NCBI RefSeq assembly: GCF_053078305.1 | Contig: NZ_CP166875.1 | Reading direction: 5' to 3' (one strand) | Length of the DNA: 64,000 bases | From: a plasmid | Shown: piece by piece, positions 1 through 64,000 of the stretch | How positions within the stretch are numbered: position 1 is the stretch's first letter | Layout of the letters: each line of letters starts with the position of its first letter | The notes under the pieces: generated by a model | The model's input: the letters and a program-made list of their open reading frames with translations, nothing else | The model's database searches: none | What the model was told of the DNA's origin: nothing | Position numbers and translations under genes: made by a program

Positions 1-582
1 AGTCACAAATTTTACATTATCTTGATGTGTTTTTTTCTCCTGTTTATTAGTCTCTTTAGGTGACAGGAGTATGGTTAGAATGCTAAATGCACCCATTACA
101 ATAAATATTACATTCCAGTTATAATAATCAAGTATTAATGCTCCGGCCAGAGGTGCTATTAATGGTATTATCGCACTTGTTGATGATATGTCAGAAAGTG
201 CTCTTTTTAGCTTTAGTGGTGGAAAAGACTCTTTAGCAATGGCTTTTGATATTACAGGTCCGGCACCTGCACCTATTGCCTGTAGAATTCTACCCAAAAG
301 AAGCATATTTAAATCATTGGCCATAAAACATACAATACTGCCAATAAGAAATATAATTAAGCATATAGTCATTACGCGTACTTTTCCGAAATAATCACCT
401 ATGGTTCCTGATATCAGTTGACTAAATGCAAATACAATAAGAAATCCACTAATACTTAGTTGAATTAATGAGTAGTCAGCATGAAATGCTTTCTGTAGTT
501 CTGGTAACGCAGGCACAATCATGTCAGTTGATAATGCCGATAATGATGCAGCAAGAACAAGGTAAATATATAGTTTTGTCAT
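1..582 (-). CDS. MFS-type transporter, N-terminal part (gene continues beyond window start)
   Basis: Uninterrupted reverse-strand frame from ATG at 580-582 (AGGGA Shine-Dalgarno upstream) to position 1; translation MTKLYIYLVLAASLSALSTDMIVPALPELQ... is strongly hydrophobic with several predicted TM helices, typical of major-facilitator transporters. Not in ORF track because no stop in window. Confidence 0.5.
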   Translation of the reverse strand, partial: MTKLYIYLVLAASLSALSTDMIVPALPELQKAFHADYSLIQLSISGFLIVFAFSQLISGTIGDYFGKVRVMTICLIIFLIGSIVCFMANDLNMLLLGRILQAIGAGAGPVISKAIAKESFPPLKLKRALSDISSTSAIIPLIAPLAGALILDYYNWNVIFIVMGAFSILTILLSPKETNKQEKKTHQDNVKFVT

Positions 583-979
583 AATTAATCCCTGATAAAA
601 ATATTCTTATTTATCATATTTAAAATGCTTACGCCATCGGTATGTTTTATATTTTGAGATAGCACTACGATAGTGTTTGAGTAGAAACTAATGGGTACTC
701 CCAGATGCATATTCAGGTTGATGGAAGGGGGTAAAAATCCCCGTGCTGAACCTTCCATCCGGAGGGAGGAAACTTATCATTTTAACCTGTTCGTCCGTCG
801 GAATAGTCGAAATCGATCGCGCATCGCTTTTGTGAATAGTTATGCAAGTACCTGAAAACGATTCTGACGCATTTTTTCGGTTTAGCCTGGGGTTTCCTTG
901 TCTTTTTGCGTTTTTGCGTCAGAACGCGTATGAGAGCGTTTCAGCGGTACGTACAATTAAGGGATTATGGTAAATCCCC

Positions 980-1408
980 TTACTGTCTGCCCTCGTATCC
1001 ATCGAGATAAACCGCAGAAATGGTGTCTGCCATTAGTTTCATTTTTTTCGGCGACGGCATATCGCTGTTTGTGTATTTTCTGCCAGCAAAGGTTGTTGTG
1101 CTCCGGAGTGAGTGAAAAAATTTTTCTGAGTGGAATTCTTTTATACGTTGCTGTGCCGTTTCTGCTGATACTCCGGCTGCTTTGTCTTTCACCCCCATAT
1201 CCCGGAACTGCTGAAAGAACGGGAGCATCATACGTATGGTGTCTGCTTTCTGGGTGTAGAAGTTAGGATCAAATCCATCATCTGAAGCATAAACATAATG
1301 CCGGGTATGTCGTTCCAGGCTGGTCTTTGGTGTGCATCCTGTAAGAACGATTGTTGCTGTTATCAGAGGTATCAGAAGCAGCCTGGCAACGGCAGATCTC
1401 ATAAACAT
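980..1408 (-). CDS. putative lipoprotein
   Basis: 142-aa ORF with N-terminal signal peptide and lipobox LTGC (MFMRSAVARLLLIPLITATIVLTGC). Confidence 0.4.
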   Translation of the reverse strand: MFMRSAVARLLLIPLITATIVLTGCTPKTSLERHTRHYVYASDDGFDPNFYTQKADTIRMMLPFFQQFRDMGVKDKAAGVSAETAQQRIKEFHSEKFFHSLRSTTTFAGRKYTNSDMPSPKKMKLMADTISAVYLDGYEGRQ

Positions 1409-1522
1409 CTCCTTGCGTTTTTAATCTTGATACTCAGGGAGTTATATTTCCGAAGAGTATCTCTTATCATACGTCGGTTTACCCCAATGTGATTTGATGG
1501 TCAATGAGTCAGGAATAATCCC

Positions 1523-1801
1523 GTGAAAAAATGTGTGCCAGTCCTGCTTTTTAGTGTTCTTTCTGCTTCGGTTGCCAGTCATGCGGACAGCAATGTTTTT
1601 CAACAAAAGGCCGAGAAGACAAAAAATGGCATTGTTGCGGATGTTAATGCCAGACAGAAAATGTTCAGTAACAGACTGAAGATACAACTTCAGATCGATG
1701 AGTTGAGGGCATCTCTGGCTGGCACCAGAGATGCCCAAAAAAGAGAGGATTTGCGTAAAAAACTGGAGTCTCTGGAGCGGCAAAAGAAATCCTTACGCTG
1801 A
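1523..1801 (+). CDS. small secreted protein, function unknown
   Basis: 92-aa ORF with N-terminal signal peptide (MKKCVPVLLFSVLSASVASHA) followed by a charged, coiled-coil-like C-terminus. Confidence 0.3.
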   Translation: MKKCVPVLLFSVLSASVASHADSNVFQQKAEKTKNGIVADVNARQKMFSNRLKIQLQIDELRASLAGTRDAQKREDLRKKLESLERQKKSLR

Positions 1802-2083
1802 TGGGGGCGTATTTTCCCCGGTTTCTTCCATAACCTTTTTACCGTTCAGATATTTACGGGCGAGGCGAATGCGTCTTGCCTGGTATACCGCCGAGTAAGC
1901 CTGGGTGGGATTCACACCGTTACTGATTTCACTGACCACATGGCGCTGATCAGCCAGTGTCAGCGTGTAAACCTGTTTCTGGATGAGGTCACGGGCTTTG
2001 TCATGCTCATATCCGGCAGCAACAAGGGTGTCGAGAAGTCGTTTGTCTGTTTTGTTCAGTTTATGGCGGGGTGATTTGCTCAC
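1793..2083 (-). CDS. hypothetical protein
   Basis: 96-aa ORF, basic and hydrophilic; no recognisable motif. Confidence 0.25.
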   Translation of the reverse strand: MSKSPRHKLNKTDKRLLDTLVAAGYEHDKARDLIQKQVYTLTLADQRHVVSEISNGVNPTQAYSAVYQARRIRLARKYLNGKKVMEETGENTPPSA

Positions 2084-2214
2084 ATCGTTCTCCGTTTTTC
2101 ATGATCCAACAGTTTTATATCTCATCCTGATTTGCTCCGGTGTTCTGTTTCGACGTTCTCAATGCCTGCCTCCCCATAGTGTGATCCTTATTGCAAAAAT
2201 GAAAATCCATGCTC

Positions 2215-2277
2215 TTGACATGGACAATGGTGAGTAGTAGGTTTTTCTGTACATAAAACCAGTGGTTATATGTACAG
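2215..2277 (+). promoter_or_regulatory. SOS-regulated colicin promoter with tandem LexA boxes
   Basis: Perfect -35 TTGACA at 2215-2220; sequence CTGTACATAAAACCAGTGGTTATATGTACAG (2247-2277) matches the paired overlapping LexA operators (CTGT-N8-ACAG) typical of colicin promoters; AAGAGG Shine-Dalgarno before ATG 2322. Confidence 0.55.
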
Positions 2278-2321
2278 TGTGTTGTTTTTAATTTATTGTT
2301 TTAATTATCAAAGAGGAATTT

Positions 2322-3818
2322 ATGGCTAAAGAACTAAGTGGATATGGCCCAACTGCTGGTGAGTCTATGGGGGGAACAGGGGCGAATCTGAATCAGCAAG
2401 GTGGAAATAATAATAGTAATAGTGGGGTTCACTGGGGTGGTGGTTCAGGCTCTGGTAATGGAGGTGGTGAACATGGAAGTCAGACGGGGTGGGGATGGAG
2501 TAAAACCAATAATCCGGATGTGCCGCCTTATGTTGATGATAATGGGCAGGTGCGCATTACCATTACAAATGGTCTGGTAAAAACGCCTGTATATGGAGTT
2601 CCTGAGGCTGGCGGAAATAGTGATGTTCAGGGGGGCTATATTCCTGAAAATCCTAATGATGAAGTTGCTCGTAAGTGGGATAAAAACAACTTACCGCGAG
2701 AGATTGATGTGAGTATCGATGGTTTTAAATATCGTGTAACGCTTAATGATAATGGTAGAGCTATCGGTATTCTTCGAACAGGTGTCCGTCCTTACGTAGG
2801 GAGTGAAAAAGCTAAGGCGGGTATTATGGAAAAAATCAATCATAAAACACCTGAGGAGATATATGAGGCGTTAGGTTTTAATAAAGATGAATCTCAGCGG
2901 CAGGAAAAAGCAAAACAACAGGCTGAAGATGCGTGGGATCGTTTGCCTCCTAATGTGAGAAAATTTGATGTTGATGTTGAACAGTTCCACTATTTAGTGG
3001 TGCTTGATGATTATGGTAATGTTTTATCTGTAACTAGAACAGCTGTTCGTCCTTATGTAGGGAGTGAAAAAGCTAAGGCTGGTATTATGGATAAAGTCGA
3101 CCATAAGACCCCGGAAGAGATATACGAGGCATTAGGATTTAATAATGAAGAGCCTCAACGACAGAATCAAGCTAAAAAAGCTGCTTATGATGTATTTTAT
3201 TCTTTCAGTATGAACCGTGACCGGATTCAGAGTGATGTGCTAAATAAAGCAGCTGAACTTATATCTGATATGGGTAACAAGATCGGTGATTATCTTGGTG
3301 AATCTTATAAGTCGTTAGCAAGAGAAATTGCTGATGATATCAAAAATTTCCAGGGGAAAACCATCCGTAGCTACGATGATGCAATGGAGTCATTAAATAA
3401 AATTTTGTCTAATCCTAGTTTTAAAGTTAACAGAGCAGACCGTGATGCACTGGTGAACGCCTGGCGAAGTCGTGATGCTCAGGATATAGCAAATAAACTG
3501 GGGAATATCAGTAAGGCTTTCAAAGCTGCCGATGTAATTATGAAGATTGAGAAGGTCAAGGAGAAAAGCATCGAGGGATATGAAACTGGAAACTGGGGGC
3601 CGCTGATGTTGGAGGTTGAGTCTTGGGTTCTCAGTGGTATGGCCGCAAGCGTTGCCATGACATTGCTTAGTGCTATAATTGGATCATTCACACTACCGGC
3701 GTTAGCATTAACTGCAATAAATATTGCAGGTATTATGGGAATTAGTTACCTTGCATCATATATTGATGCAAGTGTGGCTGAAAAAATAAATAATAAATTG
3801 GTTCATTTTACTCATTGA
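2322..3818 (+). CDS. csa: pore-forming colicin, colicin S4-like
   Basis: 498 aa. Gly-rich N-terminal translocation domain (GGTGANLNQQGGNNNSNSGVHWGGGSGSGNGGGEHGS), internally duplicated central segment (TGVRPYVGSEKAKAGIM.K..HKTPEEIYEALGFN occurs twice), C-terminal A-type pore domain with hydrophobic hairpin (GYETGNWGPLMLEVESWVLSGMAASVAMTLLSAIIGSF...). Length and duplicated receptor domain fit colicin S4 as recalled; not verified by search. Confidence 0.85.
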   Translation: MAKELSGYGPTAGESMGGTGANLNQQGGNNNSNSGVHWGGGSGSGNGGGEHGSQTGWGWSKTNNPDVPPYVDDNGQVRITITNGLVKTPVYGVPEAGGNSDVQGGYIPENPNDEVARKWDKNNLPREIDVSIDGFKYRVTLNDNGRAIGILRTGVRPYVGSEKAKAGIMEKINHKTPEEIYEALGFNKDESQRQEKAKQQAEDAWDRLPPNVRKFDVDVEQFHYLVVLDDYGNVLSVTRTAVRPYVGSEKAKAGIMDKVDHKTPEEIYEALGFNNEEPQRQNQAKKAAYDVFYSFSMNRDRIQSDVLNKAAELISDMGNKIGDYLGESYKSLAREIADDIKNFQGKTIRSYDDAMESLNKILSNPSFKVNRADRDALVNAWRSRDAQDIANKLGNISKAFKAADVIMKIEKVKEKSIEGYETGNWGPLMLEVESWVLSGMAASVAMTLLSAIIGSFTLPALALTAINIAGIMGISYLASYIDASVAEKINNKLVHFTH

Positions 3819-3840
3819 TAGAAAAAGAGAGGTGATCATA

Positions 3841-4374
3841 TCACTTCTCTTTAAACGACCTATAGGAACCAATACAAAACCAAAAATACAAATATGAGAA
3901 TATAAAAATAATGGAATGTAAGCTAATGTAAAAAAACGATAGGAGGATTATATTTACAGACATCAGTTTTAGCATTTTTGCAGAACTGGTTAGCTCCGTA
4001 TCAGCAAATAAAAAAGCATATATTAAGATAGCATAAAAAAAAGTGAAAAAAATATTTATTTTCAGTAGTTGCCATGGAGATTTATCATTTTTTAATCTAA
4101 GATTTTTACATGTGTTTAAAAATAAAAGAATGGCAGTGAAAGGAGCTGTTTTTACATACAGACTCAATGTTTTGCTAAATACTGGGGTGTTTTGTGAGTA
4201 TATGGCAGGTAGGTCATTTGCTCTCAATGCTATATAGTTTAATATATTGGATGTTGGATTGTGGATATATATAATGATTATTGAGAACATTGGGATTAGT
4301 GAAATTATAAGGAAGTAAAACATCTTTGTTGCTATTTTATTTCCTTTGTCTGTTTGGTGGTGTTTATTTATCAT
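3841..4374 (-). CDS. csi: colicin immunity protein (A-type, polytopic membrane)
   Basis: 177-aa ORF convergent with and immediately downstream of the colicin gene; four hydrophobic segments; size typical of A-type pore-colicin immunity proteins; AT-rich. Confidence 0.7.
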   Translation of the reverse strand: MINKHHQTDKGNKIATKMFYFLIISLIPMFSIIIIYIHNPTSNILNYIALRANDLPAIYSQNTPVFSKTLSLYVKTAPFTAILLFLNTCKNLRLKNDKSPWQLLKINIFFTFFYAILIYAFLFADTELTSSAKMLKLMSVNIILLSFFYISLHSIIFIFSYLYFWFCIGSYRSFKEK

Positions 4375-4425
4375 CTGTTTACCTGTAAATTTATTATATT
4401 AAAGATTTTGATGAATGGCTATGGT

Positions 4426-4716
4426 TTATTTTCTCTTTAGAGAGTAATATATGAAACTTGGCAATCCTACTGGGATTGCCATTAATAAATAGAACAATGC
4501 AGATAACTTGCATAAGTACCAGGGCTCTTTTTTTAACTTTGTATTTTCTTTGATATATCTAGATATGGTTAATTTAGAGTATGGATATAGCAATACATAT
4601 ATTGACGATATAAAGATAAATAACAAAGGAGTGTTATCAGTGTCGTTAAATATTAAAATAAGAATCCATGGTATAAGTGATTCAGGTAAATTATGTAGGT
4701 AGTATTTTAAATGCAT
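4426..4716 (-). CDS. small polytopic membrane protein, possible second (E1/K-type) colicin immunity protein
   Basis: 96-aa ORF with about three hydrophobic segments, same orientation as the immunity gene, lying between it and the lysis gene; size matches E1/K-type immunity proteins. Confidence 0.35.
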   Translation of the reverse strand: MHLKYYLHNLPESLIPWILILIFNDTDNTPLLFIFISSIYVLLYPYSKLTISRYIKENTKLKKEPWYLCKLSALFYLLMAIPVGLPSFIYYSLKRK

Positions 4717-4745
4717 AAGTATTTTTACTTTTGTCGGAAAGGGAT

Positions 4746-4877
4746 ATGAAAATAATAATTTTTCTAATTAAAATATTATTCTTGTCAGGATGTCAAGCAA
4801 ACTATATTCGTGATGTACAATGAGGAACCGTTGCGTCATCTTCGTCTTCTGAACTGACGGGGATCGCGGTTCAGTAG
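4746..4877 (+). pseudogene. csl: colicin lysis lipoprotein gene interrupted by in-frame TGA
   Basis: ATG 4746 encodes [25 protein letters not shown] (lipobox LSGC), then TGA at 4821-4823, then in the same frame [18 protein letters not shown] and TAG at 4875-4877. The stop sits where colicin lysis proteins have the first Gly of the conserved ...[12 protein letters not shown]... motif. Confidence 0.6.
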
Positions 4878-5076
4878 AAAAGATCAAAGGATCTCTTGAG
4901 ATGGGGTCCCAAGCCGGAAACCTGGATTTTTCCGCTGGATTTTTCCGCGACCAGTAACGGCGTGGGGTGTCACATAAATGACCGATTGAGTGACTGTCAC
5001 TGAAACAACGATTTCTACATCAGATTTCGTCACATAACCCGTCACCTATTGGGGTCAGTTTGGATATAGAGAATTA

Positions 5077-5114
5077 GGGGGCTGGCGCTCAGTGGAACGA
5101 AAACTCACGTTAAG
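5077..5114. repeat. Tn3-family 38-bp terminal inverted repeat
   Basis: GGGGGCTGGCGCTCAGTGGAACGAAAACTCACGTTAAG, near-identical to the Tn3 terminal IR as recalled (about 36/38). Confidence 0.6.
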
Positions 5115-5468
5115 CAATGTTTTCTTCCTCCGATGCCTCTTTTTGCCCTTTAGTCACCAGTTCTGCCAGCGTGAAGGAATATGGCCGAGCATATTGATGT
5201 GTCCGTGGCAAAGTGGTGAGAGGCGTGCGATATCTTCATCATTCACGATTTCCCCCTGTGCCCTGAAATGGTCCAGGGCAGCCTGCATATAAATAGTGTT
5301 CCATAATACGACGGCGTTAGTCACCAGCCCCAGTGCGCCCAGTTGATCTTCTTGACCATCGGTATATCGCTTTCTTATCTCACCTTTCTGACCGTGACAG
5401 ATAGCTCTGGCAACGGCATGGCGACTTTCTCCCCGGTTAAGTTGGGTCAGGATGCGCCAGCGGTAACG
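5110..5468 (-). pseudogene. tnpA: Tn3-family transposase, 3'-terminal fragment (truncated and frameshifted)
   Basis: Reverse-strand translation gives ...RYRWRILTQLNRGESRHAVARAICHGQKGEIRKRYTDGQEDQLGALGLVTNAVVLWNTIYMQAALDH...LSPLCHGHINMLGH, then after a 1-nt frameshift ...YSFTLAELVTKG...EENIA-stop ending inside the IR. Only about 119 codons remain. Confidence 0.55.
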
Positions 5469-5492
5469 GTGATTTCATATTGAAGATAACTG

Positions 5493-5513
5493 TTGTACAA
5501 TTTAATTGTACAA
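5493..5513 (+). promoter_or_regulatory. palindromic operator / promoter upstream of phd-doc
   Basis: Inverted repeat TTGTACAAT..ATTGTACAA containing a TACAAT -10-like hexamer, about 20 bp upstream of the phd start. Confidence 0.4.
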
Positions 5514-5530
5514 CTCAAAGAGGAAGCACT

Positions 5531-5755
5531 ATGTTTACATGTAACTATAGCCATGCTCGCGATAACCTGGCCTCGTTGCTCGAGCTGGCGGTTGATGAAA
5601 ATCAGCCTGTTGAGATTCAGCGCCGTAAAGGTGGCGCGGCTGTACTGGTTGATAAAGACGCTTTTGAACGATACCGTAAAGCGGCTCTTGATGCTGAGTT
5701 TGCTGAGATCATGCAAAGTCATGGGACGGCCTATACGGAGCTTTCTAAGCGATGA
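5531..5755 (+). CDS. phd: Phd/YefM-family antitoxin
   Basis: ATG 5531 with AAAGAGGAAG Shine-Dalgarno; small acidic protein MFTCNYSHARDNLASLLELAVDENQPVEIQRRKGGAAVLV...; stop overlaps the doc start (ATGA at 5752-5755). Confidence 0.75.
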   Translation: MFTCNYSHARDNLASLLELAVDENQPVEIQRRKGGAAVLVDKDAFERYRKAALDAEFAEIMQSHGTAYTELSKR

Positions 5756-6138
5756 AATTCGTTAGTTCACAGGAAATGATTGAGTTTCATGACCGCTTGA
5801 TTTCGCGTGATGGTGGCGTGGCGGGTATGCCAGAACCCGGTCGCGCTGACGCGATCATTCATCGTGTTTTGAACATGTATCATTATGAAGGTGTGACAGA
5901 TATTATGGATCTGGCTGCCGTGTATTTAGTTGCTATTGCTCGTGGTCACATTTTCAACGATGCAAATAAGCGAACAGCCTTGTTTGTTGCACAGGTTTTT
6001 TTAAAACGGAATGGTATACATATTATTAGTTCGCGTATTTCGTTTGATGAAATGCAAATTATCGCTTTGAATGCTGCAACAGGAGAATATAACTGGAAGA
6101 TGGTTTCTGACCATCTTAAAGCCATTATTTTAAATTAG
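5752..6138 (+). CDS. doc: Doc (death-on-curing) toxin, Fic/Doc family
   Basis: 128 aa with the Fic/Doc motif HIFNDANKRTA; translationally coupled to phd. Confidence 0.85.
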   Translation: MKFVSSQEMIEFHDRLISRDGGVAGMPEPGRADAIIHRVLNMYHYEGVTDIMDLAAVYLVAIARGHIFNDANKRTALFVAQVFLKRNGIHIISSRISFDEMQIIALNAATGEYNWKMVSDHLKAIILN

Positions 6139-6709
6139 ATATAGATATCCAATCAGCAGCATTTTACAATCTACTGAGCAATGTAAAAATCATATATCTT
6201 TTTGCTATATAATTTCTGGCGTATGTGCTCAATTCAGACCTGACACTTTTCCGCTTCCTCGCCCACTCGCTCACTACGTTCGGTCGCTGGGGCTGCGGCG
6301 AGCGTTTGTAAGTTTTCTCCAATACTGACGACGTGCTTCCTAGGACAATGAGTCTCTCAGAATCGGTTTCTCGAAGTGACGAGCGATCAGAATGGAGACA
6401 AATAAATTCGGGAAACGAACCTTCACGGTAAGTTTTGTCACATTTATCATCCCTAAACATGAGAATTATCACCAAAACTAACCACCCAACAAACAGCAGC
6501 GCCGGGAGCAGCATTATAAAATCATGTACAGTGTTGCGTAACGACATGATAAGTTCTCAATATGCTCTTTACCAGATTATACCAGTGATACTTTAACGCA
6601 CCATCATTAATGCTAATGTATGCATACATTAGCATTAACATGCTGACAGCAACAAGCGGCGGATTTACGTCTGGATAACGTAAATGATTGCGGTATACAG
6701 GCCAGGCGG

Positions 6710-7558
6710 TCAGATTTTCAGCCGTGCCTGTTCCTGCAGCAGTTCCAGATGATATGTAGCAATAGCGTTTACCACCCCTGCCGTCATCCGTGCGTCGGCG
6801 ATCGCTGAGTGTGCCTGCCCTTCCCAGGTCAGTCCGGCCTGGCTGGCAGCACAGGCCAGTGAAATCGTGCCATAGCGGTTGGTGGCCCCATAATATCCTG
6901 CAGCCAGCTCCATCGCACAATATACCGTCAGTTCTTCCAGCCAGTCAGCCGGATCGCTATGTGCGGCAGCAGTCTGTTTCAGAATGCGGATATCGAACCG
7001 GGCATTAAAGATAATTACTGGTCGGTCCCCGATTGCATGCCGCAGTTGCCGCGCCACATCTGTCCATGATGGTGCGCCGCAGAGTGCCTGCTCACTGATA
7101 CCATGCACGGCGGCGGCCTGCGCCCCGATGGCGACCGTGGGCTTCAGCCTGGTTTCAAACACCACCTGACCGGCCGCATCGGTCAGGCCGATTTCCAGGG
7201 CTTCCGAGGTATTATCCAGTCCTGTCGTTTCAGTATCCAGAAAGAGTGGTGCCAGACTCAGCCAGTCATATGCCTGCCGTGCCATCCGGCCACTGGTGCT
7301 GTTTAGTCGGGATAAAACGGAAAGCCGCTGGCCAGCCAGCTGTTGTTTACTCGTCAGAGGGCGTTTCTCACGCATCGGAACACAATCTGCAATTCGGTAT
7401 ACAGCGAACCTGCCACCATAAGTATTTTTATACCACTTAACCGGCTCAGCACCGGGGGCTGGCTTCATTCTGAATTCATCGCGCAGACGTCCTTTCGAGA
7501 AACACCTGTCTTCGGCAATCGCCTGCGCACGTCTGGTGACCAGCTCATCATTATTCAT
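6710..7558 (-). CDS. DEDDh 3'-5' exonuclease (DnaQ-like) with about 100-aa N-terminal extension
   Basis: 282 aa; Exo I motif FLDTETTGL, Exo II IIFNARFDIRIL, Exo III HSAIADARM; same strand and 45 bp downstream of the RelE/ParE-like toxin gene. Confidence 0.75.
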   Translation of the reverse strand: MNNDELVTRRAQAIAEDRCFSKGRLRDEFRMKPAPGAEPVKWYKNTYGGRFAVYRIADCVPMREKRPLTSKQQLAGQRLSVLSRLNSTSGRMARQAYDWLSLAPLFLDTETTGLDNTSEALEIGLTDAAGQVVFETRLKPTVAIGAQAAAVHGISEQALCGAPSWTDVARQLRHAIGDRPVIIFNARFDIRILKQTAAAHSDPADWLEELTVYCAMELAAGYYGATNRYGTISLACAASQAGLTWEGQAHSAIADARMTAGVVNAIATYHLELLQEQARLKI

Positions 7559-7603
7559 GGTTCTTGCATCTCCGTCAGACGTTTTTATATCCGGACAGCC
7601 CCT

Positions 7604-7885
7604 CTATGGCCACTTCTGTGCAGTATGCAATACTCGCAGGATATACACTTTTCCCCACTGGCTGTCGACCTCATAAACCAGAACAAAATGCGGGTGAATA
7701 ACCAGTTCCCGGGTACCTTCCACACGACCGTTGCGGCCTTTATACGGCTGCCCGGCCAGGCTGCTGGCTGAATAACCAATCCGTTCGTCCAGTTCAATGG
7801 CAGCCATCAGGTTCTGCTCCGCAATGTACTCACGAATGCGCTTCCTGTCCTGGCTGGCCAGCATGGTCCAGAATATCTCCATCAT
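7604..7885 (-). CDS. RelE/ParE-family toxin
   Basis: 93 aa; C-terminal ...HFVLVYEVDSQWGKVYILRVLHTAQ typical of the RelE/ParE fold; start overlaps the upstream antitoxin stop by 4 nt. Confidence 0.75.
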   Translation of the reverse strand: MMEIFWTMLASQDRKRIREYIAEQNLMAAIELDERIGYSASSLAGQPYKGRNGRVEGTRELVIHPHFVLVYEVDSQWGKVYILRVLHTAQKWP

Positions 7886-8151
7886 TTACCGGCAACCTTC
7901 CTGCTCATTTCATCCCGCCATGCTGCAGCAGAGGATTCGACCATGTCATGGGGAAGCACATCGCCGTGCTCGAGTTGCTGACGTCCTGCCGCAACCTGGT
8001 CACGGAACCAGGTATTATGCTGCCGTTCAACGGTCTGGCGCATAAAATCCCGGATTAACTGGGAGCCATTACGGTCCATGCTTTTTGCAGCGGCCATAAA
8101 AGCATCCTTCAGTTCAGCGTCGATTCTTAAACTCATATTAACCTGTGCCAT
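7882..8151 (-). CDS. RelB/ParD-family antitoxin (ribbon-helix-helix)
   Basis: 89 aa; N-terminal RHH signature MSLRIDAELKDAFMAAAKSMDRNGSQLIRDFM; first gene of the operon. Confidence 0.7.
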   Translation of the reverse strand: MAQVNMSLRIDAELKDAFMAAAKSMDRNGSQLIRDFMRQTVERQHNTWFRDQVAAGRQQLEHGDVLPHDMVESSAAAWRDEMSRKVAGK

Positions 8152-8874
8152 TTATCACCTCGTCATTACTACGTATATACACAGTATATAACGATTCAGA
8201 TATCGTCACCAGGATATGCCGCGCCAGCGGCATGGAAGGCGGCGCTCTGTTGTTTCATATGATACCGGAGTAAAACCGCCGAAGCCCGGCGTAAGCCGGT
8301 ACTGATTGATAGATTTCACCTTACCCACCCCCATCCCTGCCAGACCATACCCACTTTCAGCCATGAGAGAGCTTCTGTGCGCGGTCGGAGTGGTCCCGAC
8401 GAGGGTTTACCCGAAGTCGGGGCGTATCTCCGCGTTAGCGGGCCGTCAGGGCCGCTTACGAGCGTGTATTCAACACTTCCAGCGAGAAGACTGACAGCGA
8501 TGATGCTATTTAGTTACAACATTCATAATTAAAAGCGATGTTGTTCCCGCCCTTCGGGCGGGGGCGGCCTCGCTTTTCAGTTATGAGAGGTGAGCACGGT
8601 GCTGCGTTTGTGTGGTGTTTTTATTCCTGATGTCTTTTTGCTGTGGTTTCAGAACGGTGAGGTTCGGGGCCCGCGCGTTAGCGTGGGAGGTGCATATTTG
8701 CTTGTCCACAGGACAGGCACTGAATAGGTTTTCTTTTCAAATGGAAGTAATTAAGTAGTTTAAAGGAAATACAGTACTGGGGTTTAAAAGAAACATTGCA
8801 CCCTGTAACGCCTGCGGCTGGCGCTTTATAGCATTAACGGTTGTAATCTTACGGAGAAGTCCCTTGCAGTTAAA

Positions 8875-8883
8875 TGTGGATAA
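8875..8883. promoter_or_regulatory. DnaA box in putative oriR downstream of repA
   Basis: TGTGGATAA (complement of TTATCCACA) about 180 bp downstream of the repA stop, where RepA1-type replicons place their origin. Confidence 0.35.
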
Positions 8884-9058
8884 ACAGAATTCCCCGTCTG
8901 TGAGACGTGTTTTGCGTGAAAAACAGGGGGAGCAAGGCGAGCCGGAAGGCAGATGATGAGGCTGTTTTTTGTGTGCTGTGCTGCTTTTTTGTGCGTCGCC
9001 GGGCTTCAGACGTGCGGAAGCCTCCGGCGCAGGCCGGATTATTCAGATGAGGTCAAAC

Positions 9059-9931
9059 TCAGGGTGAGGCTGTGGCCAGCCGTGTGTAGTTGTTGTTCCG
9101 CGACATTATCATGCGTTCCTTCACGCGACGGTCGATTTCGCGCTTCACGGCCTCCAGGCTTCCCCGGAAACGCCCTTCCGCGATTTCACGTGTCAGCTGC
9201 CGTTTCACCAGGGTGACAATGTCCTGACGGGTCCTGCCTGCATCGCGGCGCGCACGGGCACGTTTCATGCCGTGGGACTTAAGCTCTGCCTGATAACTGC
9301 GGAAACGCTCGCGCACAAAACGCCAGGCTCTCGCTATCAGTTCATCCATACCCAGCGCATCCAGCCCCTGCTTTTTGCGCAGCTTGTTTTCCCATTCCAC
9401 GCGGCTGCGGCGTGCGGAAGCCACTGCCTCTTCTGAGATATCAAGTGAGTCAAACAGTGCCGGCGTGAACGTGATGTCGGTCGGGATGTTACAGCCAATT
9501 GTCGGGTCGTATTCCGTCTGGTAGGTTATCAGCCCCAGCTCAGACAGGAACTTCAGGGCACGGGTGGCACGGGTGATGGAGAGTTTCCCGGCCTCAGACT
9601 CCGTCGCCAGTCCGCACTCAATGGCCAGCGTGGTGATGGAGCACTGGACGCGGTTGGCCAGCGGATCGTAGTGGAAACACAGCCCCTGCAGCAGCGCATC
9701 AATCGCCCGGCGGCGCAGCACCGGCGGCATACGCCGGCGCAGGCCGCGCGAACGGGCATACGCCACATGCGCGGCAAAATCAAAACGGGAGGTGAAGCCC
9801 ACCGCCTTTTCCATCAGTTTTTCGCAGAACTTCAGCGTCCCGGCATCTTCACGGGGTGTGAAGACCGGATTCGGGTTCTTTACCTGACGGTATGTGCTTT
9901 CAGTAAATGAGGTCTGGTTCAGGGCCGCCAC
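9059..9931 (-). CDS. repA: RepA1-type replication initiator (IncFII / I-complex family)
   Basis: 290 aa; ...[99 protein letters not shown]... closely matches IncFII RepA1 as recalled; start codon uncertain (GTG in ORF track). Confidence 0.85.
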
Positions 9932-10130
9932 AAGCTGTCGCTTATGGCGGAAACAGAATGCCGTGCGTTAATGCACTGCGAAGGGTTGAATCTCTGGTAC
10001 GGTTTCATATATACTTATCCCGTATTCTGTGAGGCCCCCATTATCTTTCTCTGATTCCGCCAAGTTTCGTGGAAAGATGATGGGGGTTTTCCTTTATGGC
10101 CTTCTGAAACTTTTTTCAGCCTTCCGGCCC
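9932..10130 (-). promoter_or_regulatory. repA leader / antisense-RNA control region (inferred)
   Basis: Region upstream of repA on the coding strand; contains 5'-TTGGCG-3' on the repA mRNA strand (window 10057-10062), the loop hexanucleotide used in antisense-RNA control of I-complex/IncFII replicons. No copB/repA2 ORF upstream. Confidence 0.35.
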
Positions 10131-10633
10131 CGGCAAACTGCCGTCGTTTCTGCCATACATCCTGAATGCCTTATGGCGCATTCTGCCGTTTTCTGGCTTT
10201 CCGGACCGCGAGGATCCCAAAAGCCACTGAATAACGATCCGCAATATACCCCTTTTCCACCGCTTTGAAAAGCCGACACGATTTCTCTGATTTACCAGGC
10301 CTCTCATTAACCACCTAAAAAACGTCGTTTTTTTGAACTATGTCAAAAAAATAGACAATTCCACAAACGATCTTTTATGCTGTGTTTTTCATCATTTTTA
10401 GTAGAAGAGATCGCCTAAAATTTTTAAACGATCTAATCCTCCAGACACCGCACACAAATCAGCATAATATGCTGCTTTATCAAATATAACGATCTATTTA
10501 ACTGCTTATCTTCACTCTTGCCACAGATACATCCTTATGTAATATATTTGCCAGCCATTAATCCTGTTTGCAGGAGTTGTCGGTTTTCGCCCGCCTCGAA
10601 ACCGTCCACAAGGCTTACAAGAGTGCGTAAATC

Positions 10634-11275
10634 ATGTGCCTGTCAGAACTGCAGGCCGGGCTGAACGAGGGTCAGCCGCTGTTTCCGACACATGCTTTAT
10701 GTATTCGCCGTTCACAACAACATCGAAGCCCCTCTGCGGGGATCGATTTTCGCGGAGCGTTCCGGATTTTGAATATCAGTGAATTACATCAACGCAACTG
10801 GTATCTGGCTCAGTACATCCCTGCCGGCAAAAACCGCGAACATCTCTTTTCCTGGCTTTCCGAACAACACGTCCTTCCCTGGACACCCCTGATACTGAAA
10901 AAGGTCCGCCGCACGGATAAAGTCTGTGGTTACCGTCGACATATACACGCCGTGTTTCCCGGTTACTTTTTCCTGAAAGCAGACCCCGAACGCCACAGCT
11001 TCACTCACCTTCGCCGTCACAGTGCCTTTCTGGACTTCGTGAAAATGGCCGGTGAAATCAAAACCGTCAGGGAGGATATCGTTCAGTCTTTGATGAAAGT
11101 GTACCCGGATCCTGCGCTCAATCCGGCAGCCAGGGAGGAGCTGGATGCTGCCTCCACCCTCTGGCTGACAAAAGCGCGTTACCAGTACCTCCTCCGGCTT
11201 GATGCACAGCCTCTGCCGGAGTCGAGGATCGCCCTGCTCCTGCACCTGGTATCTGATGACGGAGCGTTGACATGA
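10634..11275 (+). CDS. NusG/RfaH-like (NGN domain) protein, possible transcription antiterminator
   Basis: Segment NWYLAQY...LPWTPLILKKVRRTDKVCGYRRHIHAVFPGYFFLKADPE...FLDFVKMAG parallels the RfaH/NusG NGN domain (FPNYLFVEFDPE); no clear KOW domain; start uncertain. Confidence 0.45.
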   Translation: MCLSELQAGLNEGQPLFPTHALCIRRSQQHRSPSAGIDFRGAFRILNISELHQRNWYLAQYIPAGKNREHLFSWLSEQHVLPWTPLILKKVRRTDKVCGYRRHIHAVFPGYFFLKADPERHSFTHLRRHSAFLDFVKMAGEIKTVREDIVQSLMKVYPDPALNPAAREELDAASTLWLTKARYQYLLRLDAQPLPESRIALLLHLVSDDGALT

Positions 11276-11415
11276 AAATTGCTGTCTTAATTTGACGACT
11301 TTTCCCGGCCTTTATGGCCGGGATTTTTTTCCCTTCTGTTTCCACAATGCCCGGCACCGGTGACACCTGAGGGTGTACGGAGAGCGGCTGTCGGGCATTT
11401 TTTCAGGACGCCTTT

Positions 11416-12081
11416 ATGACCATTCTATCCCAGGAAAACCCTGTCATTCTGTTACTGGAGAATATGCTCGAAGCACTCTCCACCGCCCCGGACAACATAA
11501 ACAACGAACGGCGTCGCCGGCGTTACCTGCTGAACTGGCTTGACACTGCCCGTCAGATGCGCGAGTTCAGAGGAATGGCTGAAGAGTTCACTACCCTGCG
11601 AAAACTGCTGGCCACCAATTCAGACATACCGGTAGCAAACACCCTGAAATCACTGCTGGAAAGTGGCAATAACGCAGCATTATACGACCTGTACCGCTTC
11701 CGCTCGGCTCTTTCCGCGTGCAGAAGTCTGGGATGGCAGATTGGCACGTGCGCATGGAACGACCAGCTGCTGAGTGAGACACTTTCCCGTGCGCAAACAG
11801 GTAAACGTCATATCCTGCAGCTGAACAGTACCAGAGACACCTTTTCCACCACGGGCAGAATGCTCAGACCGGTGGCATTTTCATTAATTCATCCGGCATC
11901 CCTCGAATCTTCAGAAGTGGAAGAGATATTCCGGGATGAAGGTTTTATACTCGCGCACGGACGCGAATGCAGCCTGAACGGCAGCGGCAGAAACATGCTG
12001 TCACGCATTCTTCATGTGGGGCATTCAGGTTTACCGAAAGCCGAATGGGGCATAGATCACAGCAATCACCTGTTACACTGA
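11416..12081 (+). CDS. hypothetical protein
   Basis: 221-aa ORF, no recognisable motif. Confidence 0.3.
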   Translation: MTILSQENPVILLLENMLEALSTAPDNINNERRRRRYLLNWLDTARQMREFRGMAEEFTTLRKLLATNSDIPVANTLKSLLESGNNAALYDLYRFRSALSACRSLGWQIGTCAWNDQLLSETLSRAQTGKRHILQLNSTRDTFSTTGRMLRPVAFSLIHPASLESSEVEEIFRDEGFILAHGRECSLNGSGRNMLSRILHVGHSGLPKAEWGIDHSNHLLH

Positions 12082-12347
12082 AATACCGGGACAGCCACAA
12101 CGGCAGCCACTCTCCGCTGACTTTTTTTCGCAAATCGCGGTTTGCTGATGTGGATGTCCCATTTTTTATTATCCGTCCTCTCCGGTTGTCATAAAGCGCA
12201 TTCCGGCGTGAGGCTTCTGTTGTTATCATCCCCTCCTGCAGACATCCCCTTGTCTTCTGATGACTGACGATATGCTTCTTCTGACAATTAAAGAAGCGGA
12301 AGCTTCACGCCATAATGTTGTTTGACTGACCTGCCACAGGAGGAAAA

Positions 12348-12968
12348 ATGACACTGACGTTACTTACCGCGTATAACGCACCCTATCTGGCAGCCCTGAC
12401 TTTTGTTCTGCTTACTGGTATCGCTGAACTTATCGCCCTGCTCTGCGGACACTCCCTCTCTTCAGCTATGGATACACCTGATTTACCGGAGGGGCTGACA
12501 GGAGAGGCGCTGGACTGGCTGAACATCGGACGGATCCCCCTGCTGATCGTCCTCTGTATACTGGCAGGTTTTTTTGGTATATCCGGCATTCTCCTGCAGG
12601 GTCTTATTATTCATCTGCTGCAGGCTCCTGCCCCGAACATTCTCCTTGCACCACTTTGCCTGCTGCTGACATGTCCTCTCGTACACCGCACCGGCAGACT
12701 GATTGCCCCCTGGTTACCCCGTGATGAAACAACGGCGCTCACCGAGGAGGCATTCATCGGGTGTATGGCCACCATCACCGGTTATCACGCAGTGGCGGGT
12801 TCCCCCTGTGAAGGTCGCTTCACAGACCGCTTTGGGCAGGTTCATTACCTGTTGCTGGAGCCGGAGGCCGGGAAAGAATTCAGACGAGGAGACAAAGTGA
12901 TTATTGTCTGCCGTCTTTCCGGTTCCCGCTGGCTGGGCGAACTGAATCCCTGGCCGGATGTTCTTTAA
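12348..12968 (+). CDS. yqiJ: NfeD-like membrane protein (YqiJ-like)
   Basis: 206 aa; N-terminal TM helices plus C-terminal soluble domain (...GQVHYLLLEPEAGKEFRRGDKVIIVCRLSGSRWLGEL); upstream of an SPFH/flotillin gene as in the yqiJ-yqiK pair. Confidence 0.55.
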   Translation: MTLTLLTAYNAPYLAALTFVLLTGIAELIALLCGHSLSSAMDTPDLPEGLTGEALDWLNIGRIPLLIVLCILAGFFGISGILLQGLIIHLLQAPAPNILLAPLCLLLTCPLVHRTGRLIAPWLPRDETTALTEEAFIGCMATITGYHAVAGSPCEGRFTDRFGQVHYLLLEPEAGKEFRRGDKVIIVCRLSGSRWLGELNPWPDVL

Positions 12969-12971
12969 TCC

Positions 12972-12979
12972 CGACATAT
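12972..12979. repeat. 8-bp target-site duplication (left) of IS66 element
   Basis: CGACATAT immediately left of the IS terminus; identical copy at 15513-15520. Confidence 0.7.
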
Positions 12980-13009
12980 GTAAGCGTCAACGGAGCACCG
13001 TATTGACGC

Positions 13010-14623
13010 TTATTTATTGGTGAGTACTACGTTCCATGGCAGGAGTTCATCAACTCGGTTGGAAGGCCATTCTGGCAGTACGCTCAGGATATGGCGCAGA
13101 TACGCTTCCGGATCGATACCGTTCAGACGGCAGGTGCCGATCAGCCCGTACAACAGTGCTCCACGCTCGCCGCCGTGATCGCTGCCAAAGAACATAAAGT
13201 TTTTCTTTCCGAGACAGACTGCACGAAGCGCTCTTTCCGCAGCATTATTATCCGCCTCCGCCAGACCGTCATCACTGTAATAACAGAGGGCATCCCACTG
13301 ATTCAGTACATAGCTGAACGCTTCGCCCAGTCTGGATTTTTTCGACAGCGTACCATTCTTCTCCACCATCCATTCATGCAGTGACGTCAGTAACACTTTG
13401 CTTCGCTGCTGCCTGACGGCAAGACGCTCTGACTCCGGTAATCCCCGTATTTCATCCTCGATGGCGTACAGTTCACTGATTCGCTTCAGGGCTTCTTCTG
13501 CCGTCGCACTTTTGCTGCTGATGTATACATCGTGGATTTTTCGCCGGGCATGGGCCCAGCACGCAACTTCTGTCAGTGCACCACCTTCACGTTCTGCACT
13601 GAACAGCCGATCGTAACCGCTGAACGCATCCGCCTGCAGGATACCCCGGAAGGGACGAAGGTGTTGTACCGGATGTTTTCCCTGCCTGTCTGGTGAGTAG
13701 GCGAACCAGACCGCCGGTGGCTCTGATGAGCCCGCATTCCGGTCATCCCGGACATACGTCCAGATGCGTCCTGTTTTTGCCTTTTTTCTGCCCGCTGCCA
13801 GCACTTTTACTGGTGTGTCGTCAGTGTGAACCTTGCGGGTGTTCATCACGTAACGGTACAGGGTATCATTCAGCAGAGTCATTAACTGACAACATGCGTC
13901 AACCCAGTTGGAGAGTAATGCCCGGCTCAGTTCGATGCCCTGGCGGGCAAAGATTTCACTCTGACGATACAGTGGCAGGTGTTCGCAGTATTTTCCCGTT
14001 AACACGCGGGCAAGTAATCCGGAGCCCGCGATGCCGCGCTCTATCGGGCGGGACGGCGCTGGCGCTTCAACTATACAGTCACATTTTGTACAGGCTTTTT
14101 TTACCCGAACAGTGCGGATCACTTTCAGGGCGCTACTCACCAGTTCCAGCTGCTCAGCACTGACTTCCCCCAGATAATCCAGCTCACTGCCACACTCCGG
14201 GCAACAACTTTCTTCAGGCTCCAGACGGTGTATTTCACGGGGAAGATGTGCCGGTAACGGACGACGATGACGTGACTGTCGCAACTGGCGGGGAACCTGC
14301 GGGTCATCCTCACGCCCACTGTAACGATCGCTTTCCTGTTCGCGTTGTTTCAGTTGGGCCTCAGCCTGTTCAACCTCACGCTGCAGTTTTTCAGAACGGG
14401 TACCGAACAACATCCGGCGCAGTTTTTCTATCTGGGCCCTCAGATGTTCTATTTCCCGCTCCTCCTCTTCGATCTTTTCCTCGGCACGTGCCAGTGCAGA
14501 GCGCAGGAAGGCCTCCGTCTCTTCAACCAGACTCAGTTGCTGATCTTTCTGACGGAGGGCTTCAGCCTGCTCAGAGAGCAGCCTTTCCAGCTCAGTGATA
14601 CGAATGAGGTATTTCCGACTCAT
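13010..14623 (-). CDS. tnpC: IS66-family transposase (TnpC)
   Basis: 537 aa with N-terminal coiled-coil / leucine zipper, Cys-rich zinc-finger (CCPECGSELDY...CTKCDC) and a long catalytic region typical of IS66 transposases. Confidence 0.9.
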   Translation of the reverse strand: MSRKYLIRITELERLLSEQAEALRQKDQQLSLVEETEAFLRSALARAEEKIEEEEREIEHLRAQIEKLRRMLFGTRSEKLQREVEQAEAQLKQREQESDRYSGREDDPQVPRQLRQSRHRRPLPAHLPREIHRLEPEESCCPECGSELDYLGEVSAEQLELVSSALKVIRTVRVKKACTKCDCIVEAPAPSRPIERGIAGSGLLARVLTGKYCEHLPLYRQSEIFARQGIELSRALLSNWVDACCQLMTLLNDTLYRYVMNTRKVHTDDTPVKVLAAGRKKAKTGRIWTYVRDDRNAGSSEPPAVWFAYSPDRQGKHPVQHLRPFRGILQADAFSGYDRLFSAEREGGALTEVACWAHARRKIHDVYISSKSATAEEALKRISELYAIEDEIRGLPESERLAVRQQRSKVLLTSLHEWMVEKNGTLSKKSRLGEAFSYVLNQWDALCYYSDDGLAEADNNAAERALRAVCLGKKNFMFFGSDHGGERGALLYGLIGTCRLNGIDPEAYLRHILSVLPEWPSNRVDELLPWNVVLTNK

Positions 14624-14653
14624 GACCGTTTTTATAATCCGGCCATGACATTT

Positions 14654-15004
14654 TTACAACATTGTCAGTGCATTAAGGCGGGATGTTTTGGGCTGACGCC
14701 AGTCCAGTTTATCGAGGAGCATTGCCAGCTGCGAGCGGGTAATGGATACCTTACCGTCACGCACCGCAGGCCAGATAAACTGGCCTTCCTCCAGACGTTT
14801 GGTGAACAGGCACAGACCATCAGCATCAGCCCACAGAATTTTAATCGTGTCACCCCGTCGGCCGCGAAAGATAAACAGGTGACCGGAGAAGGGGTTCTCA
14901 TCCAGCACATGTTGTACCTGTTCTCCCAGACCGTTGAAGGATTTACGCATATCAGTAACGCCGGCAACCAGCCAGATTCGAGTGCCTGATGGGAGCGAGA
15001 TCAT
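14654..15004 (-). CDS. tnpB: IS66 Orf2 (TnpB) accessory protein
   Basis: 116 aa, MISLPSGTRIWLVAGVTDMRKSFNGLGEQV..., the conserved IS66 Orf2. Confidence 0.85.
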   Translation of the reverse strand: MISLPSGTRIWLVAGVTDMRKSFNGLGEQVQHVLDENPFSGHLFIFRGRRGDTIKILWADADGLCLFTKRLEEGQFIWPAVRDGKVSITRSQLAMLLDKLDWRQPKTSRLNALTML

Positions 15005-15426
15005 CGTCCCCTCCCGGTCAGTTCACGGATCAACACCGTGAGCAGCTCTGGTGAAGGATTTTCCAGCGTCATGTTACCGTGGCGGAACTCAACTTTACAG
15101 GAACTGGCACTGACTGTGCTTTGTGAAGGAGTGGATAAAAGCGGAGTAAGAGCCGCCACAGGCTCTTTCTGCTCATCAGGCGTTATCTCAACAGGTAATA
15201 ATTCAACGCCAGCGCCAGAAGAGGTTGTTACCGGAAGACGCCGCGATATACGCCCTTCGTTCTGCCAGAGCCTGAGCCATTTGAACAGGAGGTTATCATT
15301 GATATCGTGTTCCCGGGCAATACGGGCAACAGAGGCTCCTGGTTGTGAAGCCAGTTTAACCATTTGAAGTTTAAACTCATTTGAAAATGATCTGCGGGGT
15401 TCTGAGGATAATATTTTCTGTTCCAT
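15001..15426 (-). CDS. tnpA: IS66 Orf1 (TnpA) HTH protein
   Basis: 141 aa with HTH (FSNEFKLQMVKLASQPGASVARIAREHDINDNLLFKWLR); stop overlaps the Orf2 start. Confidence 0.8.
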   Translation of the reverse strand: MEQKILSSEPRRSFSNEFKLQMVKLASQPGASVARIAREHDINDNLLFKWLRLWQNEGRISRRLPVTTSSGAGVELLPVEITPDEQKEPVAALTPLLSTPSQSTVSASSCKVEFRHGNMTLENPSPELLTVLIRELTGRGR

Positions 15427-15512
15427 AACAGGTGTCCACTAGTTGAAAAGGTGGGCACCTACGTTACCAATACTGGCTTAATGGCTACATACGGCGGTCA
15501 GTTTACGCTTAC

Positions 15513-15520
15513 CGACATAT
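15513..15520. repeat. 8-bp target-site duplication (right) of IS66 element
   Basis: CGACATAT, identical to 12972-12979. Confidence 0.7.
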
Positions 15521-15535
15521 ACAGAGGTTCTCACT

Positions 15536-17230
15536 ATGTTTAATCTTCCGGGATGGTTGTTTACCGTTATTTCGCTGGTCCTCACCCTGTTCGTTATCGG
15601 GCTGATATTTGCCCGCCTGTACCGTCGGGCATCGGCAGAGCAGGCCTTTGTCCGCACAGGTCTGGGAGGCCAAAAAGTGGTAATGAGTGGCGGTGCAATT
15701 GTTATGCCCATTTTTCACGAAACAATTCCCGTCAACATGAACACCCTGAAGCTGGAAGTCAGTCGTGCAGCGGCTGAAAGTCTCATTACCCGCGACCGCA
15801 TGCGTGTTGATGTTGCCGTTGCCTTTTTTCTTCGGGTAAAACCATCAGCCGAAGGAATATCCACTGCAGCCCAGACGCTGGGACAACGCACGCTCACACC
15901 TGAAGATCTGCGTAGTCTGGTCGAGGATAAATTTGTTGATGCCCTGCGGGCCACGGCGGCCAGAATGAGCATGCAGGATTTACAGGATGCCCGCGAGAAC
16001 TTTGTTCAGGGTGTGCAGAACACCGTTGCGGAAGACTTATCCAAAAACGGTCTGGAGCTTGAAAGTGTGTCGCTGACAAGTTTCAACCAGACTGCACGGG
16101 AACATTTTAATCCTGACAATGCCTTTGATGCTGAAGGCCTGACCCTTCTGACCCAGGAAACAGAACGTCGTCGCCGCGAACGTAACGAAGTTGAGCAGGA
16201 TGTTGAAGTGGCCATCAGGGAAAAAAACCGGGATGCACTCTCCCGACGTCTGGAGATTGAACAGCAGGAAGCCTTCATGACTCTGGAGCAACAACAACGG
16301 GTAAAAACCCGTACGGCAGAGCAGAGTGCCAGTATTGCTGCTATTGAAGCTGAACGACGTCGTGAAGCAGAATCCGCGAGAATTCTGGCTGAACGTAAGA
16401 TAGAGGAAGCCGAAATCGAACGACAGCAGATAGTGCGTACCCGCCAGGTCGAAGCCGAACGGGAAGTGGCCATACGGGAAATTGAGCAACAGCAGGCAAC
16501 CGAAATCGCCAGCCAGGCCAGAGCCATTGCCGTGGCTGCAAAATCGGAAGAGCAGTCACAGGCAGAAGCCCGGGCAAGTAAAGCACTGGCTGAAGCCGTA
16601 CAGGCCCAGCAGGATGTGGAAACCACCCGCCAGACTGCGGAGGCCGACCGTACCAAACAGGTTGCCCTGATTGCTGCTGCTCAGGAAGCTGAAACGAAAG
16701 CGGTTGAACTGACGGTTCGCGCACAGGCTGAAAAAGAAGCAGCCGAACTCCAGGCAGCAGCAATTATTGAACTGGCGGAGGCCACCCGTCAGAAAGGTCT
16801 GGCAGAAGCAGAAGCACAGCGCGCACTGAACGATGCCATTAACGTGCTTTCGGATGAGCAGACCAGCCTCCGCTTCCGTCTTGCCCTGCTGGATGCATTA
16901 CCTGCCGTCATAGAGAAGTCCACAGAACCAATGAAATCCATTGACGGCATTAAAATCATTCAGGTGGATGGCCTGAATGGCGGTGTTACCCGTGGTAAAA
17001 CAGCAACAACCGACATAAGTGGCGGAAATCTCGCTGAACAGGCGGTAACCGCCGCTCTGGCTTACCGTACACAGGCTCCGCTCATCGACTCCCTGCTGAA
17101 GGAGGTGGGGTTATCCGGTGAAGGACTTACAGCCCTGACACGTCCACTGGTCATGCCAGCCCCGGAAAAGGTCCCGGATGTCAGCGAACCGGTAACCGCT
17201 CCGGATAACTCAGAACCACAACAGGTTTAA
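15536..17230 (+). CDS. yqiK: flotillin-like SPFH/band-7 protein (YqiK-like)
   Basis: 564 aa; N-terminal TM anchor, SPFH domain, then long Ala/Glu/Gln-rich coiled-coil (AEAERRREAESARILAERKIEEAEIERQQIV...); AGAGG Shine-Dalgarno before ATG 15536. Confidence 0.75.
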   Translation: MFNLPGWLFTVISLVLTLFVIGLIFARLYRRASAEQAFVRTGLGGQKVVMSGGAIVMPIFHETIPVNMNTLKLEVSRAAAESLITRDRMRVDVAVAFFLRVKPSAEGISTAAQTLGQRTLTPEDLRSLVEDKFVDALRATAARMSMQDLQDARENFVQGVQNTVAEDLSKNGLELESVSLTSFNQTAREHFNPDNAFDAEGLTLLTQETERRRRERNEVEQDVEVAIREKNRDALSRRLEIEQQEAFMTLEQQQRVKTRTAEQSASIAAIEAERRREAESARILAERKIEEAEIERQQIVRTRQVEAEREVAIREIEQQQATEIASQARAIAVAAKSEEQSQAEARASKALAEAVQAQQDVETTRQTAEADRTKQVALIAAAQEAETKAVELTVRAQAEKEAAELQAAAIIELAEATRQKGLAEAEAQRALNDAINVLSDEQTSLRFRLALLDALPAVIEKSTEPMKSIDGIKIIQVDGLNGGVTRGKTATTDISGGNLAEQAVTAALAYRTQAPLIDSLLKEVGLSGEGLTALTRPLVMPAPEKVPDVSEPVTAPDNSEPQQV

Positions 17231-17235
17231 TCCCC

Positions 17236-17553
17236 GTGCCGGAATTTTTCCGGCATCTTTTTCACAAAGAATGCCCTCACGGGATATTCTGGTTTAAAAG
17301 AGGATTGAAAATGTCCGCAGAAAAATTCAGAGTTGTCATATACACCAATACATGTGAAAAGAAAGTCAGTTATATTCCTGCAACAGAAGATATAAACATC
17401 GCTATAATGCCATTTCAGACGGCAGACAATGGCTTAATTATTGTGTGTCAGAACTCCCGTATAATACGACGCAAAGAGCGTATACCCGGAAGCAGCTGTG
17501 AATGGAAAGATGTGACATTAGCACTAAAATCCAGAAACCGCGTTCAGTTATAG
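17236..17553 (+). CDS. hypothetical protein
   Basis: 105-aa ORF between yqiK and the pil operon; start may be the internal Met (MSAEKF...). Confidence 0.25.
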   Translation: MPEFFRHLFHKECPHGIFWFKRGLKMSAEKFRVVIYTNTCEKKVSYIPATEDINIAIMPFQTADNGLIIVCQNSRIIRRKERIPGSSCEWKDVTLALKSRNRVQL

Positions 17554-17648
17554 CCTGACAGCCTGCTTTTTATCCCTCAGAAAAGGGGGATAAAAATTAA
17601 ATATTTCACAACCGAGATATTTTTCAGGAATGCAGATTATTTTATGTT

Positions 17649-18005
17649 ATGACCAACAGAGAAACAGGCATGAGAACAATCACAACGCGTGAACAATTAT
17701 TAATTAATGGGAGAGTCCACGAAAGAATCGCCACACATATAGTTACAGGAGCTCATGGGTATGAAACGCTTTGCACAAATGGCTATAACGTCAGATACAA
17801 CAAGGCGCAGCAACTGGTTGAAAGCTGCGAAAAAATAGCTGAAGGCAAACTACCTGTTACCTGTCCTGTCTGTTTCGCCATATGGCAGGATGTACACAGG
17901 TTCACCCACGTTGACTTTGACACACAATCGGGGAAAAGTGATTTTATTGATACCTGCCATTCGGAGATCATAACCGGAAATGTTTCAATAACAGGCAAGA
18001 AATAA
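17649..18005 (+). CDS. hypothetical Cys-rich protein
   Basis: 118-aa ORF (CPVCF...C..E) directly upstream of pilL. Confidence 0.25.
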   Translation: MTNRETGMRTITTREQLLINGRVHERIATHIVTGAHGYETLCTNGYNVRYNKAQQLVESCEKIAEGKLPVTCPVCFAIWQDVHRFTHVDFDTQSGKSDFIDTCHSEIITGNVSITGKK

Positions 18006-18161
18006 AATAATGCTCCAGTTCTGAAATGCAATTCACTCTTATAATCCCCCCACGAACATGAACGTTCATTATCAATAACCCGATGAAATGATATTCATCT
18101 GAAGGCCAGTTACCCGCCACCTGTCTTATACCGTAACCCGTAATATACCGGATTTTATTCT

Positions 18162-19232
18162 ATGCAAAAAAAATCACTTACACTCCTTCTGCCGTCATTA
18201 CTCAGCGGCTGTACGGCATTTAATGCCACGCCTGTTCCTGACACCACACCTCCGGCTCTGGTGTTCGTCGACGGACAAATTCGCGAAAGCGCTGCCATTA
18301 TCGCCCATACGCAAAAACGTCTGCTTCCGCCACCGGTGACCCGCCCTGTGACGCCGCCCCGCCCGACAACAACAGCGACGCCCACAACCGCAGTCAGCAG
18401 CCAGAGTACCGCACTGCCTCCCCGCCCGCTCCTTCAGGCCACACAGCTGCCCGCACTGGTTATGACCGGTAAACCCGGTCAGTCATCCGTCGTTTATTTA
18501 CGTGAGGCACGTCAGCGCTCCGTCAGTGACTGGATACGCCAGTTGCTGCCACCCGGCTGGCAGTTCCGGCAACAGAACGCTGCCATACCGGCACTGAACA
18601 AACGCCTCCCCGTCTGGTCCGTTAATGACCAGTGGCACCGGGCACTGAATACTCTGCTGACCGGGCAGCAACTGTACGGACATATGGACTGGAACAGGAA
18701 AATACTGACTGTCACGACCACTGCAGCACCGCCTGTTGACCTCACGGCACCGCAGGGTTCACAGAAAACAGCGGACACACCACGTAATCCGTTCAGGAGC
18801 ACAACCGGAACAGCGGCAGACCAGGCACAGGTACCACCTGCCGTCAGCGCTTCCCGGGTTCAGAGCACAACAGGGACATCCGGTACATCTGCGCCCCGCA
18901 CAACCACGCCAGCCCCAGTGGTCACGAAACCGGTAGCGCCACCACCACAGAAGGTCACACCGCCACGGCAGTGGAAAATGGAAAAAGGGACCACGCTGAA
19001 GGACGGACTGGCCCGCTGGACGTCGTCCGAAAAATGCCCCCACGGCACCTGGACGCTGCGCTGGGAAACGCCCGTTAACTACAGTATCGATGCCCCTCTG
19101 GTTTTCACCGGCAGTTTCCGCCAGGCGCTGGAACAGCTCTTCGCACTCTACACCCCGGTGGAAAAACCGCTGTATGCCCGGACCAGCACTGCACAATGTC
19201 TGCTGCGGGTGACAGATCGTCCACAGGAATAA
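18162..19232 (+). CDS. pilL: thin-pilus lipoprotein PilL
   Basis: 356 aa; signal peptide plus lipobox LLSGC; Pro/Thr-rich linkers; first gene of a pilL-pilV order matching the R64 thin-pilus operon as recalled. Confidence 0.7.
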   Translation: MQKKSLTLLLPSLLSGCTAFNATPVPDTTPPALVFVDGQIRESAAIIAHTQKRLLPPPVTRPVTPPRPTTTATPTTAVSSQSTALPPRPLLQATQLPALVMTGKPGQSSVVYLREARQRSVSDWIRQLLPPGWQFRQQNAAIPALNKRLPVWSVNDQWHRALNTLLTGQQLYGHMDWNRKILTVTTTAAPPVDLTAPQGSQKTADTPRNPFRSTTGTAADQAQVPPAVSASRVQSTTGTSGTSAPRTTTPAPVVTKPVAPPPQKVTPPRQWKMEKGTTLKDGLARWTSSEKCPHGTWTLRWETPVNYSIDAPLVFTGSFRQALEQLFALYTPVEKPLYARTSTAQCLLRVTDRPQE

Positions 19233-19236
19233 CCTT

Positions 19237-19674
19237 ATGGGCTGGTTCATCGTGTTCATCATGGTCATCACGACCACAGGCAATTTCTGGTTCACCAGTC
19301 AGCTCTCCCGCAGCGAACACCGTCATCAGGCCGCAGAAAACACACAACAGGCAGCAACGTTCATTCGTTATATGAACGCCATCAATGATTACCTGCATCA
19401 GCATCCGGAACGACGGACAGCCGGAGGGCGGCTGACATCCGCTCAGCTCGGGATTCCCGGGACGGATACCGTCAGTCATATCATCAGCCAGCAACGTGTT
19501 TTTGTCTGGGCTACAGAAACCCCGGGCCTGATGGCCGCGCTCAGGGAACAGAGTAATGACTCTGCTCTGCTCGGCAGGGTGGAAAACGGCCGACTGCTGG
19601 ACACAGCCGGCAGAGCGCTTTCCGTCACACTTCCGTCAGTGATCCCCGATCACGTCATCCTCTGGATGAATTAG
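19237..19674 (+). CDS. pilM: thin-pilus biogenesis protein PilM
   Basis: 145 aa with N-terminal TM anchor; position in operon. Confidence 0.55.
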   Translation: MGWFIVFIMVITTTGNFWFTSQLSRSEHRHQAAENTQQAATFIRYMNAINDYLHQHPERRTAGGRLTSAQLGIPGTDTVSHIISQQRVFVWATETPGLMAALREQSNDSALLGRVENGRLLDTAGRALSVTLPSVIPDHVILWMN

Positions 19675-19704
19675 TCACGAATCTGAATAAATCACGGATC
19701 TCCC

Positions 19705-21324
19705 ATGAATAAAAAAATTCTTGCCATTATGATTGCCGCCGCTCTGTTACAGGGCTGTGCCAGTTACAGACAGCTTGAGAGCACAAGAAAGGAAGCCGTT
19801 GCGGAACAACAACGGGCACGGGAAATGATGTCTGATCTGCGAACCCGGACGCCGGTTGTTAAGGAATCCTCACGACAATGGATCAATCCCCGTCCGGTCA
19901 TGGATAAAAACACCGGCAAAACCGTTCCCGGTTGTCCCATTGTCATTCATACCCGTCAGAGCATCACCCTTCAGCAGGTGGTTCAGCGGATCACGGAAAG
20001 CTGCCATATTCCGGTACGGATCACACCTGATGTACTGACATACCTGAATACATCCACAACCGGCAGCACACAACAAATCCAGGGCGCATTACCCCCACCG
20101 GATGCGAGCGGCATGGTTCCCCTTGCCGCCATTGGCGCATCTGACACGCCACCATCCCGTCTGCCGGGAAATACCGCAGCACTGTCTGAACTGAATGCCT
20201 CCGGCCTGACGACCCTGCTGAATGCGGTCTCCTCCCGTCTCGGTATATCCTGGCGCTATGACGGCTCGCATATCATCTTCTATTATCTCGAGACACAGAC
20301 CTTCCCCATCACCTATATGGACAGTCAGGTGGCCTATAACGCCACTGTGGTCAGCGGCACCATGTCCTCAAACGGCTCATCAGGAGGCAGTGCATCAGAT
20401 GCCATTTCCGGTGATGCCAGCAATACCCAGACCACCACCGTGGATATGAAGTCTGCGCTGTATCAGGATGTGAAAAATGCGGTCACATCAATGCTGACCC
20501 CGGGTATCGGACGCATGTTCATGTCCACGGGCTTTATCACCGTCACAGATAATCCACAGGTTCTGGAAACGGTCCGGGCATTCATTGAAAAACGCAATGA
20601 AGAGATGAAACGTCAGGTGGTGCTGAATGTGGAAATTCTGAGTATCCGGAAAACCCGCAATGAGCAGGCCGGTATCGACTGGAACGCAGTCTTCAGCGAC
20701 AGAACGCTGGGACTGAGTCTCGGCAGCACATTCACCAGTGCAGCCAGTGATGCCATCACAGGTGGTGTTTCCATTGTGGACGGTAAACTCACCGGTTCAA
20801 AAGCCTTCCTGAAAGCATTGTCTTCCCAGGGGGATGTCAGTGTGGTGACCCAGAACTCTGCCGTCACCAAAAACCTGACGCCGGTGCCAATGCAGATCGC
20901 CAATCAGCAAAGTTACATCGAGAGTGTGACGACGGATACCACAGCCAATGTCGGCTCATCCACCTCTCTGAATGCGGCCACCATCACCACCGGTTTTAAC
21001 ATGACCCTTCTGCCGTTCATTCTCCCGGACTCACAGACACTGCAGTTGCTCTATTCCATGAGTCTCTCCGACAAACCGGTTATTGAGAATTATGAGAGCG
21101 GTGGAAGTAAAGCCCAGCTGCCGAATGTGGATCTGAAAACCATCAATCAGACCGTGGATCTGAAATCCGGGCAGACGGTCATTATCAGTGGCTTCCAGCA
21201 GTCAGGACGTCGCAGCGGAAAACAGGGTGTAGGTACGCCGGGATTCTTCGGTCTTGGCGGTGGGATCAACAGTGAAAACGACGACACCATTCTCGTGGTG
21301 CTGATCACGCCCAATATCATCTGA
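19705..21324 (+). CDS. pilN: type IVb pilus secretin lipoprotein PilN
   Basis: 539 aa; lipoprotein signal (LLQGCAS); C-terminal secretin-like region ending ...GTPGFFGLGGGINSENDDTILVVLITPNII. Confidence 0.8.
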   Translation: MNKKILAIMIAAALLQGCASYRQLESTRKEAVAEQQRAREMMSDLRTRTPVVKESSRQWINPRPVMDKNTGKTVPGCPIVIHTRQSITLQQVVQRITESCHIPVRITPDVLTYLNTSTTGSTQQIQGALPPPDASGMVPLAAIGASDTPPSRLPGNTAALSELNASGLTTLLNAVSSRLGISWRYDGSHIIFYYLETQTFPITYMDSQVAYNATVVSGTMSSNGSSGGSASDAISGDASNTQTTTVDMKSALYQDVKNAVTSMLTPGIGRMFMSTGFITVTDNPQVLETVRAFIEKRNEEMKRQVVLNVEILSIRKTRNEQAGIDWNAVFSDRTLGLSLGSTFTSAASDAITGGVSIVDGKLTGSKAFLKALSSQGDVSVVTQNSAVTKNLTPVPMQIANQQSYIESVTTDTTANVGSSTSLNAATITTGFNMTLLPFILPDSQTLQLLYSMSLSDKPVIENYESGGSKAQLPNVDLKTINQTVDLKSGQTVIISGFQQSGRRSGKQGVGTPGFFGLGGGINSENDDTILVVLITPNII

Positions 21325-21344
21325 TTTGCACAAGGAGGACGATC

Positions 21345-22640
21345 GTGACGGATATTTCACCGACAGGGCGGCAGGTGTTTCCGCTGACGGCAGGGCGCAA
21401 TGTGTTTCTGGCCGGTCTGGAATGGAAAACACTGCCCTCACAGTACCGGCATGCCCGCGACTTTGCCCGGGCACAGAAAGCCGACCTTTTCCTGGCCTGT
21501 CAGTATCTCAGTAATGAAGATGCCGATACCCACACCATGGTAGCCACTGTCAGTCGCCGCATACTGCCCGGAAAACCCCGTCAGTGCTTCTCCCTCGCCC
21601 TGCTGATCCTGCCACTGCTTGAACATGGCGGCTATGCCATCACGGAACTGACGTTACCCGGAGAAACACCGCGCTATAGCTTTGTTTCCGTTGTCGACGG
21701 TGTTCTCGTCAGTGACCTGGTGGGAAGCGGGGAAGAGGTTCGGGAAGCCCGGGATACCTTTCTTTCCATCAACACCGAACCAACTCAGGGCTGGATACAC
21801 TATGCACCGGCGGCATTTTCAGCAGGCGATCAGAATCAGCACCTGCCGCTGGCCTCCCTGACTGGCTCTGGTAAACATCCGGCTGCCGCACGCCTGAATC
21901 CGGTATCCCGGGGACCGCAGTTCATCACTGTCTCTCTGATCATCGCCCTTCTCGGCACTGCATGGTACGGCTGGCAGTATTATGAACGCTGGCAGACAGA
22001 AAAAGCCGCGCAGGCAGCGGTTGCCCGACAGGCCACAGAGGAACGAATCACTCCCCCCTGGCCCGGACTCCCTGAAACAGACGCGTTCATCCGGGGATGT
22101 GCTGATATATGGACTTCACTGCCACTGTCTGCTGCCGGATGGCGTTATTCGCTGGCAGAATGCTCGACTGACGGTGGCAGCGGCAATCTTCGCGCATCGT
22201 ACACCAATACTGCGGGCGCGACAGTGACTGACTTCATCCGGCGCATCAGTGATATGACAGACAGCCGACCGTTTATTGTGATGCCGGAAGGAAAGACCGG
22301 CGGCATTGGCCTGCCGGTCACCTTCCGGCTGTCTGAAAACGCCGTCACAGTTGATGCACTACCGGAAACCGCTGTCCTGCAGGAACGACTGACCTCGCTG
22401 GCTCAGTCAATGCAACTGAAACTGGACTGGCAGGAAGTTAATAACAGCCTCACTGATGAGAACGGACAGATCATTCAGCCCCCATGGAAAGAGTATGACC
22501 TTCAGATGCAGACCACACTCCCTGCACACCATCTGGCTGAACGCCTGAAAGAGCCTTCTGTCCGTTTTATCTCTGTCACACGGCAACTGGAGAACGGTCG
22601 TTTCCACTATCAATTTACAGGTAAATATTATGCCCGATAA
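21345..22640 (+). CDS. pilO: thin-pilus biogenesis protein PilO
   Basis: 431 aa with one internal TM segment; position in operon. Confidence 0.55.
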   Translation: MTDISPTGRQVFPLTAGRNVFLAGLEWKTLPSQYRHARDFARAQKADLFLACQYLSNEDADTHTMVATVSRRILPGKPRQCFSLALLILPLLEHGGYAITELTLPGETPRYSFVSVVDGVLVSDLVGSGEEVREARDTFLSINTEPTQGWIHYAPAAFSAGDQNQHLPLASLTGSGKHPAAARLNPVSRGPQFITVSLIIALLGTAWYGWQYYERWQTEKAAQAAVARQATEERITPPWPGLPETDAFIRGCADIWTSLPLSAAGWRYSLAECSTDGGSGNLRASYTNTAGATVTDFIRRISDMTDSRPFIVMPEGKTGGIGLPVTFRLSENAVTVDALPETAVLQERLTSLAQSMQLKLDWQEVNNSLTDENGQIIQPPWKEYDLQMQTTLPAHHLAERLKEPSVRFISVTRQLENGRFHYQFTGKYYAR

Positions 22641-23082
22641 AGCCAAAACCCTTCTGTTTTCAGTCCTGCTGTTACCGGCCACGGCAATGGCCACAACCGG
22701 AAATGCAGAGCAACAGAACACACAGCAAATAAGGATTGAACAGATACAGGAAGAGACAGCCCTGTATGAAGCTATGCTGGCGAGAGAGAAGATCCGCCAT
22801 GAACTGCGAACACTTGAGCAGGGCGTTCCCGCAGAGGCCGGACGTCAGCAGGAAAGCATTTCCGCAGTTACAACAAATGTACAGGCATTACCATCCCCCC
22901 GCCTGACAGCAATATTCGGTGTTCATCCTCAGCTGACTGCCCGGATAGAACTTCCGGGGGGAAGCATCTCCGATGTGAAGGCGGGCCAGAACATCCCCGG
23001 AACCACTTATCACGTGGAAAAAATCACGCCGGACAGTGTGGTGCTGGAACAGTCTGGCACCAGAAAAACCCTGCGACCATGA
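22630..23082 (+). CDS. pilP: thin-pilus biogenesis protein PilP
   Basis: 150 aa with signal peptide; start overlaps pilO stop. Confidence 0.5.
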   Translation: MPDKAKTLLFSVLLLPATAMATTGNAEQQNTQQIRIEQIQEETALYEAMLAREKIRHELRTLEQGVPAEAGRQQESISAVTTNVQALPSPRLTAIFGVHPQLTARIELPGGSISDVKAGQNIPGTTYHVEKITPDSVVLEQSGTRKTLRP

Positions 23083-23166
23083 GACCGGCCGCCGTAACTG
23101 GCGGCTGTCAAAAATAAAAGGATGAAAGACATATTTTCCGGGCACCGCTGCCCGTAAGGAGGCTTT

Positions 23167-24675
23167 ATGCTGGATCCAGCAGACCTGCCGCCGGATGACA
23201 TTCTGGATTATGTGGCCATCGACACCGATAACGCCGGACAACTGCGGATCAGGGTTGTTGAGGGAAAAAAACATCTGCGTGCCGTCCAGGAATATCTGAC
23301 CCGCCTTCGCGCACGCTATCAGGGGCGTGTGGGAGACTTTGAGTTCACCACGCTGGATGTGATAGCCCGCCTCAGACAGGACGCCACAACGACAGGCGAT
23401 GAAAACGCTATTAACCCGATACAGCAGAAAATGCTCGGCTATATCCGCCATTCTGCCTCCCTTGGTGCCTCCGACCTTCATATGACGCCAGGGCGGGACA
23501 ACACAGACTTCACCTATGTGGAAGCCCGGGTTCATGGCGAACTGGAAGTGCTCGATATCCTCCGGAAAGAAGAAGGTCTGGAATTACTGGGGGCTACCTA
23601 TTCCGGCATGACGGATGTCATCAAGGGCACACAATTTGATCCCGGGGTTCCACAGGACGCACGTCTCTCTGAACAGTACCTGAAACTGGCTGGCCTGTTT
23701 GGCGCACGCTACTCCCACTACCCCTGCGTGGGAGGCCTCTATGCTGTTCTCCGTCTGATCAAGGATGACAGCCAGCAAATCCCGACCTTCAGTATGCTGG
23801 GTTATCACCCGGATCAGGAGTGCACCCTGCGCCGTATCCTGCAACGCCCTGAAGGCATTATCACCCTCTCTGGCCCCACCGGCTCGGGAAAATCCACCAC
23901 GCTGAGAACCGCCTCTGCGGCATACCTTGAACAATACGGCTTCAACAACACCGGCGGTATTCTTCTGCCACGGCGCAGGTTGTTCACGATTGAATCCCCG
24001 CCGGAAGGCCGTATCCCCGGAGCAATTCAGACAGCCGTTATGGATACCACCCGGGGCTGGGTGGACTCCATCAAGTCAGCACTGCGTCTTGATCCTGACA
24101 GCATCCTGAACGGTGAAATCCGCGATCACGATTCCGCCATTACGGCAATAAAAGCCGCCATGACCGGGCATCTGATGCTGACCACCATCCATGCGAACGA
24201 CCCGATTAACATCCTCGAACGCCTTGAGATGGAGGGTGTTCAGGCCAGGATGATTGCAGACCCGCAGTTGTTCATCGGACTGCTCAGTCAGCGTCTGGTT
24301 CAGCTGATATGTCCCCACTGTCGTCATCCATGGAATGACGTAGCATCCAGTCGTACAAAGGATGAGCGACATCTGGTGGAAACCTTCTGTAATGCTGATG
24401 CGGTATATCTGAGAAACCATGAAGGCTGTCCACACTGCTGGCGTGGTGTCACAGGGCGTACAGTGATTGCAGAAGTCATCTCTCCTGACGCCAGATTTTT
24501 TCAGTTATACCGGGAAAAAGGCCGTATCGAAGCCAAAACCTACTGGCACAGGGAACTGGGCGGAATGACGCGTAATCAGCATCTGCTGGGAAAAATCAAC
24601 AGCGGACTGGTTGACCCTCTGGCGGCCCATTACATCTCTCCCATTGATGAGGACAGCTATACGCTGCTGCGCTGA
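23167..24675 (+). CDS. pilQ: type IV pilus assembly ATPase PilQ (GspE/PilB family)
   Basis: 502 aa; Walker A GPTGSGKST, Asp box and Cys-x-x-Cys tetracysteine motif (CPHCRH...CPHC). Confidence 0.85.
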   Translation: MLDPADLPPDDILDYVAIDTDNAGQLRIRVVEGKKHLRAVQEYLTRLRARYQGRVGDFEFTTLDVIARLRQDATTTGDENAINPIQQKMLGYIRHSASLGASDLHMTPGRDNTDFTYVEARVHGELEVLDILRKEEGLELLGATYSGMTDVIKGTQFDPGVPQDARLSEQYLKLAGLFGARYSHYPCVGGLYAVLRLIKDDSQQIPTFSMLGYHPDQECTLRRILQRPEGIITLSGPTGSGKSTTLRTASAAYLEQYGFNNTGGILLPRRRLFTIESPPEGRIPGAIQTAVMDTTRGWVDSIKSALRLDPDSILNGEIRDHDSAITAIKAAMTGHLMLTTIHANDPINILERLEMEGVQARMIADPQLFIGLLSQRLVQLICPHCRHPWNDVASSRTKDERHLVETFCNADAVYLRNHEGCPHCWRGVTGRTVIAEVISPDARFFQLYREKGRIEAKTYWHRELGGMTRNQHLLGKINSGLVDPLAAHYISPIDEDSYTLLR

Positions 24676-24676
24676 T

Positions 24677-25777
24677 ATGAAATTTCTGGAAAAACTCAAC
24701 AGTACTGAACTGGATCTGTCTGCCCTGAACAGCTGGACAGCCAGAAAAACCTTCGGTCTTAAGCGTGCCGAGTTCTATGAGTCCCTCGGCGGAATGATAC
24801 GTGACGGAACGCCGTCACTGCGCGCCCTGGAGTTTATCTGTAATGTCGAAACTGACTTTGGCACCCGAAAAGGAACATCCGGCATGTACTTTCTGGCCAG
24901 AGAATGTATTGCCTCCCTGAAAGCCAGCGGTATGCTGTCGGGGGCCCTGCCCACATGGGTTCCCCCGGAAGAAGCGGCACTGATCAGGAACGGTGAAGAA
25001 CGCGGGAACATCGCCGAAGCCCTGTTCCAGGTCGCAAAAACCATGAAAGCACGGCGGGAAATGGTGAGCAGTCTCATCACACTCTGTCTTTATCCCCTTC
25101 TGCTGCTTTCACTCTGTGTGGAGAATATGTACAACGCACATACCCGCCTCATCCCCATTGTCAGCGCTTTTGCACCGGAGGAGAAATGGTCATTCCAGAT
25201 GAAAGTCCTTGCAGCCATGTCAGAGCTTGTCATCGGCTATGGTCTGTGGATCAGTGGTGCCATCATCACGCTTGTCATCATCATCCGCTTCTCACTCAGT
25301 CGCTATACCGGCCCGGGACGCAGGCTTCTTGACAAACTGCCACCATGGTCGCTCTATCAGACTTTTCATGGTGTGAATTATCTGTTCAGCATATCGTCAA
25401 TGCTGCAGATAAATATTCCGCTTTCACAGGCGCTGCTCAGAATTGAAAAAAGTGCAGAGCATAATAAATGGTTAAAGGAGAGAATTCAGGCAATAAGAAA
25501 AAATGTATTATCCGGTCAGAATCTGGCCACCGCCATGCGCAATTCTGACTATGATTTTCCTTCAAAAATATGCATCAATAAACTTCTCTTAAATTCTGAA
25601 AGGGAAGACAGCGTATCTGCAATGAATACCTATGCCGGACAGTGGCTGGAAGATGCAAAAAATAGCGTCAGAAAAAGTGGATTAATTATCACCGGTATTT
25701 CAGGAGGTTTTGTATTCTTTTTTATTCTTAACATGATTAGCGCGATATACAGTATCAGCGATATGCTCAAGCAATAA
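24677..25777 (+). CDS. pilR: type IV pilus inner-membrane platform protein PilR (GspF/PilC family)
   Basis: About 366 aa from ATG 24677 (just after the pilQ stop); polytopic membrane protein; the ORF-track start at 24611 overlaps pilQ. Confidence 0.75.
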   Translation: MKFLEKLNSTELDLSALNSWTARKTFGLKRAEFYESLGGMIRDGTPSLRALEFICNVETDFGTRKGTSGMYFLARECIASLKASGMLSGALPTWVPPEEAALIRNGEERGNIAEALFQVAKTMKARREMVSSLITLCLYPLLLLSLCVENMYNAHTRLIPIVSAFAPEEKWSFQMKVLAAMSELVIGYGLWISGAIITLVIIIRFSLSRYTGPGRRLLDKLPPWSLYQTFHGVNYLFSISSMLQINIPLSQALLRIEKSAEHNKWLKERIQAIRKNVLSGQNLATAMRNSDYDFPSKICINKLLLNSEREDSVSAMNTYAGQWLEDAKNSVRKSGLIITGISGGFVFFFILNMISAIYSISDMLKQ

Positions 25778-25850
25778 TACCTGCCGTCACACTAAAACGC
25801 CCTTCAATATACTTTCATTAACGTAATAACCATTAATACAGGAGTCATAT

Positions 25851-26387
25851 ATGAACTTCAGAGCACGTCTGTCTTCTTATTTTTCTTTAAAAAAAGATAA
25901 AGAAGATGATAAAGGTTTAACATTATTAGAAATTGCCGGCGCAATGATTATCATCGCAATAGTTGTCGCGCTCGCGATGAGCCAGATGTCCAGCACAATG
26001 GCCTCCAGTGACAACCAGCGCGAACTGAAAAACCTGCAGACAATTGCAACCAAAATGAAGCAATACAAGTTCCAGGGAAGATATACCGGAACGGATTATA
26101 TCAAAACCCTGACGGAAAGCGGTGCATTGCCTGCTGATATGATTGCAGGAGGCAACAAAGCCAAAAACGCATGGGGTGGTGATGTCACGATTGCTGCCAC
26201 AGCAGACAAATATGGCTACATTATCACCAGTAATAATGTTCCTAAAACAAACTGTGTTGAGCTGATTAACAGCCTGCGCAGTTCGTCCATATTTACCAAA
26301 ATTATGAACACAGCCCCGAACACGGTGGATCCCGTTACCGTCTGCAGTAGCGATAAAAACAATATCAAGCTGGAAACCAACAGCTAA
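25851..26387 (+). CDS. pilS: type IVb prepilin PilS (major thin-pilus subunit)
   Basis: 178 aa; long basic leader ending ...DDKG followed by LTLLEIAGAMIIIAIVVALA with Glu at +5. Confidence 0.8.
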   Translation: MNFRARLSSYFSLKKDKEDDKGLTLLEIAGAMIIIAIVVALAMSQMSSTMASSDNQRELKNLQTIATKMKQYKFQGRYTGTDYIKTLTESGALPADMIAGGNKAKNAWGGDVTIAATADKYGYIITSNNVPKTNCVELINSLRSSSIFTKIMNTAPNTVDPVTVCSSDKNNIKLETNS

Positions 26388-26440
26388 TGCCCTGCCACAC
26401 AGCACTCCCTCCGGGGTGCTGTTTCCCGGAGCACATAATC

Positions 26441-26914
26441 ATGAAATGGTTTTATCTCTCATCTCTTTTCTTATTCTGTCTCCCGGCGACTGCCGCCGTA
26501 AACAGTAACACACTGGATAGCTGCTTTATTCAGGCAGGAAAACGTTACTCCATCGATCCCGGACTACTGAAAGTAATTGCCCGTAAAGAAAGCAGCCTGA
26601 ATCCCCGGGCCATCAATCATAACAGAAATGCCAGCGGAAAAATTATCAGCACAGATTATGGCCTGATGCAGATTAATTCCACACATATTCCCGGACTGAA
26701 AAGAATGGGAATTATCCGAAGTGAAAATGAACTGCTCAGTAATGTTTGCCTGAATATACAGACAGGTGCATGGATCCTTGCCCGGCATTTTCAGCAGTGT
26801 GGTGTGAACTGGGAGTGTCTCGGTAGCTACAACGCCGGATTTAATAAAAATAACACTCACCGCAGAATGAAATATGCCCGGCTGATTTATGCCGCATATA
26901 TGCAGGGACGTTAA
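26441..26914 (+). CDS. pilT: lytic transglycosylase PilT (SLT domain)
   Basis: Signal peptide then SLT motifs ...RKESSLNPRAIN...DYGLMQINSTHI; start taken at ATG 26441. Confidence 0.8.
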   Translation: MKWFYLSSLFLFCLPATAAVNSNTLDSCFIQAGKRYSIDPGLLKVIARKESSLNPRAINHNRNASGKIISTDYGLMQINSTHIPGLKRMGIIRSENELLSNVCLNIQTGAWILARHFQQCGVNWECLGSYNAGFNKNNTHRRMKYARLIYAAYMQGR

Positions 26915-26932
26915 TAACGGAGAATACGAGCC

Positions 26933-27568
26933 ATGTTCCTCATCATCTTACTCGTGATCTCCGCTACGCTGACCATACAGTTACTTGCCATCAGAGTGGC
27001 CGGACATTATCTCATGCAGGTGCATACCCTCCGGCTTCCACGTCACCTCTCCCTGCTCTGTGTTGTTCTGGCACTCACCGCCACCATTACGCACATCATC
27101 CGGGGGACAGACATTACCGGACTTTGCTTTCTGTTGCTGATGGCAGGCTGCATGACACTGATGACACTAACTGACGCAACCTCCTGCCGTCTTCCCCGTC
27201 CCTTCACCCTCACATTCCTGATGCTGGGTGTGGCGTTTCGTTTATGGCAGGGCGATGCTGCTATTGCGCTTGCCTGTGCTCTGTTCTGGTTTCTCCTGTT
27301 ATATCTCCTGAGGCGCTACACCTCATACCGCAAGGGAGTGGAGACGCTGGGACTGGGGGACGTGTTTCTGATTGCAGGTGTGGCCATGTGGTCATCTGCC
27401 AACAGCACTCCGTGGATCATCGGTATTGCCGCCACCGGCACCATGGTCTGTATGTCGCTGTTCCCGCGCAGTAATACAGGGGCCGCTATCCCATTTGGTC
27501 CGTTTATCTGTGCATCACTGTACATTTTCACTTTTTTTCCTGGTGCCATTTTTCACACCGGAGGGTAA
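26933..27568 (+). CDS. pilU: prepilin peptidase PilU (A24 family)
   Basis: 211-aa polytopic protein with GLGDVFL and PFGP motifs. Confidence 0.8.
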   Translation: MFLIILLVISATLTIQLLAIRVAGHYLMQVHTLRLPRHLSLLCVVLALTATITHIIRGTDITGLCFLLLMAGCMTLMTLTDATSCRLPRPFTLTFLMLGVAFRLWQGDAAIALACALFWFLLLYLLRRYTSYRKGVETLGLGDVFLIAGVAMWSSANSTPWIIGIAATGTMVCMSLFPRSNTGAAIPFGPFICASLYIFTFFPGAIFHTGG

Positions 27569-27572
27569 CACC

Positions 27573-28937
27573 ATGCAAAAAGACGACGATAAAGGTTTTG
27601 TTCTGTTTGAAATTCTGGCCGGACTGATTGTGATCGGTATCGCCACACCAATGATTTATTCAGAAATTGAAAACTGGCTGAATGAGCAGCTTTACCAGAG
27701 TGCTGCATATCATGCAGATGCCTACAATACCGCAGCCAGAAACTATATTGCCGACAACAATGCCCGTCTGCATAGCGGCAGCCTTCCGGCAAATTTCACG
27801 GCTGATGATCTGATTCGTCAGGGATATCTGAAACAGGGGTTTAACCATTCTCCGTTTGGTCAGAGTTATATCACCGGTATCCGCCGTAACCAGACCACCG
27901 GGCGTCTGGAAGCCCTGACCTGCTCAACTGGAGGGCAGACAATCAAAGAAGAAGGGCTGCGTAGTGTGGCGGGTCAGTTGCCGGGGCTGGGTGGATTTAT
28001 CAGCAAAAACGGAACGGCAACAGGCGCATTCGGAGCCTGGACAGATAAACCGGGAGACTACGGACTTACCTGTTCGACAGGTCACATCGCCGTCGTCATG
28101 AGCGGTGATGACCTGCAGGAAAGTGACCGTCTCTACCGTTTTCAGGTAGCAGGTCGTCCTGAACTGAATCAGATGCATACTGCAATAAATATGGGCGGGA
28201 ATAACATAAACAACACCGGCAATATCAATGGTCAGAGTGCCACACTGAAAGGTGATATTACGAGTGAAGACGGCTGGCTAATCACCAGAAACAATAAGGG
28301 ATGGATGAATATCACACATGGTGGTGGATTCACCATGACGGACAGCCAGTGGATACGCGCGGTTAATGGCAAAGGCATCACAACCACCGGGGAAATCAAA
28401 GGGGGGAAAGTCAGTGGTGGTACAGTCCGGTCTGACGGTCGTCTTTCAACCGGGGAGTATTTACAGCTTGATAAAACAGCTACGGCAGGCACAAAGTGTT
28501 CACCGGACGGACTTGTAGGCCGCACCAGTACAGGGGCCATACTTTCGTGCCAATCCGGTATGTGGGCAGGTTTTGAATCCTACCCTGTCGGAAGCCCTAT
28601 ACCGTGGCCATCAGCCACCCCTCCACAAGGCTACCTGGTGATGAACGGGCAGTCATTTTCATGTTCCCGGTATCCTCAGCTTGCCCGTGCTTATCCCGGG
28701 TGTAAGCTGCCGGATTTGCGCGGTGTTTTTATCCGTGGCTGGGACAACGGACGTGGGCTGGATGGAGATCGGAACAGACATCTCCTGAGTTATCAGGCCG
28801 ATCAATCCGGTGTCTATCATGAGCGTGGGGGATGGCTGAAAGGGCATCACAGCGGTATGCCTTACTGGGCCCAGGGAAGCACAACGGAAATGCGCCCCAA
28901 AAACATTGCCTTTAACTACATCGTCAAAGCAAGCTGA
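27573..28937 (+). CDS. pilV: minor pilin / adhesin PilV (shufflon-variable C-terminus)
   Basis: ATG 27573 with GGAGGG Shine-Dalgarno; prepilin-like leader MQKDDDKG followed by FVLFEILAGLIVIGIA; constant region ends at the 19-bp sfx repeat at 28547-28565. Confidence 0.8.
   Translation: MQKDDDKGFVLFEILAGLIVIGIATPMIYSEIENWLNEQLYQSAAYHADAYNTAARNYIADNNARLHSGSLPANFTADDLIRQGYLKQGFNHSPFGQSYITGIRRNQTTGRLEALTCSTGGQTIKEEGLRSVAGQLPGLGGFISKNGTATGAFGAWTDKPGDYGLTCSTGHIAVVMSGDDLQESDRLYRFQVAGRPELNQMHTAINMGGNNINNTGNINGQSATLKGDITSEDGWLITRNNKGWMNITHGGGFTMTDSQWIRAVNGKGITTTGEIKGGKVSGGTVRSDGRLSTGEYLQLDKTATAGTKCSPDGLVGRTSTGAILSCQSGMWAGFESYPVGSPIPWPSATPPQGYLVMNGQSFSCSRYPQLARAYPGCKLPDLRGVFIRGWDNGRGLDGDRNRHLLSYQADQSGVYHERGGWLKGHHSGMPYWAQGSTTEMRPKNIAFNYIVKAS
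28547..28565 (+). repeat. shufflon 19-bp recombination site (sfx) inside pilV
   Basis: GTGCCAATCCGGTATGTGG; inverted copies at 29183-29201 and 29471-29489. Confidence 0.8.
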
Positions 28938-28942
28938 TGCAT

Positions 28943-29182
28943 TTAAGGCGTATTAACTTTTAACTTACAGCAACGTATTTTGACCCAGACCATGCTTCCC
29001 GAATACCCCGGTTTACCTCTGTACGCTCTGAATCCTGCCGCACCATAGCCTGCTTTGCCGTCACAGACGGCAAAGCCGTTTGAGCCACTACCCCAGTTCG
29101 CATAAACCGGTTTTCTGGAGTCTTCTTCTGCGTCATAACAGGCCGAATAATCAAAAACCAGTGCATCGCTGATATTATTCTT
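28943..29182 (-). other. alternative pilV C-terminal coding segment (shufflon segment, currently inverted)
   Basis: Reading the reverse strand from sfx 29183-29201 in the pilV codon phase gives an open frame CQSGVWKNNISDALVFDYSACYDAEEDSRKPVYANWGSGSNGFAVCDGKAGYGAAGF... ending at TAA (28943-28945). Confidence 0.5.
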
Positions 29183-29201
29183 CCAGACACCGGATTGGCA
29201 C
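29183..29201 (-). repeat. shufflon 19-bp recombination site (sfx)
   Basis: Reverse complement GTGCCAATCCGGTGTCTGG; inverted relative to 28547-28565. Confidence 0.8.
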
Positions 29202-29224
29202 GCTGGCTACTGCCTGACGCTTAA

Positions 29225-29470
29225 TTAAATACCGGCCCCAGGTATATTGAGACACGTAACAGATATCGTTCCACCTGACTCATAATTACCCCACGCATAA
29301 TTATTGACATACCAGACATTATTTTTATCGGAATAAACCTGCTGAAAACCACCGAAAGGAGAACCATTAAGATACGTCCATGCACAATATGCATGGACAC
29401 CAAGTCTGAAATTACGAATATTTTTTCCGATGTTATAGGTCTGCGTTGTGAATTTAATTTCAGTTGACCG
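29225..29470 (-). other. second alternative pilV C-terminal coding segment (shufflon)
   Basis: Reverse-strand frame in phase with sfx 29471-29489 encodes [91 protein letters not shown]. Confidence 0.5.
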
Positions 29471-29489
29471 CCAGACACCGGATTGGCAC
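29471..29489 (-). repeat. shufflon 19-bp recombination site (sfx) adjacent to rci
   Basis: Reverse complement GTGCCAATCCGGTGTCTGG, identical to the copy at 29183-29201. Confidence 0.8.
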
Positions 29490-29551
29490 GAAAGTATTGC
29501 ATTTCTGTATCCAGCCTCCTACCTTCCCCGTTTTTATCGTGGAAGGCAGAT

Positions 29552-30721
29552 ATGTTTCAAAAAAACAAAACTCGCAAAATGTCCCTCAGCCGGGCACTGG
29601 ACAAATACCTGAAGACTGTTTCCGTCCATAAAAAAGGTCATCTGCAGGAGTTTTATCGCGTCAATGTGATTAAACGTCACCCTATGGCCGATCGCTATAT
29701 GGATGAAATCACTACCATTGATATCGCCAGTTACCGGGATCAGCGTTTAGCTCAAATTAACCCACGAACAGGGCGTCAAATCACCGGAAATACCGTCCGT
29801 CTTGAACTTGCCCTTTTATCATCATTATTCAATATCGCCCGTGTGGAATGGGGAACATGCCGTATGAATCCTGTTGAACTGGTCCGAAAACCGAAAATCA
29901 GTAATGGCCGCGACCGCCGACTGACTTCTGGTGAAGAACGCCGCCTTTCCCGCTATTTCAGGGACAAAAATCCGCAGCTCTACGTTATCTTCCATCTGGC
30001 TCTGGAAACAGCAATGCGCCAGGGAGAAATTCTCTCATTACGCTGGGAACACCTCGATTTGCAGCACGGCGTGGCGCATCTTCCTGAAACGAAAAATGGC
30101 TCACCACGCGATGTCCCACTCTCCCGGAAAGCACGTAACTACCTGCAAATTCTGCCACAACAGATAAACGGCAATGTGTTCAGTTACACCTCGTCCGGTT
30201 TCAAAAGCGCCTGGCGTACCACTCTTCTGGATCTGAAAATAGAAAATCTGCATTTTCACGATCTCCGCCATGAGGCCATCAGCCGTTTGTTCGAGCTCGG
30301 CACACTGAACGTTATGGAGATTGCAGCCATTTCCGGTCACCGCTCCCTGAACATGTTGAAACGGTACACACATCTCCGGGCATATCACCTGGTCAGTAAA
30401 CTCGATGCAAGGCGTAAACAGACCAGCAAAATTTCCCCTTATTTTGTTCCCTACCCTGCAACTGTCAGAAACAGAAACGGAGTGTTCATTGTGACACTGC
30501 ACGATTTCGACCTTGAAAGCCGTGCTGAAACCCGGGAACTGGCAATATCTCACGCCAGCGTATTGTTGCTGCGCGCACTGGCCCAGGCTGCTCAGCGGGG
30601 TGAACGCGTCCCCACACCAGGCGAGCTACCCGCAAACATTGATGAACGGGTCATGATTTGTCCGTTAACAAACAGCCAGTTCATGACAAAAGCGAACAGT
30701 ATTTTCATATCCTCCTCCTGA
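29552..30721 (+). CDS. rci: shufflon-specific tyrosine recombinase Rci
   Basis: Tyrosine-recombinase motifs (...[20 protein letters not shown]..., [17 protein letters not shown], ...LKRYTHL); located just past the last sfx repeat; start taken at ATG 29552 (GGAAGG Shine-Dalgarno). Confidence 0.85.
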
Positions 30722-30732
30722 ACAAATAATTT

Positions 30733-31053
30733 TTGTTCAAAATTAACGCTATGAGACCCTTTATGAAACACTTATCCTCCCGTGCAGCCACTGCGGATAA
30801 TAATCGTATCGTAACAATTGAAGACGTTTACACAATCGCATTCTCGCAACCAATTCACACCGAATCAGCGTTGGGGCAAAGGTGGATGTTGATCCATACT
30901 GGTGAATATGAAAGTGCCAGCGATGCAAAACGCTTCCTTGATACGCTCGTCACCGGGCACTGTGCTTGCATGGTAACACCATCACCTGTTCTGGATCATG
31001 ACACCTGGCTGCGTATCCGCCTGCTGATGGGCGAGATAAGGGATGCCAAATAA
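30733..31053 (+). CDS. hypothetical protein (traE position of I-type transfer region)
   Basis: 106-aa ORF directly after rci. Confidence 0.3.
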   Translation: MFKINAMRPFMKHLSSRAATADNNRIVTIEDVYTIAFSQPIHTESALGQRWMLIHTGEYESASDAKRFLDTLVTGHCACMVTPSPVLDHDTWLRIRLLMGEIRDAK

Positions 31054-31144
31054 ACATTCATGGCCCCAACACATAAAAATAACGCCGGGGACTCTGGCAG
31101 AGGTACCATTCTTTTTACATAGAGCCAATATATAAACAACTTTT

Positions 31145-31465
31145 CTATGATAATATCTTTATCATGTTATAAATAATTGCCCCCTCAGCAGAAAGGGCCC
31201 AAATAGAAAAAGCAAAAATCCTTATAAAAATATTCTTTACAAGCGTTCCTATATACAAACAAACTATATAAACCAGCCAGAACAGAATGACTGCAAAAGA
31301 AACACACACGGCCCCCATAAAAATAAATGTCATCGAATCCCATGGTTTCACCAGTACAACCGGAACCATGGCTGCCAGAACAATAAGAGCAGCATTACCC
31401 AACAGCGTCTCTCGAATAATATCCCTTATAATCTCCAGTTTTTCTTTATGCTGTTTAATTTTCAT
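31145..31465 (-). CDS. small polytopic membrane protein, opposite strand
   Basis: 106-aa AT-rich ORF with three hydrophobic segments, antisense to the transfer operon. Confidence 0.3.
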   Translation of the reverse strand: MKIKQHKEKLEIIRDIIRETLLGNAALIVLAAMVPVVLVKPWDSMTFIFMGAVCVSFAVILFWLVYIVCLYIGTLVKNIFIRIFAFSIWALSAEGAIIYNMIKILS

Positions 31466-31724
31466 ACGAACCTCGTTGATTTCATCCCGAAAAGGAAAAG
31501 ATTATATAACGAAATACTTTCAATCTCCTGACTCCGTCTGCTCTGCAGCATAATGCCAGACCAGCGGCATGCTAAATCACGTCCTGTCCGAATCCTTTTC
31601 ATTCACGCTTAAAACAGAGTTAAAAGCACTCTTGAAACACACTCGATCATAACGATCGAAATAACTCGTTTCCGTTCAGTAAACACGCTCTTTAGACTTA
31701 ACATATGAACCGCACGGAGGTGAA

Positions 31725-32546
31725 ATGAAACCCAACAGCACAGGCATTGCTGCCCGCATGATGCTCTCCATTGACAGGGCCCGGATTAGCGAAGCTCTGC
31801 TCAATAACCGCCAGTTGCAGTCCACTCCCCTGCAGATCCGTTATCCGCAGGGCGTCAGAGAAGCACTCGGAATAATGAGCGAGCAACTCTCCCTTTCTGT
31901 ATCCGACCTGACGCGTATCCTGGTCGAAGATGCATTAACTGAAATGTTTCTCCCGGCTGAAAACATCGTTCACCGTCTTATCTGCCGGACAGAACACATC
32001 ATGCAGGCACATGATGTCTGCGTAACAACGATGACAACGTTACTGGCTCCCTGGAATATCCGTCCTGCCGTTTTCCGTGACCCGGACAAACTCGCAGATT
32101 ATCTGACAGGAGAGATTCTGACGGCTCTGGCTGACTGGTTTTATCTCAACCCGGAATGGCTGAACGGCAGGGTACGTTATCCTTTAAGCCGTGCCGGTGA
32201 GTGGCCAGCAACACAGGATGCGTTCTGCCAGCTTATTTCAGCCAGCGATAATGTGGATATTATTCTCTGGCACAGTTTTCCTTTTGCCGGTGTTCATTCA
32301 CAGGAATATTGCGGTGTACTGTTCCGCAAGAAAAAAGAAATTAATAAAGCCATCATTTATCCTGTACTTTCTTTATCACCTGTAAGAATGAATAAGGAAA
32401 AAGAAAACTGGTTTCACACTGCCCGCAATTTATATGCAAAGACATCCGTCCGGACCGTAACGCTTCGTCCGGCACAGGCAGAATATCTGATGACAGGAAA
32501 AATATTACCTGCTGAGTTATTCAGTATACCGTTATTACCCTGGTAA
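31725..32546 (+). CDS. conjugal transfer protein, function unknown
   Basis: 273-aa ORF in the tra gene array. Confidence 0.35.
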   Translation: MKPNSTGIAARMMLSIDRARISEALLNNRQLQSTPLQIRYPQGVREALGIMSEQLSLSVSDLTRILVEDALTEMFLPAENIVHRLICRTEHIMQAHDVCVTTMTTLLAPWNIRPAVFRDPDKLADYLTGEILTALADWFYLNPEWLNGRVRYPLSRAGEWPATQDAFCQLISASDNVDIILWHSFPFAGVHSQEYCGVLFRKKKEINKAIIYPVLSLSPVRMNKEKENWFHTARNLYAKTSVRTVTLRPAQAEYLMTGKILPAELFSIPLLPW

Positions 32547-32635
32547 TAACGCAGAGAAAAAACCAATAAATTTTTAATGGCACAGTCGTGTCATACCGTT
32601 GCTGTACCCAAAACACCTCAAACCAGGAAACTGAA

Positions 32636-33838
32636 ATGATGATGAATATGCACATTACCCGAACTCTCATCGCATCTGCTGTTTTATTTTCCTTTAATTC
32701 AACAGCCGCAACTTCATATTTTGAAGCCCGCAATGATGCAATGGGGGGAACCGGGGTAGCCTCCTCTCACTACGGTGTGGCACCTCTGGCAAACCCGGCC
32801 CTGCTGACAAAAGCCGGTCCGGAAGATGACTTCAGTCTTCTGCTTCCGTCCGTTGGTGGGCAATTGTCCGATCCGGGTAATATCAGTGACAACGCAGACA
32901 AAATCAGTGATGACTGGAAAGCCTTTGATCGTGCCATCGACAGTCAGAGCAACGTGTCGCAGACTGCTGCACGTCTGAAGACGCGACTTCAGGACTTCCG
33001 TCACACACATGCTGACGCACAGGTGGGAACATCTGCTGTGGCGACTCTTCCCGGTGACACCCTCGCTGCCGCTCTGATGCTGAAAAGCTACGGTACGATC
33101 AGTGTCGACGGTAAAGTCAGTGATGCCGACCTGAACTATCTGGAAAGCATTGCAAACAGTAACGGTCAGGATGTGGATAAAGACAGACTGACCTCTCAGG
33201 CTTTTGCCCGTGCCGCACTGGTCACCGATGTGGGTATTGCTCTGGCTACTGAACTGGAAACGGCCGGACAAAAGTGGTCTCTGGGCTTCACACCAAAATT
33301 CCAGCGTGTTGACCTGTTTAACTACAACGTGCTGGTTAAAAATTACGACAGCAGCGCTTTCAAAGGCGACCGTTACCACAACACCAGAAACGGCATTAAC
33401 GCTGATATCGGGGCCAGCATGGACCTGGATGACAACTGGACACTGGGTCTGGTCGCACAGAACCTGCTCCCCCGCAGTATTGAGACAAAGGAAGTGAACG
33501 GTGTCACAGAAACTTTCAGGATCCGCCCGCAGGTGACTGCCGGTGTCTCCTGGCACAACGACATGTTCACTACAGCACTGGATGTTGACCTGACCCCGGC
33601 CAGTGGCTTCACATCAGACAGTAAACGTCAGTTTGCTGCCATTGGTGCTGAATTTAATGCCTGGAAATGGGCACAGTTACGTGCAGGCTACCGCCAGAAT
33701 CTGGCCAGCAATGATGGCAGTGCGTTCACCGCCGGGCTGGGTATCTCACCATTTGATGTCGTCCATATTGATGTGGCGGGTATAGCAGGCACAGACAACA
33801 ACTACGGTGCCGTTGCACAACTGCAGTTCACATTCTGA
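32636..33838 (+). CDS. outer-membrane beta-barrel-like transfer protein
   Basis: Start at ATG 32636 (AGGAAA Shine-Dalgarno); signal peptide; C-terminus ...AVAQLQFTF ends in Phe with alternating hydrophobic pattern typical of outer-membrane barrels. Confidence 0.45.
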   Translation: MMMNMHITRTLIASAVLFSFNSTAATSYFEARNDAMGGTGVASSHYGVAPLANPALLTKAGPEDDFSLLLPSVGGQLSDPGNISDNADKISDDWKAFDRAIDSQSNVSQTAARLKTRLQDFRHTHADAQVGTSAVATLPGDTLAAALMLKSYGTISVDGKVSDADLNYLESIANSNGQDVDKDRLTSQAFARAALVTDVGIALATELETAGQKWSLGFTPKFQRVDLFNYNVLVKNYDSSAFKGDRYHNTRNGINADIGASMDLDDNWTLGLVAQNLLPRSIETKEVNGVTETFRIRPQVTAGVSWHNDMFTTALDVDLTPASGFTSDSKRQFAAIGAEFNAWKWAQLRAGYRQNLASNDGSAFTAGLGISPFDVVHIDVAGIAGTDNNYGAVAQLQFTF

Positions 33839-34196
33839 TCATCTCTGCCCCGGTACTGACCGGGGTATCCAGACCTGCATCCTCGCGTTTTCCGACCATC
33901 AAACGACACAGCCAGACCTGTAGTGCTGCCTCTGATCTGGCTGTTATCTGACATATCATTTTCGCATGAGGAAATGCATGTTTAACAAAAATAAAACGCA
34001 TATCGAAAACAAAGCCTTTATGGTGGAACCGTTCCGGGATCCGACAGCTAACGAATGTAATGTCGTGATAGCAAACGATATTTGTATCCGGGTAGCACTG
34101 TCTCCCTCTGAGGTGCTCCAGCCATTCAGCAAAAACACGAACCAGTAAATCCTCCCCACAACGCTTTCTTCTTTCACTGCTCAGGAAAAATACACC

Positions 34197-34649
34197 ATGA
34201 ACCGTATGATACCTGCGGGATGTCTCGCCGTACTCTGCCTGAACGGCTGCCATCTCCCCCCGGATAATACAGCTCCGACCAGAAAGTATGGTGCTGCCTC
34301 TGATGTCGCCGTCGCCCGGCATGCGCAGTATCAGCTATGGGGGCAGGGAATTTACTCTGCAGCCCTTCCGGAGCGTCAGTCCGGCGGCAGTCTGAAGGCT
34401 CACAGCGACCGTGTTTCCTTTGACTGGGAAGGCGATGCCCTGGAATTGCTCAACGAACTGGCCCGTCTGCGCGGCCAGCAGTTCAGCTACAGCGGCGTCC
34501 GTCTCCCCTTACCCGTCTCACTGCACGTCCGCGACATGACCTTTGCTGATGTCCTTCGTATCACTGAAGCCCAGACTGCCTGGCGGGCAACACTCTCGCA
34601 GTCAGCCGGGCGTTTACATCTGTCTTTTATGACGCCGGAGAAAAAATGA
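34197..34649 (+). CDS. traH: small transfer lipoprotein (DotD/TraH-like by size and position)
   Basis: 150 aa, signal peptide plus lipobox LNGC; the name is by analogy with R64 gene order only. Confidence 0.45.
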   Translation: MNRMIPAGCLAVLCLNGCHLPPDNTAPTRKYGAASDVAVARHAQYQLWGQGIYSAALPERQSGGSLKAHSDRVSFDWEGDALELLNELARLRGQQFSYSGVRLPLPVSLHVRDMTFADVLRITEAQTAWRATLSQSAGRLHLSFMTPEKK

Positions 34650-35482
34650 AAACACACCTGTGTCTCCTGCTGTCTGCTCTCCTGCTTACAGGCTGTGCCG
34701 GACAGCATCACCGTTCTTCTGCCGTCATGACAGAAAACGCACCGCCCCCGGATATCCGTGCATGGCTGACGCCCTCCGGAAACCAGGATGATGGTATTTC
34801 AGATACCCGTCGTCAGATGCTCACGGATGCCGGCAGAACGCTGGGATTCCGTGGTGGAAAAGCACAGCGCTCATGGGAACTGATTCAGGCACTGAATGCC
34901 CGGGAAAGTACCCTGAATGCCCTGTATGATTTCCGGCCTCTCATCAGCAAGGAAGGCTGGCTGCCTCCTGTTATCGATGAAGCGCAGGATGTTGCACACA
35001 TCAGACCGGACCAGATAAGAACAGCCTCCCGTGTCTGGACCATCCTCCGCCCGGAACGCTTTGTCAGTAATCCACCTGGATGGCGTGACTGGCTGCTGAA
35101 AGGACTCTCAACCACCGCCACACCAGGCACTGAAGGCCGGGTTGTGCCGGAAGACCGGGCACAACGCAGACTATGGGAAAACGCCTTACGTCAGGGATGG
35201 CAGGAAGGGCGCCTCAACGCAGATCTCACACTGGAAGCTAATCAGAAGCGCCTGACCCGTGATTACCGGGGCATGATGCTTTACGCCCTTCTGTGGCGTC
35301 AGGGCATGATCACACGTCCAGATGTCACAGAGCAGATGCAGACGGTTACCGGCAACGGGCAAAAACTCATCACTGGCGATCGCGTCCGCCGCCTGAAAAC
35401 ACATGCTGAATTTACGCTGCAGAAATCGCGCTGGCGCCCTCTTGTCAGCACCGAAGGAGAGAAAAATGATATCACCAGATGA
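34646..35482 (+). CDS. traI: transfer lipoprotein (DotC/TraI-like by size and position)
   Basis: 278 aa, lipobox LLTGC; start overlaps previous stop. Confidence 0.45.
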   Translation: MKTHLCLLLSALLLTGCAGQHHRSSAVMTENAPPPDIRAWLTPSGNQDDGISDTRRQMLTDAGRTLGFRGGKAQRSWELIQALNARESTLNALYDFRPLISKEGWLPPVIDEAQDVAHIRPDQIRTASRVWTILRPERFVSNPPGWRDWLLKGLSTTATPGTEGRVVPEDRAQRRLWENALRQGWQEGRLNADLTLEANQKRLTRDYRGMMLYALLWRQGMITRPDVTEQMQTVTGNGQKLITGDRVRRLKTHAEFTLQKSRWRPLVSTEGEKNDITR

Positions 35483-36614
35483 CTTCGGTACCTTCCCCTT
35501 CTCCCGTTTTACGGCAGAAGAGTTTCGCCATTTTTTTGCCTGGTGTGCCCGCCACCGCGTCAGTGATATTGATCTGACCGGCGGTTCACCGGTATCCGTC
35601 AGTCGCTTTGGACGGCGGGTTCGCTCATCCGTAAATCCCCTTCCGTCTTCCATCATGATGGCACTGAGTGATGAGCTGTTTGGGCGGGAGGTTCTTCCCC
35701 GGGTTCTGTCAGGTCATCCCGTGGATCGTACCATTCAGGTCAGCGGAGATGCCTCCGGCCGCTATGGCCTGCAGCGAGGTCAGCGTGTTCGCCTGCGCTG
35801 CCACCTGATACAGGGAACATCGGCAACAGAAGAAAAAGCCATTTCCGTCACCATGCGGGTGATCCCGTCAGATATTCCGGACATCCTCACTATGAATATT
35901 GAACCGGATCTGCTGGATGCCATGCTCAGAAAAACCGGCCTGGGCTTCATCTGCGGAGAAACCGGCTCCGGGAAATCCACACTGGCGGCGGCACTGTATC
36001 GCCACATTCTGAAAAATTTCCCCGATCGCAAAATAGTGACCTATGAAGATCCGGTGGAATACATTCTGGGCGGAGAGAATGACCTTCTGCCTCCCCATCA
36101 GGCCGAAATCGGGCGCGATGTGGAAAGTTTTGCTGCAGGACTTCGCTCTGCCGTTCGCCGTAATCCGGACATCATTGGTATCGGTGAAATCAGGGATTAT
36201 GAAACAGCAGATGCCGCAGTCCAGGCGGGTAATACCGGACACTTTTGTATCGGCACCATGCACACAAAATCACCCGGAGAAACCTTTGCCCGCCTGCTGG
36301 GATTGTTTCCTCCTGAAATCAGGGATTCGATGGCTGCAGCCACGCTTTCCCTCGTACAGTTCATTCTGGTGCAGGTACTGGTCAGAACAAATGACGGCGG
36401 CAGGCAGGCTGTCCGGGAATACATCGTCATAACTGACGAACTGCGCAATACGCTCTCCGGACAATCCCATGCAACATGGGGACATTACATTGACGAAATC
36501 ATTCGTCAGGAAAAACGGCGGATAAGGGATCAGGTTCTGACCATGTATCAGAACGACCGCATTGAGAAATCAGAAGCAGCGCTCTTCATCCCGGCCGGAG
36601 AGTTCCCCCGATGA
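35466..36614 (+). CDS. traJ: T4SS secretion ATPase (VirB11/DotB/TraJ family)
   Basis: Walker A GETGSGKST, Asp box IGEIRDYETA and His box ...GHFCIGTMHT; start at ATG 35466 with GGAGA Shine-Dalgarno, overlapping the preceding gene. Confidence 0.85.
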   Translation: MISPDDFGTFPFSRFTAEEFRHFFAWCARHRVSDIDLTGGSPVSVSRFGRRVRSSVNPLPSSIMMALSDELFGREVLPRVLSGHPVDRTIQVSGDASGRYGLQRGQRVRLRCHLIQGTSATEEKAISVTMRVIPSDIPDILTMNIEPDLLDAMLRKTGLGFICGETGSGKSTLAAALYRHILKNFPDRKIVTYEDPVEYILGGENDLLPPHQAEIGRDVESFAAGLRSAVRRNPDIIGIGEIRDYETADAAVQAGNTGHFCIGTMHTKSPGETFARLLGLFPPEIRDSMAAATLSLVQFILVQVLVRTNDGGRQAVREYIVITDELRNTLSGQSHATWGHYIDEIIRQEKRRIRDQVLTMYQNDRIEKSEAALFIPAGEFPR

Positions 36615-36901
36615 AACGCGAAGGCTTCTGGCGGGATGTAACACCACCGCTCAACATTTATGGTGTCCCCCTGCCGTTTACCATGATTTACCTGCTGTTG
36701 TTTCCGTATCCGTCAAAAACGACATTCTGGGTGTGCAGCGGCATTCTGCTGTTTTTTATGCTCCTGGGATATTCCGGCTGGACAGTCCGCACCCTCTGTA
36801 TACGTCTGTACAGCCTGCTTCAGGGTAAGCAGGCATCGGGACGTCCCTGGTGGTACCGACACCGCACAGAATTACCCCGTGAATGGCACGGACCAGAATA
36901 G
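36611..36901 (+). CDS. small integral-membrane transfer protein (TraK position)
   Basis: 96 aa with two hydrophobic segments; start overlaps the traJ stop. Confidence 0.4.
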   Translation: MKREGFWRDVTPPLNIYGVPLPFTMIYLLLFPYPSKTTFWVCSGILLFFMLLGYSGWTVRTLCIRLYSLLQGKQASGRPWWYRHRTELPREWHGPE

Positions 36902-36964
36902 CCCTCTTTTGTCCATCATCCCGGCGTATCACAACGCCCTCATATTTAATCCCCGGAGAACGAC

Positions 36965-39900
36965 ATGAAGTCCAGATATCGTACCTGGCTTGCTGTCCCG
37001 CCTGAGGAGACAGAAGCCGTAAAAAATGCAGTCCCCCCGTTAAATGGCCGCAAAGCTGTCGCATGGGATCCAGAAAAAAAACTCTGGTATGCCCGGGCGG
37101 GTACCGAACTTTCACTGCTGGAGCGCTGGTTACCCCGGCCGCAGGAACTGTCGATGGATGCCGGCGATCCGGTCACCGAATTTGCTCAGGTCCTGGAAAA
37201 CGCCGGACTGGTTATTCAGGGATTGCCACAGATGGATGGCGCCATACACAGAGTCGCCACCCGGGATGACAAAAAAGGGGCCAAAAGTGGCGCATACAAG
37301 GCCTATCTTGATGGGCGCCCCGCCGGCTGGTACCGCGACTACCGGAGCGCCGATGACAGTCCCACAAACTGGGTATTTTCCGGCGGAGAACAACACGATC
37401 CTCTGGCCAGACTGCATCTGCGGGCATTCGCTCAGCAACAGCGCGATGATAACGCACGTAAACTGCAGCAACAGTACAACAAACAGGCCCGGTATGCCCG
37501 CTCCTATATTAACCAGTTACCACAGGCAACAGAGCATGAATACCTGACCCGAAAAGGGATCCTTGCCGCACCGGGCGTCCGTCTGAATAACAAGAATGAA
37601 CTCGTCATCCCTTTCAGTAACAGCCGGGGAGAAATACGTTCATACCAGCGTATTCCTGTCACCGGCGGGAAGGATGCCCGCATTCTGAAAGACTCAGAGA
37701 AAACCGGTAACTGGTTCACCTTCGGAACCCCGGAAAATGGCCGTCCCCTGTTATTTGCGGAAGGTTACGCAACTGCAGCCTCCCTGCACGAAGCCACCGG
37801 CCTTCCGGTTCTGATGACAGTTGATGCCGGCAATATGATTGACGTGGCAGAAAATGCCCGCCAAATCTGGACTGACAGCCCCTTTGTCTTCTGTGCCGAC
37901 AACGACCATCAACGGAAAATTAACAAAGGTGTTTCAAGTGCCCAAAAAGCTGCCGCAAGCACGCATGGCGAAGTCATTATTCCGGCCTTTACGGAGGCGG
38001 AAAAAGCACAGGGACTGACCGATTTCAATGACCTGGACGCCAGCAGGGGACGAGACGCCTTTCAGCGAGCCATGAACGCACAGTTAGAATATATCGGTAT
38101 CCCCACGCCCAACAATGACACTACTGACCGCCGTGAAGCTATCGTGATCGGCAACCTGATATTCACACCGGTAAAAGATGAGAAGCCACAAGTGTACCCT
38201 GAAAACAGACAGAGCACAGCCCCTGAACCGGCAGTGTCGGAACAGAATCATCCTTATGACATCCCTGCAGAAGAGACAGACAATCAGGCATATGAAGATG
38301 ACTATGCAGCATATGCATCCCTGCAGTCGGTAACTGCAGGGACAGCCTCCCCGAATGAACCGCAGGTGAATGCTGTTTCTGCCATTGACAGCAACGCAAA
38401 GAATACCTCTGCCGCCACCACTGACGACCGAAATGTATTAGCACAAGAACCCAATGCTGACGCCACAGTTACGACCACGGCTCACGACACCGGCACAGCA
38501 GAAACAGATTCACCTTCTGAACCTGCAGAGATTCAGCCAGTGCAGCAGGCCAGTCCTGAACCATCGGCTAAAGATAAACCACAGGAGAACGTAGTGTCTG
38601 CTACTGATAATGACGCAGAGAACACCTCTTCCGCCACCACTGCCCTCCGGAGTTACGACACACCGGAAACATCCGTCTCCGACGCAACCGGGACACAGCA
38701 CACCGCCACAACGCAACCTGAAGAACCACAGCAGGTCTCCATGGGCAGCGCTGACGACTGGAGCGCATTTGCGGAAGACCTCAATGCTGATGCTCCGGGG
38801 AATGCCACTGTTCACAGCACCGACAACGCGGAGACAAAGACACTTTCTGAACCTGCCGGGATGCAGCCTGTTCAACAGGCAACCCCTGAACCAACGGAAG
38901 AAAATAAACCTCAGGAAGAGGGCGTTATGTCTGCCACTGATACAGGTGAAGAGAGTGCCGCTGCCGCTATCGATGACGACCTGGACACAGTTGCGGAAGA
39001 CCTCAATGCTGATGTTACTGTGATGACCACAGCTCACCACACCGATACAGCAGAAACAGCCTCACCTTCTGAACCTGCAGAAATTCAGCCCGTACAGCAG
39101 GCAACCCCTGAACCAACGGCAGAAGATAAACCGAAGGAAGAGCGTCCAGTGTCTGCCACTGAGACCAGCACAGCGAATGAAACAGCCCGCCCTGAAACAG
39201 CATCGCTTTTCAGCCGCCTGCGCCGTTTTCTGACCGGTGGAAAATCACGTACCGCCGAACCTCCCGTTATTCAGGAGAACAAGCTTACGGAGGCCGAAAC
39301 TGCGACAGAGGCCGCAGCACCACCGTCACCACCTGAAACCAGCCCGGAAGACACATCGTCAGCAGAACCGGACACGATTATCTTTGCGCCCCGCCGGCCC
39401 AACAGTCCGCAGCGGCACAACCTGGACGAGATTATTAAAAATCTTACATACGATGAGTTACCCGACAATACTGCGCTCTGCCGCGTCGACGGCGAACCGG
39501 CATTCCTGGATAAACTCAACCGTCTGGAAATGGTGGATGGTGCCAGCACTGATGACAAAAAGGTCCTGGCTGCCCTTGCTGTGGCCACCAACTTCTATGG
39601 CGGCGTTATCGAGCTGACCGGCAGTGATGCCTTTAAACAAAAAGCCATGCAGCTGATTGTCGAATATGACATCAAGGTTCGCATGAAACTCCCGGTCCAG
39701 AGGGCTGCGCTGGAAAAACTCCGCCAGGAGAAAGGGATGGCGCATGATGCCATCGTCACCCACAGACCCACGCCGGAACTCAACCGCCTGTCACCGGAAG
39801 AGACAACAATGGCACAACCGGCCCCCCCTGTGTCACCGAAAGCAGAAACAGAGCAAACTGCAGGCAGTACGGCTGAAACACCGCATCCGGAAGCGCCGGT

Positions 39901-40981
39901 CACGGCAAAAGCTGAAGCCCCCCGGGCCGGCACACCGGAACAACCAGCCGCCCCGTCATCGTCAGCAGGAAACGTCGCTGTCAGTGCACAGCCACAGCAA
40001 CCCGACACACCGGAGGAAGAGCCCCCCGGCAAACTCAGACCCGGTGAAAGTGTGACTGCCGTCCTGACAAACTACGGAGAAAAAGAGTATGCGCCCGGAA
40101 AAGGGCGCTGCTTTTTTGTGGAGCTCACCAACCGCAGTGGCAAACGGGAATACTGGGGAAACGGCCTGGAAGAACTGGTCAAAAACCACCAGAAAGGCAA
40201 CCCCGTCACACTGACGCTGCAGGCGAGAGAAACATTCCGGCTGTCCGGTGAAACACGGGATCGTATCCGTAATATCTGGGCCATGACTCCTGTCAGTAAC
40301 GGCATTACCGTCGATAATGACCATCCTCATGCTGGTCAGCATATCCTGGATTTTCCGATGGCAACATTCAGCCAGGTGATGTTACAGATGCAACAACACT
40401 GGCCACAGATAATGCAGGAAGTTCGCTCCCCCAAAAATCCTCCCAATAATCTGTACATTGGTGAAGACAGGCAACCTGCATCAGCACCTCAGGATCAATC
40501 AATGCGACTCCCCCTCGCTGGTAATGCCCCCAATGAACTGATACCAGCCATCGCCTCTGCCGATAAGGACAATCGTCAGTTGAATCTTCTGCTGGTCCAC
40601 AGCGCAGATGATCATCTGCAGGGCGTGGTCCGCCTGAACGGCACCCTTTACCCGGCACTGGCCACCCCGTCAGCTGACAACCGTCAGCTGGTCATCAATG
40701 CCCTGACGGATAACGGTCTGCAGTTTGCCGGTTACGGTGAAGCTGTTAACCATGATGAGAATAATCATCAGCGTCCGTCCCCACAAATAATGCAGTTTCA
40801 CCTGAAGCAACAGGACTCCCCGTTGTTTGCCGCCATCCACAAACCGGAAGAGCAACCGGACAAGCTTTTCCGCTCTCTGGGTTTTGAGCAGACCTGGAAA
40901 GAGTGGTCTGACAGCCAAAAGGCGGAGGACAGGCAGGAAAAAACTCTGCAACAGGCACAATCCCACAGCCCCGGCCGATGA
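36965..40981 (+). CDS. sog: conjugative DNA primase, Sog-like (TOPRIM domain plus long repetitive acidic linker)
   Basis: 1338 aa; N-terminal TOPRIM signature (LLFAEGYATAASLHE...VDAGNM...FCADNDH...GLTDFNDL); central Pro/Glu/Thr-rich region with about 80-bp imperfect tandem repeats encoding SPSEPAEIQPVQQA.PEP....KP. Confidence 0.8.
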   Translation: MKSRYRTWLAVPPEETEAVKNAVPPLNGRKAVAWDPEKKLWYARAGTELSLLERWLPRPQELSMDAGDPVTEFAQVLENAGLVIQGLPQMDGAIHRVATRDDKKGAKSGAYKAYLDGRPAGWYRDYRSADDSPTNWVFSGGEQHDPLARLHLRAFAQQQRDDNARKLQQQYNKQARYARSYINQLPQATEHEYLTRKGILAAPGVRLNNKNELVIPFSNSRGEIRSYQRIPVTGGKDARILKDSEKTGNWFTFGTPENGRPLLFAEGYATAASLHEATGLPVLMTVDAGNMIDVAENARQIWTDSPFVFCADNDHQRKINKGVSSAQKAAASTHGEVIIPAFTEAEKAQGLTDFNDLDASRGRDAFQRAMNAQLEYIGIPTPNNDTTDRREAIVIGNLIFTPVKDEKPQVYPENRQSTAPEPAVSEQNHPYDIPAEETDNQAYEDDYAAYASLQSVTAGTASPNEPQVNAVSAIDSNAKNTSAATTDDRNVLAQEPNADATVTTTAHDTGTAETDSPSEPAEIQPVQQASPEPSAKDKPQENVVSATDNDAENTSSATTALRSYDTPETSVSDATGTQHTATTQPEEPQQVSMGSADDWSAFAEDLNADAPGNATVHSTDNAETKTLSEPAGMQPVQQATPEPTEENKPQEEGVMSATDTGEESAAAAIDDDLDTVAEDLNADVTVMTTAHHTDTAETASPSEPAEIQPVQQATPEPTAEDKPKEERPVSATETSTANETARPETASLFSRLRRFLTGGKSRTAEPPVIQENKLTEAETATEAAAPPSPPETSPEDTSSAEPDTIIFAPRRPNSPQRHNLDEIIKNLTYDELPDNTALCRVDGEPAFLDKLNRLEMVDGASTDDKKVLAALAVATNFYGGVIELTGSDAFKQKAMQLIVEYDIKVRMKLPVQRAALEKLRQEKGMAHDAIVTHRPTPELNRLSPEETTMAQPAPPVSPKAETEQTAGSTAETPHPEAPVTAKAEAPRAGTPEQPAAPSSSAGNVAVSAQPQQPDTPEEEPPGKLRPGESVTAVLTNYGEKEYAPGKGRCFFVELTNRSGKREYWGNGLEELVKNHQKGNPVTLTLQARETFRLSGETRDRIRNIWAMTPVSNGITVDNDHPHAGQHILDFPMATFSQVMLQMQQHWPQIMQEVRSPKNPPNNLYIGEDRQPASAPQDQSMRLPLAGNAPNELIPAIASADKDNRQLNLLLVHSADDHLQGVVRLNGTLYPALATPSADNRQLVINALTDNGLQFAGYGEAVNHDENNHQRPSPQIMQFHLKQQDSPLFAAIHKPEEQPDKLFRSLGFEQTWKEWSDSQKAEDRQEKTLQQAQSHSPGR

Positions 40982-40997
40982 GCCGGTAAGGACGACC

Positions 40998-41348
40998 ATG
41001 AACATGAAAAAAACGCTGCTGGTCATACTGACCGGCATCACCCTGGCATCACCGGTGGCAGGTGCCGCCACCTGCCGGGCGGGGGCCGCTGCCGAAGCCG
41101 GCAGCAAAGCAGCCTGGGAGCGGGCGCGCACAGCCAGCCAGGCATGGTCACAGCGAGAAAACGACGTCGCCTCCTCCCTGCAGTCCTGCCTGTCCCGCAT
41201 TAAGGACGTCAGCATCACTCTTCCGCAATTCCCCAGTCTGGACAAAATCCTTCGCGATCTGGAAAACCAGGTCTGTGATGCCGTCGTGGATCGGGTGAAT
41301 GAACATCTGCCGGGGAATATCGACCCCTGGAAAGACTATAACCTCTGA
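40998..41348 (+). CDS. secreted transfer protein (TraL position)
   Basis: Start at ATG 40998 (AAGGA Shine-Dalgarno); signal peptide MNMKKTLLVILTGITLASPVAGAA; the ORF-track N-terminus overlaps the sog 3' end. Confidence 0.4.
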   Translation: MNMKKTLLVILTGITLASPVAGAATCRAGAAAEAGSKAAWERARTASQAWSQRENDVASSLQSCLSRIKDVSITLPQFPSLDKILRDLENQVCDAVVDRVNEHLPGNIDPWKDYNL

Positions 41349-41359
41349 ACAGGAGCCCC

Positions 41360-42055
41360 ATGAGCGAAGCACACCCCACATCCCCTGTCTCTCCGGAAAC
41401 AGATAACAGCGGAGATATTTATAAACAAACGCTCAGTACCATTGCACAGTCAGAACAACGGGCCGCACTGGTTCCCGGACTTGTCAGGGCCTTGCTGTGT
41501 AGCAGCGCAGCTCTCGTCATCAGTCTGACCGGCAATATCATACAGTACTGGCATAACAGCAACGTAACGCGTGAATACTTTGCCACCGACAATGGCCGGC
41601 TGGTCCGCCTGGCCCCCACCAGTCAGCCAGCCTGGAGTCAGAGCGACGTCATGACGTTTGGCAGCATGACGCTGAGCGAAGCTTTTAATCTGGATTTTGT
41701 CCACTACAGGAAACAAATCACGACACTGGCCCCCCGCTTTTCCGAAGCCGGTTTTGCCGGCTATGTGAATGCTCTTCAGGCCTCCAACATTCTGGACACC
41801 ATTAAAAAGGAGAAATTTAACCTCACGGCCACCATCGGGGCCGGCACGCTGGTGAATCAGGGCCAGATGGAAAACGGCATCTGGTTCTGGAAATTCCAGT
41901 ATCCGGTCAGGATGCGTCTGGTCGGTCAGAGCAGCACCCGCCCCGAGCAGGCCTTCACCTTTGAAATCACTGTCCGGCGCGTTGACCCACGAATCAAACC
42001 CGGCGGCATGGAAATCAGCCAGATGGTTTCCCGTAACGCCGCATCAGGAACCTGA
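41360..42055 (+). CDS. membrane-anchored transfer protein (TraM position; IcmL/DotI-like)
   Basis: 231 aa with one N-terminal TM helix. Confidence 0.4.
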   Translation: MSEAHPTSPVSPETDNSGDIYKQTLSTIAQSEQRAALVPGLVRALLCSSAALVISLTGNIIQYWHNSNVTREYFATDNGRLVRLAPTSQPAWSQSDVMTFGSMTLSEAFNLDFVHYRKQITTLAPRFSEAGFAGYVNALQASNILDTIKKEKFNLTATIGAGTLVNQGQMENGIWFWKFQYPVRMRLVGQSSTRPEQAFTFEITVRRVDPRIKPGGMEISQMVSRNAASGT

Positions 42056-42065
42056 GACTCATATC

Positions 42066-43040
42066 ATGCAAATACATCATCTTCTTGGCGCACTGCTTAT
42101 TGTGTGCGGCACTGTCACGGCTGCAGATAACCCGAGCTGGCAGAACGCACGAACCCCACAGGCTGGCGGAAAGACAGGACAGGCTCCCGGGAACGCCCCC
42201 GCAGGCGGCCCCCCGCCTGCCACACAACTCACAGGCCCCCTGCCGCCACCTGCCTCTCCCCTTGTTCAGGAAGCCGCATCACTGGATTCCCCCCTGAATG
42301 CAGGTGAAATTCGGGAACTGCGGGGACGAATGGCCGATAACGAACGGGCCATCAGCGCACCTGTCACCAGTGTGGTGCCCCGTATCAGCTCCCTCACAGT
42401 AAATCTGTCACCCGGGGCCAGTCTGCCGCTTGTCCGAACCGCACTGCATAACGTCAGCGTGGTAACGTTCACGGACATCAACGGCTCCCCGTGGCCTCAG
42501 TCGGATCCGCCTTATAACGCGGCACCCGGTCACTTTGATGTGCAGTTCAACGGCAATATGGTCTCCGTCACTCCCCTGCGCGCCTGGGCTGCAGGGAATG
42601 TAACGGTCTACCTCAAAGGACTGTCTGTACCGGTCATTCTGAATATCACCAGTGGTGAAACCGACACCAATACCCTGAGTCAGGAGATCGACAGCCGTCT
42701 GGATCTGCGCATTCCCCGTCAGGGACCTGTCAGTCCTGTGGTAGCCGTACCATCAGAGAAGATTGCCCTGCATGATGCCACCCTGCAGGCCTTTCTGGAC
42801 GGTGTTCCTCCCGATGATCCCACCGTGCGTCGGCTGAAATTCTCCGGAAATGTTCCGGACACCACCATCTGGCAGCACGGCGATGATCTGCTCGTGCGAT
42901 CGCGGGCCATGCTGCGGGATGAATTTGAACAGACGCTGGCATCTGCTGACGGTACGCGTCTGTGGAAACTGCCGGTGACTCCCTTACTCACCTTCTCCGT
43001 GAATGGTCAGTCCATTCACGTCACCCCTGAACTGGAGTAA
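42066..43040 (+). CDS. secreted transfer protein (TraN position)
   Basis: Start at ATG 42066; signal peptide MQIHHLLGALLIVCGTVTAA, then a Pro/Gly-rich linker. Confidence 0.45.
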   Translation: MQIHHLLGALLIVCGTVTAADNPSWQNARTPQAGGKTGQAPGNAPAGGPPPATQLTGPLPPPASPLVQEAASLDSPLNAGEIRELRGRMADNERAISAPVTSVVPRISSLTVNLSPGASLPLVRTALHNVSVVTFTDINGSPWPQSDPPYNAAPGHFDVQFNGNMVSVTPLRAWAAGNVTVYLKGLSVPVILNITSGETDTNTLSQEIDSRLDLRIPRQGPVSPVVAVPSEKIALHDATLQAFLDGVPPDDPTVRRLKFSGNVPDTTIWQHGDDLLVRSRAMLRDEFEQTLASADGTRLWKLPVTPLLTFSVNGQSIHVTPELE

Positions 43041-43043
43041 ATC

Positions 43044-44375
43044 ATGAGCGCAGAACAGGACACAGCCGCAAAGTCCGGCAAAAAACTGTCAGCCCTGCTG
43101 GTTCTCGGGGGCGTGATTATCATCGGGGGCGGATACCTGCTGCTCACCTGGCTTTCCCCCGAAAACAGCGCATCGCTCTCGTCAGTCAATATCAACAGCA
43201 CGACAACAGGCAGCGGGCGGACCGTGGTGGAGTCACAGCACTACCGGGATTTACTGCGTGCTGACAATGAGCGCGGGGCCGCAGAAGCATTACGTAATAA
43301 CCAGACGTTCATCGCCAGTCTGCCCAGGGGACTGGATACTGATCACGGAAAGAATCAAAGTAGGGATACTCAGCCTGCTGACCAGGCCGAGGGTTCTGGT
43401 CAACCATCAACGCCCCCTCAGGCAGATCAAACAGCCCGGGAAAAACAGCGGGAAGCGTTACAAAAACTGCTTGCCCGCATCAACACACAGCATCCTGACG
43501 CCCGCCCCCCGGTAGTGGCGGCTGCAATGTGGGGTACCACTGGTGCTCCCGGGATAAGCTCACACGCCTCACCACCCGGTACCGGCACATCACCACAACC
43601 ACGTCTGCAGGAGGCCAGTCTGGCAACCCCGGCAGCTCGTACAGGGATACAGCTGATACCGGCACTGACCCGCGTACCTGCCTTCATTGATACGGAAGTG
43701 GACTCTGACAATGCTGTCTCCCGCGTGGTGGCCTCCGTACCTGCCGGCCCATGGGCCGGGGCAGTCCTCTACAGCCAGGACGCCAGACTCGCCGGCAAGG
43801 GAATGGATATCCACTTTGACCGGATGATGTGGCGGGGCATGTTTCTGAAAGTCAATGCATATGCCCTGAATGAACATACCGGCATGTCATCCGTGGCCAG
43901 CGACGTGAACCACCGCTGGTTTAAGCATATCGTTCTGCCGTCTGTGCTCGGTGGGGTGGGCAGTGTCGGAAGTCTTTACAAAGACGCCAACACACAGGTC
44001 ATTCAGGGAAACTACGGCAGCATTACCGGCAGGGTGGGAATGCCTGATGGCGAGGCGCTGGCTGGCGTCATTGCAGGCGGCATGGCCGAACGGGGCAGTC
44101 AGTTGCTGACCCGCCAGGCGGAGAGCGAACCTTACCGGCAGGTGACAGTGTCACGCGGAGAGGTTGTCTCCATTCTGTTTGTTGAGCCGGTCATGAGCAA
44201 CGATATCAGTCCCCCCTCCTCCGGCACTGCCCCTTCTGTGCCACCGCCCTCCGGACGCCCGCTCACCCAGGAAGAAGCAGAGCGTCAGGCGTCTGACAGG
44301 ATCCAGGCAGCTGTCATGCGTAAACAGAACGAAATGCGGCAACGTTACGGAATACAACAGGAAAGTCATCCATGA
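43044..44375 (+). CDS. traO: VirB10/DotG-like transfer protein (TraO position)
   Basis: 443 aa; N-terminal TM anchor, Pro/Gln-rich periplasmic linker, Gly-rich C-terminal domain; name by position. Confidence 0.45.
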   Translation: MSAEQDTAAKSGKKLSALLVLGGVIIIGGGYLLLTWLSPENSASLSSVNINSTTTGSGRTVVESQHYRDLLRADNERGAAEALRNNQTFIASLPRGLDTDHGKNQSRDTQPADQAEGSGQPSTPPQADQTAREKQREALQKLLARINTQHPDARPPVVAAAMWGTTGAPGISSHASPPGTGTSPQPRLQEASLATPAARTGIQLIPALTRVPAFIDTEVDSDNAVSRVVASVPAGPWAGAVLYSQDARLAGKGMDIHFDRMMWRGMFLKVNAYALNEHTGMSSVASDVNHRWFKHIVLPSVLGGVGSVGSLYKDANTQVIQGNYGSITGRVGMPDGEALAGVIAGGMAERGSQLLTRQAESEPYRQVTVSRGEVVSILFVEPVMSNDISPPSSGTAPSVPPPSGRPLTQEEAERQASDRIQAAVMRKQNEMRQRYGIQQESHP

Positions 44376-45085
44376 AAAACGAACATGAAGATCCCGGCAG
44401 TTTTGGCGAAACAACGACACCGGCATCCGGCAAATCCTTCCTGAAACGCCAGTATATGGGATACAGCCTGCCAGTCTGGGCCGGCTGTGTCCTCATCATC
44501 CTGGCCGCAGTCTGGTACAAGTTTCTGCGGACACCCTCAGAGCCCCCTGCAGATGCAGGCTTCGCTGTCACACCGCCCGCAGCCGAAAGCTGGGCAGAGC
44601 CCATGCCCATGACGGAGACCGGGAGCGGAAACACCATGTCCGCGCCTCCTGTCTCCCCACAGGCAGACATGCAGCAGCTTGCCCGTGACCTGAAAGCAGA
44701 GCTGGACAGGCGGGATGAGGAAATCCGACGTACCCTGACCATGCTGAAAGAGAGCATCACAACCCTTGGCGACACCATACGGAAAGATGAGGCCTGGGCA
44801 CAGGAAACCCGTCAGTTGCTTGATGAAACCCGTAAGCAGGTGCATGCCCTGCAGATGCAGGGACCACTGCAAATCCCGACCGGGAATAACGGCCAGTCAA
44901 CGAAAACCCCGCCTTCCCGCCTGCAGGGCATGCAAATCATGTCGGTGGAAAAAGGAATGGCCTGGATCCGCTGGCAGGGTAGCGCCTGGGCAGTACGGGA
45001 AGGTGACAGGCTGGGGAATATCACCATCACCCGGATTGAACCGTCCAGCCGCTCAGTCATCACCTCTGCCGGTACATTACGATGA
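44372..45085 (+). CDS. membrane-anchored transfer protein (TraP position)
   Basis: 237 aa, single TM segment, coiled-coil region; start overlaps previous stop. Confidence 0.4.
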   Translation: MKNEHEDPGSFGETTTPASGKSFLKRQYMGYSLPVWAGCVLIILAAVWYKFLRTPSEPPADAGFAVTPPAAESWAEPMPMTETGSGNTMSAPPVSPQADMQQLARDLKAELDRRDEEIRRTLTMLKESITTLGDTIRKDEAWAQETRQLLDETRKQVHALQMQGPLQIPTGNNGQSTKTPPSRLQGMQIMSVEKGMAWIRWQGSAWAVREGDRLGNITITRIEPSSRSVITSAGTLR

Positions 45086-45612
45086 TGAGCATTGATGCCC
45101 TGACAGCCATAGAGAACTTTGCCAGCGGTATATTCAGTGCAGGCATGGAGTTTCTCTTCACCTGGGGAGAGCTGCTGGGGATTATCGGCCTGATTGGTCA
45201 TCTGATGCGTGCCCGGGCTGAAGGGCGTCACAGTATGGGACCGGGAAAATTTATCGCCGGTATCGTCATCTGCGGCATGCTGGTCGCCCTGCCATCCTTC
45301 ATCAATGCCGGGGGTACCCAGATGGGATTCAGGGCAGATTCCTTCGGCCCTATCGCTTATGTACAACCAACCACCTTTGGTGCCGCTGCCGGTGCCGCCA
45401 ATGCCATGCTCTCACTGGTAAAACTGGCCGGAGTGGGGTTTGCCATGAACGGCATTTCCATCTGGCGTAAATCCCTGCTGGACGGGCATACCGCCCTGAG
45501 CAGCAGTGAGTCCATCAGCAAAGGAAACGTCAAGTTTGTTGCCGGCGTTCTGCTGGTTTTTATCGATCGCGTCATCGATGCCTCTCTGGCGAGTCTTGGT
45601 CTCGCCTTCTGA
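45082..45612 (+). CDS. integral-membrane transfer protein (TraQ position)
   Basis: 176 aa, several hydrophobic segments; overlapping start/stop. Confidence 0.4.
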   Translation: MMSIDALTAIENFASGIFSAGMEFLFTWGELLGIIGLIGHLMRARAEGRHSMGPGKFIAGIVICGMLVALPSFINAGGTQMGFRADSFGPIAYVQPTTFGAAAGAANAMLSLVKLAGVGFAMNGISIWRKSLLDGHTALSSSESISKGNVKFVAGVLLVFIDRVIDASLASLGLAF

Positions 45613-45658
45613 TCCACATCCTTTTTCAGTAATTCAGTCTGTTAGTTAAGGAGACTAT

Positions 45659-46057
45659 ATGTCACGATTCCGTGCCATGGCGGCGCGTCTGTGCGCTGCA
45701 TTTATTTATGTTCAGTTATGCCTGGTGGCCTGCCGTGATCGGCTGATACGCCTGTTACTTCTGCTTCCCGTGATACTGCTGCCCCACACAGCGATGGCAA
45801 ACACCCTATTCGATATGATCAAAACCGTTGGCGATGGTGCAAAAGGCTCCAGCAGTTCATTTGTGGCTATCGGTCAGGTTATTGGCCTGGTGCTCTTTAT
45901 CGGCGGCCTGCTTGGCCTCAAACAAATCGGTAAAAAACCCGGTGCCGGGCTGGCCTGCCTGCTGTCAATTCTGGTCGGCCTCTGCCTTGCCGTCGTACCG
46001 GAACTGATGGGTAGCGGACAGAAAACGCTCGGTCTTTCTCCGGTTTCAATCAGTTAA
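45659..46057 (+). CDS. small integral-membrane transfer protein (TraR position)
   Basis: 132 aa with hydrophobic segments. Confidence 0.4.
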   Translation: MSRFRAMAARLCAAFIYVQLCLVACRDRLIRLLLLLPVILLPHTAMANTLFDMIKTVGDGAKGSSSSFVAIGQVIGLVLFIGGLLGLKQIGKKPGAGLACLLSILVGLCLAVVPELMGSGQKTLGLSPVSIS

Positions 46058-46113
46058 TCCGCAAAGGCACCGGGAAACCGGTGCCGTCTTCACACAATGA
46101 GGAGGACCAGACC

Positions 46114-46365
46114 ATGTCCTGTGAGCTGCCCCCTTTCACCCTGCTCAGAACAGAGCACGGCAACGTGATTGCCCGCGACAACCGGGATAATCAGGAGTTT
46201 GTGTTTGCAGAATGTTATTCCACCGCCATCGCAGCACTGATTCTGGCTGCCGTCACCCTGTATACAGAGAGAAAAACGTATGAACAAAACACCGCCACTC
46301 ATCGCCCCGGTCCGGGAACGCTGGCTTTTCCCGCTCCCGCAACCGGACACGGTATTCAGCGGTGA
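46114..46365 (+). CDS. small membrane protein (TraS position)
   Basis: ATG 46114 with strong GGAGGA Shine-Dalgarno; one TM segment; its 3' end overlaps the next ORF by about 86 nt. Confidence 0.3.
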   Translation: MSCELPPFTLLRTEHGNVIARDNRDNQEFVFAECYSTAIAALILAAVTLYTERKTYEQNTATHRPGPGTLAFPAPATGHGIQR

Positions 46366-47098
46366 ATCCCTGCTGCCACCACCAGTGCTCTCAACACCCG
46401 GACGCTGTCCCTGCTGTCGCAGGACCGTCACTCACCGCTTCATTCTGGAGGATTCATGGCCATTACAGCAGATGGCTGACACCTGCCGGGATACGGTCGT
46501 CCTGCTGGAAAAAAACCTCACCCGGGTGATGCGCCTGAAAAAACATCCGGTACCGGAAAATGCTGACGAAAAAAAGAAACACACCCGAACCCTGCAGGAT
46601 GCGGAGCGGTCCCTGGCACAGGCCCGCCTGTCGGCCAGGCGACTGGCCCTGCGTCATGTGGAAAAGTCACAAATCGTCACAACAGATGCACTCAGCGAAA
46701 ATGAAAGTGAACTGCTGCAGCCGGAAGGCCCGCCCTTTCATCTCTGTGCCTTCTGCCACGCCTGGCACTGCCTGAACGGCTACGCTGCCGCACAGGGGGT
46801 GATGGTCTGGCTCCCTGATTTGCATCCGGCCTCGGTAGTTGCTCTCAATGCACGGGCACTGAAGGAAATTTTCAGCGATGAGCGTAAGCGAGTCAGACAG
46901 GGACGGGCCGTACTGAATGCCCTGGTACAGAACCGCCTGGCCGTTGAGGAGAAATTTCGCACCTGGCGTCCGGCGGATTTTGCTGATGCACTGCGCCGCT
47001 GGCCGCCGGCACAGCGTAAAACGTTGAGGGAGAAAATGGACGGGGTGGCGCTCATTCTGCTGCCGGATTCGTTTCCTGACAAAAAGTACGTCATGTGA
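46280..47098 (+). CDS. Cys-rich transfer protein (TraT position)
   Basis: 272 aa with CPCC and CAFCHAWHC cysteine clusters; start uncertain (could be ATG 46469). Confidence 0.4.
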   Translation: MNKTPPLIAPVRERWLFPLPQPDTVFSGESLLPPPVLSTPGRCPCCRRTVTHRFILEDSWPLQQMADTCRDTVVLLEKNLTRVMRLKKHPVPENADEKKKHTRTLQDAERSLAQARLSARRLALRHVEKSQIVTTDALSENESELLQPEGPPFHLCAFCHAWHCLNGYAAAQGVMVWLPDLHPASVVALNARALKEIFSDERKRVRQGRAVLNALVQNRLAVEEKFRTWRPADFADALRRWPPAQRKTLREKMDGVALILLPDSFPDKKYVM

Positions 47099-47156
47099 CA
47101 CACACCGGTACCGATGACATTCTGCCGGCACACATTCAACTTACAGAGGAACAAAA

Positions 47157-47516
47157 ATGGATACACACTCTGCCGGATATCAGTTCACTGCAGATTCATT
47201 CCGGCGTTTTATTATACGGACGCTGACTGACAATATTCCGCCTGACGGAGATGAAAAAGAAATTGCCCGGTTCATTCTCCGCCACCCGGCATTTAACGGC
47301 GGCTGGCTGCTCTTTCTGGCTGCAGAAATTCATGAAAGATCCCGTACCCATAAAAGCATCACCGTCACAGTGAGCGTCGATAACTATCTCTCATGGATGG
47401 ATATTGCCGTATCCGGTCTCCCGGAATTACCGGATATGCCCTTCTGTGATTTTTTCATTCGCCGCCAGCAGTTTATCTATCCGGGTGTGCCCCCGACAAA
47501 ATCAGGAGAAGAATGA
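47157..47516 (+). CDS. hypothetical protein
   Basis: 119-aa ORF in the tra array. Confidence 0.3.
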   Translation: MDTHSAGYQFTADSFRRFIIRTLTDNIPPDGDEKEIARFILRHPAFNGGWLLFLAAEIHERSRTHKSITVTVSVDNYLSWMDIAVSGLPELPDMPFCDFFIRRQQFIYPGVPPTKSGEE

Positions 47517-47896
47517 TGAAAATTCACCGCATATCCCCGGAGATGCTTATAACACTCATCCACGCACACCTGGCCGGAAAAACTGACAGTACCGCCAAAG
47601 AAGAGCACCGGCTACTCCGTCGTTTCCTGCGGGATGATGACGGCAGGCTGGCCGGCGTACTGCTGAATATTGCCGGAATACTTCAGTTCAACAGGGAATT
47701 AAGTGCGCGGCATAATTATCCGGCCACACCCCTGACTGAATTTTCATTAAGGAAACGGGGAAAACAACTTCATCTCTGTCTCTGCAGTCTCCGTTTCTTT
47801 TATATTCCTCCGGTATTTATACAAAACAAAAGAAGAAAATCTATTGTTGTACATCTTAATAAGATCACTTATAAACAAACCCATTCAATACGCTGA
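47513..47896 (+). CDS. hypothetical protein, 3' end replaced by AT-rich insertion
   Basis: 127-aa ORF whose first ~75 codons have normal GC while the 3' part runs into AT-rich DNA (from ~47740). Confidence 0.3.
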   Translation: MMKIHRISPEMLITLIHAHLAGKTDSTAKEEHRLLRRFLRDDDGRLAGVLLNIAGILQFNRELSARHNYPATPLTEFSLRKRGKQLHLCLCSLRFFYIPPVFIQNKRRKSIVVHLNKITYKQTHSIR

Positions 47897-48414
47897 CGAA
47901 GTGATTCATACTGATTATACTCATCTTTGCCTATATGTTTTTTAAGCGTATTAACAATATCATATTGAGGATGTCCTGAATTGTCAGTATACAGTGTTGT
48001 TGCAGGAAGGACTGCATAATCTGATATTTCACAACCTGTATACAGTTCTTTGTCAGTTCGGCAGGAATGGCAAAGAGAAAGACATGTATACAGGTCTGTG
48101 TTTTCTGCCTCCTCAGGAGATAACCACGACACATATTGCAAATCATCTGTATCAGGATAACAATTTTCTTCCTGAACCTGAACTCTGAAAATATAGAAAA
48201 ATAATTCATCTTTTGAAAGGCATGCTATTTTATTCCCCCAATGCACCGCATTATCAAGTTGATCCGATAAATAAATCCATCCTGGTGTCGTCTCTAACGA
48301 CCAGCATATAACAGAAGGAGCATCAGTTCTTATTTTCCCATCTTTTATTATTTGCAGACCTCTGCTCATTGTTGTCGCATGAAAAAGATTTAATATTTTA
48401 TTTTCAGCCTTCAC
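47869..48414 (-). CDS. opposite-strand protein in AT-rich cassette; possible ADP-ribosyltransferase-fold enzyme
   Basis: 181-aa ORF; N-terminal LFHATTMSRGLQIIKDGKI resembles the H-G/A-T motif region of Tpt1/KptA-type and ART-fold proteins (weak, from memory). Confidence 0.45.
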   Translation of the reverse strand: MKAENKILNLFHATTMSRGLQIIKDGKIRTDAPSVICWSLETTPGWIYLSDQLDNAVHWGNKIACLSKDELFFYIFRVQVQEENCYPDTDDLQYVSWLSPEEAENTDLYTCLSLCHSCRTDKELYTGCEISDYAVLPATTLYTDNSGHPQYDIVNTLKKHIGKDEYNQYESLRQRIEWVCL

Positions 48415-48483
48415 TCTATTTCCTCATTTCCCAAGAAACATATTAAAAACGGAAAACATTACACATAACCTGGAGGACAAATC

Positions 48484-48576
48484 ATGACTTTAAATTTCCC
48501 TGCCGGGGAAACTACACTATTCTCAGCAAAAAACATCCTGACAGCAATACTCACTCTGCACAACTTACACGCATAG
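48484..48576 (+). CDS. 30-codon small ORF with strong RBS upstream of the traU-like gene
   Basis: GGAGGA Shine-Dalgarno 8 nt before ATG 48484; MTLNFPAGETTLFSAKNILTAILTLHNLHA-stop; not in ORF track (<60 aa). Confidence 0.2.
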   Translation: MTLNFPAGETTLFSAKNILTAILTLHNLHA

Positions 48577-48614
48577 CGTTCCCATTTGAATACAGTTGCA
48601 GCCCGCGATTTATT

Positions 48615-51600
48615 TTGTCTTCCGGAGCCACCTCTGCCATGAATATCAACCGCATTATTTTTGCCATTGAAGACTGTATCAGTACCCTGTCACGGTATTC
48701 CGTTTCCGCATTCTTCCCCGATTACTGTGATCTGCACACCGTCATCGGTCTGGACCAGCAGGACCGCGAACGCCGCCCCTGGCTGAAAGCCCCCTACATT
48801 GCCACCACAAAACAGGGGTATTACCTTTCCGTCTTTGAAATCAGCGGTGCCCTGAAAGAAATGGATGAAAACCCGGACCTGACAGCCCCCGGCACACTGG
48901 AATCACTGATTACAGCGCTGGCAGAGCGAATGAACACTGCCTATAAAAACACCGGTCACAAAATCAGTTTTGTTTTCGAACGCGATCCGGAGCGTGGAAG
49001 GGATGAAATCGAAGCCATGCTCTTACCCCAGCGAAAATCCATCGCACGCACGGGGATCCTGCTTCAGGACGTTCTGGATGAAAAAGTCACCACGCTCACC
49101 CCCTGGCTTGTCCGGGAACGCTGCTGGCTGACCGTCTGGAGCTCTGAAGAACTGCTGAGCCGGACCGATCGCAAGGACCACCAGACCCGTATCAGGAAAC
49201 TCGCTGAACACGCTCCGCCAGCCCGATTTGCGCAGGATCCATGGCGCTGGACACTTTCCGCACTCAAAATACGGCATGACGCCTTTCTGGACACGCTGGA
49301 GCAGGCCCTGACACATGATTCTGATGGTCTGCTGGTTCGCCTGATGGATATTCATGAAGTGGGACGGGAAATCCGCCGTCAACTGGAGCGCAACAGCACA
49401 CCTGCAGTATGGCAGCCTCATCTGCCTGAAGATGCCCGTCCTGCCGGCTGGCGACAGGGCGAGGATACCTCTGTATTCCACGCACCGTCGCTGAATCTGC
49501 AGTTATTCACCACACAGCCTGAAACACACGGCAGCCTGATAAAGGCCGGTGACCTCTGGCACGGTATGGTCGCCATTACCCTGCCACCCCAGAATCTGCG
49601 GACATTCAACCAGCTGGTCAGGGATGTGCCCCGCGCAATCCCCTGGCGTATCCGGATGGATCTGATGCCCGGCGGCATGAAGGCGCTTGGGGTCAAGAAA
49701 ACCCTGCTGACCTACAGCAGCTTTATTTCCCCTCTCCGGCCCATGTATGACTCGGTGATGATGCTGAATGACATCAACAAACATGATCCGGTCTGTATCA
49801 TGACCATTGTTGCCACCACATGGGGAAACAGCCGGGAAGTCTGTACCCGCAACCAGGCTCTCCTGAAATCTGCGCTGGAAGGCTGGGGAGTATGCGGCAC
49901 CACCACCACCTTCGGTGATCCGAGACGTGCCTGGGTGAACACGGTTCTGGCGGCCTCCCACGGTTCCGGTCCAGTCCCCCTTTACCCGCCCCTTTCACAC
50001 GCCCTTTCCCTGTTTCCCCTGAACAGGGCCGGCTCTGTCTGGCGGGGACAGGGAAATCTGATGATGCACACCGAAGACGGCTCTGCATGGGAGGTCGCGC
50101 TGGCATCGTCACAACAGAACAAGCACACGGAACTGACGCCCGGCGCACCCGGTCTGGGCAAATCGGTACTCATCAACGCACTGTCGGAGATCCAGATAGC
50201 CTCAGCCCAGAAGAACCTGCCTTTCATTGCCTATATCGACAAGGGATTCAGTGCACAGGGACTGGTACAGCTTATCCGTGACAGCCTGCCGGAGCAGAGA
50301 AAGGACGAAGCCGTGGGGATCATTCTGAGCAATGATCCGGAACACACCCGTAACCTGTTTGATGTGATGTACGGTGCTAAAAAACCCGCCACCCCGGAAA
50401 AGAACTTCATGGTATCTGTACTCTGCGCACTGTGCGTGGATACCGGCACCGGTCAGCCCTGTAATCCCGGTGACACCCGGCAAATCATAAGCAACCTGGT
50501 GGATCTGGCCTTCAGGGAGTATGGCGAAAACAACCCCAGACTGTACCGTGCAGGAACAGAGCCCCTTGTGGATCTCGCCCTGGAAGAGAGTGGCATCGCA
50601 GAACAACATGACGCTGGATGGTGGAATGCTGCCACCTGGTTTGAAATCAGGGACATGCTGCATATGGCTGGCAATATCCCCGCAGCCCAGCGGGCACACT
50701 ACCAGGCCATGCCCCTGCTGGCTGAAATGTCCGCCCTGCTGGGACAGCCATCCATCCGGGATGTGTTCGGCACAGTTCAGCGCGATAACTCAGCAGAATT
50801 GTTACTGGACTACATCCGCCGTGCCCTCGATCAGGGACACAGTGACTACCCGATGATGTCCGGCTGTACCCAGTTTATGCTCAGCCCCGACACCCGCGTC
50901 GTGGCCGTTGATCTGAACAATGTGGCCGGTGACAAGACACCTGCCGGGCGTCTGCGCACCGGCATCATGTACCTGCTGGCAGGACAAATCGCCGGAGGGG
51001 ATTTTGTCCTGCCGCAGTATCAGGAGGAAATACGGAAAAATCTCGACCCACGCTACCATGAGGTGATTTTCCGCCGCATTGAACAGCTTGATCAGGAGGT
51101 CAAGACCAAAGTCTATGACGAACTGCACAATGCAAAAGGGATCAATTTCATCTGGGAAGCCCTGGACACCCAGGAGCTGGAGCAGCGTAAGTTCGGGATA
51201 CGCACAGTGCTGAGCACCCAGCTATTGCAGGACTATCCACCGGCAGTTCTCAAATCCGCCAACACCCTCTGGTTGCTGCGTTACCGCCCTGACGAAATTC
51301 CGTTTCTGCGGGATAATTTTGGTGTCCCTGAAGTCACCCTGCGGCGCTTCCTGAAAATGCCGGAAGGGGCTGCACCGGATGGCAGCGGTGTCCCGGTACT
51401 GGCGGTGTTCCGTGTAAAAAACGGTACGCTGGCCCGGATCCTGAAATTCACTCTCGGTCCACTGGAGCTGTGGGCACTGAATTCCTCACCCAAAGACAGC
51501 GCCCTGAGACGTGCGCTGACGCAGGAGCTCGGGTCACTGCGGGCACGCCAGATCCTGGCAGAAAACTTTCCCCGTGGTTCAGCCACCTCACTGATAGAAC

Positions 51601-51683
51601 ACCGCGCCCGTACACATGACAGTGAAAACGTCATCCATGATCTGGCTGCGGAACTCATCCGTAAGCAGGGATATCACCTCTGA
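48615..51683 (+). CDS. traU: large T4SS ATPase (TraU / DotO-IcmB-like)
   Basis: 1022 aa; Walker A-like TPGAPGLGKSVLINAL; size and position match TraU of I-type systems. Confidence 0.75.
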   Translation: MSSGATSAMNINRIIFAIEDCISTLSRYSVSAFFPDYCDLHTVIGLDQQDRERRPWLKAPYIATTKQGYYLSVFEISGALKEMDENPDLTAPGTLESLITALAERMNTAYKNTGHKISFVFERDPERGRDEIEAMLLPQRKSIARTGILLQDVLDEKVTTLTPWLVRERCWLTVWSSEELLSRTDRKDHQTRIRKLAEHAPPARFAQDPWRWTLSALKIRHDAFLDTLEQALTHDSDGLLVRLMDIHEVGREIRRQLERNSTPAVWQPHLPEDARPAGWRQGEDTSVFHAPSLNLQLFTTQPETHGSLIKAGDLWHGMVAITLPPQNLRTFNQLVRDVPRAIPWRIRMDLMPGGMKALGVKKTLLTYSSFISPLRPMYDSVMMLNDINKHDPVCIMTIVATTWGNSREVCTRNQALLKSALEGWGVCGTTTTFGDPRRAWVNTVLAASHGSGPVPLYPPLSHALSLFPLNRAGSVWRGQGNLMMHTEDGSAWEVALASSQQNKHTELTPGAPGLGKSVLINALSEIQIASAQKNLPFIAYIDKGFSAQGLVQLIRDSLPEQRKDEAVGIILSNDPEHTRNLFDVMYGAKKPATPEKNFMVSVLCALCVDTGTGQPCNPGDTRQIISNLVDLAFREYGENNPRLYRAGTEPLVDLALEESGIAEQHDAGWWNAATWFEIRDMLHMAGNIPAAQRAHYQAMPLLAEMSALLGQPSIRDVFGTVQRDNSAELLLDYIRRALDQGHSDYPMMSGCTQFMLSPDTRVVAVDLNNVAGDKTPAGRLRTGIMYLLAGQIAGGDFVLPQYQEEIRKNLDPRYHEVIFRRIEQLDQEVKTKVYDELHNAKGINFIWEALDTQELEQRKFGIRTVLSTQLLQDYPPAVLKSANTLWLLRYRPDEIPFLRDNFGVPEVTLRRFLKMPEGAAPDGSGVPVLAVFRVKNGTLARILKFTLGPLELWALNSSPKDSALRRALTQELGSLRARQILAENFPRGSATSLIEHRARTHDSENVIHDLAAELIRKQGYHL

Positions 51684-52300
51684 TGTACAGCATACACATC
51701 ACTCCCCGCTGCCGGCGTCCTGCACGGGGACAGGTCTTCCTGAAAACGCTGCGCGTGGACGGTGACAGTTTCAGCTTCACCCTGCCGTCCGCCTGCTTCA
51801 CGCTGCGTCCCTCCCCCAATCCCCGGGTCATTTTCGCCAGTGACAGACGGGCTGACGGGGAAATGAGTGGCGTTCGCCTGGCTCTGCCCGGAGAGACAGG
51901 CACGCTGATAACAACGGCCACCTGGCAGGTCAACGTGCCGGAGCGGCCTCCTTTTGATATACAGCATGTCATTCACTGGCTCCTGCCCTCGCCTCTCACG
52001 GCGCTGATGTCCGACAACACCTGGCTGTGGCCGGATAGCCCCGGCACACCGGCACTGACGGCGGGAGACTGGCCGGTAATGGAAACCGATACCCCGACGC
52101 TGAAACGCGTGAAGCGTCGTACCTTCACGCTCATCGATAACCGCAACCGTCAGGGATGGATCACCCGTCGCTTCCAGTGCTTCCCGCTGGCTCCGCTGCC
52201 GGAATCACACAGTCACCGCGTACCAGACATCCTGTATCCCCTGAAAACGGAGAAAAAAGAATGCAAAGACAACCAGCAACCACACTGCTTGCACTCCTGA
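51683..52300 (+). CDS. transfer protein (TraV position)
   Basis: 205-aa ORF; 3' end overlaps the next gene. Confidence 0.4.
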   Translation: MYSIHITPRCRRPARGQVFLKTLRVDGDSFSFTLPSACFTLRPSPNPRVIFASDRRADGEMSGVRLALPGETGTLITTATWQVNVPERPPFDIQHVIHWLLPSPLTALMSDNTWLWPDSPGTPALTAGDWPVMETDTPTLKRVKRRTFTLIDNRNRQGWITRRFQCFPLAPLPESHSHRVPDILYPLKTEKKECKDNQQPHCLHS

Positions 52301-53466
52301 TAGGCTGTACGGTTATCCCGTCCACCCACGCCTATCCTGTGACCGTAGTGGCCAGCCAGCCTGTCACCACACAAATCATGCCGGAGCTGGCCGCCATTCA
52401 GGGCGTGATGGCAGAGATGGTCCGTATGCAGACAGCCACCGGCACAGCCATCAACCAGAGTTCAGAGAAGCTGGCCTCTGTCATCGCACAGGATGGGCAG
52501 GCCACCCGTCAGCAGATGATATTCAGTAATGAAACCCGCCGGCTTGAGGAAGCCCGGAAGAGCTTCAGCGTGCCGGACTCCATCTGCAGTGAATCCGCCT
52601 CCGGAGTTGCAGCTGAAAGTCGCCGTGCAGCAGCGTCTGCGGCTGCACGTCTGAGTCAGGGAGGAGGCGTCAGCAGTAAACCCATCCGTGAACGTCTCTC
52701 CCGGGCAGCAGACTCACCAACCCGCGAGGCATATGACAGTGCAGGCATTCATGCCGGTTACTGCACGGAAGCTGAATATGCCCGCTTTGGCGGAACCGAT
52801 GTCTGCCCTGCCGTGGGCGAGCTGCCGGGCGGAGACAGCCAGGTGCGATCGCTCTATCAGGGTGCAGGCACAGCAGATAGCCCTGCCGCCCTCACCTGGG
52901 ATCAGAAACAGATTGATGCTGCCACGGCTTACATGAAAAACACCGCCAGACCGTCAGCGGGTCGTGCCCCGGGGAAAGGTGAAGTGGGAACACAGACCGG
53001 GCGCACGTATGTGGGCCTGCAGAATGAATACAACGGCATCATCGATGCCGCTTCTCATCCGCAACTGTCACTGATAGCTGACAGCACCCCTAATGAGGCC
53101 ACCCGTGGAGCGCTGACTGAAGCCCTGCAGTCACCATCCGCTGCGGCATATTTTGACCGGACCGCATCATCAGAGGCCCGCACCCGTGGTCACATGAGCC
53201 AGCGGGAGTTTGAGGCCTTTGAAGCCGGCAGACGCTATGCAAACACCGACTGGCAGCAGGATCTGCAGGGCATGGAAGGCGATAACCTTCTCCGTGAACT
53301 GCTGCGCACTACCGCCCTGCTGAACTGGCAGATGAACGACCTGAAAGAGCAGATACGCCAGGGTAATGTTATCGCCGGGCAGCAGCTGGCACTGGCGGCA
53401 CGACAGTATTACGGACAGCGTCTCGGTGAACTGTCACAGGCCATGAGCCAGGGGAGCGTAAGATGA
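52261..53466 (+). CDS. transfer lipoprotein (TraW position)
   Basis: Start at ATG 52261; signal peptide plus lipobox LLIGC (MQRQPATTLLALLIGC). Confidence 0.45.
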   Translation: MQRQPATTLLALLIGCTVIPSTHAYPVTVVASQPVTTQIMPELAAIQGVMAEMVRMQTATGTAINQSSEKLASVIAQDGQATRQQMIFSNETRRLEEARKSFSVPDSICSESASGVAAESRRAAASAAARLSQGGGVSSKPIRERLSRAADSPTREAYDSAGIHAGYCTEAEYARFGGTDVCPAVGELPGGDSQVRSLYQGAGTADSPAALTWDQKQIDAATAYMKNTARPSAGRAPGKGEVGTQTGRTYVGLQNEYNGIIDAASHPQLSLIADSTPNEATRGALTEALQSPSAAAYFDRTASSEARTRGHMSQREFEAFEAGRRYANTDWQQDLQGMEGDNLLRELLRTTALLNWQMNDLKEQIRQGNVIAGQQLALAARQYYGQRLGELSQAMSQGSVR

Positions 53467-54032
53467 AAGACGACAACAGCACCGACAAAAAAAAACCGGC
53501 CCCCCGTCTCCGCCGCATCGGTGACATCGGGATAAACCTGTTCGCACCACTGGCAGAAACCCGGTGGATGCTGCGCAGCTGCCACCATATGCTGGGCCAG
53601 CATAAAACGCGCCTGAAGCGCCTCATGCCCGACCGGCAACCGGAGAGTCCGGTCTGTATGACCTGGGAAGAAGCCGTCAGGGCCAGCGGCCTTACGGTCA
53701 ACGAACTGGATCGGCGTCTGCGACGTCGCAGGATGTTCTGGCGGACAGGATTCTGGCTGATGATGATACCGGTACTTCTGCTGTGCGGCATGGCCCTTGC
53801 TGCCACAGCGCTTCCGGCCATCACCCTGATACGTATACTGGCCTGCCTGTTACTGATGAGTGCCATTGCAGCACTGTGTGCCTCAAAAACCCTGATTGTG
53901 TCATACCGCCTCTGGCAACTGAATGAACGGCGGGTCAGCGAGGACGAACAGGGCACCTTCCCCGATTACCTGCAGGCCCGGCACGGCTGGAAACAGGCCA
54001 CATGGCTGGCCATTACCCACCGGCAGTACTGA
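53463..54032 (+). CDS. integral-membrane transfer protein (TraX position)
   Basis: 189 aa with two long hydrophobic segments; overlapping start/stop. Confidence 0.4.
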   Translation: MKDDNSTDKKKPAPRLRRIGDIGINLFAPLAETRWMLRSCHHMLGQHKTRLKRLMPDRQPESPVCMTWEEAVRASGLTVNELDRRLRRRRMFWRTGFWLMMIPVLLLCGMALAATALPAITLIRILACLLLMSAIAALCASKTLIVSYRLWQLNERRVSEDEQGTFPDYLQARHGWKQATWLAITHRQY

Positions 54033-54104
54033 CCGTCCGGTCTGCAATTCCTTTTCCTCATTCCGGAGGCTGATGCCCTGCATCCCTTCGGTTCCGGAGT
54101 TATC

Positions 54105-56270
54105 GTGAAAATCATACCCAGAGCACTGAGTGCGGGTCTGGCGCTGGCTGCCGTACCTGCACAGGCATTCGTCACCTATCAGGACATTGTGAGCGCCGCC
54201 ACCAATCCGGATGACCTGTCGCGCCAGGCACTGGTCACCATTTTTGGCGACGTGGTCACAAATCCCCTGACAGCCAGCAGCAACACCATTATCGGCAACC
54301 TGTTCATGGTGTTTAACGCAATTATCGCCATTATGGGGATAGTCTGGTTCCTGTTTATTGGAATCCGCCATGTTGTCCGCACCGGCCACCAGGGCAATGT
54401 CTTTAACAACGGGCGGGACGTCGTCGGAATGCTCAGTATTGTGAGCGGTTTTATGATGATTGTGCCCACCGCTTCCGGCTGGAGCCTGGCACAACTGGTC
54501 ATGCTCTGGGGCGCATCCATCATGGGCATTGGTTCCGCCAATATCATGGTTCAGACGGCTGCAGAAAACATCGCTGAAGGCTATTCAATGACCGTACAGC
54601 CAGTTCATGTCTCCACCCGCACGGCAGCACGGGGAATACTGGAGATGGCGCTGTGCAAACACGCCATGAATGCAGGCCTCGATGACTTTAACCGTACTGC
54701 CCGTTCATCAACGCCCCCCATGAGCGAATCCTCACGGACAGAGAACGGCAGGTATACCATCACCGTTTCAAATGGCAGTGCCACCTGCGGTAGTGTGAGT
54801 CTCTCCGTAAAAGGGAATGGCAGCAACAACCAGTCCGCACTGGACTATTTTTTCAATCCCTTCATTGAAACGGAGTATCAGGGTGTCCTGACGGCACAAC
54901 GCTCCGCCATGGATACCATGCTCCGTGACCTGGACAGCGCAGCACAGGAATTTGTGTCAGCGTACCGGACCCGACGCGACACGGGTAACGGCAACCTGCC
55001 GGATATTGAAAGCCGTATTCAGAAGGCTGCCAACAGGTATGAAGAAACGGTGCAGAAGGCGTTGCCAACAGATAACGCAGAAACTGAGCGCAGGGAGCAG
55101 CTGAAATCCTACCTGACCACCTACGGCTGGGTTGCCCTGGGGGCCTGGTACCAGACCTTTGCCACTGCCAACCAGCGACTGGCAGAACTGGCCGACCGTG
55201 CCCCCACTGTGAGTGGAGTTTCATCGCAGGGCGAAGCAGGGGATACTGAATTCCTGAAGGAAGTAAAAGGAGCTTACCAGGCACAGTTGCAAAACTCACC
55301 ATATACACCTGCACTGGGAACAGCCACCTCCGCCAGTGAATACCAGGCATCTAATACACAGAATCCTCAATCAGCCCTGTTAGAGTTCATAGGGCCAGGG
55401 TTAACTCGATTTTCAAATAAAGTAGCAACCATACATTCAGGAACAGGAACAACGAGTCAGCAGGCAAATCCTCTGCTGAAAATGAAGGACATTGGTGATT
55501 ACACCATGGTCACAACCGAAACCATCTGGGCGGGTTATACCACTGTCAGGGTGCTTTCAACTGCCGGCAGCAACTCCGTTTTTGGCCGACTGGTCAATGC
55601 CGTCAGCGGCTTATCTGATGCCGCAAAGGCTTTTCTGGAAGCCTCCGCACCACCACTCTACTTCCTGCTGTTTTTGCTGTTCTGTGCCGGTTTTTCGTTG
55701 TCCATTTACCTGCCGTTTATCCCGTTTATCTTCTGGATGACCGGCATCGGCAACTGGATAGTCAGCGTACTGATTGGATGCGCCGCCGGCCCCCTGTGGG
55801 CCGCAACCCACCTGGGAACAAGTCAGGACAGAGGAAGTCGGGCCGCTTACGGTTACATCTACCTGATAGACAGCATGATCAGGCCTCTGTTGATGGTGTT
55901 CGGGTTCTTTTTTGCATCGGTCGCCATCGTGGCTGGCGGCACCATACTGAATGCTCTGTACGCTGCAGCACTAATGAATGTCCAGATAAATTCTGTGACG
56001 GGCGTGTTCAGCATGGCGGGATTTTTGATGATTTATGCCCGCGCCTGTACCACACTGGTTGCGGGCGTTTTTGCACTTCAGGCTTATCTGCCAGACCATG
56101 TGATTAATTTTCTGGGCGGACGTGATGGCGTTAATATGCTGGGGAATATGGTTTCTTCCGTCAAAGATATTATTGCCGGCGGAAACACCAATATACGCAG
56201 AACACCTGGCGTTCGTGAAGATAAACTGAAAAATATTAATAGAGATGATAAGGACGGAATAAAACAATAG
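54105..56270 (+). CDS. traY: large polytopic inner-membrane transfer protein (TraY / DotA-like)
   Basis: 721 aa, GTG start, signal peptide, several hydrophobic blocks; size and position match TraY. Confidence 0.6.
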   Translation: MKIIPRALSAGLALAAVPAQAFVTYQDIVSAATNPDDLSRQALVTIFGDVVTNPLTASSNTIIGNLFMVFNAIIAIMGIVWFLFIGIRHVVRTGHQGNVFNNGRDVVGMLSIVSGFMMIVPTASGWSLAQLVMLWGASIMGIGSANIMVQTAAENIAEGYSMTVQPVHVSTRTAARGILEMALCKHAMNAGLDDFNRTARSSTPPMSESSRTENGRYTITVSNGSATCGSVSLSVKGNGSNNQSALDYFFNPFIETEYQGVLTAQRSAMDTMLRDLDSAAQEFVSAYRTRRDTGNGNLPDIESRIQKAANRYEETVQKALPTDNAETERREQLKSYLTTYGWVALGAWYQTFATANQRLAELADRAPTVSGVSSQGEAGDTEFLKEVKGAYQAQLQNSPYTPALGTATSASEYQASNTQNPQSALLEFIGPGLTRFSNKVATIHSGTGTTSQQANPLLKMKDIGDYTMVTTETIWAGYTTVRVLSTAGSNSVFGRLVNAVSGLSDAAKAFLEASAPPLYFLLFLLFCAGFSLSIYLPFIPFIFWMTGIGNWIVSVLIGCAAGPLWAATHLGTSQDRGSRAAYGYIYLIDSMIRPLLMVFGFFFASVAIVAGGTILNALYAAALMNVQINSVTGVFSMAGFLMIYARACTTLVAGVFALQAYLPDHVINFLGGRDGVNMLGNMVSSVKDIIAGGNTNIRRTPGVREDKLKNINRDDKDGIKQ

Positions 56271-56340
56271 AGTACAAAACAGTATTGCCATATTCACCTG
56301 AAGAGTTTAAAATATATTCAGGTGAATATGGAGGTTTATT

Positions 56341-56991
56341 ATGAACAAAACGAAAAGCAGATATCCTTCCTGGTGGGCATATTACCACTTGGCCCGCAAC
56401 GCTTATTTCTTATTAGGAATACCGTGTTTACTTTTATACTCAGCCGCTTATACATCAGATTTATTAGATGATAATCTAAGACATTCAACAAGCCTTTTTA
56501 TTTTGGCATATGGATGTTATTTTCTTCTTTTTATTCCCCCACTCTGGCTATATCTGAGAACTAAGGCAAAGAAAAAGAAAATCCTACAGGTTGTTAAGAA
56601 GATAAAAGAAAGCAGTCCCTTTGCGCCGACCAGCGATTACGAGCAACTGTCATTCTCGAAGAGTTGCTATTTCGGGATCGACATTAAAAACGGCACCATG
56701 CTGTATGTGCGCATTTACCCAAACAATGTCATGGATGTGATTGGTCTGGATATTCACAACTTCACCCGAACAGTTGCTGAAGACGGCAAGCTGGAAATCC
56801 ACACCACCTATGTGAGTCTGCCGATGATCCCTCTTGAAATCTCCGGCATCTCAGCAAGGACGCTGGCCAACACCATGCACACCATGGCTGCACGTGGATA
56901 TGAGTACAAGGAACGTTTCCCACAGATGATCCGGTATCGGGTTAAAGAGTGGGAAAAAGTTGCCGGTGTTCCTGTTGCAGAAGTATTTTGA
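56341..56991 (+). CDS. excA: entry-exclusion protein ExcA-like
   Basis: 216 aa with N-terminal TM helices, directly after the traY-like gene as in IncI plasmids; 5' half AT-rich. Confidence 0.5.
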   Translation: MNKTKSRYPSWWAYYHLARNAYFLLGIPCLLLYSAAYTSDLLDDNLRHSTSLFILAYGCYFLLFIPPLWLYLRTKAKKKKILQVVKKIKESSPFAPTSDYEQLSFSKSCYFGIDIKNGTMLYVRIYPNNVMDVIGLDIHNFTRTVAEDGKLEIHTTYVSLPMIPLEISGISARTLANTMHTMAARGYEYKERFPQMIRYRVKEWEKVAGVPVAEVF

Positions 56992-57023
56992 GGTAGCTAT
57001 CAACTGTTAGACGATAATCCGTC

Positions 57024-57056
57024 AGCCGGTTTTCTCTGAACCGGCTTTTTCTTTTC
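57024..57056 (+). terminator. rho-independent terminator after the transfer operon
   Basis: Perfect 8-bp stem AGCCGGTT / AACCGGCT with 7-nt loop followed by TTTTTCTTTT. Confidence 0.5.
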
Positions 57057-57176
57057 AGGCAGAATGCCTGTCTGCCGTCTATCTCAGGACGCCGCATGGA
57101 GTCTCTATGTTTTCCCCACAAATTCTTAGCACTGTCTTGCCCACTGTAGACAAAATCAATACAATTCTGCATATCA

Positions 57177-57195
57177 GTTATCTATAAAAGATAAC
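57177..57195. promoter_or_regulatory. palindromic operator-like site upstream of the 527-aa gene
   Basis: GTTATCT-ATAAA-AGATAAC, perfect 7-bp inverted repeat about 70 bp upstream of ATG 57265 in AT-rich DNA. Confidence 0.35.
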
Positions 57196-57264
57196 AATAT
57201 CATTATAAATAATTATCATATCCACACACTCAAGGCAGTACCTAGAAAACATAAAGATAAAATC

Positions 57265-58848
57265 ATGTCTACCCGCAGCAATTTTCCAGCACGACATGGT
57301 ACTCCATGGAATACTGAAGAGTTACAGCGTCTTCTCGTATCCATAGCGGAGGGCGTCTCGCTAAAAAAACTTACTCAAACACATCAACGATCGTCCGGGG
57401 GAATACGTGGAGCAATCAAACGCCTGCTTCCTTCTGAGTTTCTTGAGTTCAACGATATAAACACGGTGAATGATCTCAGCAATTACTTCAACAAGATTCC
57501 TCGCCAAGAACACAATAGTATCATCAATAATTTAATATCATTGAGCACTGCAAAAACAATTGCTCATGATAAAGTTGAAATACAAAAGAATAGTTTTAAA
57601 CAAAATACCCCACTCCCCCTCTGCCAACCCAATACAGATTTTAAAGATTATATAGCCGATGAACATGATGTCATTATGCTAATTCATTCTGCTATCGAAA
57701 GTTTATCTAATAAACGACATCAATATATTCTTCTAATGCGACTCGGCACAGATGATTCACCTCATTCTCTGGCAGATATTGCCGTCAAATTAGGAATTTC
57801 CCGTGAAAGGGTAAGACAACTTCAGGAACGAGCCCTTGGCTTACTAGCTGCTAAATCTCGCTATGAAGGGACACCTGGAGCTTGCCTTAAAGCCCTTATT
57901 AACTCAATAGGTAATTCACCATATGATATAGCAGTATGGATTTATCGTATTGTTCATCGGGATTTCGTTACATCCTCTGACTTAGCCGCCAAATTCATTA
58001 TTTTTACCGCAGGCATTCCTAAAGCAAGACGAGATGAAATAAAAAGTTCGCTCTCATTAATATCACAATTACAAAAGCAGAGGTTACGTGAACGAAGAGC
58101 AGAATTAGCACACGCTCGCGCTCAGGAAAGAGCCCGAATCAAGAAAGAAAGAGTTGAGTTCATATTCAGTAAATGGCTAGACAATACACATTGGCCAAAA
58201 TATATCGCACCTCCTCCCCCCGTAGAACAGCTATGTTCACAGAGAGCGGTTAATGATACTGACATATCTGGATTCTTTTACTCTCAAAAATTAGGTCGTA
58301 CAGTCCAGTACGAATCAGGGCTTGAGTTTAAAATAATGAATCTATTAGAATGTTGCGATCAGGTTCTTTTCTATCAAGAACAACCATTTTCTATTCCATA
58401 TTGTTTTAAAAACAAATCAAAAAAATACTATCCAGATTTACTCATTGCGACAGTTGATGGTCGGTGCCTACTTATGGAAGTGAAGCCAACAGACCGAATG
58501 ACCTTGAGTCTCACGAGAATAAAAAGTAATGCAGGTCGCAAATGGGCACATACTCGAGGATGGGGATGGTTGGTCATTAGTGATAGGTTCTCGTTACGTC
58601 AGCTGGAAGAACATGCCATCTCAACAAACACATGGAAACTTATAGAGGCTGAACTGAAAACATCAAGGATTTTAGCATGGCGTGAAATGATGGAGTTACG
58701 TACACGATACGAGATTCATCGTTTAGATCTTATTGCATATATCATTCAGTCTGGTGCTGAAGTGGATAACTTTTATCGAATTACCCCGAAAATATCTAAT
58801 AATACATCTAACCAGAGACAACTAAATGAGAGCGACTGTCATAATTGA
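57265..58848 (+). CDS. multidomain protein: N-terminal HTH, sigma-70 region-4-like HTH, C-terminal PD-(D/E)xK nuclease-like domain
   Basis: 527 aa, AT-rich. Residues ~10-50 HTH-like (WNTEELQRLLVSIAEGVSLKKL); ~150-210 sigma region-4 pattern (HQYILLMRLGTDDSPHSLADIAVKLGISRERVRQLQERALGLL); C-terminus has E...PD-x13-E-x-K (GLEFKI...YYPDLLIATVDGRCLLMEVKP). Confidence 0.6.
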   Translation: MSTRSNFPARHGTPWNTEELQRLLVSIAEGVSLKKLTQTHQRSSGGIRGAIKRLLPSEFLEFNDINTVNDLSNYFNKIPRQEHNSIINNLISLSTAKTIAHDKVEIQKNSFKQNTPLPLCQPNTDFKDYIADEHDVIMLIHSAIESLSNKRHQYILLMRLGTDDSPHSLADIAVKLGISRERVRQLQERALGLLAAKSRYEGTPGACLKALINSIGNSPYDIAVWIYRIVHRDFVTSSDLAAKFIIFTAGIPKARRDEIKSSLSLISQLQKQRLRERRAELAHARAQERARIKKERVEFIFSKWLDNTHWPKYIAPPPPVEQLCSQRAVNDTDISGFFYSQKLGRTVQYESGLEFKIMNLLECCDQVLFYQEQPFSIPYCFKNKSKKYYPDLLIATVDGRCLLMEVKPTDRMTLSLTRIKSNAGRKWAHTRGWGWLVISDRFSLRQLEEHAISTNTWKLIEAELKTSRILAWREMMELRTRYEIHRLDLIAYIIQSGAEVDNFYRITPKISNNTSNQRQLNESDCHN

Positions 58849-59467
58849 TGACGCACAGGACGGAAAAAATAATAGCTGCCGGACAGCAGCAACCAGCAGT
58901 CGTCCGGTAAAAAAGACAAACAAGGCGCATTGAGGTCAGCCTTCGCAACAATCCGGCGGCAGATTCTCTACCGCCGTGTTGCCCGTTAACGTTTAACTTC
59001 GTAGGCTAACGTTGCCACAAGCACCGTATTTCCCTGCTCGATACGAAATCCGCAAAGCGAATCCCTCACCATCCAGACAAAACACAGTATCGTCACACAG
59101 ACGACGATTAACATCATTAAAAACGTTCGTTGTGGCATCGCAGCCCCTCCATTGCCTTTCGGCCGTCATCGGGCTACTATAATGTTGTTGAGGCATTACA
59201 GTGGGCCCTGGGTTGATTGATAAAAAAATCGCCTGGGGCTTTCTGCTACATGCCGTCCACAAAACGCTTTCGGCATACAGCCTCAAGCGCCCGCCGCTAT
59301 TCTAATCGTTTTCCAGTCCGCCACAATCCTTTTCATGCCACCACGTATTTTGTGTCAGGGACAGAAATAAAGCCGGAAAGTGACTACGTGTGCACACATC
59401 TGTTTTCCGGGCTGCAGGCATCGTGTTATTTTCTGAAATGCAAAATAATAAAAAACAAGGACACATC

Positions 59468-59710
59468 ATGAAGGATGAAATACACAGTACCAGCATTAAC
59501 CCGGATGTTGTTGAGCAGTTTCTGGCCCTTATGAACACACATTGTAAATCCTCAGAAGAGGCACTCGCCATGCTGAGTACGCTTTGTTACAACCTGATGA
59601 TGACATGCGGTATCCATTCCATGGACAGCCAGATGCTCAATGGGCATGGGATATCCATGCAACTTCAGGGGATTGATATTGCCGAAAGGCCAGGCAAGAA
59701 TATTCACTAA
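59468..59710 (+). CDS. small hypothetical protein
   Basis: 80 aa from ATG 59468 (AAGGA Shine-Dalgarno); first of four consecutive small same-strand ORFs. Confidence 0.3.
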   Translation: MKDEIHSTSINPDVVEQFLALMNTHCKSSEEALAMLSTLCYNLMMTCGIHSMDSQMLNGHGISMQLQGIDIAERPGKNIH

Positions 59711-60009
59711 CCTGAACAGGGTCTGAAAACGCTGATTTTTCAGCGTCTCTGCAGGCTAAAACTGATGATGTAATGACAACAAAATTTCTGCGTTTGTACC
59801 CCACCGATGAAAAAGACAAAAACTCACACCGGGCTTCTCATCATTAAAGATAAAACCCGACGTGTCAGCCTCTACGAAACGCCAACGGCATGGTGTATCA
59901 GGGGGCAGGAGTGCTACAGCAAAAGTACAGGACGCCGCTGTGGCAGCCACGACAGTCTGAGCAGACTGCGCCTGGACAGCATTAAGCCTGTTGAATGAGT
60001 GGTGGCACC

Positions 60010-60378
60010 ATGAAAGATAACAACACAACCTCCACCCCAGAAGCCTGGAAAATGCGTTTTCTGGCCAACGGGACATCCGGCACATGGTTTTACACTGACG
60101 ACATTGCAGTCACTGACGCGTGGCTTCGCGCGCACCCGGATGATGTGGAGGTTATCCCTCTCTGCCGGATACAGCCCCGCCAGCATTCCCATGAACAACA
60201 TATTGAAGAACTCCGCGCAGCCCTGGCCCGGATGCTCCATATGCATCATATGATGCTGGAAACCACACATTACCGGGAAAATATCACCGATGCCCGTTGT
60301 ATCCGTGAAATGCATGAAGCGCCATTACAGGCGCTCAATATTCTGTCCAGATACCCGCATAAAAAGGACGAGGTGTGA
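60010..60378 (+). CDS. small hypothetical protein
   Basis: 122 aa from ATG 60010 (GGTGG Shine-Dalgarno); His-rich (HMHHMMLETTH). Confidence 0.3.
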   Translation: MKDNNTTSTPEAWKMRFLANGTSGTWFYTDDIAVTDAWLRAHPDDVEVIPLCRIQPRQHSHEQHIEELRAALARMLHMHHMMLETTHYRENITDARCIREMHEAPLQALNILSRYPHKKDEV

Positions 60379-60381
60379 CGC

Positions 60382-60597
60382 ATGTGGCTACTGATTTTCT
60401 GGCTTTCATCGCCCTTTAATGTCTCTTCCGGTGATGCCCGTCAGCCCACACTGGCGGTGCACAGCCAGGCCTTTCATACCGAACGGGCCTGCCGCGATGC
60501 ATTGCGCGCCATTAAAAAGGAGAATGTTGGCGAATTTTCTCTGCGGGGCGTTTGTGTTTCTGACGGAAATACGAAGGAGGAGGCTGAGAGCTCATGA
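60382..60597 (+). CDS. small hypothetical protein with N-terminal hydrophobic segment
   Basis: 71 aa; begins 4 nt after the previous stop; MWLLIFWLSSPF hydrophobic N-terminus. Confidence 0.3.
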   Translation: MWLLIFWLSSPFNVSSGDARQPTLAVHSQAFHTERACRDALRAIKKENVGEFSLRGVCVSDGNTKEEAESS

Positions 60598-60845
60598 CGG
60601 ATATTACTGACAGACATACACTTCGCCGTATGTCCTGGTCGGAACTCATCACGGCAGGACAGGAAGCAGAATTTCAGCATGATTACGAGCGTGCCAGAAT
60701 AGTGTGGTCATTCGCCTTACATGTTGCAACAACCACGATTAACAAAAATCTGGCCATAGCTCATATTCGACGCTGCGATACTTTGTTGCATAAATCAAAG
60801 GCTGTACCCGGAAACAACCCGTGTGGTTCCGGTCAGCGAGTCTGA
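60594..60845 (+). CDS. small hypothetical protein
   Basis: 83 aa; ATGA overlap with the previous gene. Confidence 0.3.
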   Translation: MTDITDRHTLRRMSWSELITAGQEAEFQHDYERARIVWSFALHVATTTINKNLAIAHIRRCDTLLHKSKAVPGNNPCGSGQRV

Positions 60846-61475
60846 GACCTCAACATCCCGGGTGATGATTGTCATTCCGGACTGACGCAGCCGCTGCACA
60901 TCTGCGGCAATACGTTGAATACCAAGCCAGAACAGACCATCCAGCGCGGTGACAATTAACCCGCTTTCCAGCGCCAGTTTCAGCCGTGCTGTCGGGGCTT
61001 TAACCTGCCCGGCTATATCAGTGAAACAACGCGTCGTCATGCCATAGCTGTCCGCCCGCCGTATTCGCGTCGCAAGACTGTAACTGAAGCTATCCGGCAC
61101 GCCGGATAAGTCATTCTGCAGACTGTATACACATCCCCGCTGCCGCTCATTGAATACAACTTTTTTCTGGCTGAGCTGCCATTCCCGCCGCACGCTGTCA
61201 ATCATCTGCGGTGTCCGGGTTAACAGCAGACGAAACGGCAGTTCAAAACTGGTCACATAATCAACATTAAGTAAGGCAATCCGCAGCCGCTCCCTGGCTC
61301 CTGCTCCGGTATCACGGCATTCACGCATGACATCTTCCCACTGGCGCATCAGTCGCGGTGACTCATTCCTGGCCCTGAACTGATATTTCTCAATCTGATA
61401 ATCAATATGTTCCTGCATACCGTCACCGGATATCTGTTGCCGTATCATCACGGATATCAGCGTACTGGAATTCAT
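60795..61475 (-). CDS. hypothetical protein
   Basis: 226-aa ORF convergent with the small-gene array; no recognisable motif. Confidence 0.35.
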   Translation of the reverse strand: MNSSTLISVMIRQQISGDGMQEHIDYQIEKYQFRARNESPRLMRQWEDVMRECRDTGAGARERLRIALLNVDYVTSFELPFRLLLTRTPQMIDSVRREWQLSQKKVVFNERQRGCVYSLQNDLSGVPDSFSYSLATRIRRADSYGMTTRCFTDIAGQVKAPTARLKLALESGLIVTALDGLFWLGIQRIAADVQRLRQSGMTIITRDVEVSDSLTGTTRVVSGYSL

Positions 61476-61577
61476 GCCCTGCGTGAAGTATCACACTGCC
61501 AAAAAAAACACACCTGAACGTTATTATTTCGCAATATTAATTGCACCTGTTTTCATAAATAAAAAGGAGACGATGAA

Positions 61578-62045
61578 ATGATAAAATATATCTTTTCACT
61601 CACCATTATTTTTTCCGCTTCTCTCTGTGCTGCACAGATTCAGGGGCACGTCATCCGCGTTCTTGATGGTGATACGCTGGAAATATTACAGGACAAAAAG
61701 CCTGTCAGGGTCCGTCTGGCTAATATTGATGCACCGGAAAAGAAACAGCCCTTTGGACGCTGGTCAGCCACTCAGCTGAAGGACCTGGTGGCCGGAAAGC
61801 CCGTAACCGTGCAATACGCGCAGACAGACAGGTATGGCCGTATTCTCGGCCGGGTCTATACCGCTGACGGCACAGAAGCAAATCGCTGGCAGGTCCGTAA
61901 CGGCGCTGCCTGGGTGTACCCGGACTACAATAATGACTATACTCTCCCGCCGCTCCAGCGTGATGCCCGCGCCCTGAAGCGGGGATTATGGGCAGATAAA
62001 AATCCGGTACCACCATGGACCTGGAGAAAACAGAATAAGAAATAA
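61578..62045 (+). CDS. nuc: secreted staphylococcal-nuclease-like (SNase) endonuclease
   Basis: 155 aa; signal peptide, then SNase pattern ...VIRVLDGDTLEI...VRVRLANIDAPE...YGRILGRVY... Confidence 0.75.
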   Translation: MIKYIFSLTIIFSASLCAAQIQGHVIRVLDGDTLEILQDKKPVRVRLANIDAPEKKQPFGRWSATQLKDLVAGKPVTVQYAQTDRYGRILGRVYTADGTEANRWQVRNGAAWVYPDYNNDYTLPPLQRDARALKRGLWADKNPVPPWTWRKQNKK

Positions 62046-62195
62046 TTATTTGCTGATATGAAGAAAAAAACCATTTCAAAGAAAATAAATGGCAAAAATA
62101 CAGCATGGAAAAAAATTGCCATTTTTACCGCCGCGTTATTTTTAATATTTGCTGTCTGCTGGTCGTAATAAGCAGAATAACAGAAAGGTGTAAAA

Positions 62196-62372
62196 ATGAA
62201 CCTGGTTGATGCATTTGTCACTAAAGTGATATCCGGACCGTATGAAGAATACGGAAAATGGTGGGTGGATGTAGAATATATTTCCTGGGGAGTTCCGGGT
62301 AAAAGCCGGCTCATGTTTGACTCACGGGAACAGGCACAGGAAGTGCAGGAAGGTTTTCGATTTTTAACCTGA
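62196..62372 (+). CDS. small hydrophilic protein (58 aa), part of repeated module
   Basis: ATG 62196 with AAAGGTG Shine-Dalgarno; MNLVDAFVTKVISGPYEEYGKWWVDVEYISWGVPGKSRLMFDSREQAQEVQEGFRFLT; followed by hairpin GGGCAGAAGGCGGTGACCCTCTGCCC; a truncated paralog lies at 62958-63062. Confidence 0.3.
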   Translation: MNLVDAFVTKVISGPYEEYGKWWVDVEYISWGVPGKSRLMFDSREQAQEVQEGFRFLT

Positions 62373-62434
62373 GCATATTTTGTTAAAGGGCAGAAGGCGG
62401 TGACCCTCTGCCCTTAAGTACGTTTCCGGGATTA

Positions 62435-62530
62435 TCAGTCAACCAGTTCCCGGATCAGTTCCAGGAGAGCTATCACTGCGTTAGCCACAGCAACAACCGC
62501 CCTGAGAACGATGATTAACAGGTTAATCAT
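62435..62530 (-). CDS. 31-aa hydrophobic peptide, type I toxin-like (TisB/ZorO-like), copy 1
   Basis: Reverse-strand ATG (62528-62530) preceded by GGAG Shine-Dalgarno; MINLLIIVLRAVVAVANAVIALLELIRELVD; near-identical copy at 63119-63214. Confidence 0.45.
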   Translation of the reverse strand: MINLLIIVLRAVVAVANAVIALLELIRELVD

Positions 62531-62755
62531 CCGCTTCTCCATCAATGGAGAAAGAACACCGTGGTTTGCCCTTACATTGCCTGTCGCCACGTTTTCTATA
62601 GTGTCAGTTATAGACAGTTCTTCTCCGGCCAGAGCACCAAAACCAGCACCACCTGATGTTTTGGCCAGGACTTGCAACCTGTTCATCCCGGTGAACGATA
62701 TGCCGGAAAGAACGTGCCTCAAAGCTGACACACCGAGTATATACTTATACTGTGC

Positions 62756-62784
62756 TTGCAGAAATATTATTTCAGCCGTATTAT
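62756..62784 (+). promoter_or_regulatory. sigma-70-like promoter for a short plus-strand transcript upstream (on the coding strand) of toxin copy 1
   Basis: TTGCAG -35 (62756-62761), 17-bp spacer, TATTAT -10 (62779-62784); about 90 nt downstream is an A-run / hairpin / T-run element (62844-62877). Confidence 0.35.
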
Positions 62785-62957
62785 TTCATAGTCAGTTATA
62801 GGCAGTTATCTTCCGGTCAGGGCTACCAACTTCGATCCGGAATCGCAAAAAAACCGGCCTCACCAGTCGGTTTTTTTGCGTCTGTACCTCCTCCCCGGAC
62901 AGCAGTTCTCTCACTCCCGTTGAATATTTCCTGTTGAATTTTACGAAAATACGGCAA

Positions 62958-63062
62958 ATGGGAGATATCGAATATATTTCCTTGGGTGTAGTCGGTAAAA
63001 ACCAGCTCATGTTTGACTCACAGAAACAGGCTCTGGAAGTACAGAAAGTAATCTGTCCGTAG
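62958..63062 (+). CDS. truncated paralog of the 58-aa small protein (34 aa)
   Basis: MGDIEYISLGVVGKNQLMFDSQKQALEVQKVICP, similar to residues 25-55 of the 62196 ORF; weak RBS, possibly degenerate. Confidence 0.2.
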   Translation: MGDIEYISLGVVGKNQLMFDSQKQALEVQKVICP

Positions 63063-63118
63063 ATTATTAAAGGGCAGAGGGCGGTGACCCTCTGCCCTTA
63101 AGTACGTTTCCGGGATTA

Positions 63119-63214
63119 TCAGTCAACCAGTTCCCGGATCAGTTCCAGGAGAGCTATCACTGCGTTAGCCACAGCAACAACCGCCCTGAGAACGATGATT
63201 AACAGGTTAATCAT
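63119..63214 (-). CDS. 31-aa hydrophobic peptide, type I toxin-like, copy 2
   Basis: Same peptide as 62435-62530 (MINLLIIVLRAVVAVANAVIALLELIRELVD); flanking about 150 bp also duplicated. Confidence 0.45.
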   Translation of the reverse strand: MINLLIIVLRAVVAVANAVIALLELIRELVD

Positions 63215-63748
63215 CCGTTTCTCCATCAATGGAGGAAATCACTGTTGTTTACTCTTACATTGCCTGTCACAACAGCTCTTTCATTGTTAGCTGAAAAGAG
63301 ACTTCCTCCGGCCAGAGCACCAGACGCAGCACCACCTGTTTGTCCGGCCAGGTCTTTGAATAGCACAGATCCATAGTCCCGATGGATTGATGCGAAGGTA
63401 AGTCTCCAGACAAGGCTAACTTGCTGATTATACTTGTTTCAGGCGATATCGCTACTCCCGGAACAATAGACTGTAACGAACAGATTGCGATCAGGTGAAT
63501 ATAACGATATTCTGGTAACGTTAGTTGAAAAGAGACTTCCCCCGGGCCAGAGCCACCCACTCTCCCTGGGATCGCAAAAAAGCCGGCCTCACCAGTCGGC
63601 TTTTTTGTGCCTGTCTCTCACCACCTTCTGCTGTTCCTGTGAAAATGCCCTGCTGAATTCAGCCCTGCCCGGTCATTACCGGCGATTGTTCGCATTAATT
63701 CCACTCAGCCTCATCCCGAAATTTATCTATTTATCGATGGAGGAATCC

Positions 63749-64000
63749 TCGTGTCTTACCAACACTCCCCCACAACAGAAGACCCGATGAACATATGGTA
63801 TATCGTTGGCACCATATGTCTGCTCTTTGCGCTTCTCATCTGGCTCTTTTTACCCGACATCGTCTTTGCCACCTGCCTGATCCTGCACACAATGTGGGGG
63901 ATGACTGACTGGGGGCCTTTTCACCATTTTGCCGCCCCCCGTTACAACCTGCTGGCCATCACTGCTAACAACGCGGCAACCATCACTTTCGGCCAGTGGC
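63749..64000 (+). CDS. membrane protein, N-terminal part (continues beyond window end)
   Basis: Open frame from GTG 63749 (GGAGGA Shine-Dalgarno) or ATG 63787 to the window end; MNIWYIVGTICLLFALLIWLFLPDIVFATCLILHTMWGM... hydrophobic. Confidence 0.3.

Follow-up and report, generated by a model that had tools for sequence, protein, structure and literature searches.

The transporter gene that is cut by the start of the window (the whole stretch of 64,000 nucleotides of plasmid DNA analysed here) is the first gene of a self-contained and translationally coupled two-gene operon, MFS–pyr. The second gene encodes Pyr, an enzyme that most likely produces the pyrazine signals known from Klebsiella since 2024, and we put at about 60% the probability that the transporter is a proton-coupled exporter of the carboxylated Pyr monomers or of the pyrazines; both the direction of transport and the substrate are predictions from sequence. 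The position of the gene beside a colicin S4-type locus appears to be an accident of plasmid mosaicism.

The transporter and its partner synthase

The 5' half of the transporter gene (codons 1–194 of 372) fills positions 1–582 of the window. It lies on the minus strand, a detail absent from the preliminary description, and is therefore transcribed away from the colicin gene. The reading frame starts with an ATG at 580–582, stays open from 582 to 1 and exits through the window start, leaving 178 codons of the transporter and the whole pyr gene beyond it; we read this outer context from the annotated IncF twin plasmids L001 and L002. The window itself is 100% identical to plasmid CP027674.1 of E. 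coli 2014C-3003, the one record with full identity, and 99.4–99.8% identical to the annotated IncF plasmids. The fragment alone matched Pfam MFS_1 with E = 1.2e-37 (130.1 bits; gathering cut-off 33.4) and Sugar_tr with E = 4e-13, and is 100% identical to residues 1–194 of WP_000164329.1, a 372-residue protein annotated as an MFS transporter in the RefSeq twins. The preliminary description was thus right to call a partial major-facilitator gene at 1–582. The full-length protein scored 141.9 bits against MFS_1 (3e-41), which places it in the superfamily.

Hydropathy analysis gave a layout of six plus six helices, counted as ten clear peaks and two weaker helices; residues 175–196 form a charged central loop. 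A motif A-like sequence, GTIGDYFGK, occupies residues 59–67 (motif A of the DHA1 family is GxLaDrxGrk, between helices 2 and 3), so that the two six-helix halves, the cytoplasmic loop and the motif of a 12-helix DHA1 transporter were all found. From this layout and the position of the loop, the window contains exactly the N-terminal six-helix half plus the central loop. Among NCBIfam models the best match was Bcr/CflA (TIGR00710), aligned end to end with 173.1 bits (1e-50); the curated cut-off is 200.9, making the protein a relative of Bcr/CflA and not a curated member. TcaB, PunC, EmrD, MdtL and CmlA/FloR followed, all under their curated cut-offs, and the closest solved structure was EmrD (6e-17). 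Homologues with 52–83% identity were confined to Enterobacterales; under 52% came one metagenomic protein at 45% and then generic DHA1 pumps at about 30%. The transporter appears to form a distinct small clade of the drug:H+ antiporter (DHA1, Bcr/CflA-like) type. It shares the 12-helix MFS_1 fold and motif A with Bcr, EmrD, MdtL and CmlA/FloR, but generic DHA1 pumps stand alone as housekeeping genes and are at most about 30% identical to it, whereas this gene is tied genetically to a biosynthetic enzyme.

That enzyme is encoded by pyr, a gene of 407 codons (WP_033802100.1, annotated as a class I/II-fold PLP-dependent enzyme) whose start overlaps the transporter stop by 4 bp (ATGA). A terminator hairpin with a 10-bp stem and a T-run stands 9 nt 3' of the pyr stop, and the two genes form an island of 31–39% GC (35% overall) between flanks of 45–60% GC. 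The overlap, the hairpin and the low-GC island together argue for a compact bicistronic unit. Pyr matched NF005697 with 452 bits, against a cut-off of 342, and fell far short of the cut-offs for BioF, Kbl, serine palmitoyltransferase, ALA synthase and CqsA. Its closest solved structure was Alb29, an alpha-oxoamine synthase (AOS) of secondary metabolism. All nine homologues compared keep H144, D218–D219, H221, K254 (in SLSKAFG) and R380 unchanged; by the AOS literature and the alignment to Alb29, these would be catalytic residues, with K254 the PLP-binding lysine. The closest relatives, with 76% identity, are encoded on chromosomes of the Klebsiella oxytoca complex. Literature searches with the protein accessions and with PRK07505 found no publication.

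The CP027674.1 copy of pyr carries an additional A in a run of seven at about codon 356 (L026 ~630, corresponding to L001 ~11516). The insertion would cut Pyr to 358 residues, with loss of the conserved Arg380, and may be either a homopolymer assembly error or a real mutation; the other copies of pyr are intact. If the frameshift is real, this plasmid is another case of a transporter retained next to a dead pyr. Beyond pyr (L001 6996–10676; L002 8879–12559) lies a cluster of 55–60% GC with genes for a CdaR-like sugar-diacid regulator, an SLC13 permease and a glycerate kinase, which is unlike the cassette in composition and is missing from the small plasmids described below.

Upstream of the transporter, a Shine–Dalgarno-like AGGGA read from the sequence (589–593, minus strand) stands 6 nt from the ATG and is kept as AGGGA or AGGGG in four close copies of the module. 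Directly upstream of this ribosome-binding site is a palindrome, TGATAAA-N10-TTTATCA (593–616), that shows 0–2 changes in the copies on IncF, 6.7-kb, 5.6-kb and 3.8-kb plasmids and is not conserved in two variants of the transporter with 83% and 73% identity; it is possibly an operator. A Fur box at the same position was considered and found unconvincing, with about 11 of 19 matches to the Fur consensus by eye. Alignment to small plasmids that carry the transporter showed that the non-coding leader at 583–929 (minus strand), a putative promoter region, moves with the gene. A sigma-70 consensus scan of the minus strand over 583–1000 returned no site. An Rfam scan of window positions 1–6000 at E ≤ 0.1 returned nothing, neither an RNAI nor a riboswitch or other leader RNA. 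Three inverted repeats lie in this conserved upstream region: the palindrome at 593–616, a repeat at 719–759 (GATGGAAGG...CCTTCCATC) and a long repeat at 851–950, around TTCTGACGC...GCGTCAGAA, within a stretch common to small colicin plasmids. Possible roles are those of an operator, a site of the plasmid backbone or a recombination site.

The pyr pathway in Klebsiella and in E. coli

The pyr pathway is already known, and MFS–pyr is an ordinary member of this recently described system. Hamchand et al. (2024, Nat Commun 15:8902; PMC11480411) reported a pyr operon in Klebsiella oxytoca, in which Pyr makes pyrazine autoinducers. Pyr joins L-phenylalanine or L-tyrosine to succinyl-CoA to form the gamma-keto-delta-amino acids PALA and TALA; pyrazines 5–9 then arise by dimerisation of these with one another or with aminoacetone (PMC11480411). 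As autoinducers, the pyrazines up-regulate iron acquisition; the reported effects, at 10 uM, were of signalling and not killing (PMC11480411). A Pyr homologue from STEC yielded the same products in BL21 (PMC11480411). We assumed that this homologue is WP_033802100.1, an identity supported by the origin of the cassette plasmids, mostly from STEC strains, and by the lack of any other E. coli homologue among the best 120 listed matches. The identification of Pyr superseded our working idea of an uncharacterised aminoketone or antimetabolite cassette. The transporter of the operon gets a single mention in PMC11480411, and products were measured in whole cultures that had been dried, so that the measurements carry no information on export.

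The published knock-out construct allowed us to match the loci. One primer arm is 100% identical over 30 nt to positions 7971–8000 of the Klebsiella loci L006–L008; it lies inside the 3' end of the transporter gene and stops right before the synthase ATG at 8001, which identifies the published pyr as the Klebsiella homologue compared here. The gene order in these loci (transporter, synthase, aromatic amino-acid permease of TIGR00837) agrees with the description in PMC11480411. The second arm maps with 84% identity to 10185–10229 of the same loci, within the downstream permease gene. Judged on these related strains and not on ATCC 8724, the published pyr deletion may also take about three quarters of the permease.

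The window transporter and that of the Klebsiella operon share 62% identity over 363 residues and are orthologous by this measure, and in both systems the transporter gene lies immediately upstream of a co-oriented Pyr gene and overlaps it. The E. coli version differs in several respects. It is plasmid-borne and has 35% GC, against 52% for the Klebsiella operon, and transporter copies without pyr were seen for the E. coli version, unlike the Klebsiella operon. It also has no counterpart of the downstream permease or of the EamA, TetR and heme-oxygenase-like genes that lie upstream in Klebsiella. When the permeases of Klebsiella and Winslowiella were used as tblastn queries, no match appeared downstream of the plasmid pyr or in the whole window. 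In Klebsiella and Raoultella (L006–L008 and L023, ~4000–6900) the gene for the EamA-family exporter precedes the pyr operon and, on the opposite strand, the heme-oxygenase-like gene (BesC-like, PF14518) adjoins that of the TetR regulator. These genes could provide extra tailoring and regulation steps; the part of the PMC11480411 text that was available does not mention them.

Pairing of the transporter with the synthase extends well beyond these two genera. On the chromosomes of Klebsiella, Raoultella, Winslowiella, Brenneria and Nocardia the genes stand side by side in the same orientation, and likewise in Salmonella; in Klebsiella, Raoultella, Salmonella and Winslowiella, the nearest homologues outside E. 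coli for which context was read, the transporter gene lies directly upstream of the Pyr homologue. Identity to the E. coli pair (transporter/AOS) declines for both proteins together, from 62/76% in Klebsiella and 58/74% in Salmonella to 35/62% in Brenneria and 32/54% in Nocardia. The TIGR00837 permease accompanies the pair in Klebsiella, Raoultella and Winslowiella.

Synthases with 42–45% identity (Enterobacter, Acinetobacter and Bartonella) belong to another cluster, of four to five genes and with an unrelated MFS protein, and in Photobacterium the synthase is alone. The distant cluster (L012 Enterobacter, L013 Acinetobacter and L015 Bartonella, ~6000–11400) starts with the Pyr-like synthase, followed in Enterobacter by an O-methyltransferase, in Bartonella by a 77-residue open reading frame and in Acinetobacter by nothing. 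Then come a protein of about 320 residues of unknown kind, the unrelated MFS protein and a protein of about 356 residues, of which the Enterobacter version alone gave a weak AMP-binding match. This cluster probably makes a different, uncharacterised product.

Plasmid distribution and the colicin neighbourhood

The cassette is rare: 15 of 72,556 PLSDB plasmids carry it, as do 11 of the 5,426 complete E. coli genomes, in every case on a plasmid. A 2.9-kb segment (L001 11067–13992, reaching to about window position 875) is common to CP057426.1, a mobilisable 6.7-kb MOBQ plasmid whose sole cargo is the MFS–pyr pair. In E. coli, the pyr pathway appears from these comparisons to be a mobile, low-GC, two-gene plasmid cassette.

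On the other side of the transporter, the window continues with a gene for an Exc2-family lipoprotein (980–1408, minus strand; NF033828, 179.6 bits) and two small open reading frames, annotated as hypothetical in the twins (1523–1801, plus strand; 1793–2083, minus strand). The first LexA-box-like site lies at 2247–2262, shortly before the colicin ATG at 2322 and 1.66 kb from the transporter start codon; none is present in window positions 1–2246, and hence no SOS box precedes the transporter. The preliminary description, which had put the transporter about 1.7 kb from the colicin promoter with a lipoprotein gene and two small open reading frames between them, is accurate on both counts. The colicin is an S4-type protein of 498 residues with a PF22512 translocation domain and a pore-forming domain; it contains an internal duplication of about 70 residues. 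Further along are its immunity gene (3841–4374, minus strand), an extra orphan immunity gene of colicin K type (4426–4716, minus strand), a lysis gene truncated to 30 of about 49 residues (4731–4823) and a fragment of a Tn3-family transposase (5154–5324, minus strand).

In a junction zone at 810–975, the cassette overlaps at its right end with the left end of a segment derived from small colicin plasmids. Window positions 1–929, 1–941 and 1–975 align with 93–94% identity to the small MFS plasmids L003, L005 and L004, respectively, and for small colicin plasmids the match to the window is confined to 810 (or 934) through about 2331. The stretch at 810–975 is backbone common to both families of small plasmids, with 76% identity between them (L004 3518–3683 against L021 4561–4727), and is the probable recombination site that, on these alignments, would have brought the transporter next to the colicin. 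To survey linkage we took the PLSDB plasmids that match window positions 1–2300 (n = 609). Transporter and colicin were linked in eight, all of one IncF lineage; the other 601 had no single match over at least 80% of that region, and among the matches listed for them all begin at 810–936 and run rightwards, without the transporter. Hundreds of colicin plasmids have the exc2–colicin segment and no MFS gene. In the IncF plasmid CP061837.1 the cassette adjoins DUF2235 and DUF2931 genes instead of the colicin locus, and in NZ_CP075653.1 an IS2 element lies between the transporter and exc2.

These observations bear on the idea that the transporter belongs to a colicin, another bacteriocin or a microcin system, as an export or immunity function for the adjacent toxin. 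Proximity to the colicin promoter, in the eight linked plasmids, speaks for it. Against it, an immunity gene and a truncated lysis gene are already part of the colicin locus, transcription is divergent with no LexA-like box upstream of the transporter, the 35% GC module ends at about 810–975, linkage is rare and replaced by other contexts in CP061837.1 and NZ_CP075653.1, and small plasmids and chromosomes harbour the cassette with no colicin at all. Neither conserved linkage nor co-regulation with the colicin operon was found, and the adjacency is best explained by plasmid mosaicism, given the mosaic junction, the rare linkage, the missing SOS box and the separate immunity gene. We regard a colicin role as effectively refuted and give it hardly any probability. 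Microcin-type genes are absent from the cassette. A partial parallel is MccC of the microcin C7 operon, likewise a plasmid-borne MFS exporter in E. coli that is encoded together with the genes for a small secreted molecule; that molecule, microcin C, is a ribosomal peptide-nucleotide, and the window transporter, unlike MccC, has no accompanying microcin biosynthesis genes.

The preliminary description had also allowed that the transporter might serve a small-molecule or peptide system past the window start. The small-molecule half of that suggestion stands, with the ATGA-coupled Pyr synthase; the link to a peptide, colicin or microcin falls, as the cassette is found without colicin and there is no SOS box. 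On inspection, the context upstream of the window was indeed unrelated to bacteriocins, and it was not an ordinary drug-efflux locus either.

Orphan transporters and the role of the transporter

Several plasmids carry the transporter without a functional partner. Five small plasmids, of 3.8 kb and 5.6 kb, have the same 1-kb internal deletion of pyr and an intact transporter gene. On the 3.8-kb plasmid (NZ_CP081188.1, L004), found in E. coli and Salmonella hosts, this is the only annotated cargo gene; the 5.6-kb plasmid is NZ_CP075856.1 (L005). The 83%-identical variant of the transporter has just a 45-residue pyr remnant downstream and the 73%-identical variant has none, so that at least three independent lineages lack pyr and keep a full-length transporter. 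The dN/dS ratio was 0.13–0.22 in all transporter pairs, and 0.22 between the two pyr-deleted copies. These values point to purifying selection that maintains the orphan genes without pyr. An intact transporter where pyr is deleted implies that the protein must be useful without the producer enzyme in the same cell. We found no published mention of such persistence after pyr loss, which is the new element here. The 73%-identical orphan (L016–L018, from metagenome and E. coli contigs) adjoins a plasmid-borne sialic-acid cluster (NanR, NanA, NanT, NanE and NanK) and IS66. Neu5Ac metabolism has been linked to autoinducer production in Klebsiella (PMC11480411); the location of the orphan may be coincidence.

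For the complete cassette we favour export. Pyr would condense L-phenylalanine or L-tyrosine with succinyl-CoA to PALA and TALA, these would spontaneously dimerise and oxidise to carboxylated pyrazine autoinducers, and the transporter would exchange the charged products or monomers for protons, releasing the signal and keeping its cytoplasmic level low. The family profile, the operon structure, the conserved pairing and the self-sufficiency of the cassette all agree with such a role. Pyr alone sufficed in BL21 (PMC11480411), and the transporter is therefore not required for synthesis. The score under the Bcr/CflA cut-off and the intact transporters left after pyr deletion also weigh against export. 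The alaremycin cluster of Streptomyces offers an analogy: AlmA joins serine and succinyl-CoA into an analogue of 5-aminolevulinate, and product yield in E. coli rose when the MFS protein AlmE was co-expressed, an effect that the authors read as export (PMC12006855, PMC9356726). As in MFS–pyr, an MFS gene is clustered with an alpha-oxoamine synthase, although the likeness is one of function and not of membership; alaremycin has a four-gene pathway with tailoring enzymes, an antibiotic product and another organism.

PALA and TALA are themselves analogues of 5-aminolevulinate. The transporter might accordingly be a stand-alone resistance or 'immunity' pump, parallel to bacteriocin immunity genes, that protects against PALA and TALA or against related compounds from neighbours. 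The three or more pyr-less lineages with full-length transporters, its standing as sole annotated cargo on the 3.8-kb plasmid and the low dN/dS, also between the pyr-deleted copies, fit this well, and AlmA and AlmE set a precedent, with an ALA-analogue antibiotic from an alpha-oxoamine synthase paired with an MFS exporter. We nevertheless think it unlikely: there are no reports that PALA, TALA or the pyrazines are toxic, the effects at 10 uM being those of signals, and BL21 over-producing Pyr without the transporter grew and accumulated products (PMC11480411). Slightly less probable in our estimate is uptake, of the precursor, the monomers or the pyrazine signal, by which orphan copies would let non-producers sense or scavenge. 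Maintenance of the orphans is compatible with it, and the NCBIfam match list includes importers, PunC and the rhizoferrin importer FslD, which count against export. Yet the chromosomal operons already have a dedicated aromatic amino-acid permease for the precursor, and most of the best family matches, like the closest structure EmrD, are proton antiport exporters. A generic multidrug or antibiotic efflux pump hitch-hiking beside pyr seems improbable to us. Drug pumps (Bcr/CflA, EmrD, MdtL and CmlA/FloR) are the nearest curated families, and the gene is sole cargo on small plasmids of farm and clinical isolates; however, it scores under every curated cut-off, identity falls from 52% within Enterobacterales to about 30% for generic DHA1 pumps (barring the one metagenomic protein at 45%), adjacency to the AOS and parallel divergence are kept from Enterobacterales to Nocardia, and the AMRFinder calls of L002, the one twin whose PLSDB table lists them, do not include it.

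A more speculative proposal, which we rate no higher than uptake, is that MFS–pyr might be a small-molecule allelopathy module, made of a producer gene and an 'immunity' pump, with the transporter itself a selectable resistance determinant. Were this so, PALA and TALA might inhibit porphobilinogen synthase, as alaremycin does, and the tiny plasmids with the transporter only would be resistance-only 'cheaters'. More remote is the thought that cassettes of this kind underlie some of the 'historical microcins', plasmid-borne and amino-acid-derived, that were never cloned. Reviews describe microcins 15m and 93m, which are derived from amino acids, as plasmid-borne, methionine-reversible inhibitors; we found no evidence connecting these two to the cassette.

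With the colicin link unsupported, the finding has no bearing on bacteriocin biology. Export of Pyr products, the reading we prefer, instead places the transporter in a signalling pathway described only in 2024, to which the present comparison adds a plasmid context. The natural plasmids, one with the pair and two with the transporter only, offer a handle on the role of the transporter in export, self-protection or uptake, and the same set bears on what the pyrazines or their monomers may cost or bring to their hosts beyond signalling.

Follow-up and report, generated by a model that had tools for sequence, protein, structure and literature searches.

The operon at positions 2215-4877 of the window (the entire 64,000-nucleotide stretch of plasmid DNA analyzed here) comprises a gene for a 498-aa colicin (2322..3818, + strand), identified by its open reading frame, Pfam, alignment and a PDB match, together with a gene for a 177-aa immunity protein (3841..4374, - strand), a 96-aa open reading frame (4426..4716, - strand) and a lysis gene (4746..4877, + strand). 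The original prediction had described a colicin, an A-type immunity gene, a small membrane-protein gene and a lysis gene in this order, and a check of the reading frames and their translations finds all four where it had placed them. The operon is part of a ColE1-type small colicin plasmid segment (936..4902) that lies inside an IncFIA/FIB conjugative plasmid and contains exc2, two small ORFs, the colicin gene, the two immunity genes and a lysis pseudogene. The exc2 gene (980..1408, - strand; NCBIfam NF033828, E=3.7e-53) encodes an entry-exclusion lipoprotein of the Exc2 family, belongs to a pColK-type backbone and is also found upstream of cka in pColK. An isolated 59-nt match to Col plasmids (83-85% identical) occurs at 6246-6304, where Rfam detects no RNAI.

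The operon is rare: nine plasmids in PLSDB carry it, as do 7 of the 5,426 complete E. coli genomes; one plasmid, unnamed2 of E. coli 2014C-3003 (CP027674.1), is 100% identical to the window. No second copy of any operon part was found elsewhere in the window when the operon was searched against it with blastn. RefSeq holds the colicin as WP_001040753 and the 96-aa protein, Cki, as WP_001367320. PADLOC returned nothing for the operon proteins. The NCBIfam HMMs likewise matched none of the four (colicin, both immunity proteins and lysis peptide), so that the names given by PGAP evidently come from other rules; families were assigned by Pfam. A literature search on colicin S4, colicin K immunity, hybrids and the accessions found no paper that describes or names the variant. 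A 2026 preprint that includes colicin K immunity concerns genuine colicin K in strain ED1a and is not relevant here. Recombined from known parts, the operon varies a well-understood system and has no name yet; it is not a system of a new kind.

The colicin promoter (2215..2277, + strand) has a -35 element, TTGACA, at 2215-2220 and, just 3' of the -10 region, two overlapping LexA boxes at 2247-2277. Read from the sequence, these are CTGTACATAAAACCAG (2247-2262) and a near-palindromic inverted partner (2262-2277), and they coincide with an inverted repeat whose 15-nt arms are 93% complementary. This is the standard layout of colicin promoters and suggests SOS regulation. The colicin and immunity genes converge on a 13-bp stem-loop (3824..3852) that, with a predicted RNA fold of -15.9 kcal/mol on the + strand and a T-run after the stem on the - strand, is likely to be a bidirectional terminator. 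Upstream of the 177-aa gene, a consensus scan detects a promoter-like site, TAGCCA-17-TATAAT (4393..4421, - strand; 10/12 matches), which spans the junction with pColK-derived DNA. Such sites are consensus matches in AT-rich DNA, and the region has no more of them than shuffled sequence would lead one to expect, so that this one is only a candidate.

Both flanks of the operon derive from a pColK-type plasmid. Compared with the pColK-type record NZ_CP101214.1, positions 936-2468 are 97.7% identical and positions 4408-4902 are 95.4% identical, for an overall flank range of 95-98%. Positions that distinguish pColK from pColS4 place the window with pColK through ~2233 (21/22 sites in 2034-2133) and with pColS4 from ~2434 (93/110 sites). 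Identity to csa, the colicin S4 gene, is 98-100% (about 99%) over 2334-3233, falls to 85-92% over 3234-3643 and is absent thereafter, until the match to pColK resumes at 4408-4902. In the pColK-type record, the resumed match begins at position 3720, inside cka, whose end is at 3742, so that the last 23 nt of cka survive as a remnant (4408..4430, + strand) overlapping the 3' end of cki. In sum, exc2, the two small ORFs and the promoter region to ~2233 are shared with the pColK operon (cka-cki-ckl) at 95-98% DNA identity, as are the first ~49 codons of the colicin gene, the final 23 nt of cka, cki (91/96 aa) and ckl; in contrast, the Tsx-binding receptor domain and the E1/K-type pore domain of colicin K are gone, and an S4-type colicin and an A-type immunity gene stand in their place.

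Taken together, these boundaries very likely mark a recombinant, SOS-inducible, pore-forming colicin operon on a pColK-type backbone, with a distinct immunity group and a spare Cki. A resident cka would have been replaced from approximately 2200-2330, in the promoter and 5' region, to 23 nt before its stop codon (~4408). The incoming cassette would have consisted first of the colicin S4 translocation domain and duplicated OmpW-binding domains, and second of another A-type pore domain accompanied by its convergent 177-aa immunity gene; cki and ckl, already resident, would have been left behind, and the pColK-derived operon would later have been captured by an IncF plasmid. The direction of exchange may also have been the reverse, with an S4-type plasmid acquiring the cki-ckl end, rather than insertion of a cassette into pColK.

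The 96-aa gene had been read as an E1/K-type immunity gene, possibly an orphan directed against a related colicin. It can be identified more closely as cki, the colicin K immunity gene: its product matches the CKI family end to end (PF17500, E=2.7e-54, model 1-95/96), shares 91/96 aa with Cki of NZ_CP101214.1, and is 94-96% identical to Cki proteins encoded beside genuine cka but only 65.6% identical to Cti. RefSeq also names it cki in sister plasmids. The orphan idea holds at the level of sequence as well, because Cki is present while the operon contains no colicin K pore domain and the window no second copy. Judged by its surroundings, cki is a leftover of a pColK backbone whose cka was replaced; the extra gene is explained by flanks that derive from that backbone. 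Its product is predicted to protect the host against the colicin K of competitors. A candidate promoter, TTGACA-18-TTTAAT (4767..4796, - strand), can be read antisense within the lysis gene, 50 nt 5' of the cki ATG, in a stretch 95% identical to pColK, and it may be that Cki is made from this promoter of its own and adds protection against colicin K producers.

It is also conceivable, if unlikely, that cki is a silent relic of recombination that is neither expressed nor selected and confers no protection. The gene came as part of the backbone and was not gained independently, the neighboring ckl is already a pseudogene in seven of nine plasmids, and, because divergence from the pColK cki is small, an intact reading frame is only weak evidence of selection. 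However, the frame is full-length in every sister plasmid examined, including the five versions that were aligned, and is annotated as intact in all annotated sister plasmids; undisrupted allelic variants occur in STEC17-183 and STEC2018-553. The dN/dS of 0.2-0.5 points the same way, but it is based on 9-17 substitutions, for which purifying selection and recent acquisition are inseparable. The conserved pColK stretch upstream also retains its promoter-like site, and orphan immunity genes are reported to be widely maintained on E. coli plasmids (PMC12546727).

The colicin itself can be divided into an S4 translocation domain (residues 1-118), a duplicated OmpW-binding region, R1 and R2 (119-298), pore helices 1-7 (299-438) and a divergent hydrophobic hairpin with the C-terminus (439-498). 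The glycine-rich, Tol-type N-terminus that had been predicted is evident in the 27 Gly among residues 1-118 (22.9%), and PF22512 (Csa_translocation, E=2.4e-29) identifies it as the translocation domain of colicin S4. Identity to Csa is 98.3% over residues 1-118 and 99.4% over residues 119-298, and the best PDB match is colicin S4 itself (3few, E=1e-295). The internal duplication is likewise real: a repeat search (family D1) finds a tandem duplication encoding R1/R2 (2704..3192, + strand), with direct copies of 228 nt at 2704-2931 and 2965-3192, a spacing of 261 nt (87 codons), 72% nucleotide identity and a 29-nt core that is 93% identical. As translated, R1 and R2 share 50 of 86 residues, far beyond chance. 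The six positions that contact OmpW in colicin S4 (PMC2649078), K163/E170/K171 and K250/D257/K258, are all kept, and by homology OmpW is the probable receptor.

The similarity to colicin S4 weakens at the receptor/pore boundary. An A-type pore domain had been proposed, and PF01024, further PDB matches (1col, 3e-77; 1a87, 6e-73; 1rh1, 2e-64) and an alignment of A-type pores (group PI) containing the invariant motif EGY.TGNWGPL..E.ESW all bear this out. Pore helices 1-7 are 86% identical to those of S4 at the amino acid level, and dS relative to S4 is 0.33 there but 0.026 in the translocation and receptor domains, a difference of ~13x. The C-terminal hairpin is more divergent still, at about 27-33% identity to that of S4 and with a different loop length; it is 39-45% identical to the hairpin of colicin N and 25% identical to that of colicin Y. 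The closest relatives are in uncharacterized Col plasmids, here called L016 (76%) and L017 (56%); a database search that used just the 62-aa hairpin, a query below the length that the word index needs, retrieved only two fragments of the same protein and is uninformative on further carriers. Sliding identity and dS together delimit a non-S4 module of pore domain and A-type immunity gene (3234..4407), for whose part at 3644-4407 none of the named Col plasmids offers a close match. The module is collinear with L016, an 8.2-kb plasmid, at 75.6% nucleotide identity, and with L017, a Salmonella plasmid, at 70.9%.

The 177-aa immunity gene lies on the opposite strand to the colicin gene, 22 nt beyond the colicin stop codon. 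Its product belongs to the Colicin_im family (PF03857, E=1.2e-31), has hydrophobic segments at residues 19-37, 106-124 and 142-160, and has the properties of an A-type immunity protein, namely a length of ~175 aa, a predicted membrane location and a convergent gene just downstream of the colicin. The PDB contains no relative. The closest named protein is Cni (44-47% identity), ahead of Csi (31%) and of Cui/Cyi (about 28-29%). Uncharacterized proteins are closer (61-81%), among them the immunity proteins of L016 (66%) and L017 (62%). An S4-type, A-type immunity protein had been anticipated, and the family assignment stands; at 31% identity to Csi, the S4 part of that claim does not. Sequence comparison of the immunity protein (31%) and the hairpin (27-33%) thus lends no support to a Csi-type specificity for colicin S4.

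Two existing labels for this gene pair fare poorly. In sister plasmids, PGAP names the 177-aa product 'colicin immunity protein Cui', but identity with colicin U immunity is very improbable. The protein is 28.7% identical to Cui/Cyi encoded beside cya, its closest relatives lie elsewhere, and the hairpin offers no link to a colicin U/Y pore; PGAP also uses the name for several Colicin_im proteins that are distinct from one another, one of them on a pColS4-type plasmid, and for this reason Cui is best regarded as a family-level label, which is misleading as a name for this gene. The original reading of the operon as an ordinary colicin S4 with its cognate Csi accounts well for the 98-99% identity of the translocation and receptor domains, for the duplication, for 3few as the best structural match and for the similar lengths (498 versus 499 aa for the colicin, 177 versus 179 aa for the immunity protein). 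However, it applies to the front of the protein only: DNA similarity to pColS4 is gone beyond 3643, dS rises sharply in the pore region, and neither the hairpin nor the immunity protein is of the S4 type, so that an ordinary colicin S4 is refuted as far as sequence goes and retains hardly any probability.

What the immunity protein recognizes in A-type pore-forming colicins is reportedly the hydrophobic helical hairpin, as described by Geli and Lazdunski in 1992 for colicins A and B. Across nine comparator colicins, immunity protein identity follows hairpin identity (Pearson r=0.93, largely due to L016 and L017; Spearman 0.64, marginal at p=0.06, among few pairs that are related to one another) but not identity in helices 1-7 (r=0.01). 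A natural allele, STEC435, separates the two parts of the pore. Its colicin is S4-like at all 19 positions in helices 1-7 where the window colicin differs, but it carries the window's hairpin together with the same immunity gene (1 aa difference), and the junction of the swap falls within the invariant EGYETGNWGPLMLEVESWVLSG motif. It differs from S4 essentially only in the hairpin and in one R2 residue. The 177-aa protein is predicted to be the cognate immunity protein for the divergent hairpin, and the two probably represent a colicin immunity group that has had no name so far, joined to the OmpW-targeting chassis of colicin S4. The notion that both immunity proteins are required against the resident colicin can be set aside as highly implausible, even though the two genes could be co-transcribed from the cki promoter because they are adjacent and on the same strand, since the resident pore is A-type with a long hairpin and is only 28% identical to colicin K in helices 1-7, L016 and L017 have the same kind of module with a single immunity gene followed directly by the lysis gene, and cki is already accounted for by the pColK backbone.

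By homology, release of LexA would turn on a colicin that binds OmpW via R1/R2, uses OmpF and Tol to cross the outer membrane as colicin S4 does, and then depolarizes the inner membrane. The protein that recognizes the helix 8-9 hairpin would be the 177-aa, four-segment membrane protein inherited with it, not Csi, and the pair would therefore constitute an immunity group distinct from that of S4, and probably from those of N, A, B, U/Y and R. All of these specificities, for the colicin and for both immunity proteins, are extrapolated from sequence. The colicin would be expected to kill S4-immune cells, and colicin S4 to kill producers of the window's colicin. If immunity tracks the hairpin alone in natural alleles, that would be direct in vivo proof that helices 8-9 suffice to switch A-type immunity.

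Several known systems resemble this one in part. The colicin S4 operon of pColS4 (csa-csi-csl; 3FEW) shares the translocation and receptor domains with their OmpW contacts, an A-type pore, a convergent immunity gene, a lysis gene downstream and SOS boxes in the promoter. However, the pore helices, hairpin and immunity protein differ as described above, the lysis gene in the window is of the K type (not csl) and broken, cki is additional, and the operon resides on a 133-kb IncF plasmid and not on a 7-kb Col plasmid. Colicin N provides the nearest named immunity protein and a hairpin with the same loop length in alignment, but it is too divergent to assume cross-immunity, and its translocation and receptor regions are unrelated. 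Some nuclease E-colicin plasmids carry, in addition to the cognate immunity gene, a non-cognate one that lies between it and the lysis gene, as with the E8 immunity gene of pColE3-CA38. The order of colicin, cognate immunity, extra immunity and lysis genes is the same as in the window, and there too recombination between Col plasmids left an immunity gene behind. In contrast to those soluble nuclease inhibitors, which are transcribed with the colicin, both immunity proteins here are inner-membrane proteins encoded on the opposite strand, one A-type (four segments) and one E1/K-type (three). If the immunity group is new, this would be the first described pore-forming colicin operon whose membrane immunity proteins fall into two distinct structural classes.

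The type of a colicin is set by the immunity protein that neutralizes it. PCR or BLAST typing based on the 5' two-thirds of csa would call this operon 'colicin S4' despite its different predicted immunity group. The locus records in a small space how pore-forming colicins diversify in nature, with crossovers in the promoter and N-terminus, at the receptor/pore boundary and in the invariant motif that precedes the hairpin. The immunity gene travels with the hairpin, and replacement of a toxin leaves the old immunity gene as presumed extra protection. Colicin S4, an S4 form that has the new hairpin, a form with the complete new pore, and forms with one or two R domains make up an allele series with which hairpin-set immunity could be tested. 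The understanding of how colicins act is unchanged, and the operon is an incremental addition to it.

The operon ends with a ckl-type gene for a lysis (release) lipoprotein. A lysis gene had been predicted after the 96-aa gene and is found at 4746-4877 on the + strand, but as a nonsense pseudogene, the in-frame TGA at codon 26 (4821-4823; GGA in pColK) having gone unnoticed. Colicin lysis lipoproteins are made as intact precursors of ~43-51 aa with an LxxC lipobox and a mature part of ~28-33 residues. The lipobox (LSGC) is present here, but the predicted product is a 25-aa precursor with a mature peptide of 10 residues after the lipobox Cys. RefSeq annotates the same gene in sister plasmid pN51a as a pseudogene with an 'internal stop'; the TGA allele is the one found in seven of the nine plasmids, and the lysis gene is intact in STEC17-183 and STEC2018-553. 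Because the nonsense codon knocks out the lysis gene, active release of the colicin is probably lost or reduced. Three sister plasmids have homopolymer frameshifts on record, in the immunity gene or in the colicin gene. The indels in the immunity gene are all +1 or -1 in a single A8 run (4039-4046), for which sequencing error is at least as likely as loss of immunity. With the truncated lysis gene, these frameshifts could indicate that the operon is decaying.

The four genes of the colicin operon were all found in the ORF list and the sequence where the original prediction had placed them. The colicin gene (2322-3818, plus strand) encodes a 498-aa protein matched by the Pfam Csa_translocation and colicin pore domain models. 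Convergent with it is a 177-aa ORF (3841-4374, minus strand, Pfam Colicin_im), and next come a second minus-strand ORF of 96 aa (4426-4716, Pfam CKI) and a lysis-type lipoprotein gene (4746-4877, plus strand). Upstream of the colicin gene, a -35-like TTGACA (2215) followed by an overlapping pair of LexA boxes (2247-2277) appears to form the usual colicin SOS promoter layout, and a 13-bp hairpin (3824-3852, -15.9 kcal/mol) lies between the convergent colicin and 177-aa genes. The window is 100% identical to part of Escherichia coli 2014C-3003 plasmid unnamed2 (CP027674.1), a 133 kb conjugative IncFIA/FIB plasmid of human stool origin.

Comparison with named Col plasmids shows a mosaic structure: the operon is not a plain colicin S4 operon. 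The closest source of 936-2468 is a pColK-type plasmid (97.7% nt) and that of 1134-3643 is a pColS4-type plasmid (95.9% nt overall); sites that discriminate between the two are pColK-like up to approximately 2233 (21 of 22 sites in 2034-2133) and pColS4-like from approximately 2434 (93 of 110 sites). The interval 3644-4407 has no close match to any named Col plasmid, and 4408-4902 is again closest to pColK (95.4% nt), comprising the last 23 nt of the colicin K gene cka, its immunity gene cki and its lysis gene ckl. In a sliding comparison, identity to the colicin S4 gene csa is 98-100% over 2334-3233 and falls to 85-92% over 3234-3643. Against S4, synonymous divergence is 0.026 for the domains of translocation and receptor binding but 0.33 for pore helices 1-7, a jump at the receptor/pore boundary that indicates a different origin rather than relaxed constraint. 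The description of the colicin as S4-like thus holds for its translocation domain (residues 1-118, 98.3% aa identity) and its duplicated OmpW-binding domains R1 and R2 (residues 119-298, 99.4%); pore helices 1-7 are 86% identical, and the description fails for the hydrophobic helical hairpin and C-terminus (residues 439-498, 27-33%) and for the 177-aa protein, which is only 31% identical to the S4 immunity protein Csi.

The internal duplication in the colicin, also predicted, is confirmed: its two 228-nt copies, spaced by 261 nt, are 72% identical, and R1 and R2 share 50 of 86 residues, in agreement with the two 86-residue receptor-binding repeats described for colicin S4 (PMC2649078). S4-family forms of 384-412 aa with a single receptor-binding domain are present in public data (among proteins P0017, P0019, P0020, P0029 and P0031, and at 3492-4646 of comparison contig L013), apparently through collapse between R1 and R2; some carry the S4 hairpin and others the window-type one. 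Forms of 517-519 aa with another Gly-rich N-terminus also occur. This makes the "unique" duplication a polymorphic trait, and modules in this family recombine freely.

The 177-aa protein is closer to Cni (44-47% identity) than to Cbi (35%) or to Cui/Cyi and Cri (28-29%). The "Cui" given to it in RefSeq therefore serves as a family-level name and does not identify it. In a search of 5.8 billion proteins, few relatives (50-81% identity) were found beyond its own cluster of 270 member sequences. Two are on uncharacterised Col plasmids: L016 (8.2 kb, an SRA assembly), which encodes a 365-aa colicin and is collinear with 3243-4358 (75.6% nt), and L017 (6.9 kb, Salmonella), which encodes a 591-aa colicin A-like protein and is collinear with 3234-4415 (70.9% nt). 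The pore domain and immunity gene are therefore a unit common to otherwise different colicins. A further relative, 134 aa long and 81% identical to the 177-aa protein, is encoded at 5001-5405 of Citrobacter contigs L014/L015. It adjoins a lysis gene but no called colicin gene, making it another orphan A-type immunity gene. An A8 run within the 177-aa gene (4039-4046) differs by +1 or -1 A in sister plasmids from STEC2018-553, 2018-166 and STEC648, where RefSeq annotates the gene as frameshifted; these indels are probably long-read sequencing errors, and real slippage that inactivates immunity is conceivable.

The strongest evidence that hairpin and immunity gene are linked is a natural allele in STEC435. 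Its colicin has the S4 residue at 19 of 19 positions in pore helices 1-7 where the window's colicin departs from S4, and the window's hairpin begins directly after the invariant motif EGYETGNWGPLMLEVESWVLSG, linked to the window's 177-aa immunity gene with one substitution. The hairpin and immunity gene co-travel even without the rest of the pore domain, in agreement with the established view that the hydrophobic helical hairpin is what an A-type immunity protein recognises. Among nine comparator colicins, immunity-protein identity follows hairpin identity to the window's (Pearson 0.93, mostly due to L016 and L017; Spearman 0.64, p=0.06) and does not track identity in helices 1-7 (r=0.01), a result that is supportive only, given the small sample of interrelated sequences.

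The 96-aa ORF, originally noted as having the size of E1/K-type immunity proteins, is Cki. It shares 91 of 96 residues with Cki from a true cka plasmid; identity to the Cki proteins of cka plasmids is 94-96%, versus 65.6% for the immunity protein of colicin 10. It matches the Pfam CKI model end to end and is already named cki by RefSeq in sister plasmids. Its presence is explained by the mosaic, in which a pColK backbone retaining ckl and the last 23 nt of cka probably had its toxin gene replaced. The gene is full-length in every sister plasmid examined, two allelic variants included, with a dN/dS of 0.2-0.5 based on only 9-17 substitutions, and a candidate promoter (TTGACA-18-TTTAAT) lies 50 nt upstream, within the oppositely oriented lysis gene. 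Judged from its sequence, cki most likely still works, as an orphan gene conferring immunity to colicin K. Immunity genes of this orphan kind are reported to be common on plasmids of E. coli (PMC12546727).

Not mentioned in the original prediction, an in-frame TGA interrupts the ckl-type lysis gene at codon 26 (4821-4823; GGA in pColK), leaving a coding capacity of 25 aa. This nonsense codon is present in 7 of the 9 PLSDB sister plasmids, with RefSeq flagging an internal stop for pN51a, whereas STEC17-183 and STEC2018-553 retain an intact gene. In pSTEC2018_166-a, an IS91-family element is inserted into the already truncated gene at the equivalent of 4849. Loss of lysis function following transfer to a large plasmid of low copy number would be comparable to the situation of large-plasmid colicins that lack a lysis gene.

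By homology, DNA damage would release LexA and allow the colicin to be made. Like colicin S4, the toxin would attach to OmpW by R1 and R2 and pass the outer membrane with the help of OmpF and the Tol system, and its A-type pore domain would then depolarise the inner membrane. The 177-aa membrane protein would recognise the new hairpin and block the incoming pore, as Csi should not, and Cki would block colicin K. With the lysis gene truncated, release would probably be reduced or proceed via other routes.

The complete operon occurs in 9 of 72,556 PLSDB plasmids and 7 of 5,426 complete E. coli genomes, in all cases on a plasmid (IncFIA in typed records), and many of the hosts are human-stool STEC strains; the colicin belongs to a 90% cluster of 637 member sequences. 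Each component falls in a known family, and the operon arose as domains and immunity genes were shuffled among Col plasmids, the accepted mode of colicin evolution. It probably represents a new immunity group behind an "S4" front end, its natural alleles form a hairpin-swap series, and it pairs A-type and K-type immunity genes in tandem. A second immunity gene ahead of the lysis gene is classical in nuclease E colicins. No description of the operon was found in the literature searched, where older colicin work is thinly covered, so an earlier one is possible.

The captured Col segment is followed immediately by a Tn3-family transposon remnant (5074-5465), made up of a terminal inverted-repeat-like GGGGCTGGCGCTCAGTGGAACGAAAACTCACGTTAAG (approximately 5077-5114) and, on the minus strand, the C-terminal piece of a transposase; in RefSeq records of sister plasmids the remnant is a transposase pseudogene. 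An isolated 59 nt (6246-6304), 83-85% identical to the interval that separates rop from the replication gene in pColK, pColS4 and pColN plasmids, matches no Rfam family and may be a further ColE1-type plasmid scrap. The operon is also flanked by plasmid-maintenance pairs of the Phd/YefM-Doc toxin-antitoxin and RelE/ParE types (5531-6138, 7604-8151) and by a gene for a 282-aa DEDDh-type exonuclease domain protein (6710-7558; PADLOC DEDDh, E=1e-28). Further afield, a repZ regulatory pseudoknot of IncI/IncF-type replication control (9944-10094, minus strand), a sok antitoxin RNA of the hok/sok type (59136-59292, minus strand) and an AgrB antisense RNA (62792-62879, plus strand), all at the Rfam gathering threshold, are ordinary features of large plasmids.

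Follow-up and report, generated by a model that had tools for sequence, protein, structure and literature searches.

The lysis gene that closes the colicin operon in the window (the window being the whole 64,000-nucleotide stretch of plasmid DNA analysed here, from contig NZ_CP166875.1) is very probably a loss-of-function pseudogene of a colicin-K-type lysis, or bacteriocin release, lipoprotein. The premature TGA that interrupts it is a derived, inherited stop codon of the kind that makes a gene a pseudogene. In the scheme that we favour, a colicin module of approximately 4 kb (exc2, SOS promoter, colicin, immunity, lysis gene and 27 nt of replication origin) would have come from a small ColE1-type plasmid and would have been captured by large conjugative plasmids, and one lineage of this module would have gained the change of GGA to TGA at codon 26 as well as T9K and P31S. 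Upon SOS induction the operon would still yield an S4-family pore-forming colicin and the opposite-strand immunity genes would go on protecting it; the lysis ORF would be translated no further than residue 25, leaving at most a 10-residue mature lipopeptide as against the near-invariant 28. Because the mature peptide would have 10 residues and not 28, self-lysis and lysis-protein-dependent colicin release would be lost or strongly reduced, a loss of release function that we infer from the sequence of the allele.

The lysis gene has the following features in the window:

4746..4877, plus strand: colicin-K-type lysis gene (ckl-like), a pseudogene by frame, alignment, Pfam match and RefSeq pseudogene call
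4736-4744, plus strand: ribosome binding site of the lysis gene, GGAAAGGGA, read from the sequence
4746-4823, plus strand: truncated lysis ORF, 25 codons and the stop
4770..4772, plus strand: codon 9, AAA (Lys) as against ACA (Thr), changed base 4771, in the signal-peptide core
4821..4823, plus strand: premature opal stop TGA, mutated base 4821, GGA (Gly26) in all intact alleles
4836..4838, plus strand: codon 31, TCA (Ser) as against CCA (Pro), changed base 4836, 3' of the TGA stop

The frame opens with ATG at 4746, reaches an in-frame TGA at 4821-4823 (codon 26) and runs on to a TAG at 4875-4877. The preliminary description had reported a TGA in frame at codon 26 of this gene and a C-terminal lysis sequence that continues in the same frame beyond it. 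Frame and translation confirm the stop, its coordinates and its codon number, and the frame past the TGA is indeed open to the TAG; the peptide given at that time is to be corrected in that it carried two Gly after the stop where there is one, the TGA replacing the first G of the GG pair. When codon 26 is repaired to Gly, the 43-residue product matches the Pfam family Lysis_col (PF02402) over residues 5-43 with E = 2.4e-22. A scan of the four operon proteins with NCBIfam HMMs gave no match, and the RefSeq names of these proteins appear to have their source in rules other than these HMMs.

Alignment against seven relatives attributes the TGA at 4821-4823 to a single G to T change at 4821. Codon 26 is GGA in every intact allele aligned, whether of colicin K type (on 7-11-kb plasmids), of colicin 10 type (ctl) or from a sister large plasmid, and comparison with intact colicin lysis genes thus bears out the earlier statement that GGA became TGA by one base change. 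The nearest intact allele (CP062882) is 97.5% identical over 201 nt, and relative to it the lysis lineage of the window carries T9K, G26-to-stop and P31S, that is, three non-synonymous and no synonymous changes, a 3:0 count that is too small to have statistical weight alone. T9K puts a charge into the signal-peptide core, 7 positions before the lipobox Cys, and P31S is a change in the mature peptide. What had been described as a single nonsense change is accurate for the stop, which one G to T substitution creates, but that substitution is not the sole lesion, T9K and P31S being specific to the lineage as well.

The gene most resembles that of the colicin K lysis protein Ckl (WP_077521118.1, of pVR50C and other pColK-type plasmids of ~7 kb), which also lies after cki and before a ColE1-type origin. 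The two share 96-97.5% nucleotide identity over 201 nt, the same residue at 40 of the 43 codons and the same lipobox. Unlike Ckl, the window gene has T9K, the stop at G26 and P31S, is located on a large conjugative and not a small mobilisable plasmid, and follows an S4-family colicin and a Cui-type immunity gene, whereas Ckl follows cka.

Homologues of the lysis family numbered 172 at E <= 0.001, and conservation was analysed on 120 listed cluster representatives, all of which (120/120) carry PF02402. A lipobox is recognisable in 106 of the 120 listed representatives, and the mature peptide is exactly 28 residues long in 91 of these 106. Among the 91 listed representatives with a 28-residue mature peptide, Gly is found at the codon-26 position in 90 and Pro at the codon-31 position in 89. 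None of the 106 is charged at the site of Lys9 in the window lineage, 7 residues ahead of the lipobox Cys. The window ORF stops after 10 mature residues and falls short of the conserved mature length of ~28. When intact alleles of ckl type are compared with ctl, their mature regions differ by 7 synonymous changes and 1 non-synonymous change, and intact lysis genes are therefore under purifying selection. T9K, the stop at G26 and P31S all strike near-invariant features, and this pattern, in which the counts are small, fits a relaxed constraint on the window lineage.

Part of the gene's signal apparatus is nevertheless preserved. The lipobox LSGC is retained at residues 13-16 despite the Lys 7 residues before its Cys, the start codon and ribosome binding site are retained as well, and cleavage between LSG and C would release a 10-residue mature peptide from the 25-residue precursor. 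The earlier account of a truncation to a 25-residue lipopeptide is therefore right in its count, but these 25 residues are the precursor and the mature form has only 10. The retained start, ribosome binding site and lipobox would suit a reading in which the truncated product is active: it would be lipid-modified and cleaved, and the signal peptide and 10-residue lipopeptide would bring about an attenuated, phospholipase-A-dependent leakiness with some release of colicin and less killing of the host. Engineered pCloDF13 release proteins with few mature residues, in work by Luirink and colleagues (J Bacteriol, 1989), were reportedly still lipid-modified, and upon full induction the short proteins are said to have remained lethal and to have caused phospholipase-dependent quasi-lysis. 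Because these truncations reportedly kept activity even in very short derivatives (lethality and quasi-lysis), some residual activity of the 25-residue precursor is conceivable. The pCloDF13 constructs resemble the window allele in that a stop codon interrupts the mature region of a release lipoprotein, but they had wild-type signal peptides and were over-expressed, whereas the window allele would leave only 10 mature residues and carries a Lys in the core of its signal peptide. Release of cloacin is said to have required about 20 mature residues in the same work, that is, twice what the window allele would supply, and since Lys9 lies in the core of the signal peptide, at a site where a charge is found in 0/106 listed representatives, export and lipid modification of the truncated product are doubtful. 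We consider an active truncated product improbable.

Inactivation of lysis genes of this type is not confined to the window lineage's stop codon. In pSTEC2018_166-a (CP075633) an IS91-family element is inserted in the stop-bearing lysis remnant near window position 4850; because the insertion lies downstream of the 25-codon ORF, it is uninformative on the activity of the truncated product. Further broken ckl alleles occur in the protein collection, two with frameshifted tails (P0011, P0077) and three cut just after Gly26 (P0115, P0118, P0119), from which it follows that inactivation of the lysis gene is recurrent. Three broken ckl proteins diverge or end directly after Gly26, the same spot as the window TGA, and this may be a recurrent breakpoint or a coincidence.

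Of the stop codons in E. coli, UGA is the leakiest, and traces of a full-length protein with Trp26 are possible. Programmed or tolerated read-through would place Trp at codon 26 and give some full-length protein, the stop serving as an attenuator of expression that suits a conjugative plasmid, and both this leakiness and the open downstream frame to the original TAG speak for it. However, Trp26 is unlikely to be neutral where Gly26 is present in 90/91 listed representatives, and neither P31S, at a residue conserved in 89/91, nor the IS91 element in the tail of one relative would be expected if the tail were needed. RNA folding of 4815-4905 gives nothing out of the ordinary (z = -1.4), and the hairpins there also occur in intact alleles; in this fold no recoding signal (stimulatory RNA structure or SECIS) was found, and a tRNA search of the 64-kb window found no tRNA gene and hence no suppressor. 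Because T9K and P31S are two further non-conservative changes, decay is favoured over a tuned read-through, to which we assign a very low probability. The idea that the UGA encodes selenocysteine is so improbable as to be negligible, given that no stable, specific hairpin follows the UGA, that the position is Gly in 90/91 listed relatives and that GGA alleles share the sequence downstream.

The pseudogene reading is strengthened by the recurrence of the allele. An identical haplotype (AAA/TGA/TCA at codons 9, 26 and 31) was found in 8 public E. coli plasmids of 108-152 kb from the USA, Norway, Switzerland and China:

CP027641 and CP027674: USA
CP045714: Norway
CP075633: Switzerland
CP061837: sheep, China
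CP129349 and CP129254: human-derived STEC isolates, from China in the case of CP129254
pN51a: cerebrospinal fluid (CSF) isolate

In RefSeq the same allele is annotated by PGAP as "colicin release lysis protein, pseudogene, internal stop". Metagenome contigs were scanned with a pattern that accepts either base at the variable sites, and this yielded 23 matches, of which 22 are ACA/GGA/CCA in small-plasmid contexts and one, in a gut contig (L036), is AAA/TGA/TCA and is linked to an identical colicin, cui and phd/doc. Neither intermediate haplotype (K9 with GGA, or TGA with P31) occurs among the 23 metagenome matches. That the true base at 4821 is G, and the TGA an error of sequencing or assembly, is hardly credible and we regard it as ruled out: the same base and the two linked substitutions are present in 8 independent plasmids and 1 metagenome contig, the change is a substitution and not a homopolymer indel, and it recurs in plasmids from four countries.

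Upstream of the lysis gene the operon consists of the following:

2215..2277, plus strand: colicin promoter region, with the -35 element TTGACA at 2215-2220 and a double LexA (SOS) operator, CTGTACATAAAACCAGTGGTTATATGTACAG, at 2247-2277
2322..3818, plus strand: colicin structural gene, 498 aa, colicin S4 family, intact frame
3841..4374, minus strand: cognate pore-former immunity gene, 177 aa, RefSeq name Cui
4426..4716, minus strand: cki, orphan colicin K immunity gene, 96 aa, intact

We take 2247-2277 to be a LexA operator on the CTG-N10-CAG consensus and on the known form of colicin operators. The lysis ORF is the last gene of the operon and lies beyond the opposite-strand immunity genes (3841-4716), in the position of a lysis gene in an SOS operon. 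Toxin and immunity are kept, as had been stated before: colicin, cui, cki, promoter and LexA operator are all intact in the window. The toxin matches the colicin S4 structure (PDB 3few) over residues 1-495 with E = 1e-295, and over the coding region its gene does not differ from the NZ_CP045714.1 copy (WP_001040753.1). Nucleotide identity to csa is ~96% and ends near 3643 (~codon 440), the last ~58 codons being different, and the Cui immunity protein has only 28.7% identity to the colicin S4 immunity protein Csi. On these comparisons the toxin of the operon is an S4-family colicin with a different immunity module, and not colicin S4 itself. The colicin C-terminus and immunity gene that differ from csa and Csi look like a swap of immunity specificity by recombination. 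Copies of the colicin and immunity genes (2322-4374) at an identity of at least 95% were found in only 8 PLSDB plasmids. The orphan cki would protect against K-type colicins, for example from the small plasmid that is co-resident in FHI_NMBU_11.

One-nucleotide indels in runs of G4, G6 and A8 (window positions 2434, 2629 and 4045) break colicin or cui frames in CP061837, CP129254 and CP075668. In CP061837 and CP129254, which are relatives with the TGA, it is the colicin frame that is broken by such indels. These homopolymer indels are either further decay or sequencing errors and are not counted as firm evidence of decay; for CP075668 an error is favoured, because a broken cui beside an intact colicin would be suicidal.

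The operon belongs to a segment with recognisable small-plasmid boundaries:

980..1402, minus strand: exc2 (entry-exclusion lipoprotein of the Exc2 family), left part of the ColE1-type-derived segment, mapped from the annotation of NZ_CP045714.1
4876..4902, plus strand: 27-nt stub of a ColE1-type replication-origin region, right end of the captured segment, small-Col homology ending at 4902
5078..5465, minus strand: Tn3-family-like inverted repeat (5078-5109) and remnant of a Tn3-family transposase (5110-5465)
5531..6138, plus strand: phd/doc toxin-antitoxin pair, always adjoining the module

Homology to pColK-like plasmids begins at ~950 (in the small plasmids L005 and L008), and small pColK-type plasmids match the window at ~950-2468 and at 4408-4902. 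These two blocks of homology identify the module as a fragment of a small Col plasmid, the centre of which, comprising the colicin body and immunity gene, has been exchanged so that cki was left as an orphan. Positions 5078-5109 resemble a Tn3 inverted repeat, and the Tn3-like end and transposase remnant probably mark the event that truncated the origin of the Col plasmid or captured the fragment.

The backbone segment is also present in the sister plasmids CP075653 (112 kb) and CP075668 (36 kb), whose colicin genes are almost the same as that of the window. In both, however, the region from ~4417 to 4893 is occupied by a different cki-lysis cassette in which the lysis gene is intact, with 43 codons, and from this difference we conclude that the cassette has been exchanged by recombination. 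The partners in this exchange were probably small Col plasmids. In STEC17-183 the co-resident 7.7-kb plasmid and the cassette of the large plasmid are each 91.6% identical to the window segment, a value that comes from comparing each with the window. Small Col plasmids are also found beside the TGA allele: FHI_NMBU_11 and STEC435, two of the four RefSeq hosts of this lineage, have a Col plasmid of 7,769 bp each, and the annotation of the one in FHI_NMBU_11 includes an intact Ckl (WP_077521118.1), cki and a colicin of 490 aa.

Positions 1-6344 of the window are 99.6-99.97% identical to the IncF plasmids named above, and the identity ends in a sharp junction at 6344. Beyond this point the backbone is IncI-complex-like, with repA at ~8.2-9.9 kb, a type IVB pil operon, pilV with a shufflon and an integrase at ~27.5-30.7 kb, and a DotA/TraY-type transfer region, which at 39.5-64 kb is 99.9% identical to NZ_CP038793. 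As the module is thus present on at least two conjugative backbones, the TGA allele has persisted through plasmid reshuffling. An IS66-family element (IS682-like) at ~12979-15512 of the window is inserted elsewhere in pEc1-50748, the closest relative of the backbone, and the ~8-9 bp by which its flanks overlap are what a target-site duplication should leave. One of the IncF plasmids, pFHI_NMBU_11_02 (NZ_CP045714.1), is a multi-bacteriocin plasmid: its positions 36806-44451 also code for colicin M, the colicin M immunity protein and the microcin V system (cvaABC/cvi).

If the lysis gene is a pseudogene, its loss may have been tolerated or even favoured on a low-copy conjugative plasmid, the killing of the host being costly. 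Any release of colicin would then need a source of lysis in trans, either a small Col plasmid in the same cell or an SOS-inducible prophage, and we assume that the hosts of the TGA allele, which are often STEC, carry such prophages. The preliminary description, which foresaw inefficient release or reliance on read-through, is borne out in its genotype but did not consider these two helpers. The S4 family, to which the toxin of the window belongs, is of group A. A more specific proposal, which we put forward only tentatively and hold to be unlikely, is that the stop was a selected step, in which a group A module, once transferred from a small plasmid of high copy number to a conjugative one of low copy number, gave up self-lysis for a borrowed lysis, provided by the co-resident Ckl in FHI_NMBU_11 and STEC435 or by an SOS-induced prophage in STEC hosts. 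In a rarer variant of the same proposal, a leaky UGA would set a very low dose of lysis protein. If selection of this kind did act, the operon would be a natural intermediate toward colicin plasmids of the group B style, which lack a lysis gene; an origin of such plasmids through an intermediate of this sort is one scenario that has been raised (PMC7374059).

Like the window, the group B colicin operons (Ia, Ib, B, M) have toxin and immunity on a large conjugative plasmid without a functional lysis gene. They differ from it in that the window keeps a recognisable lysis remnant, and in that prophage-dependent release is known for ColIb: without a lysis gene of its own, colicin Ib leaves the cell through prophage lysis (PMC7374059), a precedent for release by lysis in trans. 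Truncation or loss of the lysis gene has also been reported as the usual first step in the degeneration of Col operons (bioRxiv 10.1101/2021.05.15.444200), and the order of decay put forward in that survey, with the lysis gene first, the colicin next and immunity kept, agrees with the present case, the colicin frame being broken as well in the relatives CP061837 and CP129254 by indels that may be sequencing errors. The survey dealt with nuclease colicins that are mostly chromosomal, whereas the window has a pore-former on a plasmid. The loss of a lysis gene as found here is accordingly already known, the allele being flagged in RefSeq and the pattern having been described for colicin operons, and it involves no new mechanism.

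For annotation and typing, the operon is to be scored positive for colicin and immunity and negative for lysis. The window allele is a convenient natural allele for tests of helper-dependent colicin release, and it illustrates, in a modest way, the decay or adaptation of colicin operons that have moved to conjugative plasmids.

Follow-up and report, generated by a model that had tools for sequence, protein, structure and literature searches.

The segment at positions 5077-5466 of the E. coli plasmid DNA analysed here (a stretch of 64 kb, referred to below as the window) is very probably the dead left end of a replicative transposon of the Tn3 subgroup, left behind by a series of nested insertions and a subsequent deletion. 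It carries a single terminal repeat and the 3' end of a transposase gene, and is placed between the remnants of two miniature elements and a phd-doc toxin-antitoxin module. The features concerned are the following:

4903-5050, plus strand: left 135 nt of a 204-bp Tn3-derived, TIME-like MITE, with the GGGG... repeat start, cut at 5050 by the MITESen1 stub
5051-5076, plus strand: MITESen1 left terminal repeat, initial 26 bp (26 of 26 positions identical; GGGGTCAGTTTGGATATAGAGAATTA)
5077-5114, plus strand: 38-bp left terminal inverted repeat of a Tn3-subgroup transposon (GGGGGCTGGCGCTCAGTGGAACGAAAACTCACGTTAAG)
5110-5466, minus strand: tnpA pseudogene, 3' part only, about 119 codons (Pfam DDE_Tnp_Tn3, alignments to relatives)
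5466/5467, no strand: point at which the broken tnpA gives way to the phd-doc upstream flank (alignments to relatives of tnpA and of phd-doc)
5474-5514, plus strand: predicted phd-doc promoter/operator, of putative function (consensus scan and direct reading)
5531-5755, plus strand: phd antitoxin gene (74 aa; Pfam PhdYeFM_antitox, E=9e-10)
5752-6138, plus strand: doc toxin gene (128 aa; Pfam Fic/DOC, E=4e-11)
6344/6345, no strand: site where the colicin/relic/phd-doc block meets the IncFII replicon region (plasmid comparison, divergence of the alignments)

The terminal repeat and the broken transposase gene

The repeat at 5077-5114 is identical to the 38-mer of Tn3 at 36 of 38 positions, with mismatches at positions 5 and 9, and its length (about 38 bp), GGGG start and ACGTTAAG end are those of Tn3-family repeats. 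The inner 29 bp are the same as in Tn3, and the 21-nt inner core, an exact match to Tn3, is unique in the window. GGGGGCTGGCGCTCAGTGGAACGAAAACTCACGTTAAG was the single match to the Tn3 repeat in the 64-kb window, and no match was obtained in 100 dinucleotide-preserving shuffles. The variants G5 and G9 are also present in pToe17-1 (identical repeat) and in pSA53IncF (one further difference); since they are common to both plasmids, they represent a marker of the lineage and not a trace of decay. The stop codon of tnpA falls within the repeat.

The 5 bp to the left of the repeat (AATTA, 5072-5076) are the same as nt 22-26 of MITESen1, and one element end survives. A second inverted terminal repeat was absent from the 64-kb window, both in searches with the 38-mer or the 21-mer core (up to 3 mismatches) and in a fuzzy search allowing up to 11 substitutions.

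The tnpA fragment is equivalent to the final ~123 codons of the gene for a 1001-aa transposase. Its minus-strand translation contains ...YRWRILTQLNRGESRH...HINMLGH, then changes frame and continues as YSFTLAELVTKGQKEASEEENIA to the stop codon; the part preceding the shift reads ...YRWRILTQLNRGESRHAVARAICHGQKGEIRKRYTDGQEDQLGALGLVTNAVVLWNTIYMQAALDHFRAQGEIVNDEDIARLSPLCHGHINMLGH. When the two parts were spliced, the resulting 121-aa peptide matched Pfam DDE_Tnp_Tn3 with E=4.4e-36 over profile positions 292-389 of 389, i.e. the last 98. Loss of 1 nt after 5180 (an A, retained in relatives) causes the frameshift, and a second lesion, a 12-nt (4-codon) deletion, is located after 5143. Both deletions, together with 3 substitutions, are private to the window copy when it is compared with five relatives. 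Nucleotide identity to the relic (substitutions only, across the whole 390 bp) amounted to 98.2% for the pToe17-1 relic, 97.4% for both Enterobacter sp. JJBC and Salmonella Birkenhead, 96.7% for pSA53IncF and 92.1% for Tn3.

Most of what the initial annotation, made from the sequence alone, had stated about this segment is borne out. It had recognised a near-consensus Tn3-type terminal repeat at 5077-5114, about 119 codons of a transposase C-terminus on the reverse strand (now matched to the Pfam profile) and a 1-nt frameshift near HINMLGH, which is the deletion after 5180; the 12-nt deletion had gone unnoticed. The comparison with Tn3 ends that it recommended gave the 92.1% identity over 390 bp quoted above, and the partner repeat that it suggested seeking elsewhere in the replicon was not detected in the 64-kb window.

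The ~1000-aa TnpA with a DDE_Tnp_Tn3 domain that characterises the Tn3 family is represented here by its last ~119 codons only, in a frameshifted form, and two of the three catalytic DDE residues are lacking. A further tnpA was not found in the 64-kb window by tblastn and blastn with the JJBC TnpA and element, nor was tnpR by tblastn with the JJBC TnpR, and no res site was present in the window, which leaves the relic with no resolution module there. Because it has no start codon or promoter, encodes only the final ~12% of the protein, is frameshifted, and is accompanied by neither a second repeat nor res and tnpR, the segment 5110-5466 cannot act as a transposase or as a transposon. The relic is thus a member of the Tn3 subgroup by descent and not a functional element. 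The same sequence in pSTEC2018_553-c bears the RefSeq label 'Tn3 family transposase; frameshifted; incomplete; missing N-terminus', and in other RefSeq carriers "Tn3 family transposase" is listed under the identical sequence.

Nested miniature elements on the colicin side

The 26 bp preceding the repeat were identified by comparison with the ISfinder sequence (Table S2 of PMC13367494) of MITESen1, a Tn3-derived element of 256 bp, full copies of which were found at L015 3505-3760 and L016 3167-3422. MITESen1 beyond nt 26 is absent from the window, and what is present is a remnant of an element otherwise defined by its 256-bp length and imperfect ~38-bp terminal repeats. The RefSeq records of the same sequence carry no annotation of this stub. 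It interrupts the 204-bp element at 5051, and the Tn3-type repeat begins at the base following it (5077). Three Tn3-family left ends are therefore nested in the same orientation, and none of the three elements has its right part in the window. The outer junctions (4902/4903, 5050/5051 and 5076/5077) fall precisely at the ends of the elements, as would result from transposition; 5076/5077, being an exact element end, is a transposition junction and not a recombination scar.

A full copy of the 204-bp element is present in pColZ (L007 2503-2706), where it is bordered by 39-nt GGGGTTC... terminal inverted repeats (82% complementary) and has no coding capacity. The window copy contains a 13-bp tandem duplication at 4922-4947, and blastn of the element against the window returned element positions 23-135 only, at 4938-5050. 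The element was detected in 219 PLSDB records, with 155 near-full-length copies, and one copy in an E. coli plasmid (L018 61-264) has a perfect 5-bp target duplication (TCAAT) at its borders. Judged by these copies, the 204-bp family as a whole seems to have the properties that define TIMEs (short, non-coding, with Tn3-like repeats and a 5-bp duplication). Two diagnostic strings, CCGGAAACC from the repeat and GTGACTGTCAC from the interior, do not occur in the supplementary files listing the TIME sequences of a 2026 survey (PMC13367494), and the element may thus be unnamed so far. The possibility that 4895-5076 constitutes one element present in more than 2000 plasmids was rejected, as this count came from the MITESen1 stub, and the 204-bp element itself accounts for the 219 records. 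Repeated GTCAC/GTGAC motifs were also observed within 4925-5050.

Homology to the small ColE1-type colicin K plasmid runs through the lysis gene and ends at 4902, in the middle of a terminator hairpin (AAAGGATCTCTTGAGAT/CC); the small colicin plasmid runs on into the ColE1 ori at the point where the window begins the 204-bp element. The terminator hairpin of the lysis gene is cut by the insertion of the miniature element at 4902/4903. The lysis gene itself (4746-4880) carries a GGA-to-TGA nonsense mutation at codon 26 (4821-4823) when compared with small colicin K plasmids, and lysis-mediated release is probably disabled in this plasmid. Further upstream, positions 2322-4716 encode a 498-aa pore-forming colicin and, beyond it on the other strand, two immunity proteins, named in RefSeq Cui (colicin U-type, 3841-4374) and Cki (colicin K-type, 4426-4716), which suggests a chimeric colicin operon in which an extra immunity gene has been retained.

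The inner junction, the phd-doc module and the block containing them

Homology to tnpA stops at 5466, with one nucleotide (A5466) of possible microhomology. Across this junction the tnpA relatives read ...GCGGTAA/TCTTCATC and the phd-doc relatives ...CTA/CGGTGATTTC; in the tnpA alignment, GCGGTAA is followed by TCTTCATCATC in the relatives and by CGGTGATTTCATATTG in the window. No insertion sequence or repeat was found at 5466/5467, and the 1-nt microhomology is uninformative on the mechanism. Since it is located inside tnpA, 5466/5467 is a non-transpositional recombination junction.

The predicted promoter comprises a candidate -35 box, TTCATA (5474-5479; alternatively TTGAAG, 5480-5485), and a -10 box, TACAAT (5496-5501); TTCATA and TACAAT were proposed by the consensus scan. 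A palindrome, GTTGTACAATTTAATTGTACAAC, holding two TTGTACAA boxes, is placed at 5492-5514. The phd and doc genes overlap by 4 nt (5752-5755), and both Pfam matches are above the gathering cut-off, which identifies a type II Phd/Doc pair (RefSeq proteins WP_000493532.1 and WP_000673981.1).

The module occurs in many plasmids, in at least three other left contexts devoid of the relic, with unrelated DNA upstream and an identical Phd protein. When the four contexts were compared, i.e. (i) the window, (ii) the pEco118UIb/pSTEC299_1 type, (iii) the pGMI14-004_2 type and (iv) the pECOED type, the block from ~5478 rightwards was common to all of them, and the four independent left borders were situated within ~20 bp of each other, just upstream of the predicted promoter. 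By analogy with toxin-antitoxin systems in general, loss of the promoter would shut off the labile antitoxin while Doc persists, and the cell would die. The four left borders, together with the consensus promoter prediction, suggest that the deletion endpoint was probably set by selection, loss of the phd promoter being lethal.

In other plasmids, Tn3-family repeats of several types were detected within 90-370 bp of the phd-doc module (L003 3841-3878; L011 2341-2378 and 3458-3495; L004 3628-3665 and 5137-5174; L006 2958-2995; L007 2708-2745), recurrently inside, or abutting, other Tn3-family repeats. Such clustered ends surround phd-doc in the window, pColZ, the ExPEC XM plasmid, pSTEC299_1 and pECOED. 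The clustering could reflect either a target preference or survivorship near a toxin-antitoxin pair that cannot be deleted.

Just downstream of doc there is an inverted 59-bp fragment (6246-6304) with 86% identity to the ori-rop region of a small ColE1-type plasmid, which is responsible for the thousands of weak matches to small mobilisable plasmids obtained with phd-doc as the query. A single deletion within a small ColE1 colicin plasmid was considered and rejected as the origin of the arrangement, because this fragment is inverted and such a deletion cannot explain both sides.

Searches of PLSDB and of complete E. coli RefSeq genomes revealed how far the neighbourhood of the relic is conserved. 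Nine PLSDB records with different backbones carry window positions 1-6344 (the colicin operon, the relic and phd-doc) without interruption, and positions 4800-5560 are likewise uninterrupted, and 98-100% identical, in 9 PLSDB plasmids. Seven RefSeq E. coli replicons contain the relic with 100% identity. The carriers of the block include ~108-kb IncFIA/FIC plasmids as well as a 36-kb IncFII plasmid with IS1 after doc. From 6343/6344 onwards another set of plasmids matches the window, in a region containing repA, a 3'-5' exonuclease gene and yacAB (IncFII). As judged from these alignments, the colicin operon, the relic and phd-doc are one inherited block of ~6.3 kb, formed once and moving between backbones. 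Neither an empty site (the colicin block without the relic) nor an intact donor (the whole transposon within MITESen1) was found in PLSDB or in the complete E. coli genomes.

On the inner end, the initial annotation had been close: the relic does end abruptly near the proposed ~5468 (the exact position is 5466), the break, located in tnpA and next to the upstream flank of phd-doc, is consistent with the recombination scar it described, and the palindrome begins 25 bp from 5466/5467, as had been estimated. The mosaic nature of the region was likewise confirmed, several distinct junctions having been mapped by plasmid comparison. Its view of what the relic joins has to be revised. Colicin homology ends at 4902 and the two MITE stubs (4903-5050 and 5051-5076) intervene, so that the relic does not directly adjoin the colicin module, nor does it link that module to a combined toxin-antitoxin and replicon module, since 1-6344 is one block and the replicon is joined at 6344/6345.

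In sister plasmids (pFHI_NMBU_11_02, L001 9546-10389) the block continues, after the point matching 6344, into a unit of ~845 bp, and the window diverges from them at about the outer end of this unit. The unit contains a degenerate Tn3-family-like repeat, res-like motifs shared with the interior of MITESen1, a gene for a 213-aa serine recombinase and a MITESen1-like right repeat (4 mismatches), and from its sequence it looks like a transposase-less mini element of the Tn3 family. A perfect-looking hairpin was also noted at 6604-6641. Its match to mir-155, the only one in the Rfam search of 4000-7000, was discarded, being sub-threshold (27 bits vs a gathering score of 56), obtained on both strands and attributable to the palindrome.

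Proposed history, alternatives and relatives

The arrangement may be explained by four steps: (i) the 204-bp element would have landed in the terminator hairpin that immediately follows the colicin lysis gene (4902/4903); (ii) MITESen1 would then have entered the 204-bp element (5050/5051); (iii) the Tn3-type transposon would have split the left repeat of MITESen1 by inserting after its nt 26, ahead of nt 27 (5076/5077); and (iv) one or more illegitimate deletions would have eliminated the 5' 88% of tnpA (~2.6 kb), res, tnpR, any cargo and the right repeat, together with the right-hand parts of both miniature elements, so that tnpA became joined, at codon ~879, to sequence 7-13 bp ahead of the phd-doc -35 box. 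The predicted intermediate would read MITESen1 nt 1-26 followed by GGGGGCTGGCGCTCAG... and, on its far side, ...CTTAACGTGAG...CCCC followed by AATTA and TTGTACGGTAAGCC. As no intermediate was found, we infer the order and number of the insertions, and whether a single deletion or several took place, from the nesting.

Other explanations have to be weighed against this history. It is very unlikely that the solo Tn3 repeat acts in cis together with the MITESen1 stub, binding a resident Tn1/2/3-type transposase and thereby providing immunity or one-ended transfer of the block; the same applies to a milder version, in which the clustered Tn3-family ends would result from target preference and not from survivorship. 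We give slightly less credit to the idea that the solo repeat alone has been kept for a function in cis, either target immunity against Tn1/2/3 or service as a one-ended substrate that moves the block. The identity of its inner 29 bp to Tn3 and the presence of the block on several backbones speak for such a role, as does the specific transposase-repeat interaction required for target immunity in the Tn3 family (Nicolas et al. 2010, as cited in PMC9579193). However, the relic is identical across its carriers and hence gives no test of selection, while the block border at 6344 and the other contexts exhibit IS1, IS91 and other rearrangements instead of repeat-defined ends. A second Tn3-like match, present in 6 of the 7 relic-bearing RefSeq replicons, may speak against strong exclusion, though weakly at best.

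One-ended transposition, in which a single repeat and a transposase supplied in trans would have generated a variable endpoint 390 bp inside the element, is very improbable. Events of this kind with variable endpoints have been reported for the Tn3 family (Avila et al. 1988, as cited in PMC4133298), and the relic does start exactly at a repeat, but a continuous target with a 5-bp duplication would then be expected. Instead, the left flank is AATTA and the right flank (CGGTG...) is not its repeat; nor does the right flank continue MITESen1 (TTGTACGG...); it corresponds to the upstream flank of phd-doc in other plasmids.

It is hardly conceivable that phd-doc is an integral passenger of a Tn3-family element, with the present adjacency being native. 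Toxin-antitoxin pairs are often integral to Tn3-family transposition modules, where they lie next to res, tnpR and tnpA (PMC7157771), and Tn3-family repeats flank the phd-doc module in several other plasmids. Nevertheless, tnpA is cut at codon ~879 of 1001 and has no start, which is not a native arrangement, the same module, identical in its Phd protein, is preceded by unrelated DNA in at least 3 contexts, and the JJBC relative has tnpR, not phd-doc, upstream of tnpA. Finally, a chance similarity, or one confined to the repeat with a coincidental tnpA translation (the outcome named in the initial annotation as fatal to its reading), can be dismissed in view of the Pfam E-value of 4.4e-36 and the 92-98% nucleotide identity over all 390 bp.

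Interpreted as the remnant of nested insertions and deletion, the relic is an example of ordinary plasmid mosaicism, and it is already annotated in RefSeq. The present analysis adds the exact junctions, the 12-nt deletion, two overlooked MITE stubs and the replicon boundary at 6344/6345, which results in corrected module boundaries at 4902/4903, 5050/5051, 5076/5077, 5466/5467 and 6344/6345. The relic dates one ancestral rearrangement in a small group of E. coli plasmids with a colicin K/U-type operon beside phd-doc (four RefSeq carrier strains have STEC in their names), and it may be used as a lineage marker for the ~6.3-kb block. Two more general points are that annotation easily misses Tn3-derived miniature elements, and that surviving deletion endpoints can accumulate just outside the promoter of a toxin-antitoxin pair.

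Comparison with known systems places each component of the region. As in the phd-doc system of P1, a Phd/YefM antitoxin gene is followed by an overlapping gene for a Doc toxin of the Fic fold, with a palindromic operator over the predicted promoter; the pair in the window is, however, a plasmid homologue and not the P1 genes, and its regulation is a prediction. The 204-bp element shares with the TIMEs IS101, TIME244 and IMU (PMC4133298, PMC13367494) the ~39-bp GGGG... repeats, the lack of coding capacity, the plasmid location and, in one copy, the 5-bp duplication.

The relic resembles the left end of Tn3, Tn2 and Tn1 in its repeat (36/38), in the 3' end of tnpA extending into the repeat, which contains the stop codon, and in the C-terminal protein sequence of TnpA, which is the same except for a few residues. 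It differs by ~8% nucleotide divergence, indicating a separate lineage, and by the absence from the window of res, tnpR, bla and the right repeat, with only the last ~12% of tnpA remaining. Closer relatives form an unnamed Tn3-like lineage, with 96.7-98.2% identity to the relic, represented by JJBC plasmid unnamed3 (L002), pToe17-1 (L014), pSA53IncF (L010) and Salmonella Birkenhead (L009). Only pseudogenes and relics of this lineage, and no intact member, were found in PLSDB and the complete E. coli RefSeq genomes. The closest fuller relative, at 7003-11642 of the JJBC plasmid, has a nearly full tnpA with one frameshift and tnpR upstream of it; in this segment the frameshifted tnpA is followed by tnpR and then by a 'microcin B17 family TOMM' gene, which may be cargo of the lineage. 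The same GGGGGCTGGCGC repeat variant is shared by the relic, pToe17-1 and pSA53IncF, and the 12 nt and the A that are missing from the relic are retained in all four copies.
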